DNA of 64,000 nt, taken from contig JAUPSS010000004.1 of the NCBI GenBank assembly GCA_040285825.1, forward strand, positions 744,001 to 808,000. Direction: 5' to 3'. The stretch comes from Eukaryota sp. TZLM1-RC. Taxonomy: Eukaryota > Protista > Metamonada: BaSk clade. The notes under the pieces are model-generated. The model was not told the DNA's origin, did no database searches, and saw only the letters and a program-made list of their open reading frames with translations. Shown piece after piece: positions 1-64,000 of this stretch. Position 1 is the stretch's first letter; each line of letters starts with the position of its first letter. The position numbers and the translations under genes were made by a program.

Positions 1-258
1 TTTTCGATTTTTGGCAACATTGGACAATCCGCCATGAATTTCATCAATGATTTTGGTAATTTATGTCGTTCAAGTGGTAAGAATTTTGCAGAGAATTTAT
101 GGAAAAATCGTATCATTTTCGCTTTGTACAGAAGTGTTCCCAAGTACTTGAGTTTAATGATGTCTAAACTTTATAAGGATTCATCAAGAGTTGGCGTGGA
201 GAATTTAGTTTCTTATGTGTTTTAGTTTGTTTTGTTTTTATTTGATTCTTTATATAAA
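1..258 (+). mobile_element. 3' end of a CRE-clade non-LTR retrotransposon (family A), extending beyond the window start
   Basis: Exact reverse complement of 836-1093. Encodes the same C-terminus (..ENLVSYVF*) and the 3' UTR. Confidence 0.9.
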
Positions 259-264
259 TAATAA

Positions 265-811
<547 letters not shown>

Positions 812-3800
812 TTTTTTTTTAATATTAATATTTATTTTATATAAAGAATCAAATAAAAACAAAACAAACTAAAACACATAAGAAACTAAATTCTCCACGC
901 CAACTCTTGATGAATCCTTATAAAGTTTAGACATCATTAAACTCAAGTACTTGGGAACACTTCTGTACAAAGCGAAAATGATACGATTTTTCCATAAATT
1001 CTCTGCAAAATTCTTACCACTTGAACGACATAAATTACCAAAATCATTGATGAAATTCATGGCGGATTGTCCAATGTTGCCAAAAATCGAAAAGGCAAAA
1101 GGAACAAACGAAAACTTCGAATAAAGGTTCTTATTTAAATCATTTAATATCTCAGTATATTTATCTCTCTTACGATCTTCAGCCTTGTTTAAATGGCCAT
1201 TAGTACTAAGTAAAAACATCATCGCGATAAACCAAAGCAAAGGGATCAACTGTAGTGAAATCAACAACAACTTGAGAGGAATCCACAAATGGAGCAATTA
1301 AATCACCTCGACGTGAATTAAAAAGATTATCATCACTATAATGCTTCAACAAAGGTTCTACTTTGCAACTAAAATTGTAACACTTGAACATCTCATATGT
1401 CACATCACGAACGGCATTATGAAGAACTGACCTATATTGGAGAAATTTCTTACAGCTCACAATATGACGAAAATTGGCAGTAGGTTTTTGTTACAAATAC
1501 AATTAGAATTGTCCAAAAGACCACTTGGATACATCCCTAATCTCAACCGCATGTTTTGTTTCCAAGCTTCATTTGTTAAGTGAAGACCAAATGGCCTTGG
1601 TTGCTGAGATATTAAACTAGTACAGTTCTGAATGTCTGATAAAAAGGCAGCAAAGACGGGATTATTAATCTTAGTCACACTAAGTCGTTTAGAAAAATCC
1701 AGGTCTTCAAAACCAATAAGAACAGACTTCTGTAATTTCACAACAGCAAGATGAAGGTTGGTGAAAGATCTCGAAGGCACAGCAGGTAAACTTGAAGGAA
1801 AACTCCTATTCCAAATATCAACAGGTAGTTCTTGCACCATTTTTTCAAGAGAAATTAATAAAGGATGTGATTCATTTAAAGGAATATGATCAAAACGAAG
1901 TTTCCATTCAAAAAGAAAATTTTTCATACCACCAATAAAAGCACTTTTGCATAAATACTCTGCTTTTGAAAAACCAACTCCACCAAATTTAGGACTAAAA
2001 AAATGCATGATAAGGAATTTTTGATGGACAAACTTCTACTAAATTTCCTAAGAAATTTGTTCTCAAAGTATTGAATTGACGTGCAAAATCATGAGAAATT
2101 GTGGGAGATAAAGAACGAAGAAGGTGATTAATTTTTGATCCAAAACACACATTTAGGACCGAAAACGCTAAATGTTTGTCAATTTCTAGATCTTCAATAG
2201 CCAAAAGTTGCTCTTCGATTTTTCCAAAATACCTGACAAAAATCAATTTAACTTTTTCACTATTTCCAAAATAAGATCCAAGAAACCGAATAGCATCTTC
2301 CTCGTAATCAACGTATTTGATAAAAGTTTCATTAAATGCCACCTCCGCATGCTGATTACCAATAATGAAACACTTGGGCAATTTAATGTCTAACCCTATT
2401 TGTTTGGCCAGAAAAACAAAATGTTGTAAACCGTGTTGTAAAAGAGACAAAGGGCCAATAAGTGATAAATCATCTGCATAAGCACATATATGAATGTCAG
2501 GAAAATCCGACTTAAATTTTACCAAAACTGATTGCAGTGCTAAGCAAAAGAAAAATGGACCCAATGGATCCCCTTGTTTGACCCCTCTTGACGAAACAAT
2601 ATTCTCAGAATGAAAAATTAAGTTAGAGGGTGATCCATACATCAATTTAAAATACGGCAAAAGTGGAGGATAGTGTAGTTCAAGTTCTTGCAAAATACTG
2701 GAGCGAAAAACGGAGTTGAAAGCATTTTTAAAATCAATGTTTAATAAATAATTTTCGCCTTTTTGATTGAAAAGTAAATCTGTACACAACGCAGCACATG
2801 TTGTGCCATCAGGAATTCCGATAGCAAACTGATAAGGACGAAAAAAATTAATTGCGGATGACTTAACTCTTTTAAAGGAAATAATTGCTAATAATCTCGT
2901 TATAGACTCACCAACAGCAATAGGTCTGACACCACCTCCAGGCTTATTTAAAGCAACTAAACGAGATGACATTAACGCTTGTGGTAACTTGAAACGTCCC
3001 ATGAAGACACTGTTAAAAAAGAAAACTAAATCATCCACAATTTCTGAACATATGTTGACTGCGGACTTCAAATGATCATAACTAAGTCCAGAAGGCCCAG
3101 CAGAACGACCAGACGGAAGTCCTTTAATAGCTACACTAACTTCATCACAAGTGATAGGATTAGCAGTGAAGAAATCACGTTCATTATCAGAGACAATGTG
3201 ATTTATGGTGAAGTCTTCATGTGGATGAAGAGAATTTAAAGAATCCAATGTTTCATCATTGAAGGCAGCAGGAGAAGAACCAGCCAATAATTTAAGTGCT
3301 GAAGAGTATTGTGAACGAAGAATCAAAGACTCAAAGCGCTTTTTGACATTTTTAGATTGTGGAACCGACTTCTTATATTTAGATTTCTTGTGTGAAGACA
3401 TGGCCTTAGAAAGAAAAAATTTCCAAAAAATCGAAGGATTCCAAATGCCCTTTCGAAGAGAGAAGGTTAAAGATCGAATAACTGTTGCAAGAGAAGACGA
3501 ATGAGCAGGAGAAACGAATTGAGGGATTGCAAATGGAGGTCTACAAGGATCAATTGGCGTGCAAGAATCACAAACCAAAAGAGGTCGACCCGAAACATTG
3601 AATCCAGAAACTGGAGAACAACAGAACAAACATGATTTTGTATTACTACTGACTGAAGACGAATGAAGTATATGTGGAGGCTCAATAGACTCAATAGGTG
3701 AAGATAATGATGCCAATACAGCTTCATCTGACAAAACTTTTCGCCGAGGACATGTTGTTTTTGTGTGACCAACAGTTTTGCACAAAGAACAGGTAGTCAC

Positions 3801-3878
3801 AGAATTCTTAGGGCGTCCTCTAGAAGGTTTTGAAGTAACTGACTTCGGAGGCATAGATAAGCATGGAGGGAGAAAAAA
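812..3878 (-). mobile_element. Full-length CRE-clade (RLE-type) non-LTR retrotransposon, family A
   Basis: Single long RT-RLE reading frame in four pieces, short UTRs, flanked on both sides by TAAA-type repeats. Confidence 0.88.
869..3854 (-). CDS. Polyprotein: AT-hook/CCHC knuckle - reverse transcriptase - CCHC - restriction-like endonuclease, with three homopolymer frameshifts
   Basis: RGRPK; CSLCKTVGHTKTTC; RT motifs RPIAVGE, DFKNAFN, GVKQGDPLGP, YADD; CxC..H..C; RLE RGDLI..VVDFT..KAEDRKRDKY. Frame breaks at ~2000, ~1487 and ~1215 are each 1-nt homopolymer differences relative to the copy at 43728-46728. Confidence 0.88.
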
Positions 3879-3997
3879 ATAAATAAATAAATAAATAAAT
3901 ATATAAATAAATATATAAATAAATATATAAATAAATATATAAATAAAGAATAATAATAATTAACAATAAAACAATAGCAATAAATAACAATAATAAT
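3878..3997. repeat. Degenerate TAAA/TATA/TAA simple repeat at the 5' flank of the retroelement
   Basis: Directly visible. Confidence 0.85.
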
Positions 3998-4060
3998 TTT
4001 TAGTTTGTTTTGTTTTTATTTGATTCTTCGTAGAAAATAAATAAATAAAATTAAAAAAAT
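3998..4060 (+). mobile_element. ~60-bp 3'-terminal fragment of a family A CRE element
   Basis: ttttagtttgttttgtttttatttgattctt matches 220-250. ttcttcgtagaaaat matches the 3' end of the copy at 43728. Confidence 0.7.
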
Positions 4061-4410
4061 AAAGAAATAAATAAATTGATCAATTAATTAATCAATTAAT
4101 TAATCAATTAAATTTTTGATCATTTTTGTATGAAACAGATAGCTAACTTCTCCAAAGAAGTTGGTCATTATCCTCAAGACAACTGAGCTGATTACAATTG
4201 ACCAATTGCCTTTAAACGCATTGTCTGAATTGCAGCGGCAAAATGTTTTTAAAATCCAATGTAATGCTGTGAGTAGGTTTAGTAATAGTGACGCTTGTTT
4301 GGAGGATATTGAATTCTAGATGAGTTTGATTTTTGTCGCAATAAATAATTTTTTTTAAAAAAATCCACTTGTAACAATTCATCACACACTCCTTACACAT
4401 ATACCAAGTC

Positions 4411-7400
4411 ATGGAACTTGACGACCCTCCTTCCTTCTCCGATTTGCTTTCTCTTGCTATCTCCGCAGATCCTTCCGAAGCCGAAACCATCCACTCTGAC
4501 CTCTACAATTACACCGAATCCTCCCCAGAACTTACTGCTCGCGCCGTCAACTCCCTTATCCGTCATCTCCCTCTTAGTCATCCTATCTTAACCAAGTGTG
4601 AGGAGTTTCTACAATCGGGCTGCGTCTACATTGCTGACGTGACAAATGACGATATGGAACTAGGCCAATCTTCCTCTTTTGCCAACAACACGGAGCGCTA
4701 CCTTGAACTATGGGAGGAAATGAAACAGGGTTCTGAAATTGGTCTCAAATGCCAAGTTGTCGCCCATGATGTTGCTGACGAAGACGTGCCACCCCCCAGT
4801 GATGACGTGGTAAATGATGATGTGTCAAACGATGACGTGTCACTCTCAAGTGTTGACGTGGCAAACGATGACGTATCACCCCCGGGTGATGACGCGAGTG
4901 ACCACGGTGATGAATCCGATATGTACTATAGTGAGGAGGAAGGTGTTCCAAATGTCAATGACGTGATTGATGACGTGTCACCCCCAAGTGATGACGTGGC
5001 AGTTCCCCCTTCCATTCCCAAACCTTTTGTTTTAATCTCCGTATTATTCAATGAATATGACCAAATTCTTGTCGCCGAAGACGAACTTTCTCTCCCCTCA
5101 ACTACTATTTTTGACCTTCCAATCAATTTTCAAGAGAATTCTGGTGACTTTTACAAACTACTATCAAGAGCCCATACACTTGGTGACGAACCCATTGACG
5201 AAATTTCCACTGATCCGGTTTTATTTGCTGTGTTCACGGCTCAATCAAAATTGATTGATTCTTTAAATGGTATTGACCTTGGAAGACTTTATGATAAAAT
5301 CTTGCATTTTCCAGCTAATGACACCGCAGCACTTGTCATGGTTAACAAAATTTCACACACTGAGCTCTCAACACGTCATCAATGGAAGAATCTCGAAGAC
5401 TTTGAAGTTGATTTTTACGAACTTAATTACTCAACATCCCTTAAGCTTGATCTTTATTCCCTTTCTACAGACCCTATAAATGGCCAACGTCACTTGAAAA
5501 TCATCCATAATTGGGTACTGAATCATTCTTATTTTAAAGAAGTTGAACAAGGTTTTTACGTTGGTTTATTACGGTATATTCCAAATTTCAATGATGATCA
5601 TATGGTTTTGGTGGATTCGGTATCGAGGGACGTGATTCCTAACTGTAAAGTTGTCGATGATTATCTATCACCTTCTCAATCAGCTTGGTTGAGAACAATC
5701 AATTTAGACTTGTCAGTTGATTGCTTGACTGAGGCCAACCAGGTTGAAATTAATATTTTCAAGGATTTGTTTTTCAAAGCGGTTTCAAAACTCCAATCAC
5801 TGGTAGGATTAGACCAATTGGGTGACGTTTATGATTGGGAATTGATTAATATCAATAATCAATCAAATATGATTGTGTTTGTGTCTCAAGGAAAGCAGGA
5901 TGAATTACCAGTGTTTTCCGACCATTTCTCGTATATTCCATTGACTCAGCTTGACCACACGTCACCATATCAATCACATAATCAATCAAATGTGAGTGAT
6001 TCTTTCCTTTCTCGTGCCATTAATTGGAGTTTAGATGGATCAAAGTCAGCACTAACTCTTTTAGAACCGTCTTTAGACCCTCAAAATGATTTTAACGTTG
6101 GTTTTAAAGCAATGGAAGCTGCAAGAATCAAATTGGAAGGCAGTCAATCAAACCAATCAAATTTGATTGATACTATGATTGATGATGATGATTTACAGTT
6201 GTTGAGTGAAGAATCTAAAAAACAGATTTTTCCTTCTATTGAACATTTCGACTCTAACTTTTCCTTAGAACAATTAGCCGATTTTGTTCCTTTTACCCCC
6301 AGTGTAGATTCTATTTGCGAATGTATAGTTGAAGAAGTAATTGAGTGTGCTTATATTGAAGCTACCGAAGTCAAACTCTTTTACGACACTGCTGAAGTTT
6401 TAAATAACACTATTGAAATTGTAGATTTAGTGGATGAGCTAACACTGGAAAGTGCTTTGATTGTGATTGAACTACAGACACTCGAAATTTTGGAACAAGA
6501 GCGACAAAAATTTCGTAATGATTTGGTTGAGCTCTACACCAAACCTTTACCTTGCTACGAGTCAATCCATGGTGATGTTTTAGATTCAAACACAATTGAA
6601 TTATTCAAAACTTCCTATACAGGTCACATAAGGTCACAAATCACGTGTTTTAATGAACTTGTTGACGTTACTGAACATTTGCTTGATTCGTTTGATCAGT
6701 TGGAAGATGTAGAAGAAGTTGTGGGGATTATTGGATCTTTATCGCAGGCAACAGCAGCATCGTTAAAGCAATTGTCAAAAAAGAAAAAGAAGAAGAAGTC
6801 CAAAAAAGGGGGTCAAAAAGGTGTTTTGAAAACGTCATCATCTGTGAAAAATGGTAAAAAGACTGTTGCTTCTTCCAGCCCTCAAAATGTTGCGATATCT
6901 ATTTCCGAAGTCATGGATCAAAATACACCTAAACGAAGGTCAAAAAAGAAGAGACTTCCAGAGACTTCTAAAGCTTTGGCTACCCCAGTTCTTGGATGTA
7001 GGGGACTTAAAAGTTCTCTAAGTACTCCCAGTGTCAAGAGTAATATTGCCACTTTTAAAAAGTTGAACAAGTTTTATAACAAAAATGGTGGAAAATTTGC
7101 AATTTCACCATTGCCAACTGCTGGTGATCTATCTCTGATTTCTCCTTTGGAATCGCCAAAATTTGAAAATGAACCCCAAAATTTGGAAGATGTTGTTCTT
7201 GTTATTAATGACGAAGAATTTGAAATTCCATCTAAATTACTAAAGGAAAGCTTAATTAAACAAGAACGTATTGTTTTGGATGACATTGATGAGGTTTGCA
7301 TTGAACTTTTATTATCAATTTTGATGGAAGATCATAATCAACGTGAGGAAGTGATTGCTAATTTAACTGAAGGTGATTTGGTGGATTTACTTTCAGCTAC

Positions 7401-8034
7401 TGAAGCCTTAAAAATTCCATCTTTGTTTTTCCCTGCATTGGATAATTTTATTAATTTTCAGGACGATTTAGCTCCAATATTAGAATTATTACAATCTTCT
7501 TTTTCCAAGGATTTACCACTGAAATTTTTGATTGAGCAGTCCAAAGTTTCAAAGTCTGCGATCATTCTGGATATTATTTGGTTTTACCGCACGCTCGCAG
7601 AATTTTGCGCTTGTCATCAATCAAATGACATGTTTGGTGACTTGACTTCTGTTGAAACCACTTATTTCTCCAATCAAAATGATTGGTTATCCATATACAG
7701 CTCCTGCAGAATCTCAAATTTCCTCTCCCATTTCCCTGTCTATGAAATTTCCAATGATGAAGTTGACATTTGGGCTCAAGAGTTAGGTCAATTTGTATAT
7801 GCAATATCTTTACGTGGAAATTTTATTAATTCTGATACTATTAGATTATTAGTTTCCACATGCCCAAATCTCTCTAGAATTGATTTATCCAAAAGTTCAA
7901 CTGATAGTGATGGGGTTCGTCAATTGGTTAAATTAGAGTGTTTATTGCAGTTGAATTTGGCAGAGACTAAGATCAAAGGCGAGGATGTTGTTTACTTAAC
8001 TGACGAATGTCCACATGTAGATTTAATTTTGTAG
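4411..8034 (+). CDS. 1207-aa host protein: acidic N-terminus, poly-Lys stretch, BTB/POZ-like domain, C-terminal LRRs (possible Cullin-3 adaptor)
   Basis: Uninterrupted ORF. DVVLVINDEEFEI..IVLDDID..DLVDLLSATEALKIPSL is BTB-like. ISLRGN..CPNLSRIDLS..LQLNLAETKI are LRR-like. Confidence 0.75.
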   Translation: MELDDPPSFSDLLSLAISADPSEAETIHSDLYNYTESSPELTARAVNSLIRHLPLSHPILTKCEEFLQSGCVYIADVTNDDMELGQSSSFANNTERYLELWEEMKQGSEIGLKCQVVAHDVADEDVPPPSDDVVNDDVSNDDVSLSSVDVANDDVSPPGDDASDHGDESDMYYSEEEGVPNVNDVIDDVSPPSDDVAVPPSIPKPFVLISVLFNEYDQILVAEDELSLPSTTIFDLPINFQENSGDFYKLLSRAHTLGDEPIDEISTDPVLFAVFTAQSKLIDSLNGIDLGRLYDKILHFPANDTAALVMVNKISHTELSTRHQWKNLEDFEVDFYELNYSTSLKLDLYSLSTDPINGQRHLKIIHNWVLNHSYFKEVEQGFYVGLLRYIPNFNDDHMVLVDSVSRDVIPNCKVVDDYLSPSQSAWLRTINLDLSVDCLTEANQVEINIFKDLFFKAVSKLQSLVGLDQLGDVYDWELININNQSNMIVFVSQGKQDELPVFSDHFSYIPLTQLDHTSPYQSHNQSNVSDSFLSRAINWSLDGSKSALTLLEPSLDPQNDFNVGFKAMEAARIKLEGSQSNQSNLIDTMIDDDDLQLLSEESKKQIFPSIEHFDSNFSLEQLADFVPFTPSVDSICECIVEEVIECAYIEATEVKLFYDTAEVLNNTIEIVDLVDELTLESALIVIELQTLEILEQERQKFRNDLVELYTKPLPCYESIHGDVLDSNTIELFKTSYTGHIRSQITCFNELVDVTEHLLDSFDQLEDVEEVVGIIGSLSQATAASLKQLSKKKKKKKSKKGGQKGVLKTSSSVKNGKKTVASSSPQNVAISISEVMDQNTPKRRSKKKRLPETSKALATPVLGCRGLKSSLSTPSVKSNIATFKKLNKFYNKNGGKFAISPLPTAGDLSLISPLESPKFENEPQNLEDVVLVINDEEFEIPSKLLKESLIKQERIVLDDIDEVCIELLLSILMEDHNQREEVIANLTEGDLVDLLSATEALKIPSLFFPALDNFINFQDDLAPILELLQSSFSKDLPLKFLIEQSKVSKSAIILDIIWFYRTLAEFCACHQSNDMFGDLTSVETTYFSNQNDWLSIYSSCRISNFLSHFPVYEISNDEVDIWAQELGQFVYAISLRGNFINSDTIRLLVSTCPNLSRIDLSKSSTDSDGVRQLVKLECLLQLNLAETKIKGEDVVYLTDECPHVDLIL

Positions 8035-8297
8035 TTTTGTTGGATGAATTTGTATTATTAGGCGTTAATAAATTATAATATATAACTTTATTTTTCATCT
8101 TGTTTCAAAAATTTGATTAACAATTATCGAATAATGAATTCAATTGCTAGTGCTGAATTCCTTGTTTATGAGGTTGTAGACCAAAACCTTGCATGGTGAA
8201 AATAGTAATCACCAGTGATGACCATTAAACAAGTTTGTTGGTTATATTGTGAATGCCTTCTTTAAATACTTAGGTACTCACTAGTGAGATACCTACA

Positions 8298-9720
8298 CTA
8301 CCTCCCGTTTTCTTTATTAAAATTATTTACAGTTGTTCTTCCGCTTCCTCTGCGGATAACGCTTTTGCCGAGGCACGGGGAGAGGCCGAGCTGCGTTGTT
8401 GGATTCAATAGATTCACGTTTTCTTTTTTTGGTTTCTTATTAAATCGTTGATACACTTCTGAGTATCTGATAGAATAAAGTGGTTCCTCGGTAGTATCTC
8501 CACCAAACCATTTCTCAGTACAGAAGGTTCCTTGAGCAGTATTATACTCGCCAAAGATTTCTTCGATGACATGTTTTCCTGAATCACTAGCTGCGAATGC
8601 CCTAAGTAACTCAACATCGTTAGTATCGTCAGCGTTATACATGTTACAGTCCCTTATAGATACTTTTATTTGTTCACCAGTCGTCTGTATTAATAAAGTG
8701 GAGTTGCAAGGGGTATCTAAAACCAGATATCGGCCTAACCAAAATCCATGCAATTTATAGGGTTGTTTTGTATTTCAAAGTATATACTCACCAATATTAA
8801 ATGTGTTTTCATTTGTAATTTTCATATGACTGGGTGTATTTGATAAATGGTGATGCTCTGCTTCTTCCCATTTCTTTTGAAGACGATCATTCTTAAAGTT
8901 GAGCCCTTGCAAAAGTGGCACGTTAGATTCCAAATCGAAAATGGCGCCTAGGATTTTAGCAGAAGCTGATTTTGGGGTGATTGATGACCCAAATACAGTT
9001 GATATGGAGTGTGATTTGTTTCTCTGCTTTTTGTTGAATTAATTAATAATTGAGTTATAGGTACATAAGTGGACCATGCATCGTTGTAGTCTATTAATAT
9101 TTTCCTTATGTATTGTATCACATCTCAATGTTTCTTTTCTACTGATCAATCACTTTCAGCATGATAGGAAAATGATAGGGAAATGAATGTGATACTTCAA
9201 TTGACATTTTTTGACAAAGCAATTTAGCTACTTCGTTGACGAATTTACGACTATTATCACTATGTTTAGACATATGTAAGGCAAATATAGCGCAGACATT
9301 CCATATCAATGCGTTTGCTACTTCTAAAGCAGCATTGAGTTTTTTCATTGGAACAAGTATCGTTTATCTTGTAAATGAATCGACGAGAACTAATAAACAC
9401 TTGTTATCATTCTTGTCTATATTAAGTGGACCAATTGTATCCACGTTTAATTTTGCGAAAGGGCGGTTAGCCCATAAGGAACCAGTTGAGGGAGTCTTTT
9501 ATTGCTTTACTGGTGCTGTTTTTTGGCCAGTAGGACAACATTTTTATATCTCCAGCCTGTGGAGATTACTAACGAAAATGGTATGAGCAATGATTATTAT
9601 TGAAAAATCAATAAAAATTGGGAACCTGGAAAATGAGACGTTTATTCTTTTGGTCATTTGAAATGTTGGGAAAAAATGTTTGTAAAAATGAAGCTCGTTC
9701 AACAGTGTTTGATGAGTTCA
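8298..9720 (-). pseudogene. Degenerate Ty3/Gypsy LTR-retrotransposon integrase with GPY/F-like motif and chromodomain
   Basis: Minus strand reads PFAKLNVDTIGP..LVLVDSFTR*..HSDN (rve core), then WLGRY and HVIEEI..KWFGGDTTEEPL. Stops and frameshifts present. Confidence 0.75.
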
Positions 9721-10039
9721 TGATCTGTTGTACATTGTTCATTTGTTTTAAAGAGTATGTAATATTATAATTTGATGTTATAATTGACAATTGACACAAT
9801 AAGTGAGTTGGACAATTGGATCATTTTTGTTTACATTTGAGATTCACATCATATTGTACACTTAATTGAGGAGTCTCGAATTTTAAGTCACAGCAAATGA
9901 GATATTACCGAGTCAAGAAGTTCTTTCAAGGTCGAGCTTTGCCTGCAACTCCGGACAGCACTTCTTCAAATTTAAGTTGTTTGCGAGGAAGGGAACATTA
10001 GGGACAGAATCAACATCGTGAACTTCTATCAGAAGTAAT

Positions 10040-10130
10040 CAATTGTTTTGATTTAGGGGCAGCAGCTTTTGAGGATGTGGAACTATAGTTGTGTATTTTA
10101 TGTTTTTTTATCCCTTTTTCAATAAAAAAC
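10040..10130 (+). mobile_element. Short 3'-end fragment of a CRE family B element
   Basis: Similar to 25310-25395 (ttttgaggatgtgga..ttgtgtattttatgtttt..aataaa). Confidence 0.55.
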
Positions 10131-12061
10131 TTTTATTTTTAAAAAAAGTTGGCTCGTCAATTTCTGAAAATTTAGCCAGTGCAATGTATTTATTTGGTGG
10201 ATCAGTCATTTACAGCAAGGAGATAGAGATGAAACAAAGTAATTTGAAAATATTGTTTTTATTTCTGTTTCTTCGTCAATTTTTTAAAATAATCCAGGAA
10301 CAATTTTACATTTTTATTTCAGAAGTTCAAAAATGAATTAAATATAAATAAAATTTATTTTACATTTTCCGAAACCTGTTGGAGAGGGTACCATATAACC
10401 ACTTGGAAAGTATCCAAATAATTGAAAACAACCATTTATAAAACACTGAAATAAACATGGTGAAATACAAAAATAAGAAAAAATATATAAATAAATCATA
10501 TAAATAAAAAATTGAAAAATAAAGCATTTTCTTCTACTACAAGGTTTCTTTATTTTCATCTACGAAGAACTAAAAATATCAATCAAATACCCAATAAAAT
10601 ACCTAAAATATCCATAGTCTGAATACTGAATCCAACATGGAAAACAAGATAATTCAACTAAACATCCATTCTTGATTAGTTTAACAGATTTAATTAAACC
10701 TTGATTAACAAGTTTTGTTGGAGATAGGGTAGAATCAATAAGCACATCTTCATAAAAACTAAGCAATTGAATAAATTTCAAAGAAGGAAAGTTTTGTTCA
10801 GTGATATTGTTAGGAACTGCGTCATAAGTTACCAATTCCTTCAAGTTTGGTAAGTGTATATCAATGCTGACAATTTTTAGAAAAGATATATCCAATCTAA
10901 AAATCGATTGAGGTAAATGTAGCTCTCCTTCTAGTATTCTATTTAAAACAAAATCTCCAAAATAAAAACCATATTCCAATAATACCAACTTTTTTGATGA
11001 TGTAAGATAGCTTAAATCAGTAGCCTCAATGGCAGGATGTTTAAACACTAACTTCACTAGTGAAGTGGGTAATTGTTCTATTTTGCATCGAGAATCTAGC
11101 ACTATAAACATTCTACCATGTGATGACTCTCCACCAATCTTAACAAAATCAAGATTTGTTGAATAATGAAAACAATTGTGGATCATAAGGAACCTGATCA
11201 TAGTAAACATTAAGTTTTTTAATTCTAGTATTAATTACTTTGGGTTTGTGGTAACCAGTAGATAATCGCAATCGTAAATCACAAGTATTTTCGTTTAAAT
11301 TTAAATCTTGATGATCTTTTGAAGATTCAAAACCATCAATCACTTGTTCAGCAAATTTAGCCACTTTCTTGCTTGACTGAACATTTGGTATAGAATCTGG
11401 TTTTTATATAATGATCCTTAACAAACAAGTATTCCAAATAATTTAAATATTCAAAGTAAATTAATTTGATTAGACCACTAAACATGCTATCCAAAGGTTG
11501 TTCAGGATGACGAAAACTGCCAAATATTTCAGACCCCAATACTTTGACAGGTTGTGGTCGATCAATCAAATCACCTGTACCTAACTGACTTTGATAGTTA
11601 CTTCCCCAAGCCCAAACAGTGTTTTTGTTATAGGCAAAAACACAGCCCCGACCTACTGAAATACCTTCTATAGTAGTGAAAGCATCAATACATATCGGTT
11701 CATCATCATCTTCATAAAAATAACTTATTCTACTCAACTCACCCCAAACAAAAACTCTACCATTCTTGTCAAGGACAGCATAAATATCATAACAACCACT
11801 AACGAAAACAATATTCCTTAACCCTGAAACTTTGGTGGGTTTGGTATCGAAAGGAACATCATCCCCCTTGTTAAACTCCCAAACTTCACCATTAGCATCA
11901 ATTACAAGTAAGGTAACATATTCGAACATAAAGGAACCCTGAAATGGTTCTTTTGGAGATAAAAATTTGGTGATTGGAATTTTGATTAAAATTTTGATTA
12001 AATTTTTTTTGAAAAAGACACATCATCTTCATCGGAATACCTTTTCCGAAAATAAAAGAAA

Positions 12062-14085
12062 GGGAAAACTCCAAAATCCACACGTTTTTCAAAGATAGAA
12101 CAAAATCCACACTTGCAAAACAAAATCCACACACTTTCATAGATTCACAACACAATCCACATTTCCTATGAACATTGATTTTAAACATCTTAGGAACGAT
12201 GCAACATTGGTGGCAACAGAACACAAGACGTTTGAGTCGAGATTGGACTTACAGACCTTCTTACATCAACTTGCACTTCAATACAACAAGGAATTTACAG
12301 TTGCTCCCAACAATAACAAAACGCGGTATGAGGTGAGGTGTACTGCTGCCGAATGTCCGTTCAAAATCATAGCTAGGGCACCAATAGATTCTGAGGTCTG
12401 GTGTATTACCAAAGCGGTCACCCATGCAGCAGGATGTGTAGCCTCTCCGAAGACCTATTTTCCACCAAAGATCATTGCATACATCTTAAAAGAAGACTTC
12501 AGGTGCGAGAGACCGTTTTCGCCCAAAGCGTTGGAAAAATCTAGCTCCGTCATCAAAAATGGTACATCTGCAGCACGGACAATTAGGGCTGCACAGAACT
12601 ACTTATAGGGTGACAGGGAATCTTCCTATAGACTCCTCCCGTATTACTTTTCTGCTATATGTGAAAAGATGCCAGGAAGCGTGGCTTTTGTGAACTTCAA
12701 TGCAGAAGGACATTTTCATAGATGTTTTTTCTCTCTTGAAGCTTTTATTGAAGGCTTTGAATACACCAAACCACTGTTGGGATTGAATGGATGTCACATT
12801 AAGACTCAATATCTTGGTGTTTTGTTGGTTGCCACAACAGTAGATGCAGCTGGACATACTTTTCCTCTTGCTTTTGGAGTAGTTGAAAATGAACATTATG
12901 ATTCTTGGAAATGGTTTATAGAAGAGCTAAAGAAGGTTTTTGATTTGACTGGTATTACTGTCATATCTGATCGACAAAAAGGACTTATCAAGGCTGTTGG
13001 GGAAACGTTGCAAACCTCTCCTCATGCATTTTGTGTAAAGCATCTTGCCGATTATGCCAACGGTAAAGGTTCTAAAAAGACCCGACCGTTCATATTCCGA
13101 TTGGCCAAATGCGGTTCCATAGTTGAATACGAGAAACTGTTGCGTGAAATGACGTTAGTGAGTCCAGTTGCTGCAAACTACATCCGTAATACGGCTGAAC
13201 CACACCATTGGGTTGAATATCAATTTCCAGGGAACAGATGTGGTCATGTTACCAGCAACATAGTTGAATGTGTAAATGCGTGCATTGCAGAAGCTCGTCA
13301 GCTTCCAATTGTACATATGTTTGAATCGATTAGGTCAATGTTGGCAAGATGGTTTATTACGAGAAGAAAAGAAGCACGAAACTTATCATCAACTATTGTC
13401 TGCAGAGCAAATGATATTCTGGAACAGAGACTGTTACAATCTCGAGATTTAAAAGCTGTGGAATTGGACCAAGCTGAATTTGAAGTGAGAGAGAACGGCA
13501 CTGTATTTACTGTCAATGTGGATTCCAACGAATGCTCATGTGGAGCTTTGGAAAAAGAAGGGATTCCATGTGTGCATTTACTCGTACTTCTTTCAGCAAA
13601 AGGAAGTAGAGGTGTTGAATTGTGTTCTGAACTTCATTCAACACAGAGATTTCTCAAAACTTACAGTGGAAGAATACTCTCAGTGGACGACATAAAACTT
13701 CATTGGGTTGTGAAGCAGACGCTAGAAGACAAGATCGAATCAGATATACTAACTCAACCTCCAATTCCTACACCACGAGCAGGAAGACCAGGAGTCGTTA
13801 GGAAGAGGAGAAGTAATGAACCAAGAGGACCCAACAGCCGTAGCGAGAAGTTTACTGATGCAGTTGAACCAGCGCCCAAACAACTACGCAAGTACACATG
13901 TAAAGTATGTGGTGTCGAAGGACATAACGCAAGAGGATGTCCCAACAAAGATAAAGAATAGCTAATAAACAAGATTGTGTGGATATTGATGTATTTGGAG
14001 TTTCTGTGTGGATTGTGAAGTCTTTTGTGAAATTGTGTGGATTTTGCTCCATTTTGAAGAAAAATGTGGAAAATGAATTTATCCC
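12062..14085 (+). mobile_element. MULE (Mutator-like) DNA transposon, complete ends
   Basis: 9-bp TSD taaaagaaa at 12053-12061 and 14086-14094. Imperfect TIRs GGGAAAACTCCAAAATCCACAC / GGGATAAATTCATTTTCCACAT. Subterminal aatccacac repeats. Confidence 0.92.
12168..13961 (+). pseudogene. MuDR-type transposase (DBD-MULE-SWIM-CCHC), inactivated
   Basis: SDRQKGL, FCVKHL, TSNIVEC, SWIM CSC..IPCVH, CKVCGVEGHNARGC. In-frame TAG at 12606-12608 (TAC in the copy at 53607). First catalytic Asp appears as Asn (LNGCH). Confidence 0.88.
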
Positions 14086-15369
14086 TAAAAGAAATCGCTA
14101 TTTTTATCAATTGCGATGAATAAATCTTTAAAAAAAGAAATGAAAACAATATTATTTAAACCTTCAATTAATTCAAATGATTCATCTCCCCATTTGACAA
14201 CTTGACCTTCTTGGGTCAAAGCAAAAGAACATCTAGAGCCACAATAAACGTCCTTAATATTATAAGGAACTAATGAACTTAAATTTTCCGCACTTTACAA
14301 CACACCGAATAACGCTTTAATTAGATGGTCAGGGGCTAACACTTTTAGAATCCCTAACATCGAAACAGGCGGAGCGGTAGACGTTGACAGAGATGCACTA
14401 ATATTTACTTCAGTAATTGGAAGTGGACCAGTAAATCTCGCCAACATTGCACCGGGAATAATATTCTGGGGTATTTCTGGCTCATTGATTTGGCAGACCA
14501 AGTGATGACGTGGCAGTGTAATGATGACGTGGCAGTATTGATTTGGCCATGTGTATTATCTCCCCAACCATACAGCTTACCTTCAGAAGATAGAGCAAAA
14601 GAGTGATCAGAACCAGCTGAAATGGCGACGATATCACTTAGGGACAACTTAATTGGTGATAAGAAGTATAAAGGTCCATGATAAAGAACTTTATCACCAC
14701 CATTATCCCCCCAACCATAAACCTCACCAGAATGAGTGAGGAGGAGGGAATGTGCAAAACTGCTCCGATCGATCGGATATTGTTCCCCTGGATGAAATAC
14801 ACTTAACTCCAACCAAACTGCCCAGTCGATCGGTAACAAGGTCGGTTGAACAATGATCAGAATGATTGGGAGCTCCCAATGAATCTTCTTCATCAGAGGA
14901 AAGGTCCATGGTTGTTGAGAAAGGGACTTGGGAAGCAACAGAAGGTTGTTGTAGAGAAAGGATAGGAGGCGGTACATCAACTGGCGACTTAGGACAGTTG
15001 ACGGAAGGAGAAGGCAACGAACCTAGACGGATGCGCTTAGCAGGAGGTGGAGACGTTCCATCATGTGTAGACGTGTGATCATTGGGTGGTTGGGACATTT
15101 GACTAATAGGAAACACTGAGTCGTGTGAAACAGTTAAAATGCTGAACCCTGCCAGTTTCACACTGCTGATCTTATCTTATTTAAATATTAATTAAACAAA
15201 AAAATTAAATAAGTGATTGCTAATAAATAACTAAATCAAAAAACTAATGAATTGCGTAACCAAAGTTCTACATGCACTTCCTCAACCACATCCAAATTTT
15301 CGTCACCGATCTCCAGCACTGCAACAAGATATTCATCATCCCAAGATACAAATTCTTCAGAGCTCTTTA

Positions 15370-15480
15370 CATTAGCCAATTAATTTCTTAGTCTTGATGA
15401 CATACATAAATACCATGTCTTTCAACAAATTAGCACTCATTTTGTTTCTAATCTTGTTGAACATTGTAACCTTATTGAGT
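15370..15480 (-). mobile_element. hAT transposase C-terminal relic
   Basis: Minus strand reads FNKIRNKMSANLLKDMVFMYV, resembling the end of the hAT dimerisation domain. Confidence 0.35.
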
Positions 15481-16563
15481 TATTAAAAGGAAGACAAGTC
15501 AATCAAGATTGGAAACACACACTTAGGAATTTGATTTGAGTCCAATCGAGTTCACTCGAGTCAAACTTGTCTGACTCTCCTCGTCTCATTCATTGACGAA
15601 AATCCTCCTTAAAATCATAAGATTCACTATTCTATTGATGTCTTCATTATTCTATTCAAATGTCATGTATGATGCCTGAGGGCTAGGGTTAGACATGTGT
15701 TTTAAGAGAGAGTAATTTATTACAGCGATACATGAGCTGCAGCGAATTTCAATACCATCACTCGCGAAGTCTCCATGAATAACTAATAAACAAAGGAACA
15801 AATAGATAAGTCTATCTACACTCTAGAATAGTGTAAAGACTAACATGTATATCAAATATAAATCATACTTCATTTCAAAATAATCAAACAAAAAACTACA
15901 CTTTACTCATTTGCATGCACTCTAACTGTCAACCATAATTTGCTGTTTTTTATACCATTACCTTAAACATAACCAACATCTTGCAGTATTTTCGTTTAAA
16001 CGGGCCCTCTTTTAGCTGATTAGTTAACTAGCGGCTGAAAAAAGGCCTTTGCTTGGTAAGGTGTACAACAAAATAATTGTTTCCAATCTTGCCCAAGTTT
16101 GGAGACTTTTTCACATTCTCCTTTCACCAAACATAGTGCTTAATTTCATAATGTATAATACCTTCCTTGAAATGGAATTTCAGTTTATTTTCGATAAGGA
16201 GATTAATTACACTGGATTCCTATTATATTGGCAGGAACTTTATTGAACAATCCCGTTTTTCCTACTGTTTGCTTTATTCCAGCTTTGTCATTGGTGGCTT
16301 GACTAAATGAAGTGACTGATTGCATCATTCTATTAAGTTGATTGAAATCAACAGCAACTTCTTGTAGTTTCACTGGTAGGTGCACTCTCCACATTGAGTG
16401 TATTCTGTAAACAGATTGGTCTGTTGGCTTTTGTGCACGTGAGAAAAGCATAACCAATGGAACAGATTATCAATGCAACAAGGAAAACCAAGATAAAAAT
16501 ACAAAGAAATTGAATACATGTCATCACCACAACTAACTAAAACTAATATGGCCACAGCCAACA

Positions 16564-17570
16564 CTATTTCTGTTTTTCTCCACACGTTTTCTTTCTCGGT
16601 AAATCTTCTTGGGAGAGCAAGTATCGCCTGCAGCTACAAGGGTTCTTAATAGAGTTTAAGGGCTGTACCGTATTAGTTTCATCAGACCAGATAACGATAG
16701 CTTCACCATTTTCAGTGATGTCAATAGATTCGTTTATGTGTTCTCCTTCATCGGTTGTTACATAAAAATCTAATATAGTATAATATAATCTAGAATTTTT
16801 TTTTTCGGCAGGAACGAGGCACAAGCCTTTATTAAATGGATCATGGTTTTTGGAATGTTCTTGGTAATCGTGTTCTTTACTAAGAGATAGAGTGAGGAAT
16901 TAGTAAGTTGCTTTTTAACTATGTATGGTCCAAGGAAGTGACCATGTTATTTAGCTGGTTTGCAAATAGCCGACTAATCGCTGGGATTGAAATTGGTGAC
17001 CAGGGGGTTACTGGGTTCATGAGCATCAGAATCAAACTCGATTCTATTCCAAGAGTCAATGAGTGTTCGAGTTCAATTGGTAAGATGAGAGAGAAAGTCA
17101 GGGAGATCAAGTTGATCAGCAGATAACTTAAGTGCTTCGAGCTCTTCATGTGGAAGGAGACGAGGAGACGTTTCGGCAAAATTTTTGAACGTTAAATCAT
17201 TATTGCTCATGACTGGGTGTTGCTCTGATTTAAGCACTGAAAAAGAATTTGAACAAAAATGGGTAAATCTGAGTGCTTTTGCTAATTCGAAAATGTGGAT
17301 TGGGTCTGGATCTTCATAATCAGATTCGTCGTCGGGGGGGGGTATTTCACCGTGCCAAAAGGGCTCATGTAGGTAATTGATGTTATTTATTTCCGGAATT
17401 TCTCAATTTATATGTATATTTCTTGACATCAAATCAGCCCAGTGTTTGTCTTCACTTTTTTCATGCACGATATCAAAGTCAAATTCTGACAGGATAGTTA
17501 ACCATCTGTACTTTCCAGGAGCCGTGGCGAGGAATTCAATATTTCTGTGATCTGTGAAGTAGTACTGTAA
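16564..17570 (-). pseudogene. Degenerate Ty3/Gypsy pol relic (RNase H to chromodomain-like tail)
   Basis: 17420-17565 reads YFTDHRNIEFL..RWLTILSEFDFDIVH..HWADLMSR. 16564-16824 has chromo-like VIWSDETNTVQPL. Confidence 0.65.
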
Positions 17571-18023
17571 AGTACTATTCAAAGTGTAAAAAAGTGTAAA
17601 AAAATTGTAGAAATAGACTCATGGAAGAACGAATTGAAAAATTGATAACAGTGTAGGATTTATGAGCAATTTGTCCTCAAGAAGAAGAAGATGAAGAAGA
17701 CAATAAAACAGAAGAATGTATTGAAATATTGGATGTTTACTGTCAGCTGTTGGAAGAAGATTGAGAATCTTAGTTTCCGACGTAATGAACTGAACTGTTG
17801 ATGTTGATTTAGTCTTACAATATATTATTGTTACAATGTGTTTACTTCCACTGTTTTATGTATCATATAATTTCATTCAAGGTTTGAATATTCATTTACA
17901 AAACTCATTTCTGAGTCAGAAATTCTGACGAAACAACGCATTTTTGTGAGCAACATTCGACTGTTCAAAGAATTACACACCATCTAACAAACGTCACTAC
18001 CCACTCTACATTTCTCACCTTCA

Positions 18024-21000
18024 ATGAGCCAAGTTACCCTTGGCAATGCTGAGTTGAGTTCAGAAGTCATTGAGTTTTATGAATCTCTCTTCAGTGATAC
18101 ATTAGTAATTAAACAGCAACTGAACGTCCCTCCTGGGGGACCTCAACTCGAGTACAAGTCCTACATTGGAGGTCATTACAGTCTTAATACGATGATTGAT
18201 GACTTTACACGATACGGGATAGCATTCCTCAATACATCTGGCGGCCTCCTCATTGGGGGCATTTCCCATGATGACCATTCTAGCTCTGCCATCTGTTCTC
18301 TTGATGGAGTTGCTCTCTCTACAAATGAAGTAGATTACCTCCACAATACGTTTGCTCAGCGTCTCTCCCAAATCACCCCTGCCAATGTTCTTCTCAGGAA
18401 CCATATTTCCATTGAGGCCATTATGCTCCATCCCGACCCAAACATCCGACCTACCGATCGATCGGACTCGGATGAAGAGTTGCTTGGCCACGAAAACCGT
18501 TACAGATATCTTATCATCCTCAACGTGGCCTTTTGCGTTACTTCGCCCTCTGCATTCAAGTACCAGTCTGTTGTCTACCTAAGAGATGGTACTTCACTAG
18601 TGAGTCAGTCTATTGGAGATTATCTGCGTTGTTTGAATTTTGATAAAAGGTATGTTTTCCAACAAGACAGTAAAATTGGCTTAGTTGATTATGGACGTTG
18701 GCTGAGTGATAAAGCTTATAGATCACGTCAACAAGGTCAAAAAAGGGGTCAGAATCGCCAAGACCCGTATTCGTTACCTATTCATTCTAAAAAAGATGAA
18801 ATTATTCAAGCATTAAAGTCTAGCAGAATTGTTACTATTTCTGCTGAAACTGGTTCTGGTATGTTTTGTTACTGTGGGATTGGGTCTTACCAAATTATTT
18901 GAATTAAATGTTGTTTTAGTTGAATTTACTTGGTTTTTCCATTGTGTGGACCATATTCCTTGTAATAATGACCCAACATTTATATGAATCTCGATTTGTT
19001 ATTCTATTTCATTTAATCTGTTGAATTTTCCATTCCCATCTTTTTTTAAACAAACTAACCATAGGAAAATCAACCCAACTAGCCAAAATGATTCTTGACG
19101 ATGCTGCTGAATCCAATGTCCCTCTTCCCCATATAGTCGTCTCCCAACAACGAAGAGTTCCTTGCTACACTCTAGCTAGGAGAGTTTCCAATGAATGGGG
19201 ACTCCCTTTCCCTTCTCTAATTGGGTATCATATCGGAGGGGATGCTTGTTTCACATCTGATTGTAGGATTAAATTTGTGACGAATGGGGTGTGTCAGGGT
19301 CTTTTAAAGTCAATTTTGAGCGACCAAAATGGAAGCAATCAAATTGATGTTTTGATTTTTGATGAGGTTCATAATCGTGACGTTGATGGTGAACTTTGTT
19401 TGACTTTGTGTAAGTTCTTATTGGCGAAAAAACCATCTCTAAGAATTGTGTTAATGTCTGCCACTCTGCCCACAAGTAATTTGGCAGATTTATACGCAGA
19501 TCAATACGTTTCAAATTTCAACCCTAACCCTAACCCTAACCCTATGTTGGGGTCAGAGTCTGATGAGCAGTTTGGTAGGTTTTATTCAAATATTCCCTCA
19601 CGATTGCACACAAGTGTACAAGTTTCTGGGCGTAAATTTGAAATTTTCAGGTATTATTTGGATGATCCCCTTTTTGGACGATATTTCACCTATGAAAATT
19701 CGGAATTTCAATCTTTTTCAGACCCTTCTGCCCCTGTTCGATGTAATTTTGAAATTCGTCAGCAATTACCTGCCTTTGTAGAGGGCATAATTAAGAAAAA
19801 ATTATTTTCTCGACATTTCCATAAAGTCAATGGAATTCTGATCTTTTTACCTGGAATGGGTAACATTAATGAGCTTGCAGATGCCTTTGCCACGTCACCA
19901 ATCGCTGGCAAAATTGACGTTTGCATGCTTCACTCCAGTTTGTCTTCGGAAGATAATGAAAAGGCCTTAAAGCCTAAATCAAGAAGAAGAAGAAACAGAG
20001 TAAAGGTTATTTTAGCAACCAATATCGCAGAGTCTTCGCTTACAATTCCTGACATTAATATCGTAATCGACACGTGTGTTCATAAGGAAGTTTGGTATAA
20101 AGAAGCTGAGCGGAACGACATTCTAGTGGAAACCTGGGCGTCGAGACAGTTATTAACTCAACGTGAGGGTCGAGTTGGAAGGTTGGGGCCTGGGGTAGTG
20201 GTTAGAATGATCCCAAAATTTTTTTATGACAATTGTCTACTAGAAGAAAGTAAACCCATGACGCTCAGAGTTTCTCTAACACGATTAGTATTGAGTTGCT
20301 TAAATATAGGGGTAATTGAGCCTGAACAGCTACTACAATCCTTGCCTGCACCCCCTAATCTCAATCGTGTTTCGCAAGCTTATAATGTTTTAATTAGGGA
20401 AGGGGTTATTGTCAACCAAAATTCTGACCCTAACCACAACTCCCACACACTTTCTCCAATGGGAAGAGTTGTTTTATCAGTACCTTTGTCAATTAAGGCT
20501 GCTAAAATGGCCTTTTATGGCTGTTGTTTGGGGTTGGGTGAATACGCCATCATTGCTGCTTGTATATCTGACCGAAAGAGTCCAATCAAGACACCAATGG
20601 GTAATCCAGCAGCTGGTATGAAGTCATTATTGAATTTTTCTGGTGGAGCGAGGTCTGATTTAGTTGCTGGGGTTAATGCCTACTTGTGGTTCATCAAGAA
20701 TAAGGGTTATATTATTGATAATTTAGAAAATCCCCAAGAAATTATTGGAGAATTACCCTATTTCTTGTCACTTTTTTGGCTTCAGGAACTTCATGATGTT
20801 GTTATCCAAGTACGACAAGAATTTTCAAAATTTGGCCTTGTTCCCCAACCACGACGTAGTGAGCTGTTCAATCACCGCATCACTGACACGTGTCACGACG
20901 CGGTGACGAGTGAGGTTACAAGTGGGGATCACGATGACGTCAGCATTGTTGATGATGATAGTGATGAAGATTTGATTGCAGAGGGGGGTAGCTTTTGTTA

Positions 21001-22462
21001 CTCCCAAGTCGACAATGGTGATTGCCAATTTGACTCCATGGTTTCCGATCCACAAATTTCTGATACCAACCCTAACCCTAACCCTAACCTTGACGATGAT
21101 ATTCCAGTGATTAGTTATAGTTCTTTTATGGAACGTTGTGCTCCTCTAGTTTGTTCTCGTCAAGTATCGGAAACTACACAATCGTTACCCATTGACAGTC
21201 AAAATGATGACGTCAGCAAGGCCAATCGAAAGGGGAAAGAAGATGAGGAATTTGTGGAACAATTGGACTTTGTGGATGATTTAAATTTTAACTTTCCATA
21301 CCTTACAATCAAAACAGATAGTTTTGCGAAAACATTTCTACTCCAAATTGTCGCCACTTTCTCCTTTTCGTCTAATGTTTTTCGTTCTCTGCCTCTTGAA
21401 TACAGTGGCTCTGATATTTTTGTTAAAAGTGCACTCAACCGAGCTAATATTGAACCGAAAAGAGTCAAAGATGTCACGTATTTCGAAGGTATTGGCAAAG
21501 ATGCAACTTTCCAGCTAAAATCTCAAGTTGATTCGTTTATGGATGAAGGATCAAAGTGGATGAGTCTTTTAATTACTGAAAATTCTTTTTATCGGCAACA
21601 AAACTTAGTAGTTTTAGATGAGTCTGGTAGGGCTCCTGGGCGTGGAGAATTTTTAAAATTTGATCCTCCTTTTTTTCACTCTCCAATTACTAATTTATTA
21701 TTCCAATTTAGAGAAACTCGTAATAATCAAGGTAATCGTGTCCAATGTGAAAGAATAAGTCGTCATAGCTCAAGTCTTAACAAACTCAGTTCAGTATTCA
21801 ATCCCACACAAAATTCAATATTTACCAAGATTTCATTGGCAAATCCTGGAATTCCATCAACTTCAAGACATCTTTTGTCAGTAGTTTCTGCTACAAATTG
21901 CATTGTTACTTTGAGCAAAAAAGGAAAGCAATCATTTATTTATATGATGGGTCAACAATTGCCATTAATGCCTAATTTATTGGAGAAGTTATTTCTTGTT
22001 TTTTATCAAATTAAAAACTCTGAGAAATTGAATCAAAGTTCACTAAGATTTGCTGAAGTTTTTTCAGAATCAAGATGTTTTTCTTTACAATATAAATGTA
22101 CCAAACAAAATTCTGATTTGTTGCATAATATGAGGGATATTTTTAATCAAGTAATGGAATTAAGTTTGAACGATATTTCTGATATACATGATGGTAGAGA
22201 GATTCGAGCAGAAGATGTATTTAGATTGATAAAGAGAAGGGAACGAAATCTTTGCAAAATTAATCCTTCTCTAAAGTCTTTTAAAGATGTTTGGCAAGTG
22301 TTTTTGGATTTCTTTGATATGCCAGGAGTTTTTGTCAGTTCATCTGTGGACGGACGTGAAGTGCAGGATCTGCTAGCAGAATTTAGATTTCATAGACGTG
22401 TTCGTGATGACCTAGTTCCCAAAAAGAAGAAGAAAAGTTTGATGAATGATGAAGATTACTAG
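18024..22462 (+). CDS. Schlafen/AlbA_2 domain fused to a DEAH-box (DExH) RNA helicase; exons 18024-18858 and 19065-22462, ~1410 aa
   Basis: LEYKS..IAFLNTSGGLLIGGISHDD..YLRDG is AlbA_2-like. Splicing restores Walker A AETGSGKST. Also DEVH, MSAT, FLPG, LHS, LATNIAESSLTIPDI, QREGRVGR and an HA2-like region. Confidence 0.88.
18859..19064 (+). other. Spliceosomal intron, 206 bp
   Basis: GTATGT donor and ACTAACCATAG branch point/acceptor. Removal joins G+GA in frame to give GSGKSTQ. Confidence 0.92.
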
Positions 22463-23089
22463 ATTTGTGATAACTTTACTTGTTTAGAATAAACGAATGT
22501 TTATAAGTTCTAAATATTTCAGTTTATAAAACATGAAAACCAGAATTTGTATAATTGTGGATCATTTTTAATGGAATAAGTTGCTGTCTTGGAAAATACA
22601 ATTTATTAGATATATGTTTTTCAAATAGCTGAAGAGCAGATCATTGAACAAATACCATAAAAGAAATTATCATAATTGTATTTTAAATAAACTGGATAAA
22701 TTTTTGGGCCAGAGCTCAAAAGTACAAGGTTCCTCAGTACAAGGTTTTCACATAATATAAAAGTTGATTAGCTCAAATGAAGAATATCAGCTAGTTATTA
22801 AAATAAACTAGTTAAAACTTTTAAACGTCAATATTGAGCCTAAAGATTAAACTTAAAACAAAACGAATCCTGATACAATATTTTTACAATTCTATGAAAT
22901 TCCTCAAATTTGCACCATTCACATATGTAAAATACTTGTACAAAGTTCGTTCTTTACAGGACAGTGAAGTTCTTTCATTAATGAAAACAGTGACTTATTA
23001 ACCCACTAAAATACAATGATATTTTCTTGCTTGCAATTTTAGTTCCATAGAATTGAATCTTTTTTGGAACCTATGTTGTCAAATCTGTT
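22376..23089 (+). repeat. Direct repeat, copy 1 (helicase 3' end plus downstream region)
   Basis: Colinear, diverged match to 26037-26743. Confidence 0.85.
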
Positions 23090-23615
23090 TGATTCTGAAG
23101 ATGGTTTTCATAAGAATAATAGAGGTGATGTCATATTACCTGGATTAGATGGAAGCTTCATTTTATTGGATGTAATGTCTATTGATCCTTGTAACGCCTC
23201 AAACGAAAGGCTTGTTAATTCTGAAATTCACAATCCTCTTCCAAATGCTGAAAATTTTAAAAATTAAAATACAATGAACCTTTGTCCAAATTGTTTAGCC
23301 AACAGCATACAAAATACAATTTGTATCCATTTGTATTTTCTATATTTGGATCACTTGCTGTATGTTTTACTTGACTATATGTTTTTTGGCAGATTTTGCA
23401 ATGATTGTAAAGAAAAAAACTAACAGAAACTTTATCGGATTGTTTTGGCAAAATATAATTGTGTTTTCTATTTTTAAGAGGATGTTGAAGTTGGATTCTG
23501 ATGCCTTGCTTTCTCTTGAATCATACTATGACTATGAGAGAGCTGGATCTAATTGTTTTGTTGTGGGAGAGCTGGATTATTTAGATGTTGATTTATAGGT
23601 TTTATAATAAATAAA
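23050..23615 (+). mobile_element. 3' part (RLE domain) of a CRE-clade element, family B-like, degenerate
   Basis: LEPMLS..RGDVILPGLDGSFILLDVMSIDP..WQN. Frameshifted. Confidence 0.75.
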
Positions 23616-23619
23616 CATT

Positions 23620-25400
23620 TTTAGAACTCATAATACTATTGAAATGACCCAGAAAGAATTCCCTGAATTACGTATTGTTGCTTATATGGATGACATTTCG
23701 ATTATTGGTTCTTTTGAGAGCATTTGTAGGGTTTCTAAAGGCATTGCTGCGAAATACAAAGACATTGGATTAGCCTTGAATCCCGCAAAATGTCTCTTAA
23801 TTGGAAGAACAAAACAATCTCTATTGATTGATGATGTTCAAATTCCTTTCATTAATTATGAACAACAAGCGTTCAAGTTTCTTGGATGTTGGTTAGGTAA
23901 TTTGGATGAAATTTATTCCCAATTGAACAATTTATTGGAAAATTTTGACAAAATCTTAGTTTTATTGCTGAATTTGATATTAAAAAACACATCAAATTTT
24001 TTTATTTTAAAAATTTGTTATTTTAGTAAATTCACTCATATTTTAAGATCAACTCCTCCTCCAGTATCTCTTGATTTTTGTAGATCTTTCAACAAATTTC
24101 TGGTCAAATTTTTTTCCTCATTATTGGAGGTAAATGAATCTTTAATTCGAAGTCATGTTTTTTGTTCTGCTGATTTAGGTGGAATTGGTTTCACGAAATC
24201 TTCGATTTTATGTAAAGCAGCTTTTTTAGGAGGTGGAAAAAATTTTGTTTTTGAATTTTTTCAAAGGTTTCCTTATGATGTTCATCTGATCCATGGTGAA
24301 TCTAATTTTTATTTGAATCAACTTCAAATTGAATTAGATAATTTGCCTAGTGATATCTGGATTCAGTGTTTTCTTCAAAATATTCAAGAAATTCCCACCC
24401 GATCACTTCCAAATTTACGTTTTTGCTTGAAAAAGCTTCAGCACCATCTGGTTAAATTATATGAAGGCTTTGATTATGAAGTAAGACTTGGCTTGGCCAA
24501 AACTGAAAATCCCGCTTTCGGTAATTTTTTAAAGGATATTCGTGATAGCTCTGCTGCTGCTTTAGTAACTCAAATTCCCTCTGTTTATGGACTATTGTTA
24601 AAAAACAATGAATGGCTTTTAAACATGCGTTTTCGTTGTTTTCTGTGGCCAAGCAATTTGCCCAATCATTTGACATGTAAATGTGGTAAACCTCTTTTGT
24701 TTACTCATCTTTTGAATTGTAAACATTTCATTACATTTAGAAGCAAAGTGCATAATAACGTGAGGGACCAAATTTTTGTAATGTGCAAATCATATCGAGT
24801 AGATTCCTTTTTAGAACCGCTGTTATCAAAATTAATTCTTGATGATCCCAATATTGATAGTACGCGTTACAACAGAGCTTCTATGGGTCTGGCAAGAGGT
24901 GATCTAGTTGTTCCCGGTTTAAATGGTAGTTTTATTATTTTAGACGCCATGTCTATTGACCCTTGTAATTCCTCTAACAAACATCTCATTGACTCGGATG
25001 TAAATAATCCTCTTCTTGCAGGCGAAAAATACAAAATTGCTAAATATGCGAAACCCATTTGCTCGATTAATGAAAATTCTCATGTCCAATATAATTTATC
25101 TCCCTTTTTTTTTCCTTGCTTGGATCTTTAGGTAAGGCTGCTATGGCTTTCCCTGAGGATTTTGTTGTAGTTGTAAAGAAAAGAACTGGAAGAATTTTTA
25201 ATCGTGTTTACTGGCAAAACAGGATTGTATTTTCTATTTTTAAGGGAATGGTGAAACTGATTTCTGATTCACTTTCTTCTTTTGGGAAATTTTCCGAATC
25301 TTTGGCAATTAATTGTTTTGATGTAGGGGAGGCAGGTTTTGAGGATGTGGAGTTTTAATTGTGTATTTTATGTTTTCTTATTTGTTGTTGAATAAAGGAA
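23620..25400 (+). mobile_element. 5'-truncated CRE-clade element, family B (RT C-half, CCHC, RLE)
   Basis: ORF 23644-25131 with AYMDD, FLGC, CKCG..HLLNC and RGDLVV..LDAMSIDP. Continues by frameshift to 25358. Confidence 0.85.
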
Positions 25401-26040
25401 AATGATTTTTAGAACTACTTAAAAATCAATGAAAAAATTGAAAAAAGTTCGATTTGTGGTTTTATTGGTCATAATTTAAGAACAAGTTTTGGGGAAAAAA
25501 TTAAATTAAAATCTGCTCAATTTATTCTCCAAAGTTCCGTTTCAGTCGACGAAAATTTTAATTGTGCAGAAATATCCGTCGACGTTGATTTAAATGCTCC
25601 TGGTGCTCACTCTCCTTCCCCTTCTGAAATTAATAACCTTTGTTGTCCATTCTGCAGAAAAGCCGTTACAGATTCAAGAAATGGAAGAAAAATATTGTTT
25701 TGCACCAATTGTAAAACTGCTGATATTGTTAGACCTCCGATTCAGATTCCAGTAGAAAATAGCCCCGCCAGTACAATTCCCTTTTCAATGGAACTACGAA
25801 CTTTCATTGTTGAACCAAAATAATAATAACTGGATTATTTCATCCTTATGGAAATATTTTGCTAGAAAAACAAAAAATGTTTGTGGAAAAATTTTTGGAA
25901 CAAAACAATTGGAAAATCGAAAGTTATGCTTGCGTGGTGGGTATGGAGCTGCAAAACAGTCCTTGTTTTCCTGTTCTTTGGCTGTTGCCAATACTGAATC
26001 TCTTGAAAAACTTCAAAAATAGCATCCTCAAGAAAAGCAG
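25400..26040 (+). mobile_element. 5' part of another CRE-clade element, degenerate
   Basis: CPFC..FCTNC, SLWKYF and LRGGYGAAKQSL..LEKLQK*HPQE align by eye with the N-terminus of the 619-aa ORF (CLFC..CDSC, IFWKFF, LRSQYSSALKLL..LHPHE). Confidence 0.65.
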
Positions 26041-26743
26041 ATTTTAGATTTTATAGACGTAGTTGTGATAACCTAGTTACCAAAAAGAAGAAGAAAAGTT
26101 TGATGGACGATGAAGATTACTAGATTTGTGATAACTTTACTTGTTTAGAATAAAGTAATGTTTATAAGTTCTAAATATTTCTGTTTATTCAACATGAAAA
26201 CCAGAATTTGTATAATTGTGGATCGTTTGCTGTCTTGTGGAATACAATTTATTAAATTTATGATTTTCAAATAGCTTTTAGTTGATCATTAAACAAATAC
26301 CATAAAAGAAAATATCATATTTGTATTTTTAATAAACTAGAAATTGTTTCACCAAAGTTACTTTCTCAGCACAAGGTTTTTCCACATAGTATAATAGTTG
26401 ATGAGCTTATATGAAGAATATCAGCTAGTTATTAAAAAAAACTACTTCAAATTAAACGTCAATATTGAGTATAAAGTTTCAGTGTGAAGAATTAACGAAT
26501 CCTGATACATTATTTTTACAATTCTATAAAATTCGCAAATTTGCACCATCCACATATGTAAAATACTTGTACAAAGTTGGTTTTTTGCAGGACAGTGAAT
26601 TTCTTTCATTAATAAAATCAGTGATTTATTAACCCACCATAATACAATGATATTATCTTGCTTGCAATATTAGTTTCATAGAATAAATCAATAGAATAAA
26701 TAAAAATTGAATCATTTTTGGAATCTCGGTTGTCAAATCTGTT
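26037..26743 (+). repeat. Direct repeat, copy 2
   Basis: Match to 22376-23089, including the KKKKKSL.DDEDY* coding tail. Confidence 0.85.
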
Positions 26744-27821
26744 GAAACTCAAGAACATTTACCAGGTGTTGAACGTTGTTTAATTATCATTTATTATTGT
26801 TTATTTCGCAATATACCACCTTTTTTTTACAAAAAGACCATTAGTTCATTGTGAAAATACGAAAGCTTATATGATTTGAATTTTGTTTTGAATACAACTA
26901 TGAACACACCCTGTCACACACTATTTCTTGCCACAACCTACTTATCTTTCCTAATCTTTTGAGAATTATTTTGTTATAATAACTTTCGCCACACAAATTG
27001 GAAGAAAGTGTGTACTTAGTTACATGGGGCTCCTGTTTTTACAATTACTGAATTCTTTACCCCTCTCTTCGATAGATCAGATTTCATTTTCAATCTCACA
27101 TTTTTTTTACTCGGTTCAACATTGTCGAAAATTGATAGTGTTGTCCATTCTTTCACTGTGGGGTTAGAGAACCTGTTTAATATAAAATATAATAACCTGT
27201 TCAATAGCATTTTGATTATGAATATATGTTCATTTTCTGTATTTGAAGCTTTATGTGAAACAACATTATTTGTGAACGTTGCACAAGCCTAGGTTCTGTC
27301 TAATTGTTTGGCATAAGTTTTTGCCATCAACTTGTGGAAGACCGAATTCCCCACATATCCTTTAAATACATATTTCAATAATTCCTGTAATAATCTCCAA
27401 AACATATCCAAACACTATTCCCACAATTCATTTCACCATGGGTTGTGTTGCTTGTAAGAAGTTTCAGTATAATTTTGCTTGATCTAATTGTATATCAAAA
27501 GCCTGAACATATGTTTTGGAAAGATCGTGAATGTCTATCATTGAACATAATAAATCCTTTTTACCATAAATCGATTACGTTTTAGTTCAGTGTAATTTGG
27601 CTCAATACGAGATCTGGTGTAACTATTGAAATGTGCGTGCTTTATTGAACAATTATATTCCCTTCTTTCAGGCAGGAATTTCTGCTATTTTTTCAATATT
27701 GATGTATTCAATCGTTATTTGAAAAATAGTAGTTCCAAAACAAATCATATAACTAAAGTTTGGATGAAATCATTCAATAAAATGAATAATGATTTCCTCT
27801 GTGGTCAGCCCAACAACTGCT

Positions 27822-29010
27822 TTAAAAGTCGCTGAAAAATCTGTCAAATACATCACCTCTTGTGTAGCATTTTAATGGTAAAATATTCAAAAAAATAAAC
27901 CTTTCAAAACCAACATATAAATCTGACAATTCTTTCCTACAACGTTCTAGCCTTTCAGCAGCATATGAATGACCAGCATTCTTGGCCTTTTCGTACCATT
28001 TAATAGCTTGGTCAAGGTCTTTAGGTACACCTTGGCCATTTTCATAACGAAGACCTAAATAGTACATTCCATACTCATCACCCAATTCAGCAGCTTTTTG
28101 GTAATAAAACACTGCTTGAAAATAGTCTTGTTCAACACCATGACCATAGCGATAACAACGGCCTAAACTAACTATAGCATAAGCATCACCAGCATCAGCA
28201 GCCTTTTTGATTTAATAAAGAGCTTGTTGATGGTCTTGACCGACACCTTTACCATCTCTATAACAATAACCTAAATTAAACATAGCTGCTCTATTACCAG
28301 TTTCAGCTGCCTCGCTATACCAATAAACAGCTTGTTGGTGATCCTTTTCTACACCAAGGCCATGTTTATAACAATAACCTAAAATATTCATAGCACCAGC
28401 ATGGCCAGCATCAGCAGCTTCTTTGAACCAAAAAACTGCTTCCTGATAGTCTTTATTATTGAAAAAATTTTGCCCCTCCTGCCACATTTGTTTAGGCGCA
28501 AATGTAACAATAACTGCATTTGCCGAATTTTCAAAACCACCATCCAAATTCTGATCAAAATTACAACCATTGAGTTTCTGATTATTAATGTCAGTTAACG
28601 AAGAATTATTGTTTCTTTTCCTTGGTTGAACACTCTCAATTCTTCTTTTCCGATTGTCCCCAAAGTTTGAAGACTGAATCTTTGTTTGAATTTCTGATTG
28701 AAGTGCATTAATACTTTGATTTGAATGATCTTTATGGACTTAAAATTTTTGATTACCATAAGTCAATTGGATCTTTAATGATTCTGCTTCTGATTTAAAA
28801 AAATATAGTTGATTTCTAGTATTTTCAAGTTCTTTTTTAGCATTAATTAAGTCGTGATTATCGTTCCTAAATGATTTACCAACCTCTAAGAATTCAAATT
28901 CTAAATGATTAATCTTTTGAACACCTTCAGATTCACGTTGAGAAATTTGGTCAAGTTTTTTCTCATAAAGAGTCTTTAGTTGAGAAATTTCTTCTTGTTT
29001 ACGGTGATCT
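27822..29010 (-). pseudogene. Coiled-coil plus Sel1-repeat protein (4 full repeats), disrupted and 5'-truncated
   Basis: AMNILGYCYKHGLGVEKD, AMFNLGYCYRDGKGVGQD, GMYYLGLRYENGQGVPKD. Internal stop at 28212-28214. Confidence 0.8.
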
Positions 29011-29739
29011 GAATCACAACACCAGTTTTGAATGAACTATGATTTTTATTTGTTTACCTTTGATTAATTGAAAAATTTCGGAGTGAACATTGAATGTGGA
29101 CTCAAAAGCAAAGCAATTAACACTTAATTCAATACATAGTGTAAGTATTATCACTGATTCAATAGTCATAAATTAGAAAATAAGATAAAATCAGTGTAAC
29201 CTATGCACACAAAAAATGGCTAAATGTAAATCTTCGCTGAAACAAATAATTTCAGCTCTCCAAGAAGAAACCTTTCCCTATTTTGCTTGACATCTTGTGT
29301 CACTTTTTTGTATTGCTTTTCCCAATTTAAATAAAGAACCTTTTCTTTTCGGCTACATCTTTATTTTTCATGTTGCACAAATTGGTTCAGGAGTTTCATT
29401 TAATCATTTTTATATTTTAATTGAAAGTGTTATCAGAAATTGTTACATGCTGTGACAAAACAATAGGGTTTACACCATAAAAACCAAGACTTTTGAATAA
29501 AACAATTTTAATTATTGCCATTAGAAATGAATTAATTAATTGAGAAAAAATAAATGACTGTAATTCAGTTATTCTGCTCTATTTTTTTAGTTAGTTTTTA
29601 TTTTTAATTATTTTGCTCTATTTCGGTCTAACAGTGCCATTATAAGGATAAAACATGCCACTGTATTGACACTCCATTTTGAAATGACAACTGGTATTCT
29701 CAATATATGTAATTTGTGCATTTTGATGTATAACATTTC

Positions 29740-30000
29740 TGTTCCTACATACTTATTATTGGATGTTATGTTTGTTGATCCCTTTAATGCCTCAAATGAA
29801 AGTTTTGCTAATTCTGAAATTCATAAACCTCTTTGAAATGCTGCAGTTTTTAAAATCAAAAATACAGTCAACCTTTGTCCAAATTTTCCACCAAGCAGCA
29901 TGCAAAATACAATTTGAATCCATTTGTTCTTTTCTATTTGGTTCACTTGCTCCCACGAAGATACGATTTTTGGCAGATTTTGACACGATTGTAAAGAGAC
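29740..30000 (+). mobile_element. CRE RLE-domain relic (mirrored at ~61030-61255)
   Basis: Similar to 23165-23410 (gatcc..aatgcctcaaatgaa..aattctgaaattca). Confidence 0.55.
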
Positions 30001-31749
30001 AATTCTATCAATTCAAAAACACATAAAATTGCCAAGTCATTTTTTAACTGATGAAAATCTTCAGTATATTGTGATTATCATTATTTATTTCAATTAACTT
30101 GAAATACGTTTTGTATTCCACTTCAACACTGGCCTAAAAATAAAGATCTGATGAGAGGAAATTTTTTGAATCAAGGTGCCCTCTACCAAATACTGATCTG
30201 TTTGATTTCTAACGTAAGCATCCTGCTTTGATTGAATAACCTTGGTAAGTAATTGATGAATACAAATTAATTATGACAAAGACCTCAAAAATAACAAAAT
30301 CTTCTCATTGTTTTTTTTCAACCATTTTGTTAATTTATTTGAAGTCATTTACACTTGTACTTGCAGTGTTTCATTTATTGAAAATGGGAAACGAACAAAC
30401 ACAAGTTGCGTATTTCCATCTGTTTCAGATTGTTCAATATAAATATCACATGTTCTGTCTTGTTTCTTTCTGTGATTTCAAATGGAGAATTAAACAAAGG
30501 TGCACAACATTTAGGAAAATATTTGCACAAATTCTAAACAAACGCAAAACTTTGAATTGATGGCATAGTGAGTTACTTTTTGTTTTTTGGAATGAAATAT
30601 CCGATTTGTGTTGTAACTATTGACAGTTATTAGAACCAGTTATGATAAATTCTGAACGAAACAATTTTTATGTTCAACAATTGTGACGGGGTTTTGAATA
30701 ACCTTTCCTTAAACTCAAATAATCCATTTAGCATTTAAAAAAGATAAACTGTGGCTGCAAACCATTGACTGTGATAAAAATATCGTAAACTTGAGCACTG
30801 TTTTCTTTTTTCTTTTTGCATTTGATAAGTTGTTATGCTCTTTCAAAAATAAAATCTTTTTACTGTAAAATGTATCATTTTTGAAAAAACTTTTGGTAAA
30901 TTTTTCAATAATTGTCATACTGATAAGATTGGATGTTGATTTGTTTAAACTGACAACAGCTGTTGTAAAACTCTCTTCAGTCATATGCGACATTTTTTAA
31001 GAATGAAGCCACTATACTGCAATGTTTGCAGTATACAGTGAACTTTGGGCTAGGTTATTCCAAAATCGTTGGTAACAAATGGACATCCTTATCAAACTTG
31101 TAATGAGTCAGGCCAAACAAAGTGTCAGTTCAAGCAGAAGCGGGTGAGAGCATTGGTAAAAATTTGTTTCCAATTTGAGAACGTTCTTTTTTGAGGGGAC
31201 TAATCGTCGAATAAAAGATTTAATCTTCTAATACTATGATATTCTTCTTGATTAAAAGTCTTTATTGGGCGATATATTACTGCTGTTTCAATTGCAGGAA
31301 GTTTCTCATTACTTATTAAAATTCTATAATGAATATTGGTGAGGAAAAATATTTGCATCATTTCATTTAACGAATATTAGAACATAATGCTTATGTATTG
31401 CTATCTGCCAAGACTTGATGTAAAATATTTCTGCTGTTACTTAGTTATATCTGTTGTGTACATACGTTTTGCTATTCATATTTTTATTGTTGTGTTGGAA
31501 AAAGGTTATGTTTTATCAAAAAGCTGCACATTGTATCAGAAGTTGAAAATCAAAGCCGCTTTATAAAGATAAACTACAGAATATTTCCAAATTGTCCTAC
31601 CTTGCTTTACTGTTTAGTGCTGAATAATCACCTTCTGTATTACTTCTTTAATCCAACAACAGCTCAAAGCTTAATAAAAATTATTCACCGACTCAACGAA
31701 TAAATTTGTGGTTCTTCAATTATATGTATTGAAACAAATTTTCTCCTAA

Positions 31750-33981
31750 TTAAAATCTATCACCAAACCTTTCTTTGAATTCTCTCTTCTTTTCTTCAGT
31801 TAATTTGTTACCATTAAGTCTCAACTTAACCCTTGAATTCACCATCATTGCTTCAGCCAAAGCTTCAGCACCTTCATCATCAATATTGTTATCTTGTAAG
31901 CTAAGCAATTCAAGAGTATTATTAATTGTGAGAGCTCGACTTAAGAAAATTGCTCCTTTATTACCACAGTTATTGCCATCCAAATCAAGGTTAACCAGCG
32001 AGCTATTTCTTTCCAAAGCTTGAGCAAGGTCTCGAGCACCCTGGTACCTGATAAGGTTGCCACTCAACCCCAACCTCCTTAATGTACAATTGATAACCAA
32101 AGCATCAGCTAATGCTTTGCAAGCATAATTGGGAATTTTATTTACCCCAAGATCCAAAAATTCTAAAGAACAATTGATTTTTAATGATTGAGCAATTAAA
32201 AGTGCTGCTCGACCATTTATATAATTGTTTCTGAGATTCATCTCAATTATATGCTGATTCTCTTTCAGAAAACCTGCAATAATTGAGACACAGGTCTCAT
32301 CAAGCTTATAAGAAGTAAGATTCACTTCTCTTGCTTGATCATAAAGAGCTGATGTAAATGTGATAGGTAAGACATTAAAATGAAAATATGGGATATCACG
32401 AGCCGTTTGAAGTTCATATGAAAGCCCTTCATTACGTTCTTTTAATTGATTTTGATGAGCTTGAGCTGCTCGTAAATGTTGATCAGCATTTGAGAATTCA
32501 GTCTTTGAGGATTCTGCTTCTGATTTATAAATAACAAGTTGTTTTCTAGTATCATTGAGTGTTTTTTGAGTATTAATTAAGGCTTCATTGTCCTTCTTCA
32601 TTGAGTCAGCATGCACTAATAATTGGGATTGAAGTGCAGTAATCTCTTGAACAGCTTCAGATTCACGCTGGGAAAGTTCGTTTAAATTTGATTGTAATTT
32701 ATTAAAATTCTGTTCATAAAAAGTCTTGAGTTGAGAAATTTCTTTTTGTTTACGTTCTTCTAAATCAGAAATTTCAGCTAATTGTCGCTGATTGAGTACA
32801 GCAATCTCTTCTTCTAATTGATTATTATAAGTAAAAATTTTCTTTTCCTTGTCTTGTAATGCATCACGAAGATCAGCATTTTCACGTTGACTTTTAGTGA
32901 CTAAAGCATTTGCAGACTGCAAATCAGCTTCCAATTCTTTAATCTGAGTTTCTCGTTGGCTCAATTTTTCAAAGATAGCAGTACTTTCATCACGGAGTTT
33001 TTCAAGCTCCGAGGAAAGGATTTTATTATGATCTTGTAATTGATTTTGATCAGCTTCAGCTGCCGTTAACTGTTGATTAGCATTCCTAGTATCTTCCAGT
33101 ACATTTTCCATATTAATTATGGTTTCATTGTCCTTCTTCATTGAGTCAGCATGAACTACTGATCCGGATCCCAAAACAACATAATTTTGAACACCTTCAG
33201 TTCCCCATTGAGAAAATTCATCAAAATTTGATTGTGATTCATTGACCAAAAATGATTCCATATTTGGTCTCTTTAACGGCACTTCATTGAAAATTGAAGC
33301 TTTTCTGCGAAGATTTTGATTGTCCGTGGTTTTTAATGCAGCATGGAGTTCAGCATTTTTTTGCTGAAGTTCGCCGATAGAAGTTTTTGAACATTGTAAT
33401 TCAGCTTCCAATTCCTTAATCTTTGCTTCTTGTTGGTTTAATTCTTCAAAACTACCAGCAACTTCAAGAGCTCTTTGAAGTTCAGTGGAAAGAAATTCAT
33501 TACGTTCTTGTAATTGATCTTGATGAGCTTGAGCTGCACGTAATTGTTTATTAGTATAAGATAACCGAGTCTTTAATTGTTTGAATTTATTGATGTTGTT
33601 GTATTTAAATTCAACAAATTTTTTGCTCATTGTATTCAGCCTCTCCTTATGTTTCTCATTTTCTTCTTCTGTTTCTTCTATAGCAGAAGATTTCCTATTG
33701 CATTCTTCTTGTATTGAAGTCAAAGCGGATAAGAGATCAGATCGTTCCAGTTCATGTTGTTTAATATGAGAGTAACATTTTGTTAAAAGAATGTTCGTCT
33801 TGAAGGGGACATCGGGAACCACCGCCCTGCAAACAGGACAGGAGCGGGATCTTTCTTCACACCATTTGACGAAGCATAATGTGCAAAAGTTATGCCCACA
33901 AGGAAGGGAAACAAGTTTGGGCAAAGCCTCCTTGAAGCAAACACCACATTGCAGTGATGCAGAGGAAAAGGCGTCCTCCAT
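31750..33981 (-). CDS. 743-aa RING finger - coiled coil - RI-type LRR protein (putative E3 ubiquitin ligase)
   Basis: C3HC4 RING (CGVC..CGHNFCTLC..CPVC), long internally repeated coiled coil, 28-aa LRRs (LEFLDLGVNKI, LRRLGLSGNLI, LELLSLQDNNIDDEGA). Confidence 0.9.
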   Translation of the reverse strand: MEDAFSSASLQCGVCFKEALPKLVSLPCGHNFCTLCFVKWCEERSRSCPVCRAVVPDVPFKTNILLTKCYSHIKQHELERSDLLSALTSIQEECNRKSSAIEETEEENEKHKERLNTMSKKFVEFKYNNINKFKQLKTRLSYTNKQLRAAQAHQDQLQERNEFLSTELQRALEVAGSFEELNQQEAKIKELEAELQCSKTSIGELQQKNAELHAALKTTDNQNLRRKASIFNEVPLKRPNMESFLVNESQSNFDEFSQWGTEGVQNYVVLGSGSVVHADSMKKDNETIINMENVLEDTRNANQQLTAAEADQNQLQDHNKILSSELEKLRDESTAIFEKLSQRETQIKELEADLQSANALVTKSQRENADLRDALQDKEKKIFTYNNQLEEEIAVLNQRQLAEISDLEERKQKEISQLKTFYEQNFNKLQSNLNELSQRESEAVQEITALQSQLLVHADSMKKDNEALINTQKTLNDTRKQLVIYKSEAESSKTEFSNADQHLRAAQAHQNQLKERNEGLSYELQTARDIPYFHFNVLPITFTSALYDQAREVNLTSYKLDETCVSIIAGFLKENQHIIEMNLRNNYINGRAALLIAQSLKINCSLEFLDLGVNKIPNYACKALADALVINCTLRRLGLSGNLIRYQGARDLAQALERNSSLVNLDLDGNNCGNKGAIFLSRALTINNTLELLSLQDNNIDDEGAEALAEAMMVNSRVKLRLNGNKLTEEKKREFKERFGDRF

Positions 33982-34182
33982 AGGGATAAGAGAGGTGTGG
34001 AGGGTAAGGGTTGATCAACACCTTTCACTTTTCACTTTTCCAGATTCACTCTTTAAGATTCACCTTTGCATGACGTGTCTAGGATGATACAGATGTCTAG
34101 ATCTTTTGTGGTCTCCTTTTTCTTCACAAAGACCTACATCATAATAACTTTGCGACTTTTGTCAATAAGGTATATACTGCTT

Positions 34183-34200
34183 CCTCTTTAGTTATCCCTG
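34183..34200 (-). mobile_element. Orphan hAT terminal inverted repeat upstream of the RING-LRR gene (mirrored at 56768-56785)
   Basis: Reverse complement CAGGGATAACTAAAGAGG matches the TIR at 48441 at 17 of 18 positions. Confidence 0.6.
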
Positions 34201-35392
34201 ATTGATTCCAATAAAAGATAAAATCCTTGTTACTATCCCATCATTCTTCCTTTACCACGCATTTCGTCTCACTCATTATGTCATTCACTCTTTCTTTTTA
34301 GCTTGCCTCTAATCTTCGTTCTTTACAGGGGCCCTTGACTCCAGAATTCAGCTCAACTTATTGATGCATTGACTCTTATATCTGTCTTAACTTTTGTTAC
34401 GTTCTTTATCCCTGATTTGTTTGTATCCATTGCTTTTCCATCACTTTAGTTGTTTTTCTCACACTGGGAATCGAACGCTGGACTAGGCTACAGTTTGTTA
34501 CTGGGCTGATTTGTTTATTATTTAAATGGTCAATAATCTTATCTTTTTAAATGCCATGTCAATTTGCCTCTTATCAAGGTGGTTATCGACTCAGTTCCTT
34601 TGTGTTATAATCCACAGTGTATTTATTAATCTACTATTTGTTCAAATCTTTTAATTTAATTAATTTATCCATTTCGTTTTTTATGAAATGGCCGATACAT
34701 GCTAAGTTTATTCTACGGGTTTGATTTTCTCTGCCTCTAGTTTACCCCAATTCCTTTTTTAGTGTGACGGTCATTTTTGTTTTGGATCTACCATCAATGT
34801 ATTTCTTCCTGAATTCAATGTTAATCTAGCAAAATTGGGTTTTATTTGAAAATTCCCAAGTAATTGCTGGCTGTTATTTAAACTTTATTTGCATTCTTTT
34901 CAAATTTTATAACGGCATTCTGTTTATTTTTTGTTTTAGTTATTTGCAATTTTCAACGAAACAACCTTTACTCATTTTAATAAGATTTGGAACTTTGATT
35001 TTTCTGTAGTTTTTAAGAATTGTTTGATTTTCAATGTTAATTTTTTATTCTAACAACATGTTTTTTTTCAGTCATTGCTTAGTTATTCACAACTTTCAAA
35101 AGTGTCTCTACCAAATATTGGGAGTAATTCTCTTTATTTAGAGTCTCTATTCATAAACACAAACAAACTGAGTAATCATCAATCATTCAGTTTTTATTTG
35201 TTTGATGTTGATTACAGTCAAGAAAGATCTGATTACGTGTGTCCGTAAAGTCTACATGTTTTTGAATCTTTATTGGTTTTTGTTTTAAATTTAAACACCT
35301 GTGTAATTCACCTGTGGTCAATAATAGGTGAATTTTAATTCTCACCTCACAAATTTCTCACATCTTCTTTTTACTGTCCTTTATTCACTTCT

Positions 35393-36487
35393 ATGGGGGC
35401 CACTATCGACTTATTGTTGTCTGGTAATGATCTTAGGCTCCTCAAAGTACACGCTAGCGAAGACACAAAGATTCGTGCGGTGTACACCTTAGTCTTCCTT
35501 GAGAAAACACAACAAGACGTTGCTGAATACTACTGCGTTGCACAATCTACGGTATCGACTTGGTTACGCCAAGTATTTCCTAGTTCTGAATCTACTCCCA
35601 ATCCTACATCACGCAATCTCTTCCAAACTCCTTCATCTCGTCACAAACTAAACGAAACAGAGTCCTCATTTATCCTCCAACTTGTGAAAGAACAACCTCT
35701 CCTTTTTTTACGCGAAATAGGTAAGCTAGTTTTTACAAAATTTCGCAAGAAAGTTAGTGTAACAACTGTGCACAGATTACTAATCAAAAACAATTTTACT
35801 CACAAAAAATGTGCTAATTTGATGAGACGTGCCAAAAAAGAACTGATTCATAACTTTGAATTAAGTTTTCGAAGACTTTTTGGTGTTGTAATTCAACAAC
35901 AATTATTATTTATTGACGAAGTTTCGTTTAAATCAGAACACTTTGTAAGAAAAACTTGTTGGAGCCCTAAGGGAGTTCCAATTAATACTGAAAGACCGAA
36001 CTTCAAGGAAGGGCAGGTGAGTCTCATGGTGGCAATTGTCAATGGGCTAGTGATGTTTCATATTAAACAAGGTCATTTTAATCGCACAGGATATGTAAGT
36101 TTTCTACAAGATTTACTACATCATAAATTATTATCAATTGAAGGAGGAGCTAGATCAATAGTGGTTGTTGATGGTTGCAATATTCATAAAAATGCATACA
36201 TTTTCAGGGCTGTAAAATTGGCTGGCTTAAAATATTTGATTTTACCACCGTATTCTCCTGATTGTAACCCAATAGAAGCGTTTTTTGGTCTGCTTAGAAG
36301 AAAAGTCAGAGACAATTCGTTACACAGCCCACTGCAAGGTGTTAATCTTTTGCAGCAGCTATTACGTACAATGATTTTCAATTGCAGCAATTTATTTGAC
36401 CATAGTGGCTGGGAGGATTTTTGCCCATTCAGATCGCCATACTTGCATGGTATAAAGGCAAACTTTTTCAAAGATCATTTGGATTGA
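35393..36487 (+). CDS. IS630/Tc1-like DD34E transposase
   Basis: HTH regions, FIDE, VVDGCNIH, LPPYSPDCNPIE. 34 residues between the second D and the E. Confidence 0.93.
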   Translation: MGATIDLLLSGNDLRLLKVHASEDTKIRAVYTLVFLEKTQQDVAEYYCVAQSTVSTWLRQVFPSSESTPNPTSRNLFQTPSSRHKLNETESSFILQLVKEQPLLFLREIGKLVFTKFRKKVSVTTVHRLLIKNNFTHKKCANLMRRAKKELIHNFELSFRRLFGVVIQQQLLFIDEVSFKSEHFVRKTCWSPKGVPINTERPNFKEGQVSLMVAIVNGLVMFHIKQGHFNRTGYVSFLQDLLHHKLLSIEGGARSIVVVDGCNIHKNAYIFRAVKLAGLKYLILPPYSPDCNPIEAFFGLLRRKVRDNSLHSPLQGVNLLQQLLRTMIFNCSNLFDHSGWEDFCPFRSPYLHGIKANFFKDHLD

Positions 36488-36600
36488 ATAAAGTTTTGAT
36501 TAAAAATGTATTAAAAATAAAACAGTTTTAATTGATTATGTATTGAAAATAAAAAAAAAAGAACTTTTATCATCAAAAAACCAATACTATTGTACTACTA

Positions 36601-37398
36601 TTAATCAGTATGCTGAGTGTCTTCCGCAGCAGCCACTCTTTTGAAAGCTTCATTTACGTCACTGGATAAGGCAGCTTCTGAACTAGTTCTTTTACCCAAG
36701 CTGATAACAAAACAATTTAACTTCTTGAGAAAAGTAGACTCAAGTACATCAAGTAATTCAAGTACTTGTTCTCTAATCTTGAATAATTGAGCGGCTGAAT
36801 ATTGAGCTACCTGTTCAGCCAATTCAACCGAAAACAGATTGTTTTTTGCATCACCCAGAAAGGGTATGATGGACTCAGGAATCCTGGTGATGCTTCCCTT
36901 TCCCTCGTTGATTATCTCCAACCAAGTGTTCCACAGGTGGTCAGCAAGTACCACCTTTGAATTGGCTGGGTGTGATTTCAATTGTTCTATCGTTATAGTC
37001 TCTATCTCTTTCTTCTCCTTGTCCTTCAACCAAGCGTCGTAAAACTTAACATTAATCTCTTGCTGGGGACGGACTTGAACAGAGAAAGCAGGAGCATTTC
37101 CACCAGAATTTGAAGAAAGCCAATTCTGTAGACAGGCAGCAGTTCTAGAACCAAAATTTCCGGTAAGCTTGTAGGCTACTTCGAGAGTGGTGTCAGGATG
37201 TACAACTTTTTTATTCTTCTTAGCTTCCGCTGCAAAATGTTCAGTGAAGAGAGAAGAGAGTAATTCAGGGGTGACTGTTTCAACGTCTTGGTATAGAAGA
37301 CCGATGGTAGTAGCACCAAAACGTCGAGTTCCAAATACTAGATAGTAATAAAGTTGGATTTGTACGGAATTGGGTGTACCAGATGCAACTAAAGACAT
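36601..37398 (-). CDS. Transposon accessory protein of unknown function, 265 aa
   Basis: Intact ORF convergent with the transposase. Similar by eye to 41429-42445. Confidence 0.8.
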   Translation of the reverse strand: MSLVASGTPNSVQIQLYYYLVFGTRRFGATTIGLLYQDVETVTPELLSSLFTEHFAAEAKKNKKVVHPDTTLEVAYKLTGNFGSRTAACLQNWLSSNSGGNAPAFSVQVRPQQEINVKFYDAWLKDKEKKEIETITIEQLKSHPANSKVVLADHLWNTWLEIINEGKGSITRIPESIIPFLGDAKNNLFSVELAEQVAQYSAAQLFKIREQVLELLDVLESTFLKKLNCFVISLGKRTSSEAALSSDVNEAFKRVAAAEDTQHTD

Positions 37399-37553
37399 AA
37401 TATTTATGAAAGTGAATGAAATGTGAGGTGAATGTGAAAGAGGGAGTGATATCTATTTGAGATGAAATTCACAGACGCAATATTAGAATTAACTTTTTAA
37501 GGAAATGTTGATTGTTATTTTTCAATTAAAATACTAGAAAACCAAAAACTGGC

Positions 37554-37916
37554 CTAACCAGCAGGAAAAGAAAGTGTCATCAGCTTAGCTAACAGAGGTT
37601 GGCTAGGTGGTACATACGTCAAATCTTGATGAATGGGAAAGTCACAGCCAAGGAGAATAAACTCCAGGGTTTCAAAGATAGTGTCAAATTGATAGTGGTC
37701 TGTTTTCTTCGTCTCGTGTTTCTTTTCTTCCTTCGGCAGGGATCTTGATAAGTAATCAGCCCCATGATTACTAGGTCCATCCACATGGGCACAGTCGAAT
37801 GACAATGACTGTAGGACTGAGATCCAACGGATCACTACAAGGTTTGAGTCAGGGCAAGATAGCATTAATGAGAGGTTGTTATGGTCACAAAACAGGGTCA
37901 GATGTCTTGTTTTCAA
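37554..37916 (-). pseudogene. Ty3/Gypsy RNase H fragment
   Basis: LFCDHNNL..VIRWISVLQSLSFDCAHVDGPSNHGADYLSR. Confidence 0.75.
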
Positions 37917-38762
37917 AAATGAGAAAAGTGAACAAATGAGGAATCAACCAGCGTTGTTGTGTAGGCGTCAGAATTTTGAATAAAATGACAAAGGTGCTAC
38001 AGTTCAAAAGTTGGATTTACAAACGATGTAGGAAAAGAGTGGTTGGTGCCGTTGACACTTAGAATATTGATATATGATATTCTAATATTGTTGTTTTTAT
38101 TAGCCTAAAAGTTATTCCTCTATTATTTTATATTTTATTATAATCAACTTGATGTTGAAATTTTCTTGAATCCATATGTTTTTTTTTAAAATTGGCCTTT
38201 TTACCTTGTAAGAAGCGTGATTTGTCCAACTGTAGTGTGTTTTTGATAAGTAGTCGATGTACACTTGTCACACTATTTTTCGTCTAAAACATTGTGGAAA
38301 CAAGGTTATGCATTTCACGTAGAAAAAGCAGTGGATCTGCTTTTACAACCTGAAGAATGAAAAATATCATTTTTTCGTTGAGTTTCTGAGGTGATGACGT
38401 AAGTTGGTTGATAAAGAGACAACATGTTGTAGGATTACACGTAGATTCTATTTTAGGTTGAATTTTTCATGGAAATAGACGTAACCAAGTCGAAATGGTT
38501 GATTGAGATACACAGCAGTATTCAGCAACCTTCGGTTGAGTTGTTGTGCAAGAAGACTAAGGTGTAAATCGCACGAATCTTGGTGTCCTCGCTTACATGT
38601 ACTTTCTGGTGTCTATTATCAATTTTTTTTCATTCTTTTGTTGAAGTTCACAAAGTTGACAATGAGCTTATACTTGGCTCTGCAGACAATTTTCTGGAAC
38701 TTTTTGTATGTGTATCCGTGATTAACAAGAGTTCAAAGAATAGTTGATATAGAGACTGTTAT

Positions 38763-39038
38763 GTGTCTAACGTCCTGAAGAATGATTTCTCTCAAGTTGA
38801 GCAGCCGCTGTTCATTGACAAGAGCAAAAAGGAATCAACATGGCACGTTGACAAGACCCAGTTCTGTACATTTTTCGGTCTTGCAAAAGACTACATGATG
38901 GTTCAAGCTACTTCTGTAGCTTCTGAGCAATTGTTGTCTGCCTTAGGAAGGATTTGGAGTAAAGATCGAGTATCACTCGGTGATAATGGTGTTTTGGGTT
39001 GCTTTTGTTCCAACTTGTCTGGTGGAGTAGAAGGATAG
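38763..39038 (+). pseudogene. hAT dimerisation-domain relic
   Basis: LAKDYMMVQATSVASEQLLSALGRIWSKDRVSL. Confidence 0.65.
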
Positions 39039-39120
39039 AAACACACCAAGGATGGTGGCTTCAAATTGTTGCAAGCTCAGTATTTCACATTGATTGTTGA
39101 TAGGAAAAATAATTTAAAAA

Positions 39121-39932
39121 GGGATAATTTTTTTATACCATTCATTCAAAATTGTTTTTGTACCACTTTTTGAAATGATATAGAAAATCACTGCACGTTT
39201 TCATGACTATAATTGGTTTTCTACCATGGTGAGATTCTGATTGATTGACACTGATCTCTTTTCTCTGTCTGTAATGATATTATCCTATGATATTATCCTA
39301 TGTTCCCTGATTGAATCGAGTTCTTCTCGCGCTTTGACGTTGTCGATCTTTTGCAGCGCTACAAGATAGTCTGCTTCGTTTACAGCCTCTGCTGCTTGCC
39401 TTATATAACCTTCCAGGCCTTTTTGCTAGTAATGTTTGCAGAAGTTTGCACAGAAATGTATCAGACAGTAAGCATGCGCTACATCATTTTCAAACACCTC
39501 AGTTTTTAAAATACAGTTTTTAAAATAGACGGGTGGCGATCAGACACAATAACAAGATGAGGTTCTTTTAGGCTTTGCTTCTATAAAGATAGAAAATATT
39601 TCCAGTTGACATCCTTTCAATATCAACAATCGCATACGCAAGAGGGAACAGTTGTCCTTCTAACAGTCTTAACAGAGAATTCACAGGACATTTGGCAGCA
39701 AGAAGCTCGACATCGTAATTTGTCACTATGAGTGTATTTGATCTCACGTCTTACAAGAAGACTGACGTGTATAAGTTGTAGTTGAAAGCTTTTCTTATCC
39801 TTGAATGTAGACTCTTTCTTCAAGGAAGCGATATTTAAAGAATACATTATAGAGCAGCAGTAGTATAAAAACAATTATGATGGTATGAAAGTAATTCTGG
39901 AAGTCCTTTAATGGTACAAAACTAATTTTCCC
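39121..39932 (-). mobile_element. Non-autonomous MULE deletion derivative
   Basis: TIRs GGGATAATTTTTTATACCA / GGGAAAATTAGTTTTGTACCA, flanked by tttaaaaa on both sides. MuDR DBD-like ORF at 39623-39874. Confidence 0.75.
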
Positions 39933-40327
39933 TTTAAAAAACCATTTTTGCAAAAATGTTTATATTATTAAAATGAATCAAGCACAAAGTTTGCAGCATT
40001 TGTGGTGTTTCCCTTAGGAAAAATTAAGTTTTAAACTGCTGATCGATGCTTGAAATGCCGAATAGCCGTCAATTACCATCCTCCCATAAAAATACCTTAG
40101 GAAATACAAATGCTTTGCTGAATATTATGATAATAACGAAAGCACATGTAAAAGATGGAGACATGCCGTAATACCGTAATAGAGAAAAGTTGGATTGTGA
40201 AGGAGCTGACGATGGAGAGGAATGGCCACATAGGATGAGAGTGGGGTTTAGGACAAGTCCAACAAAAGAACCAACAGCAGGTATAAGGTAAAAATGAATC
40301 ACAGATGAGTAGAAAAACCGGTAGAAA

Positions 40328-41157
40328 GAGTGCAGGGGAGTCCTAAAGCTCGGAAAAGTAGGTAAGTGAGCGGAAAGTGTGCAAAGTACAGGGGGACTCC
40401 TAAAGCTCGGAAAAGTAGGTAAGTGAGGGAAATAAGAACCTAGTTTATGAAGTGAGGGGAAAGTGTGGAAAGTACAGGGGGACTCCTAAAGCTCGGAAAA
40501 GTAGGTAAGTGAGGGAAATAAGAACCTAGTTTATGAAGTGAGGGGAAAGTGTGGAAAGTACAGGGGGACTCCTAAAGCTCGGAAAAGTAGGTAAGTGAGG
40601 GAAATAAGAACCTAGTTTATGAAGTGAGGGGAAAGTGTGGAAAGTACAGGGGGACTCCTAAAGCTCGGAAAAGTAGGTAAGTGAGGGAAATAAGAACCTA
40701 GTTTATGAAGTGAGGGGAAAGTGTGGAAAGTACAGGGGGACTCCTAAAGCTCGGAAAAGTAGGTAAGTGAGGGAAATAAGAACCTAGTTTATGAAGTGAG
40801 GGGAAAGTGTGGAAATTACAGGGGGACTCCTAAAGCTCGGAAAAGTAGGTAAGTGAGGGAAATAAGAACCTAGTTTATGAAGTGAGGGGAAAGTGTGGAA
40901 AGTACAGGGGGACTCCTAAAGCTCCGAAAAGTAGGTAAGTGAGGGAAATAAGAACCTAGTTTATGAAGTGAGGGGAAAGTGTGGAAAGTACAGGGGGACT
41001 CCTAAAGCTCCGAAAAGTAGGTAAGTGAGGGAAATAAGAACCTAGTTTATGAAGTGAGGGGAAAGTGTGGAAAGTACAGGGGGACTCCTAAAGCTCGGAA
41101 AAGTAGGTAAGTGAGGGAAATAAGAACCTAGTTTATGAAGTGAGGGGAAAGTGTGGG
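40328..41157. repeat. 86-bp tandem repeat: 9 near-identical units (40385-41157) plus a partial unit
   Basis: Unit agtacagggggactcctaaagctcggaaaagtaggtaagtgagggaaataagaacctagtttatgaagtgaggggaaagtgtggaa starts at 40385, 40471, 40557 ... 41073. Confidence 0.97.
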
Positions 41158-41428
41158 AATAGTGAAAACCTTTCAAACTTCAGTTGTGGGCTAAAAACCT
41201 GCCAGAACAGGCAACTAGAAGTCGAAAATGGGGTGATAAGTGTAAAATTTAATAGATAAGCTCATAATTCTCACTTTATACCAGAGGTTTCCTGTTTATT
41301 TTTGCTCCGATAATGTTGTCCAAAGTGTTAAAATTTACAATATTAAAGTAAACTGTGAGATTCACTTAAGGTGAATTCCCCTTCCAATTCCCACTTTCAT
41401 CCCTTTTTTTGTCTCTTCTACAAAATAC

Positions 41429-42445
41429 ATGTCTTTTCCTTCAGAAAACTACACCACACCTACAAAAAAATGCAATACTGACTTTAACGAGACTGACTGG
41501 AGTATTTATGATGATGTACTACCAATGCAGACCAGTCCAGTGCTTACCCCTTTCACTTCTTTACGTCCTACGCAACTCACCTATGAAACAAGGCAAGCAG
41601 AAACATTGGAAGAAACAGTTTCTTCAGTTCCAGACACATCCACTTCTATAAATGTTGACTCTTTCAGTTGGTCCAACATGGATAACTGGACACAACGTAA
41701 GTGTATATTTTGCTATGCAAAATATAAGTCCTCTGCCTCTTATTTTTATGAAGAGGAAATGGGGTTTTGGTTCAACAACAGTGATGCTCGTCTCAATGAA
41801 TTTGTTAAGTTTTTATCTAGCCATTTTGTTGAACAGGCTAAAGTTAACAAAACATACTTATTTACTACTGATTTGTTGATCGTAGCCAAAAGAACAGCTG
41901 CCACTAAGAATTGGAAGTCTCTAACAGATTCAGTCTTTCAAAAATGGCTGAAAGATGATAATAACTGTTTGATCAAAGTGTTTCCCAACATGGATAAGTC
42001 TCAATACGAACTCCATTTAGAAAAGCACAGGTTGAAAATAGCTCGTGCTATAAGCATTGACAGTCTACAACAACTTCATCCCAATTTGGCTTTGTCTACT
42101 CAAGGATGGGTGTTGTTTAAAACTCTTTATGAAAATAATAAGCTAAATGATTTGAGTGTTGTGCCAGCTGCTGTGTTGAAGTTTCGATTACTCAAAGATT
42201 TGTCAGAAAACACTACTAAAACTAAGACTGAAGAACAGATTATCCAATTTATTGGTAAAAAAAGAATACAGTTGAAAGAAGATCTGGCCAATTATGAAAA
42301 GGTTTTATTAAAGAAAATGGATATCGAAATTGCAGAATTTATTCGCTCTTTACTTGTCTCACCTCCCTGTCCAACTGAACTTTCAGAAGATGCGGAGAAA
42401 CTTTTTAATTGTGCAGCAAATGTAACTGATCCGCATATGTTCTAG
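41429..42445 (+). CDS. Transposon accessory protein of unknown function, 338 aa
   Basis: Intact ORF convergent with the transposase. Similar by eye to 36601-37398. Confidence 0.82.
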   Translation: MSFPSENYTTPTKKCNTDFNETDWSIYDDVLPMQTSPVLTPFTSLRPTQLTYETRQAETLEETVSSVPDTSTSINVDSFSWSNMDNWTQRKCIFCYAKYKSSASYFYEEEMGFWFNNSDARLNEFVKFLSSHFVEQAKVNKTYLFTTDLLIVAKRTAATKNWKSLTDSVFQKWLKDDNNCLIKVFPNMDKSQYELHLEKHRLKIARAISIDSLQQLHPNLALSTQGWVLFKTLYENNKLNDLSVVPAAVLKFRLLKDLSENTTKTKTEEQIIQFIGKKRIQLKEDLANYEKVLLKKMDIEIAEFIRSLLVSPPCPTELSEDAEKLFNCAANVTDPHMF

Positions 42446-42525
42446 TATTAGTTTGAAATTATCATAAAAATTCCGTTTAATTGTAAGTCATACGAGTATT
42501 TATATCATCAACAAATGTGGTAATT

Positions 42526-43605
42526 CTATTCGACATAGACGGCTAGTTTCGGATTAGACAAATAGGGTGATTTATAACACTCACCATGAACCCATCCTGC
42601 CCTCTCAAATAATGAAGAACTATTGTATTTACGTAAAGATTCGAGCGATGACATAATGAGTTGGGTAGCAGGAGCTTGTGGGTAAAGTTGTGCCTCCGTT
42701 CGAACTTTTTTGCGTAATATAGCAAAAAAAGTTTCAATTGGATTAGACTCAGGTGAGTATGGTGGCAATATCAAATATCTTAGCCCAACCTTACGAACTG
42801 CATAAAAAATTTCAGGTCCAGTATGGATTCTACATCCATCCAATACCAAAACAGATCTGTTTCCTGGAAATCTGTGTGTTATTCCAGATTTAATAATATC
42901 TTTTAAAAAACCAATAAATTCATGACGGTTAAAATGGCCTTCTTTCATATGACCCGTAACATAACCCCATTGATCCATACACACAACCAAAGAGATTTGC
43001 TTTGCATTCATTTGCTTAACTGGAATAATAACAGGTTCACCTTCAGGTGACCAACCAGCCTTACGACAAAAATGTTCTTGCCTGAATGATAGTTCGTCAA
43101 TGAACAATAATTGTGAATGAACCACAGTTCCTATTAGATTAGTAAATAAGTTTTCGAAATTTTCAATTAACCTCCTTTTACAGTGTTTGACCAGTTTGGA
43201 TGCCACTTTGTGAGTGTAACCAGCATTGATCATCACCCTTCGAATTGTGCTGAGGGAAACATATTTACCAAATAGATACATAGTCTTCTGTTGCATTTGA
43301 TATAAAAAAAGCTGTGGATGTTTGTCAACAAGCTGACATAATATATTGATTTCCTTTTGGCTTATAATGCGGGTTCGTTTGCGTTTGTATGGGCCCCACA
43401 GATCAGGATTGATAGCTTGGTTTAGCCAGCGTGACAGAGAAGATTGTGAAGCTCCGAATAGAAGTACTACCTCAGACTGTGAAAGAGATTGGAAGTAAAA
43501 TGCAGCACATGCTCGAGATCGAGTGTCCTCAGACGCGTGAAGTTTTATAGACAACAGCTGACGGAGAGAATTGATGTTTGAAAGAATTTCAAAGGTCAAA
43601 GGCAT
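42526..43605 (-). CDS. IS630/Tc1-like DD34E transposase
   Basis: HASEDT, FIDE, VLDGCRIH, LPPYSPESNPIE. D34E spacing. Confidence 0.93.
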   Translation of the reverse strand: MPLTFEILSNINSLRQLLSIKLHASEDTRSRACAAFYFQSLSQSEVVLLFGASQSSLSRWLNQAINPDLWGPYKRKRTRIISQKEINILCQLVDKHPQLFLYQMQQKTMYLFGKYVSLSTIRRVMINAGYTHKVASKLVKHCKRRLIENFENLFTNLIGTVVHSQLLFIDELSFRQEHFCRKAGWSPEGEPVIIPVKQMNAKQISLVVCMDQWGYVTGHMKEGHFNRHEFIGFLKDIIKSGITHRFPGNRSVLVLDGCRIHTGPEIFYAVRKVGLRYLILPPYSPESNPIETFFAILRKKVRTEAQLYPQAPATQLIMSSLESLRKYNSSSLFERAGWVHGECYKSPYLSNPKLAVYVE

Positions 43606-43727
43606 CTCAATAAGTCAGAAACACAAAAAAGGGATTAGGGAGGGAAGGGAATAAAAAGGGATTTGTATTCAACCTAAAATTCAACCACAGAAGCTTAAAG
43701 TACAGTAGTTTATTTCTGAAAAAATTA

Positions 43728-46700
43728 TATTTTCTACGAAGAAACAAAACAAAACAAAACAAACTAAAACACAAAATTCTAAAAAAAAAATTCTAAGAAA
43801 CAAAATTCTCCACGCCAACTCTTGATGAATCTTATACAGCTTGGACATCATTCAATTCAAGTACTTGGGAACACTTCTGTACAAAGCAAAAATGATACGA
43901 TTCTTCCATAAAGTCCCTGCAAAATTCTTACCACTTGAACGACATAAATTACCAAAATCATTGAGAAAATTCAAGGCAGACTGTCCAATGTTGCCAAAAA
44001 TCGAAAAGGCAAAAGGAACAAACGAAAACTTCGAGTAAAGAATCATATTTAAATCATTTAATATCTCAGTATATTTGTCCCTTTTACGATCCTCAGCCTT
44101 GTTTAAATGACCATGAGAACTAAGTAAAACATCATCACGATAAAAAAAAGCAAAAGGATCAACTGTAGTAAAATCAACAACAAGTTGAGAGGAATCCACA
44201 AAAGGAGCAATTAAATCACCTTGACGTGAAGTAAACATATTATTATCGCTATAATGCTTCAACAACGGTTCTACTTTGCAACTAAAATTGTAACACTTAA
44301 ACATCTCATATGTCACATCACGAACGGCATTATGAAGAACTGACCGATATTGAAGGAATTTCTAACAACTAACAATATGACGGAAATTGACAGTAGGTTT
44401 TTCGTTACAAATAAAAACAGAATTATCCAAAAGACCACTTGGATACAGCCCTAATCTCAAACGTTTTGTTTCCAAGCTTCATTTGTTAAGTGAAGACCAA
44501 ATGGCCTTGGTTGCTGAGATATTAAACTAGTGCAATTCTGGATATCTGATAAAAAGGCAGCAAAGACGGGATTATTAATCTTAGTCACACTAAGTCGTTT
44601 AGAGAAATCCAGGTTTTCAAAACGAGTTAAAACAGACTTCTGTAATTTCACAACAGCAAGATGAAGATTAGTCAAAGATCTCGAAGGTACAGAAGGCAAA
44701 CTTGAAGGAAAACACTTATTCCACACATCAACAGGTAGTTCCTGCACCATGTTTTCAAGCGAAATTAATAAAGGATGTGATTCATTCAAAGGAATATGAT
44801 CAAAACGAAGTTTCCACTCAAAAAGAAAATTTTCCATACCACCAATAAAAGCACTTTTGCATAAATACTCTGCTTTTGACAAACCAACTCCACCAAATTT
44901 AGGACTAAAAAATGCATGATAAGGAATTTTTGATGGACAAACCCACTAAATCTCCTAAGAAATTGGTTCTCAGAGTATTAAATTGACGTGCAAAATCATG
45001 AGAAATTGTGGGGGATAAAGAACGAAGAAGGTGATTAATTTTTGATCCAAAACACACATTCAGGACCGAAAACGCTAAATGCTTGTCAATTTTTAGTTCT
45101 TGAATAGCTAAAAGTTGCTTTTCAATTTTTCCCGAAATACCTGACAAAATCGATTTAACTTTTTCACAATTTCCAAAATAAGAGCCAAGAAAACGAATCG
45201 CATCTGGGTCATTTGCAAAATCCAACCTCTGCCAATATCAGTTTTCAAAATCAAACCTCTGTCAATTTCAATTTTCAAAATCCAACCTCAAATGCATTTG
45301 CATTTTCAAAATCCAACCAGAAACACTTGTTAACACGAAATCAATTGATTTATTATTGATTCAGATCCCTGCTACAGTTATTTGCTTTATGACCTTCTTG
45401 ACCACACTTTGAACACCGATATCTTCGTTTTTCCTTCGTGTCTTTTCTTGGATTTGGGCACTGGGGAGCTCTATGACCTGACATCAAGCAGTTGCCACAG
45501 CGATAACTACGCTTTTTTGATGCAAAAGTCTCTGCTTCACCTTCATCTTGATCTCTCGTTTGTTCAATAAAGTCATGTGTATATTCTTCTGGTACTGTTT
45601 CATATCTTGTTTCTTCAGTAAAGACTTTCTGGTTTCCATTCACAGTTCCAACACCTTGTGTTTTTTCAATAATGTTTTATGATAAGCCATCGGTCTTTGT
45701 AGACGTTTAGATATGTTTATTGGGGAAAGTACTCCCTCTCGCTGCAATACAGGAACTAAGGCCTCTCCAAAATAATTAGCTGGTGGTTTTGGTCGTGTTT
45801 TTGCATTGCAATGTACCTGATGATCGGTGAAAACAGTGATGACCCAGTCATTGCTCTGGTCCTGTTGAGAAGCCCATAAGTGGAAAGGACAATCAGAATC
45901 GGAGCAATTAATAGCATATCTAATGGTGTTGTTTCCCTTGAAAGGTACGAACTGCTTGTTCATTTGCAGGGCGTATTTCCAAACCATATATCAGCTCGTT
46001 CTTGTTGGGAAAGGAATCACCCACTTTCAATAAGATGGTTGTGGCATAGGTTGATTGTGTTGGATCTTCCATGGAATACAGTTTGTTTTTAGGTAATGTT
46101 TGAAAGATATGGAAATGGGAATTGCTTGTTTTTGAAAAGGTAAATGGGTTTGTTTGATGCAATTTTCCCATCGCATCTTCCTCATAATCAACATATTTGA
46201 TAAAAGTTTCATTAAATGCTGTCTCAACATTCTGATTACCAATAATGAAACACTAGGGCAATTTAATATCTAACCCTATTTGTTGGGACAGAATAACGAA
46301 ATGTTGTAACCCTTGCTGTAAAAGAGACAAAGGACCGATAAGTGATAAATCATCTGCATAAGCACATATATGAATGTCAGTAAAATCCGACTTAAATTCT
46401 ACTAAAACTGATTGCAGTGCTAAGCAAAAGAAAAATGGACCCAATGGATCCCCTTGTTTGACACCTCTTGACGAAACAATATTCTCAGAATGAAAAATTA
46501 GGTTAGAGGGTGATCCATACATCAATTTAAAATACGGCAAAAGTGGAGGATAATGTAGTTCAAGTTCTTGTAAAATACTTGAGCGAAAAACCGAGTTGAA
46601 AGCATTTTGAAAATCAATATTCAGTAAATAATTTTCGCCTTTTTGATTGACAAGTAAATTTGTACACAAGGCAGCACAAGTTGCGCCATCAGTAATTCCA

Positions 46701-46728
46701 ATAGCAAACTGATAAGGACGAAAAAAAA
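43728..46728 (-). mobile_element. 5'-truncated CRE family A copy with a 14-bp TSD, interrupted by a MULE
   Basis: TSD ttctgaaaaaatta at 43714-43727 and 46729-46742. ORF pieces are close paralogues of 869-2850. Confidence 0.92.
45206..46169 (-). mobile_element. Internally deleted MULE nested in the CRE copy
   Basis: 9-bp TSD atcgcatct at 45197-45205 and 46170-46178. GGG...CCC imperfect TIRs. Retains MuDR DBD (VGDSF..CSDSDCPFHLWAS) and two CCHC knuckles; no DDE core. Confidence 0.9.
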
Positions 46729-46742
46729 TTCTGAAAAAATTA

Positions 46743-46761
46743 ATTATTTTAGTTATCCCTG
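46743..46761 (-). mobile_element. hAT terminus (continues at 43691-43727 and left of 41353 once nested elements are removed)
   Basis: Reverse complement CAGGGATAACTAAA. The subterminal aagcttaaagta motif also occurs at 50930-50970. Confidence 0.65.
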
Positions 46762-47011
46762 CACCTCTGTGTCAATTCAACTAAGTAATGTTTACCAGTG
46801 TTACGAAGCTTACCGGAGACTTCTCACTCTCCTGACTCTTTTTGTTCCAATGTCTTGATCAGGTTGATTTGAGTTTTTGGATCACAAAACTGTCAGCCGG
46901 TTGTACCAAATGCGTATCATTTTTTTGGCAAATAAACTAATAGTACATTCAGGTTCTTCAAAGCCTTTTTCAAATCAGATTTCTGTTGGTGACAAAGAGC
47001 ATTGTCGCAAA

Positions 47012-47950
47012 TAGGGTTCGGAATTTACGATATTACGTAACATTACGTAATTACAGAAAATACGACCTTACCTAATTACGGTAGAAGGAAACGTGTATGA
47101 TGTACATGATAATCTAGTAGAAACTGGTCTGCAAACTATCTTAATGAAATAGTTTCGATTGTCAGAGCCGGATTTCATGCTTTTTTATTCATACAGACCT
47201 TCAAAAAGACTAAAACTAACATAAATTAAACAAAAAACTTTCGTAACGATGATATAAATAAGTCAAATGAATGACAAAAAAGGTTCAGATTCGTGGTTTG
47301 AACTGGAATCTTACAATTCTTCTATTTCAACACCTTCATCCAACACTTCTCCAGGTTCATCTTCCTCAACGCAAAAAGGAACTGACCCGTTGGCTACTTT
47401 TCCTCTTATTTTTCTTAGAAGCTCAAGGTTTTGGAACAAGAAAACAAGGTTATCAACGGTGGAAGTTGCCAATCTGTTACGTAGCTTTGAATGTATAAAA
47501 GTAAAGTTGAGAAGTTCCGTTCACTAGCGCTTGATTAAAGAGGATGTCCCATCACTTTTCTTGCAATTATCCTAAGATTCGAACAGTCACTTATTCCTTT
47601 CCACCAAATCACACCAGAAATTTTGGCTCTGCTATTCCAAACATTCTCATTACCAAATAATCCGTTACGATTTTGATAGCTCATATATTCACTATAAGCT
47701 TCATGGTCTTTACCTGGCATTATCGAATAAAATGCAGTGACAAGAGCAGTTATCTCAGTAGCAGTTGTTTTGTAATCGTGATGTATTGTATTCAGTAGAA
47801 AAGCTCAATATGGACGTCTTTGACAGCTTTCTTAATCCTCACATCCAAAGTGTTGTGGAAAAAGGATATTCTCGTTTGGAACTTTTCGACACTTACTTAC
47901 GTCTGTAGAGCTGCCAATCAAGTTGTTTTTGATACGAGTTGAGTTAACTA
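47012..47950 (-). mobile_element. Degenerate hAT element, 3' portion
   Basis: TAGGGTT terminus-like start. Minus strand reads WWKG..LRIIARKV and SSASERNFSTFTFIHSKLRNRL. Confidence 0.65.
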
Positions 47951-48440
47951 CAAAAGTCTCAATCATCAGCTCTCTCGTCCCTTAGATATTATACGAGTGA
48001 AGATACTCGAGTTAGGGCACTTTATACAGTGTTTTTCCTTGGTCGAACCCAAACCGAAGTTGGTCAACTGTTTTGGGTGTACCAAACGACAATTTCGAAG
48101 AGGGTACATGATCTTTTTGAACCCAACAATAATTTAACAACTTCAAGATGTTTTTTGACAGACGCAGATGGTGAATTTCTGAACCATCTATTGGACACCC
48201 GTCCCCTTCTTTTTTTAAGAGAGATTAAGACTATTTTGGAAATTCATTGAAATAAACAAGTATCGGTTTCAATCATACACAGATTTTTGGTAGAGAAAAG
48301 AGATTTCACCCGTAAAAAAGCACGGATCGTTGTGCAAAAAGCCAAAGCAGAACTCATTCACAGTTTTTTTCAATTATTTTCGTCGTTATGGATGGATGTC
48401 GAATTCATCAGCATGACAGTATATCAAAGGGACTTAACGC

Positions 48441-51012
48441 CAGGGATAACTAAAGTGGTAAAGTACTTTAAGCACTTTACTTTACTTTACTTTACTTTTC
48501 TTTACTTTAAAGAATCTTTTTTTGATAAAGTAGAGTCATCATTATTTGGTTTGACAAACATTTTGTACATTTTAATAGAGAACATTCTATTTACGAAATC
48601 CTCTTCAAGTAAGGTAACTTTTCAATTCACCATAAGATAACAAAACCTAACATTTATTCAGAAACTCATCAAAAACTGATTGAAAAATTAAGTATGTGGT
48701 GGATGAGCACCAACACTCTTCTACTAATGGATCTCAATTACATCTTCATCGGATGACACCCCGCTACTTACTTCCAACTCATCAGGTTCATTGGGGACAT
48801 CTGCACCATTCAGCCGGTCCCAATACTTCTTTGAACTACTTCTTCCTCCTCTGACGTAATGCTTCACCATCACACTATCTGTTGCCCTCTGACTTTCCAT
48901 TTTGTTTCTTTCTTGTGTACATACAATACGAAAGTCCGACCAGTTTCTTTCAGCTTCTGAGTTTGATGTCACCATACTTAACAGTCTCACTGCCAGGTTA
49001 GATAGCTCAGTGTTACCGCCATGAACATACCACCATTCATGTGCTGCCATTCTGGAAGCTATGTTGAATAGTTCACTGTGTTCGAATAAATCTGACCCTG
49101 CAACATAACAAGACCATTGATGAATGATGTCTGCCTTTTTTGCCCGTCCAAATTGTTCTTCAATCACTCGAAACAAAGCATCACGACACTCTTGAAATTG
49201 TTGTTCTGTAATTAAATCCCTAAATTCAGGATCCAAACAAAAAGCCGCCCGATGATAGTCGTTGAAGATTTGCAAAATTCTGAATTCAAATCTCTGAAGA
49301 AGTAGACTGTGTTCTTCTTCTGATATAAATGATAGTTGAGTGAGATCCATTCTTTCTTTTTGCATTTGTAGATAGCGATACAGTTTGCCCATAATTGGTG
49401 TCAAACTATCAATTCTTTGCATGATATTGACAAGTGGTTTCATGAAGTCCACCAATTTTTCTACTTTTGTCCAATAGTTTTCATTGGCTAAAATTCTCTT
49501 TACGTCACAGGATTCCTGACGTAAACCCCGTTGTTCGGGGAAGGATAGCCATCGGACATACTCTTCATGAGTCAAGGTATGGGCTATAAATGGATAAAGC
49601 TCAACTACTCTTTCCAACACAAGAAAATGTGTATAGAACCTTGTAGTGGCTATTCGTTTCAACTTCTTTGTTGTAGAAACTTTTCGCATGAGCTTCTTAA
49701 TAAATGGTTTTAGAACGAACGTGACGACTTTAATGGCAGGTACGATCAACTGGCATATAGAGTCTATCTTGAATTGTGAATTCACTTCTAAAATATCTTT
49801 CATAAAGGAATTCAAAGTGTGAATTGCACACCTGAGTCCTTTGACTTTTACCATATTGAATAAATTATTGGCAGCATTAAGATAATTTGGAGCTGCATCA
49901 GTTATCACACAATTGACCAAATCAGGGCCGATTTCTTGAATTGTTGTTTCAAATAAATTGGTGAGATATGTTTCATTCTTTCGATTGGTCTCCGCATCGA
50001 CAGCTTTCCAGAAAATTGATTTCCCTGGAGCAATCAAACAAAAATTGATTAAAGAATTGCCATTTACTTCAGAACCATCTATTGCCAGGCAAAATCCTGT
50101 CAATTTGTGTTGGGTGAGTTGTTTTTTAATTCCGTCTTTTACACTAATGACCACTCGTGGTCCCACATATGACTGTAATTTGGTGTAAGAAGGTAATTGA
50201 AAAACTTGTCCATATAACTGAAAATGCTCAACTGATTTATCTATCAAGTCTTGTAGCAATGTTCCACTACTAACTTTCGTTAGAGGGAGACCTTCACTAA
50301 AACAGTACGTTGCAGCCATGTCTTCCAGCATCTTCGTGTTCAACCGCTCTTAAGTCTTCTTCAAAGTGAGTTGATGAAGTGTTCTTTGGACAGTTGGTTG
50401 TTGACTGCCTGAAAAGAAGGGATTGTGAATCGTTGATGGAGTTGATGGATTCTGTGGTGTAGAAGGAGTTGATGGAGTCTGTGGTGTAAAAGGAGTAAGT
50501 GGAGAAGGACTTGAAAAGGACGGAAGTGCTTGTCTAGGAGCTGGACTATTGATACTGGAAGCTCGTCTTTTGCGTTGTCTAGAATGTGTAGCTAGATACA
50601 CTCGTAAGTCTGCAACCTTCTTACCATTGTTACTCTCAGGACACCCTATTTGGTTGCATAACGGTACCTGTCTTTTAGGTAGTAGGTCAGGTACATAATG
50701 CCCTTCCATTGCCCATCGGTTGACAGAATAGACCTCATCGCATAATAGACATTGAAAGCGCGCACAAGTCTTTGAAACAACTTCGTTGACTTGACAGACA
50801 TTCGTCCAAGCCTCACAAGGGAGTGAAGTCATTAACAAAAGGAAATATATAAGAAAAATGAAGTGAGAAAGGGGTGGAGAATAAAGAAAGAAGCGTTCAC
50901 TACTTTATACCACTTTAGCCAATTTTAGAGCTTAAAGCTTAAAGTTTAAAGTAAAGCTTAAAGTAAATAAAGTACTTTAATTTCATTTTTTGGACCACTT
51001 TAGTCATCCCTG
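48441..51012 (-). mobile_element. Complete hAT DNA transposon
   Basis: 18-bp TIRs CAGGGAT(A/G)ACTAAAGTGG. 8-bp TSD cttaacgc at 48433-48440 and 51013-51020. Confidence 0.95.
48724..50838 (-). pseudogene. hAT transposase (zinc-finger N-terminus, DUF659-like core, dimerisation domain) with one in-frame TAA
   Basis: LAIDG, VITDAAPN, CAIH, TRF, EAERNWS. ORFs 50350-50838 and 48724-50343 are in the same frame, separated by TAA at 50350-50352. Confidence 0.85.
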
Positions 51013-52354
51013 CTTAACGCAGTTGGTATAAAACAACTGATTTTACCACCCTATTGTCCTGAAATGAATCCAATAGAGGCTTTTTTAAAGATTGGAGAGC
51101 AAAAGTTCAGGAAATTTGTTATCATTCTTAATAAAATCAAAGCATGCATATTATCACTCATAGCCTCAAAAATTTGACATTGAAAAATTGTGCTGGACTA
51201 TTGAATCATGCAGTTTGGGTGGATGATGAAGTTTATAAAAATCCATACTTTTACAAACGTTCTCTATCAAAATACATTGAGTGAGTTTTTACTTGAATAT
51301 ACTTTTATCAACTTAATTAATAAGTTTATTAGTCACTTGTTTTGTAGTGTTTGGGTTAAAAATAAATAAATTTATTAATCTAAATGTGCAATGTCCTCAA
51401 CGTCTGGTACTATTGCGAAAAAATAAGACGACAAGTCTTTAAGCTCTTCAGGATCCCCAAGATCAAAAAAATCAGTCTTTATACATCGGCAGAAAGACCA
51501 CTTTCATAGTTCTTTATGAAACTACGACAAACCCTATATCTGTGCACATTGTGAAAAGCCACTTGTGAAGAAACATATTCAAAAACAAAGTTTATTAAAA
51601 ATCCATGTTGTAAACGAATTTTCAAACGATGACATCATCAAAAATTCAATATAAACAAGAAAATTTTGAAAAATAGATTAAACGGTAACGAGCTGCTTTT
51701 GACATTTGAAGGTAAAAATAATGATTGAGAAAACACAATTAAATCGCACGAATTGCCGAAAAGGGAAAGAAGACCAAAAAAAAGACATAAAGACAAAATT
51801 AGAGAAGTAAAGTTGAATGAATGTACTGAAAAATAGTTTGTCGAAGTCGCAGGCAATCACTCGAAATAATACCTGATAGGCCTCTCATCGGCGTTGATCT
51901 GGGCCAATCTAGGTTTAGTGGTTATTTCTTAAACGATAGCCAATGTGAAGTTATTCCTTGTCCAACAAGGTTGAGATTGATTTATAGACTATTTTAAAAG
52001 AAACTAATGTTTCGATCTGGCCAAATTCATGCTTAAAAAACGTCATATCATATCACAGCTGCGGAAAGACTCATGAAACTTCTAATTCTTAAACAATTTG
52101 TCCACTTTTCCGAAAATAATTCTAGCCCTCAGATGAAGTAGAGCTCTTCTAATGCTGGACCTTATGAAGATGGTACTCTGTTCTGGCGAGGAGCAGAACA
52201 TCAGGCTACATGCAAGGAATATTCCAAGGACTGCAGTGATTCACTATTCAACAGAATGTTATTTAGAGTGTTATTCAATCCGAAAAAGAGATTAATGAAA
52301 GGAAGTAGTAGTCTTGGTATCAAATCAGCCCTTTTACACAGTTCCCCGGGGAAC

Positions 52355-52942
52355 TGTCAAAATCGAATCGTCGATTAATCGTCTGATCATATCTCTGTCC
52401 GATCGATTATCGCAATTATCGCGATTAATCTTAGATTAATCGGTGAAGCTGTTCATCCTCATCTTCATAGTTTTCATGAGTGAGTATATGATTGTACAAG
52501 TTGGTCCAACCAGATGTCTTACTGCGTCGAAGTTTCTTTGAGCAGTTGCATCGATACAAAGTACCACGACTTGGCGATGCAGGGAGATCCTCTGGCACTT
52601 CTGTGAAGAATGCGGGACATAAGGTTTTTCTATCTGGCATTCAGGAAAGTAAAGTAGAAGTAAAATTGAGCCTGTATTAAATGCTACTGAATTCAAGATT
52701 TTGTCTGTGATTCCTCACTCATTATTCTTTTATTATACACCTATAATAAGTATAACTCAACTTCTGCATCTAGAAAATATTAGTATTATTAATATAGACA
52801 TAAAAATATTAATATTATTTAAATAACCACAAATAATAATCGGCGATTAATCGTCGATTTTTCATCCGCTAGCGATTCGACATTGCGATGAATGGATCGT
52901 CCGATAATCGAATCCACGATTCGATTTTGACAAGCCCAGTCT
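52355..52942 (-). mobile_element. Small non-autonomous hAT derivative carrying a BED finger
   Basis: 16-bp inverted repeat tgtcaaaatcgaatcg (52355-52370 / 52917-52932), flanking cggggaac repeats, ORF YRCNCSKKLRRSKTSGWTNLYNHILTH. Confidence 0.7.
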
Positions 52943-53500
52943 CGGGGAACTTCCCCCTGACTGAAAAATTGGTGTGTGAATAGATGAAGTCCATCATGTT
53001 TGTGAAAGAAGTGAACCCTTAGCCCAACCCGAAGAAGTAGTTGTTGATTCTGTTCTCGAACACTACATCAATTCAATCTGAATAATTCAAGAGAATGATT
53101 CTTTTCATTAAATACATGTAAGTTTATCTTGAATCTCCTTCAAAGATTTCCTCCCACTGCTTCTGTCTTCACATGATAGAATCACCTTTTCATCAAAGAA
53201 AATTGGTGGCCTTTTTCCTTTCATCTTAAACTTTCACAATACTTACTCACTTTCTTTTCTCATATGCATTGCTGGAAGAAATTTAGAATAATACCTTTAG
53301 CTTCTCATAAAGGTTCTAAATTTCTTGAGGTACCTCCACATGTTTTCCAATCTGTGAAAAAATTTCCACTTATTGAAGGATCATCTTCCAAAACAAAGTT
53401 TATCAAAAATACATGTCTGAAACGAATATTCAAACAATGTCCTTACCAAAAATTTAATATCAACAGAAAAAGTTTGAAAAATAGATTTAAAAATTTTTTA

Positions 53501-54182
53501 GGGAAAACTCCAAAATCCACACGTTTTTCAAAGATAGAACAAAATCCACACTTGCAAAACAAAATCCACACACTTTCATAGATTCACAACACAATCCACA
53601 TTTCCTATGAACATTGATCTTAAACGTCTTAGGAACGATGCAACATTGGTGGCAACGGAACACAAGACGTTTGAGTCGAGATTGGACTTACAGACCTTCT
53701 TACATCAACTTGCACTTCAATACAACAAGGAATTCACAGTTGCTCCCAACAATAACAAAACGCGGTATGAGGTGAGGTGTACTGCTGCCGAATGTCCGTT
53801 CAAAATCATAGCTAGGGCACCAATAGATTCTGAGGTCTGGTGTATTACCAAAGCGGTCACCCATGCAGCAGAATGTGTAGCCTCTCCGAAGACCTATTTT
53901 CCACCCAAGATCATTGCATACATCTTAAAAGAAGAGTTCAAGTGCGAGAGACCGTTTTCGCCCAAAGCGTTGGAAAAATCTAGCTCCGTCATCAATAATG
54001 GTACATCTGCAGCACGGACAATTAGGGCTGCACAAAACTACTTATACGGTGACAGGGAATCTTCCTATAGACTCCTCCCGTATTACTTTTTTGCTATATG
54101 TGAAAAGATGCCAGGAAGCGTGGCTTTTGTGAACTTCAATGCAGAAGGACATTTTCATAGATGTTTTTTCTCTCTTGAAGCT
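53501..54182 (+). mobile_element. 3'-truncated second copy of the MULE at 12062
   Basis: Near-identical to 12062-12743, including the left TIR. Confidence 0.92.
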
Positions 54183-54890
54183 AGGAGAACTCGATGCTTT
54201 GTTTTCAACAACAACTAATTCCATACTTATGGAAGAAACTTTGGCAGAACACGACCTTACTGCACAGTTTCTTTCATCAAAAACGGTCAGAATGACCAAT
54301 GAACGCAATGATTTTGAGTTTCATCAGCGCCAGGACCTCTTTCGTCGCCACTTTTACCCACTTTTATGGTGACTTCAGGAAAGCGACCATCCTGCAACAT
54401 TTTATTCAAACAGCGACTAATTTTTGATTAATGTTTATTTGAAATCAAATGATTTTTCTCTTGAAAATACTGCTGTTCACTGTTTAAATAAGGGGACTTG
54501 AAATATTCCCATGAATTCCACCCCGACCCGTTAAACATAGGTTTACAAACAAACTTCATGCCCAACAGCACTGATTGTAATATTCAAATAGTATCAGCAA
54601 GACTTTGAGGTGGCCTATGATGTGACTCTGCAACAACCTTGTTTCGAAATTGTTTAAAAACTTTCAATAGAATTGTGATCGAATATATGCGGGAAAAAGT
54701 CCCTCAGGGAGGTTATCAATTCGTCTATTCATTCTCCTGTTGTCCCATCAGCTTCTTCTTCTTCAAGCTTCGACGAGTTAGAATTTATTTCTGAGACGAA
54801 CTCCACCCGAGCTGTCCATAAGCTGTTGTTCCGAAAAAAAGGTCGTCCCACTGGATCTTCAAGTACTTCACCAAGTTAGAAGATGGACGT

Positions 54891-55172
54891 TTGCAATGCA
54901 ACGATAAAAACTGCCGTCCCCATCACAAACCCTACTCTAGTATCACCGGAAATGGAACAATTTCCAGTCATCTTTGTCGACATCACCTAGCTTCTTTGGA
55001 GAACAACAAAAAGAAGAGATGCGAGTTTTATTTATCAGAAAAAAATCTACTATCTTTCGATTTGAGTAATGAGCCTCAGTCAGTCGACAAAGAATTGTCA
55101 GCCGAAGAAGCTGAACAACTTTCTCCAATCTTCTTTCTCAACTTCTTCTCCCTTGTTTCCACAAAGTTTTAG
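54891..55172 (+). pseudogene. BED zinc-finger relic (hAT N-terminus)
   Basis: CNDKNC..SSITGNGTISSHLCRHH. Confidence 0.5.
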
Positions 55173-58100
55173 ATGAAAATTAGTGTAACAAGTGAACATC
55201 GACTACGTATCAAAAACAACTTCACACACACAACAAATGTACACATCACGCTATCTACAAGGTAAAAAGGTCAATTTTTTCAAAAAAAAATAAAATATAA
55301 AATAATAGAGGAATAACTTTTGGGCTAACAAAAACAACAATATTAACAAATCATATATCAATATTCTAAGTGTCATCGAGACCAACCACTCTTTTGAAGC
55401 ATTCTCCTACATCGTTTGTAAATCCAACTTTTGAACTGATTCTATTGCCCTACCTCAAAACAAAAGAACTTATGTTCACAATCAAAGTCGATTCGACTAC
55501 ATTTACCAATTCAAAAAATTGTTCCCTAATCTTGGGAAGTGAGTGTCTCAATATTGTGCAACTTGTACGACCCAGCCAAAAGCTACAGTCAAGAATACTA
55601 CTGCTTATCATATTTATATGAAAATGATGAATCTCGACAAGCCCCGAAGAAAAGACAGACGGAAGAAGAGGCAGTGTAGGATTTAAAGCAAATAAACAAC
55701 AAAAATTCAAAAACATGTAGACTATACAGACACACGTAATCAGATCTTTCTTGACTGTAATCAACCTCAAAAAGTTAAAAACTGAATGATTAATGATTAC
55801 TCAGTCGTTGTGTATTTGTAAAACGAGACTCTAAATAAAGAGAATTACTCCCAATATTTGGTAGAGACACTTTTGAAAGTTGTGAATAACTAAGCAATGA
55901 CTGGAAAAAATATGTTGTTGGAATAAAGAATTAACATTGAAAATCAAACAATTCTTAAAAACTACAGAAAAATCAAAGTTCCAAAACTTATTAAAATGAG
56001 TAAAGGTTGTTTCATTGAATATTGCAAATAAATAAAACAAAAATAAACAGAATGCCGTCACAAAATTTGAAAAAAATGCAAATTAAGTTTGAACAACTGC
56101 CAGCACTTAGTTGGGAATTTTCCAAATAAAAACCAATTTTGCTAGATTAACATTGAATTCAAAAAGAAATACATTGATGGTAGATCCAAAACAAAAATGA
56201 CCGTCACACTAAGGAAGGAATTGGGGTAAACTAGAGGCAAAGAAAATCAAACACGTGGAATAAACTTAGCAAGTATCAGCCATTTCATAAAAAACGAAAT
56301 GGATAAATTAAATTAAATTAAAAGATTAGATAATTAGATTAATAAATACACTGTGGATTATTACAAAAGGAAACTGTTTCACTAACCACCTGAAAGACAA
56401 ATTAACAAGGTATTTAAAAAGATAAGATTATTGACCATTTAAATAATGAACAAATCAACCCATTTAGTAACAAACTGTAGCCTAGTCCAGCGTTCGATTC
56501 CCAGTGTGGGATAACAATTGAAAGTGATGGAAAAGCAATGGATACAAACAAATCAGGGATAAAGAACGTAACAAAAGTTAAGACAGAAATAGAAGACAAT
56601 GCATTAATAAGTTGAGCTGAATTCTGGAGTCAATGGCCCCTGTAAAGAACGAAGATCGGAGGCAAACTAAAAAGAAAGAGTGAATGACATAGCGAGTGAG
56701 ACGAAATGCGTGGTAAGGGAAGACTGATAAGATAGTGACAAAGAATGAATCTTTTATTGGTATCAATCAGGGATAACTAAAGAGGAAGCAGCATATACCT
56801 TATTGACAAAAGTCGCAAAGTAATTATGATGTAGATCTTTGTAAAGAAAAAGGAGACCGCAAATGATCTAGACATCTGTATCAACCTAGACACGTCATGC
56901 AAAGGTGAATCTTAAAGAGTGAATGTTGAAAAGTGAAAAGTGTTGATCAACCCTTACCCTCCACACCTCTCCTTTATCTCCTATGGAGGACACCTTTTCC
57001 TCTACATCACTGCAATGTGGTGTTTGTCTCAAGGAGGCCTTGCCCAAACTTGTTTCCCTTCCTTGTGGGCATAACTTTTGCACCATATGCTTCGTCAAAT
57101 GGTGTGAAGAAACATCCCGTTCCTGTCCTGTTTGCAGAGGGATGGTTCCGGACGTTCCCTTCAAGACAAACATTCTTTTAACAAAATGTTTTTCCTTTAT
57201 AAAAAAACTTGAACATGAACGATCTGATCTCTTATCGCAATTGACTTTAACTCATGAACAATCCACGAGGAAATGTGCAGAAATAGAAGAAATAGAGGAA
57301 GAAAAGTTCATCTTAAAGGGAAAATTGAACACAATGAGTAAAAAATTTGTTCAGTTTAAGAAAAACAATAATAATCAATCAAATAAATTAAAAGCTCAAT
57401 TGGTTAATGTTCATCAACAATTATGAGCAGCTCAAGCTCATCAAGATCAATTACAAGAACGTAATGAATTTCTTTCCACTGAACTTCAAAGAGCTCTTGA
57501 AGTTGCTGGTAGTTTTGAAGAATTAAACCAACAAGAAGCAAAGATTAAGGAATTGGAAGCTGAATTACAATGTTCAAAAACTTCAATCGGCGAACTTCAG
57601 CAAAAAAATGCTGAACTCCATGCTGCATTAAAAACCACGGACAATCAAAATCTTCGCAGAAAAGCTTCAATTTTCAATGAAGTGCCGTTAAAGAGACCAA
57701 ATATGGAATCATTTTGGGTCAATGAATCACAATCAAATTTTGATGAATTTTCTCAATGGGAAACTGAAGGTGTTCAAAAGTATGTTGTTTTGGAATCTGG
57801 ATTATTAGTTCATGCTGACTCAATGAAGAAGGACAATGAAGCCATAATTAATATGGAAAATGTACTGGAAGATACTAGCAGTCAACTTGATATTTACAAG
57901 TCAGAAATAGAATCATACAAAATTCAATTGGCTAATGCTAATCACCAGTTAACGGCAGCTGAAGCTGATCAAAATCAATTACAAGATCATAATAAAATCC
58001 TTTCCTCGGAGCTTGAAAAACTCCGTGATGAAAGTACTGCTATCTTTGCAAAATTGAGCCAACGAGAAACTCAGATTAAAGAATTGGAAGCTGATTTGCA

Positions 58101-61100
58101 GTCTGCAAATGCTTTAGTCACTAAAAGTCAACGTGAAAATGCTGATCTTCGTGCTGCATTACAAGACAAGGAAAAGAAAATTTTTACTTATAAACAATTA
58201 GAAGAAGAGATTACTGTACTCAATCAGCGACAATTAGCTTGAATTTCTGATTTAGAAGAACGTAAACAAAAAGAAATTTCTCAACTCAAGACTTTTTATG
58301 AACAGAATCTTAATAAATTACAATCAAATTTAGATGAACTTTCCCAGCGGGAATCTGAAGCTGTTCAAGAGATTACTGCACTTCAATCCGTATTATTAGT
58401 TCATGCTGACTCAATGAAGAAGGACAATGAAGCCTTAATTAATACTCAAAAAACACTTGAAAATACTAGAAAACAACTTGTTATTTATAAATCAGAAGCA
58501 GAATCCTTAAAGACTGAATTCTCAAATGGTAATCAACATTTACGAGCAGCTCAAGCTCATCAAAATCTATTAAAAGAACGTAATGAAGGGCTTTCATACG
58601 AACTTCAAACGGCTCGTGATATTCCATATTTTCATTTTAATGTCTTACCTATCACATTTACATCAGCTCTTTATGATCAAGCAAGAGAAGTGAATCTCAC
58701 TTCTTATAAGCTTGACGAGACCTGTGTCTCAATTATTGCAGGTTTTCTGAAAGAGAACCAGCATATAATTGAGATGAATCTCACAAACAATTATATAAAT
58801 GGTCGAGCAGCACTTTTAATTGCTCAATCATTAAAAATCAATTGTTCATTGGAATTTTTGGATCTTGGGGTAAATAAAATTCCCAATTATGCTTGCAAAG
58901 CATTAGCTGATGCTTTGGTTATCAATTGTACATTAAGGAGGTTGGGGTTGAGTGGCAACCTCATCAGGTACCAGGGTGCTCGAGACCTTGCTCAAGCTTT
59001 GGAAAGAAATAGCTCGCTCGTTAACCTTCATTTGGATCGCAATAACTGTGGTAATAAAGGAGCAATTTTCTTAAGTCGAGCTCTCAAAATTAATAATACT
59101 CTTGAATTGCTTAGCTTACAAGATAACAATATTGATGATGAAGGTGCTGAAGCTTTGGCTGAAGCAATGATGGTGAATTCAAGGGTTAAGTTGAGACTTA
59201 ATGGTAACAAATTAACTGAAGAAAAGAAGAGAGAATTCAAAGAAAGGTTTGGTGATAGGATTCATTTAGTGTATTTTGTTAGATAGAGAAAATTTGTTTC
59301 AATACATATAATTGAAGAACCACAAATTTATTTGTTGAGTGGGTGAATAATTTTTATTAAGCTTTGAGCTGTTGTTGGATTAAAGAAGTAATACAGAAGG
59401 TGATTATTCAGCACTAAACAGTAAAGCAAGGTAGGACAATTTGGAAATATTCTGTAGTTTATCTTTATAAAGCGGCTGTGATATTCAACTTCTGATACAA
59501 TGTGCAGTTTTTTGATAAAGCAAAACCTTTTTCCAACACAACAATAATAATATGAATAGCAAAACATATGTACACAACATATATAACTAAGTAACAGCAA
59601 AAAAATTTACATCAAGTCTTGGCAGATAGCAATACATAAGCATCATTTCTTCTAATTAATTATTGTCTAATATTCGTTAAATAAAGTGATACAAATATTT
59701 TTCCTCACCAAAATTCCTGTTAGGATTTTAACAAGTAATGAGATACTTCCTGCAATTGAAACAGCAGTAATATATCACCCATTAAAGACTTTTAATCAAG
59801 AATATCCTAGTATGAGAAAATTAAATCTTTTATTCGACAATTAGTGCCCTCAAAAAAGAACGTTCTCAAATTGGAAACAAATTTTTTACCAATGCTCTCA
59901 TCCGCTTCTGCTTCAACTGACACTTTGTTTGGCCTGACTCATTACAAGTTTGATAAGGATGTCCATTTGTTACCAACGATTTTGGAATAACCTAGCCCAA
60001 AGTTCACTGTATACTGCAAACATTGCAGTATAGTGGCTTCATTCTCAAAAAATGTCGCATATGAGTGAAGAGAGTTTTACAACAGCTGTTGTCAGTTTAA
60101 ACAAATCAACATCCAATCTTATCAGTATGACAATTATTGAAGAATTTACCAAAAGTCTTTTCAAAAATGATATATTTTACAGTAAAAAGATTTTAATTTT
60201 GAAAGAGCATAAGAACTTATCAAATGCAAAAAGAAAAAGGAAAACAGTGCTCAAGTTTACGATATTTTTATCACAGTCAATGGTTTGCAGCCACAGTTTA
60301 TCTTTTTTAAATGCTAAATGGATTATTTGAGTTTAAGGAAAGGTTACTCAAAACCCCATCACAATTGTTAAACATAAAAATTGTTTCGTTCAGAATTTAT
60401 CATAACTGATTCTAATAACTGTCAATAGTTACAACACAAATCGGATATTTCAACACTATTGCCATCAATTCAAAGTTTTGCGTTTGTTTAGAATTTGTGC
60501 AAATATTTTCCTAAATGTTGTACACCTTTGTTTAATTCTCCATTTGAAATCACAGAAAGAAACAAGACAGAACATATGATATTTATATTGAACAATCTGA
60601 AACAGATGGAAATACGCAACTTGTGTTTGTTCGTTTCCCATTTTCAATAAATGAAACACTGCAAGTACAAGCGTAAATGACTTTAAATAAATTAAAAAAA
60701 TGATTGAAGAAAAAACAATGAGGAGATTTTGTTTTTGTTGAGGTCTTTGTCATAATTGATATGTATTCATCAATTATTTACCAAGGTCATTCAATCAAAG
60801 CACGATGCTTACGTTAGAAGTCAAACAGATCAGTATTTGGTAGAGGGCACCTTGATTCAACAAATTTCCTCTCATCAGATCTGTATTTTTAGGACAGTGT
60901 TGAAGTGGAATACAAAACGTATCTCAAGTTAATTGAAATAAATAATGATAATCACAATGTACTGAAGATTTTCATCAGTTAAAAAATGACTTGGCAATTT
61001 TATGTGTTTTTGAATTGATAGAATTGTCTCTTTACAATCGTGTCAAAATCTGCCAAAAATCGTATATCCGTGGGAGCAAGTGAACCAAATAGAAAAAAAC

Positions 61101-63240
61101 AAATGGATTCAAATTGTATTTTGCATGCTGCTTGGTGGAAAATTTGGACAAAGGTTGACTGTATTTTTTATTTTAAAATTTGTAGCATTTTAAAGAGGAT
61201 TATGAATTTCAGAATTGGCATAACTTTCATTTGAGGCATTACAAGGATCAAAAGACATTCATTTCAAAATGGAGTGTCAATACATTGTCATGTCTTTATC
61301 CTTATAATGGCACTTTTAGACCCAAATAGAGCAAAATAACTAAAAATAAAAACTAACTAAAAAATAGAGCAAAATAACTGAATTAAAGTCATTTATTTTT
61401 TCTAAATTAATTAATTCATTTCTAATGGCAATAATCAAAATTGCTTTATTCAAAAAAATTTGGTTTTTATGGTGGAAACCATATTGTTTTGTCACAGCAC
61501 GTAGCAATTTCTGATAACACTTACAATTAAAATATAAAAATGATGACATGAAACTCCTGAACCAATTTGTACAACATAAAAAATAAGGATGTAGCTCAAA
61601 AAAAAAGGTTCTTTATCTAAATTGGGAAAAGCAATACAAAAAAGTGACACGAGATGTCAAGCAAAATAGAAAAGGTTTCTTCTTGAAGGGCTGAAATTAT
61701 TTGTTTCAGCGAAGATTTACATTTAGCCATTTTTTGTGTGCATAAGTTACACTGATTTTATCTAATTTTCTAATTTATGACTATTGAATCAATTGATAAT
61801 ACCCACACCATGTATTGAATTTTTCTAAGTGTTAATTGCTTTGCTTTTGAGTCCACATTCAATGTTCTCCGAAATTTTTCAATTAATCAAAGGTAAACAA
61901 ATAAAAATTATAGTTCATCCAGAACTGGTGTTTTGATTTAGATCACCGTAAACAAGAAGAAATTTCGCAACTAAAGACTCTTTATGAGAAAAAACTTGAC
62001 CAAGTTTCTCAACGTGAATCTGAAGGTGTTCAAAAGATTAATCATTTAGAGGCTGAATTATTAGAGGTTGGTAAATCATTTACGAACGTTAATCACGACT
62101 TAATTAATGCTCAAAAAGAACTTGAAAATACTAGAAATCAACTCTATTTTTATAAATCAGAAGCAGAATCCTTATAGACCCAATTGACTTATTTTAATCA
62201 AAAATTACAAGCCCATTTTCATCATTCAAATCAACGTATTAATGCACTACAATCAGAAATTCAAACAAAGATTCAGTCTTCAAACTTTGAGAACAGCCGG
62301 AAAAGAAGAATTGAGAATGTTGAACCAATGAAAAGAAACAATAATTCTTCGTTAACTGACATTAATAATCAGAAAGTCAATGGTTGTAATTTTGATGAGA
62401 ATTTGGATGGTGGTTTTGAAAATTCGGTAAATGCAGTTACCTCTGCATTTGCGCCTGAACAAATGTGTCAGGAGGGGCAAAAATTTTTCCAAGATAAACA
62501 CTACCAAGAAGCAGTTTTTTGGTTTCAAAGAGCAGCTGAAGCTGGTAATACAGCTGCTATGTATAATTTAGGCTCTTGTTATAGAAATGGTAAAGGTGTT
62601 GACCAAGACCATCAACAAGCATTTTATTTGTTCCAAAAAGGTGCTGAAGCTGGTGATGAAGATGCTATGTATAATTTAGGCTGTTGTTACGGAAATGGTA
62701 AAGGTGTTGATCAAGACCATCAACAAGCTTTTCATGAGTTCACAAATGCTGCTGATGCTGGTCATGCTCGAGGTATGAATAAATTGGGTTTTTGTTATAC
62801 CCAAGGCCTTGGTGTAGAAAAGGATTACCGGCAGGGTTTCTATTGGTATAACAAGGCAGCTGAAGCTGGTAATACAGCTGCTATGTATAATTAAGGCTGT
62901 TGTTATAGAAATGGTAAAGGTGTTGACCAAGACCATCAACAAGCATTTTATTTGTTCCAAAAAGGTGCTGAAGCTGGTGATGCTCGTGCTATGGTTTGTT
63001 TAGGTCAATGTTATTGCAATGGTCATGGTGTTGAACAAGACTATTCTCAAGCAGTGTTTTACTGCCAAAAAGCTGCTGAATTGGGTGATGGGGTTGGAAT
63101 GTGCAATTTAAGTGTTTTTTATGAACACGGTTACAGTGTACCTAAAGAACTTCATCAAGCTATTAAATGGTACGAAAAGGCCAAGAATGCTGGTTTTTCG
63201 AGTGCTACTGAAAGGCTAGAAGATTGTAAAAGAAAGCTAG
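55150..63240. repeat. Right arm of the large inverted segmental duplication
   Basis: Reverse-complement colinearity with 27925-35290 and 38000-38305. Confidence 0.88.
56983..59286 (+). pseudogene. RING-coiled coil-LRR paralogue, disrupted
   Basis: Paralogue of 31750-33981. TGA at 57424-57426 and a frameshift at ~58240. Confidence 0.88.
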
Positions 63241-63254
63241 CCAGTTGTTCATGA
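61940..63254 (+). pseudogene. Coiled-coil plus Sel1-repeat protein (6 full repeats), disrupted
   Basis: 36-aa Sel1 repeats. In-frame stops at ~62175 and 62892. Confidence 0.82.
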
Positions 63255-63399
63255 AGTAGAAGATTATAAAGTATTGTGGTCTATTCAATAAATAACTTTG
63301 CTTATTGATGCCATAAAAATAATATTTATTGAACATGCACACTTAATTAAATTAATTCATAACTAATGGGACGACTATCATTGAACCAAGATTTCCTCT

Positions 63400-63890
63400 A
63401 CAAAATCTTGATCTGCTTGCTGTCTAGCTAGAGCTCCTCTTATTTGATTGAAAAACCGAGGTAATCTATTAATAATGGCAAATTGAATTCGAGAACGCCA
63501 TAAAGAAAATATAAAATCTTTTCATTGTTTTTTCTTGAACCATTTTTTGGAAGTCATTCAAAAAAGTTTCTGCTTCAACTGATTATCTTCCGTTTATCGA
63601 AAATGGGAAAGCATCTAAAAACTAGCTGTGTATTTCTACCAGCATTAACCTCTTCAATATCTTTATCATACTTTCTATGTTAATCTTTTGTTTTAAAATC
63701 AAGAACAGTCACAGGATTAAGTTTTCTCCTGTGAACCAAAGTATCATTTGCAGCATTACATGAGACAAAGTCAACAATAGCTTCAGAATTATCAATCCAA
63801 TCACAGTATACATCACCTCTATCATCAGAACAAAAATTATTCAGAGAAAATGTTTCCTTCAGCAGAGGCTCTTTGATACACGATATTCTT
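63400..63890 (-). mobile_element. CRE-clade RLE-domain relic
   Basis: Minus strand reads EPLLKE..RGDVYCDWIDNSEAIVDFVSCN..RKYDKD. Confidence 0.6.
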
Positions 63891-64000
63891 TCATACAGAA
63901 TTCAATTGGCTAATGCTAATCAACAGTTAACGGCAGCTGAAGCTGATCAAAATCAATTACAAGATCATAATCAAATCCTTACCTCGGAGCTTCAAAAACT
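63891..64000 (+). pseudogene. Further fragment of the RING-CC-LRR family coiled coil, running off the window
   Basis: Near-identical to ~57912-58022 (IQLANANQQLTAAEADQNQLQDHN). Confidence 0.8.

Follow-up and report, generated by a model that had tools for sequence, protein, structure and literature searches.

The window, a 64,000-nucleotide stretch of the genome of Skoliomonas litria TZLM1-RC, a free-living metamonad, contains two complete elements in which an IS630-type transposase gene lies tail-to-tail with a second, conserved gene, all four open reading frames being intact. The two genes are inherited and mobilised as a single unit, and the unit has been mobile recently. We suggest that the elements belong to an autonomous two-gene family of IS630/Tc1/mariner (ITm) transposons restricted to Skoliomonas, and that the second (accessory) gene would encode a protein–protein adaptor needed for propagation of the element, an explanation to which we give about half of our confidence.

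Copy 1 (lineage A; 35299–37474, + strand, AC/AC flanks) and copy 2 (lineage B; 41353–43690, listed on the + strand, AA/AA flanks) lie in opposite orientations, in a family whose elements are 2.1–2.4 kb long. In copy 1, the transposase Tnp1 (35393–36487, + strand) converges with the 265-residue accessory Acc1 (36601–37398, − strand) across a 113-bp spacer; in copy 2, the 338-residue Acc2 (41429–42445, + strand) is separated from Tnp2 (42526–43605, − strand) by 80 bp. The accessory genes were assigned by open reading frame, homology and AF2 model. Both genes start less than 100 bp inside the element termini, from which an inward-facing promoter would be presumed at each end, one for each of the convergent genes. 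Comparison with L001, a second copy on another contig, puts the left end of copy 1 at 35299 rather than at 35312 as in the preliminary description, whose limits for copy 2 stand; the left end of copy 2 is common to its own second copy in L009. Copies 1 and 2 begin with CTGTG and finish with CACAG, and the terminal motif is related between lineages A and B. The terminal inverted repeat (TIR) of copy 1 is imperfect and about 15 bp long, with 12 of the 15 terminal bases inverted. A TA target-site duplication (TSD) is absent from the S. litria copies (copy 1, copy 2 and L001), which are flanked instead by 2-bp duplications of AC, AA and AC, respectively; TA flanks are confined to L004 and L011, two GEM-RC1 copies whose boundary is ambiguous. 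We ruled out the AC dinucleotide as a part of the lineage A element: the L001 insertion is in the opposite orientation relative to its AC and, when the two elements are read in the same orientation, L001 and copy 1 bear it on opposite ends.

Tnp1 (364 residues) and Tnp2 (359 residues) share 39% identity (E 6e-85), and both are identified as IS630-type DD34E transposases by Pfam DDE_3 (E 5.6e-24 and 3.2e-22, respectively), by NCBIfam IS630 (118.7 and 110.5 bits against a cut-off of 100) and by the spacing of the DD34E residues (Tnp1: D175, D260 and E295; Tnp2: D170, D256 and E291). The N-terminal HASEDT motif, which the preliminary description had paired with a DD34E transposase, is present in both proteins. 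An alignment with Sleeping Beauty spans the regions of the second Asp and the Glu at an E-value of only 3e-4, and the Pfam matches to an N-terminal helix-turn-helix (HTH_32, HTH_33 and HTH_Tnp_Tc3_2) are all below threshold. The closest transposases from outside Skoliomonas show about 27% identity or less; the one such locus that we examined, L010, has a bacterial context.

A third, degenerate copy with the same layout had also been proposed for the window. The layout holds for copies 1 and 2; the third is a wreck of a transposase split by a hAT element, and its accessory remnant is statistically undetectable. The 5′ part of this copy 3 (47966–48441, + strand; family HMM on the six-frame translation and tblastn) covers profile positions 10–152 and then 246–267, which indicates an internal deletion, and the 3′ part (51013–51284, + strand; tblastn and family HMM) holds the NPIE region with the catalytic Glu. 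Between the halves sits an insertion, the reading frames of a hAT-type element (48724–50838, − strand; DUF659 and hAT dimerisation by Pfam), which is outside the two-gene family. A motif search locates possible C-terminal residues of the accessory, EDIAHLD followed by a stop, at 51378–51398 (− strand), 93 bp from the transposase end; tblastn and the family HMM detected no accessory in copy 3, including to the right of 51398. To judge from its sequence, a region outside the coordinates described earlier (55125–55533) is a better third remnant of the pair. Here a transposase fragment (55125–55229, + strand; tblastn, 61% identity over residues 102–137), belonging to a fourth, heavily deleted element, is convergent with an accessory C-terminal fragment (55357–55533, − strand; tblastn E 4e-12) that contains stops and is 46% identical to residues 207–265 of Acc1. 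A transposase remnant of lineage A (38170–38834, − strand; tblastn and family HMM, 59–79% identity to Tnp1 in pieces) has no detectable accessory beside it.

The pairing extends well beyond the window. Among the 15 accessory-bearing loci of three genomes (TZLM1-RC, GEM-RC1 and TZLM3-RCL), a convergent transposase or its remnant is found at 14; the layout occurs in copies 1 and 2, in L001–L009 and in L011. When loci were chosen by transposase, the accessory was present in 3/3, and every full-length copy seen has the second conserved gene. The original proposal of a two-gene IS630/Tc1-like element is therefore upheld, both by the two intact convergent pairs in the window and by the same pair in three Skoliomonas genomes. 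Copy 1 and L001 have 94.6–99% DNA identity, the same ends and different flanks; copy 2 and L009 have 96% DNA identity; and in GEM-RC1, L004 and L011 are 99.67% identical over 2125 bp, both genes included. That near-identical copies of the pair (94.6–99.7%) occupy different positions in two species shows that the two genes move together. The two proteins have also diverged together, their identity matrices being correlated at r = 0.89 (exact Mantel 2/720).

Acc1 and Acc2 are 25% identical across 221 residues (E 5e-9) and are joined via relatives from another species at E-values of 1e-22 to 1e-33, so that the homology of the second reading frames, originally noted by eye, is now on a statistical footing. 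The accessory reading frames remain intact, at 265–402 codons, in lineages sharing just 14–33% identity, and between recent copies dN/dS is 0.23 and 0.49, values that come from few changes (9 and 28 substitutions). Together with the co-divergence, this intactness agrees with the selection on the pair that had been surmised, and the accessory gene is kept alongside the transposase and is itself constrained. With a pI of 5.3–6.2 in nine of ten, the proteins are acidic, and they match nothing in Pfam or NCBIfam; a relaxed Pfam scan of 15 members yielded only scattered weak coiled-coil matches, and the family profile found only coiled-coil noise among PDB sequences. No nuclease, RuvC, zinc-finger, Myb/SANT or DNA-binding signature was found in Pfam, NCBIfam or the fold searches, and the proteins have no Cys/His pattern, in keeping with the earlier remark that RuvC and zinc-finger motifs are absent. 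Among about 15 billion proteins searched, every match is from Skoliomonas, and the relatives that the preliminary description had thought might exist in oomycetes did not appear. The accessory thus seems to be a new protein family, one without relatives among those proteins. We also considered the accessory as a derivative of the transposase, which was ruled out (hhalign probability 0.5%).

The AF2 models of Acc1 and Acc2 (pLDDT 81 and 72, cores above 88) agree on a predicted architecture in which a PB1-like β-grasp domain is followed by a helical region and a long coiled coil, with a short conserved tail at the C terminus. The β-grasp has the secondary-structure order β-β-α-β-β-α-β in both models; residues 1–73 of Acc2 are predicted to be disordered and the conserved core begins at about residue 79. 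PB1 chains rank first in both exhaustive fold searches of the PDB (Z 6.8 and 8.0, 75–92 residues, rmsd 2.5–3.6), a Z at or below 8 being in the middling range by the method's own scale. Foldseek assigns a probability of 0.99 to the PB1 domain of p40phox/p67phox, and for both models it returns no match in the PDB at E ≤ 0.001. In the ESM Atlas, plant MULE proteins bearing the PB1-like domain PF26130 are among the closest structures, with TM-scores below 0.5; the Atlas model of Acc2 is poor and a feature search with this protein gave no usable match. The likeness of the N-terminal domain to PB1 domains and to PF26130 of plant MULEs is therefore one of predicted fold and not of sequence, none of the 15 accessory members matching Pfam PB1 (PF00564) or PF26130 at E-values up to 10. 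Conservation of a lysine in the first hairpin is limited to lineage B. Prediction of a Tnp1–Acc1 complex scored 0.03 in a run that left the supplied alignments unused, and is evidence neither way.

IS630/Tc1/mariner elements are textbook transposons that need only their own transposase, an independence that lets them pass between kingdoms and makes them useful for gene transfer. The Skoliomonas element shares with the IS630-like DD34E branch of this superfamily the DDE_3/IS630 transposase, the DD34E residues, short TIRs, a 2-bp duplication and a length of about 2 kb; it differs in having a second conserved gene and, in S. litria, in its non-TA flanks. Ciliate TBE/Tec elements hold several reading frames, the extra ones of TBE encoding a zinc-finger/kinase-like protein and a 22-kDa protein. 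They too have ITm-type transposases (10.1101/2025.03.17.643836); the accessory searches gave no similarity to their additional proteins. Elements carrying Fanzor or TnpB encode a RuvC domain and a zinc finger, whereas the accessory is predicted to consist of a β-grasp and helices. PIF/Harbinger (with a Myb-like protein) and VANDAL (with VANC) are likewise eukaryotic DNA transposons that require or use a second protein of their own; their transposases are of other superfamilies, and the accessory has no Myb/SANT or other Pfam domain and is acidic rather than basic. A parallel in layout is maize MuDR, in which mudrA and mudrB are convergent. Both genes are located inside the TIRs, which carry their promoters, and MURB, a protein of narrow host lineage without known domains, is required for insertion (PMC10401008). 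MuDR and the Skoliomonas element thus each place two genes between TIRs and have a lineage-restricted second protein without known domains, a likeness of layout and proposed role only, as MuDR belongs to the Mutator superfamily and makes a 9-bp TSD.

The accessory combines a lack of catalytic and DNA-binding features with two modules of the oligomerisation or docking kind, and on the strength of the models we suggest that it is probably a protein–protein adaptor. It might hold transposase molecules together, regulate them or connect them with a host factor, and its role may resemble that of MURB in MuDR. A more specific proposal, which we think unlikely, is that transposition cannot proceed without the accessory, which would act as its second subunit: a dimeric adaptor of PB1-like and coiled-coil parts on which the assembly of the transposase at the element ends and the choice of target depend. 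Control of target choice by the accessory would explain why the duplicated dinucleotides are not TA.

A rather unlikely alternative to an adaptor for propagation is that the accessory acts against the host or tunes activity and takes no part in the transposition reaction itself, for example in anti-silencing like VANC or as a dose-dependent inhibitor that keeps harm to the host in check. Conservation and linkage to the transposase are accounted for equally by both explanations, and the absence of DNA-binding and catalytic features also fits a host-directed protein. The accessory changes at about twice the rate of the transposase (for which the corresponding identities are 37–51%), as would be expected under conflict with host factors, and its N-terminal extensions vary and are predicted to be disordered. 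However, a loosely constrained adaptor would evolve fast too.

We consider it quite improbable that an ancestral element acquired the accessory in a single capture, as a lineage-specific gene that has since travelled as a passenger and contributes nothing to transposition. The accessory has no homologue that points to a role in transposition, and the derivatives L001 and L006 carry a deleted transposase and an intact accessory, as a passenger might allow. A useless gene should, however, decay, and this one has kept its reading frame in both deep lineages, across three species, and co-diverges with the transposase. No stand-alone host copy was found among the 15 accessory-bearing loci, the sole copy with no transposase nearby (L012) being frameshifted, and the layout is compact and integrated, with the accessory start at most 76 bp from the terminus in both window copies. 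There is very little likelihood that the whole family, with its accessory, already has an entry under another name, for example in Repbase or Dfam. The Skoliomonas genome paper did run RepeatMasker and RepeatModeler, but a full-text literature search gave no description, the Skoliomonas genome papers are silent on these elements, and NCBI labels all family members 'hypothetical protein'. Finally, the notion that the second reading frames are chance or antisense open frames is effectively refuted by E-values of up to 1e-33 between species, conserved motifs, confident fold prediction in two lineages and a base-composition estimate of about 5e-9 for each stop-free frame of at least 265 codons at the genome's GC content of about 36%.

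In the explanation that we favour, an autonomous two-gene family with an adaptor needed for its propagation, the transposase-only rule would have an exception: a lineage that has retained a second element-encoded protein over deep divergence and in which TA targeting is relaxed. If the accessory were indeed an obligatory subunit, the IS630/Tc1/mariner superfamily would gain its first two-component system. Its predicted PB1-like module would be the second case of such a module in a transposon protein, after the plant MULEs, and it would be found in a family that belongs to a little-studied protist.

The two intact copies in the window each pair a transposase with a second, convergent ORF, and the homology of both genes between the copies, together with the DDE_3 and IS630 matches of the transposases, shows that the central observation of the preliminary description is real. 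According to the ORF listing, copy 1 encodes a 364-residue transposase (Tnp1, 35393-36487, plus strand) and a 265-residue accessory protein (Acc1, 36601-37398, minus strand), and copy 2 a 338-residue accessory protein (Acc2, 41429-42445, plus strand) and a 359-residue transposase (Tnp2, 42526-43605, minus strand). The genes start 76-94 bp inside the termini, and only 80-113 bp separate them. Tnp1 and Tnp2 are 39% identical (E 6e-85), have the N-terminal HASEDT motif in common and both match Pfam DDE_3; against the NCBIfam IS630 model, which has a cut-off of 100 bits, the two transposases score 118.7 and 110.5 bits. Both contain the D..D..E triad with 34 residues between the last two members, as the earlier DD34E reading had it, and on the strength of the triad and the profile matches the transposase can be assigned to the IS630/Tc1/mariner (ITm) superfamily. 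The second ORFs, which had been described as homologous, are so: Acc1 and Acc2 share 25% identity over 221 residues (E 5e-9). Derivation of the accessory from the transposase was ruled out (hhalign probability 0.5%).

The ends of copy 1 are fixed by L001, a copy on another contig whose identity to copy 1 is 99% in the left 405 bp and 94.6% in the right 1326 bp; 475 bp are missing from its transposase gene, and its accessory ORF is intact. Similarity breaks off exactly at 35299 and 37474, and the left end therefore lies 13 bp outside position 35312, where it had been placed. The termini read CTGTG...CACAG, with 12 of the 15 terminal bases inverted; a second CTGTG occurs 13 bp inside the left end. 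AC is found on each side of both copies, yet once these are oriented alike the dinucleotide reads AC in one copy but GT in its counterpart, which rules it out as part of the element and identifies it as the duplicated target. Directly outside the end of the L001 element (L001:9899-9924) is a second terminus-like sequence, CTGTGGTTTTCATTTGAAATGCATA, resembling the right end of the L004 element of GEM-RC1, which suggests that the L001 copy inserted at a related element's end, either beside it or inside it.

Copy 2 (41353-43690) has AA on both flanks and a 96% identical copy in L009, and the GEM-RC1 loci L004 and L011 share a stretch of 2125 bp at 99.67% identity, both genes included, with TA/TA flanks. 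The element thus duplicates 2 bp as other ITm elements do, without strict TA, and these near-identical pairs show that the two-gene unit has transposed recently in two species. The boundary of the L004/L011 element is ambiguous, since the shared sequence reaches 5-6 bp beyond CTGTG/CACAG, as the mutually inverted TACTA and TAGTAG (L004:4918-4922, 7036-7041); this lineage has either a longer terminal inverted repeat or an insertion into a palindromic TAC-TA-GTA target. Derivatives with an internally deleted or truncated transposase occur at L001, L006 and L009:9365-10821; the accessory frame is open in the first two, but in L009 it seems to be divided between two called genes. L009 also holds a second, 95.5% identical copy of the truncated L006 form, and the non-autonomous form has therefore itself been mobilised.

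The two-gene finding extends well beyond the window. In loci taken from three Skoliomonas assemblies, all three GEM-RC1 loci chosen by transposase homology (L002, L003, L004) carry directly downstream a convergent ORF without annotated domain, in each case a homologue of Acc1 and Acc2 (E 1e-5 to 1e-33). At the loci chosen through the accessory (L001, L005 from TZLM3-RCL, L006, L007, L008, both elements of L009, and L011) there is in every case a convergent transposase or a remnant of one; the sole exception is L012, whose accessory copy is frameshifted and where no transposase lies within 4 kb. The preliminary description had proposed counting how often accessory homologues neighbour a convergent transposase, and they do so in 14 of 15 accessory-bearing loci. 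Two lineages, A (copy 1, L001, L002, L004, L011) and B (copy 2, L003, L005-L009), are each found in more than one species. At the six loci where both genes are complete, the identity matrix of the transposase correlates with that of the accessory (r = 0.89, reached by 2 of 720 label permutations); identities range from 37 to 51% for the transposase and from 14 to 33% for the accessory, which is evolving about twice as fast.

The third copy is weaker than originally described. Its transposase remnants are confirmed by the family HMM (47966-48441 and 51013-51224), with an internal deletion and a hAT-type element splitting the gene (48442-51012; DUF659 and hAT dimerisation domains). The latter has a 539-residue ORF carrying both domains (48724-50343, minus strand) and a 162-residue Cys-rich, proline-rich ORF (50350-50838, minus strand). 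Of the accessory there are only the last residues, EDIAHLD and a stop (51378-51398, minus strand), with broken frames upstream; it escapes detection both by the family HMM and by tblastn with 22 family members. This tail lies 93 bp from the transposase end, consistent with the family layout, and three family-conserved positions align by eye. A better third example is the pair at 55125-55533, beyond the range first considered, in which a piece of transposase (55125-55229, plus strand) and an Acc1-like C-terminal fragment (55357-55533, minus strand; 46% identity, E 4e-12) face each other convergently. The region around it is jumbled, with further short transposase fragments of the family at 54446-54658 and 55840-56027 (both minus strand). 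The window is AT-rich (GC about 35%) and abundant in transposon debris; a minus-strand ORF run at 44450-46700, with a pair of CCHC zinc knuckles at 45353-45643 and a YADD segment like that of reverse transcriptases at 46253-46669, resembles by eye a non-LTR or retroelement remnant.

Accessory frames of 265-402 codons are intact across lineages with a fifth of their residues in common; given the base composition, we put the probability that a frame of this kind is free of stops by chance at about 5e-9. The dN/dS values between recent copies, 0.23 (9 changes) and 0.49 (28 changes), point in the direction expected of selection, but neutral decay of copies once they have inserted makes this a weak signal. 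Conservation is seen at two tryptophans, in an I-S-x-x-x-L-Q-x-x-H-P segment and in a C-terminal F...(D/N)-x-H tail; a lineage A accessory of GEM-RC1 (L002:6154-6564, minus strand) continues past this tail into four tandem 27-residue repeats (NGFQSPTE.HHP.L.SSRSE.DPFLSS). Fifteen members gave no Pfam or NCBIfam match even at E 10. In a collection of 5.8 billion proteins Acc1 has one match, a hypothetical protein of "Eukaryota sp. TZLM1-RC", and the family profile finds only Skoliomonas proteins; phmmer with Acc2 found nine matches among 1.84 billion cluster representatives, eight from three Skoliomonas strains and a weak, unnamed, multi-stretch ninth.

AlphaFold2 models built with the family alignment (pLDDT 81 for Acc1 and 72 for Acc2, cores above 88; Acc2 disordered over its first 73 residues) have one architecture, in which a beta-beta-alpha-beta-beta-alpha-beta domain is followed by several short helices, then by one of about 45 residues, and last by a short terminal helix. 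The predicted beta-grasp fold is well supported. PB1 domains occupy the top ranks for both models in an exhaustive PDB comparison (Z 6.8 and 8.0; 75-92 residues; rmsd 2.5-3.6), and Foldseek matches a PB1 heterodimer chain with probability 0.99 but E 0.025; as the fold-comparison tool regards Z below 8 as middling, assignment to the PB1 subtype is tentative. Among the nearest shapes in the ESM Atlas, at low TM, are plant MULE transposon proteins that contain the Pfam PB1-like domain. Nine of ten accessory proteins are acidic (pI 5.3-6.2; the tenth 7.7), and these ten have no Cys/His pattern.

The host, an unclassified eukaryote in NCBI taxonomy, has been described as Skoliomonas litria, an anaerobic, free-living soda-lake metamonad (PMC11603281); the paper reporting its genome does not discuss two-gene elements (PMC11316075). 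Our literature search, with the repeat libraries Repbase and Dfam outside it, found no description of the two-gene element. It differs from the ITm norm in two tested features, its two genes and its non-TA duplications. The nearest transposase relatives outside Skoliomonas are about 27% identical or less, and Sleeping Beauty matches at E 3e-4 only. The best such match (P0008, 27% identity), on the ENA metagenome contig L010, is in a bacterial context, adjoining an IS3 element within a split epimerase gene, and prompts the question whether the Skoliomonas lineage came from bacteria.

The element is a two-gene transposon of the IS630 type, in which transposase and accessory have been passed on, moved and conserved as a pair, and we hold this structural description with high confidence. 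The function of the accessory is a more tentative matter. An anti-host or regulatory role seems rather unlikely, and a mere passenger more improbable still. We favour, short of conviction, a cofactor of element propagation. The closest working analogue is maize MuDR, in which mudrA and mudrB lie within terminal inverted repeats that hold their promoters, and the mudrB product MURB is required for insertion and dispensable for excision (PMC10401008). The modelled docking module and coiled coil, with no signs of nuclease or DNA-binding function, suggest that the Skoliomonas accessory may be a dimeric adaptor, which would aid propagation of the element through binding to the transposase or to a partner from the host.
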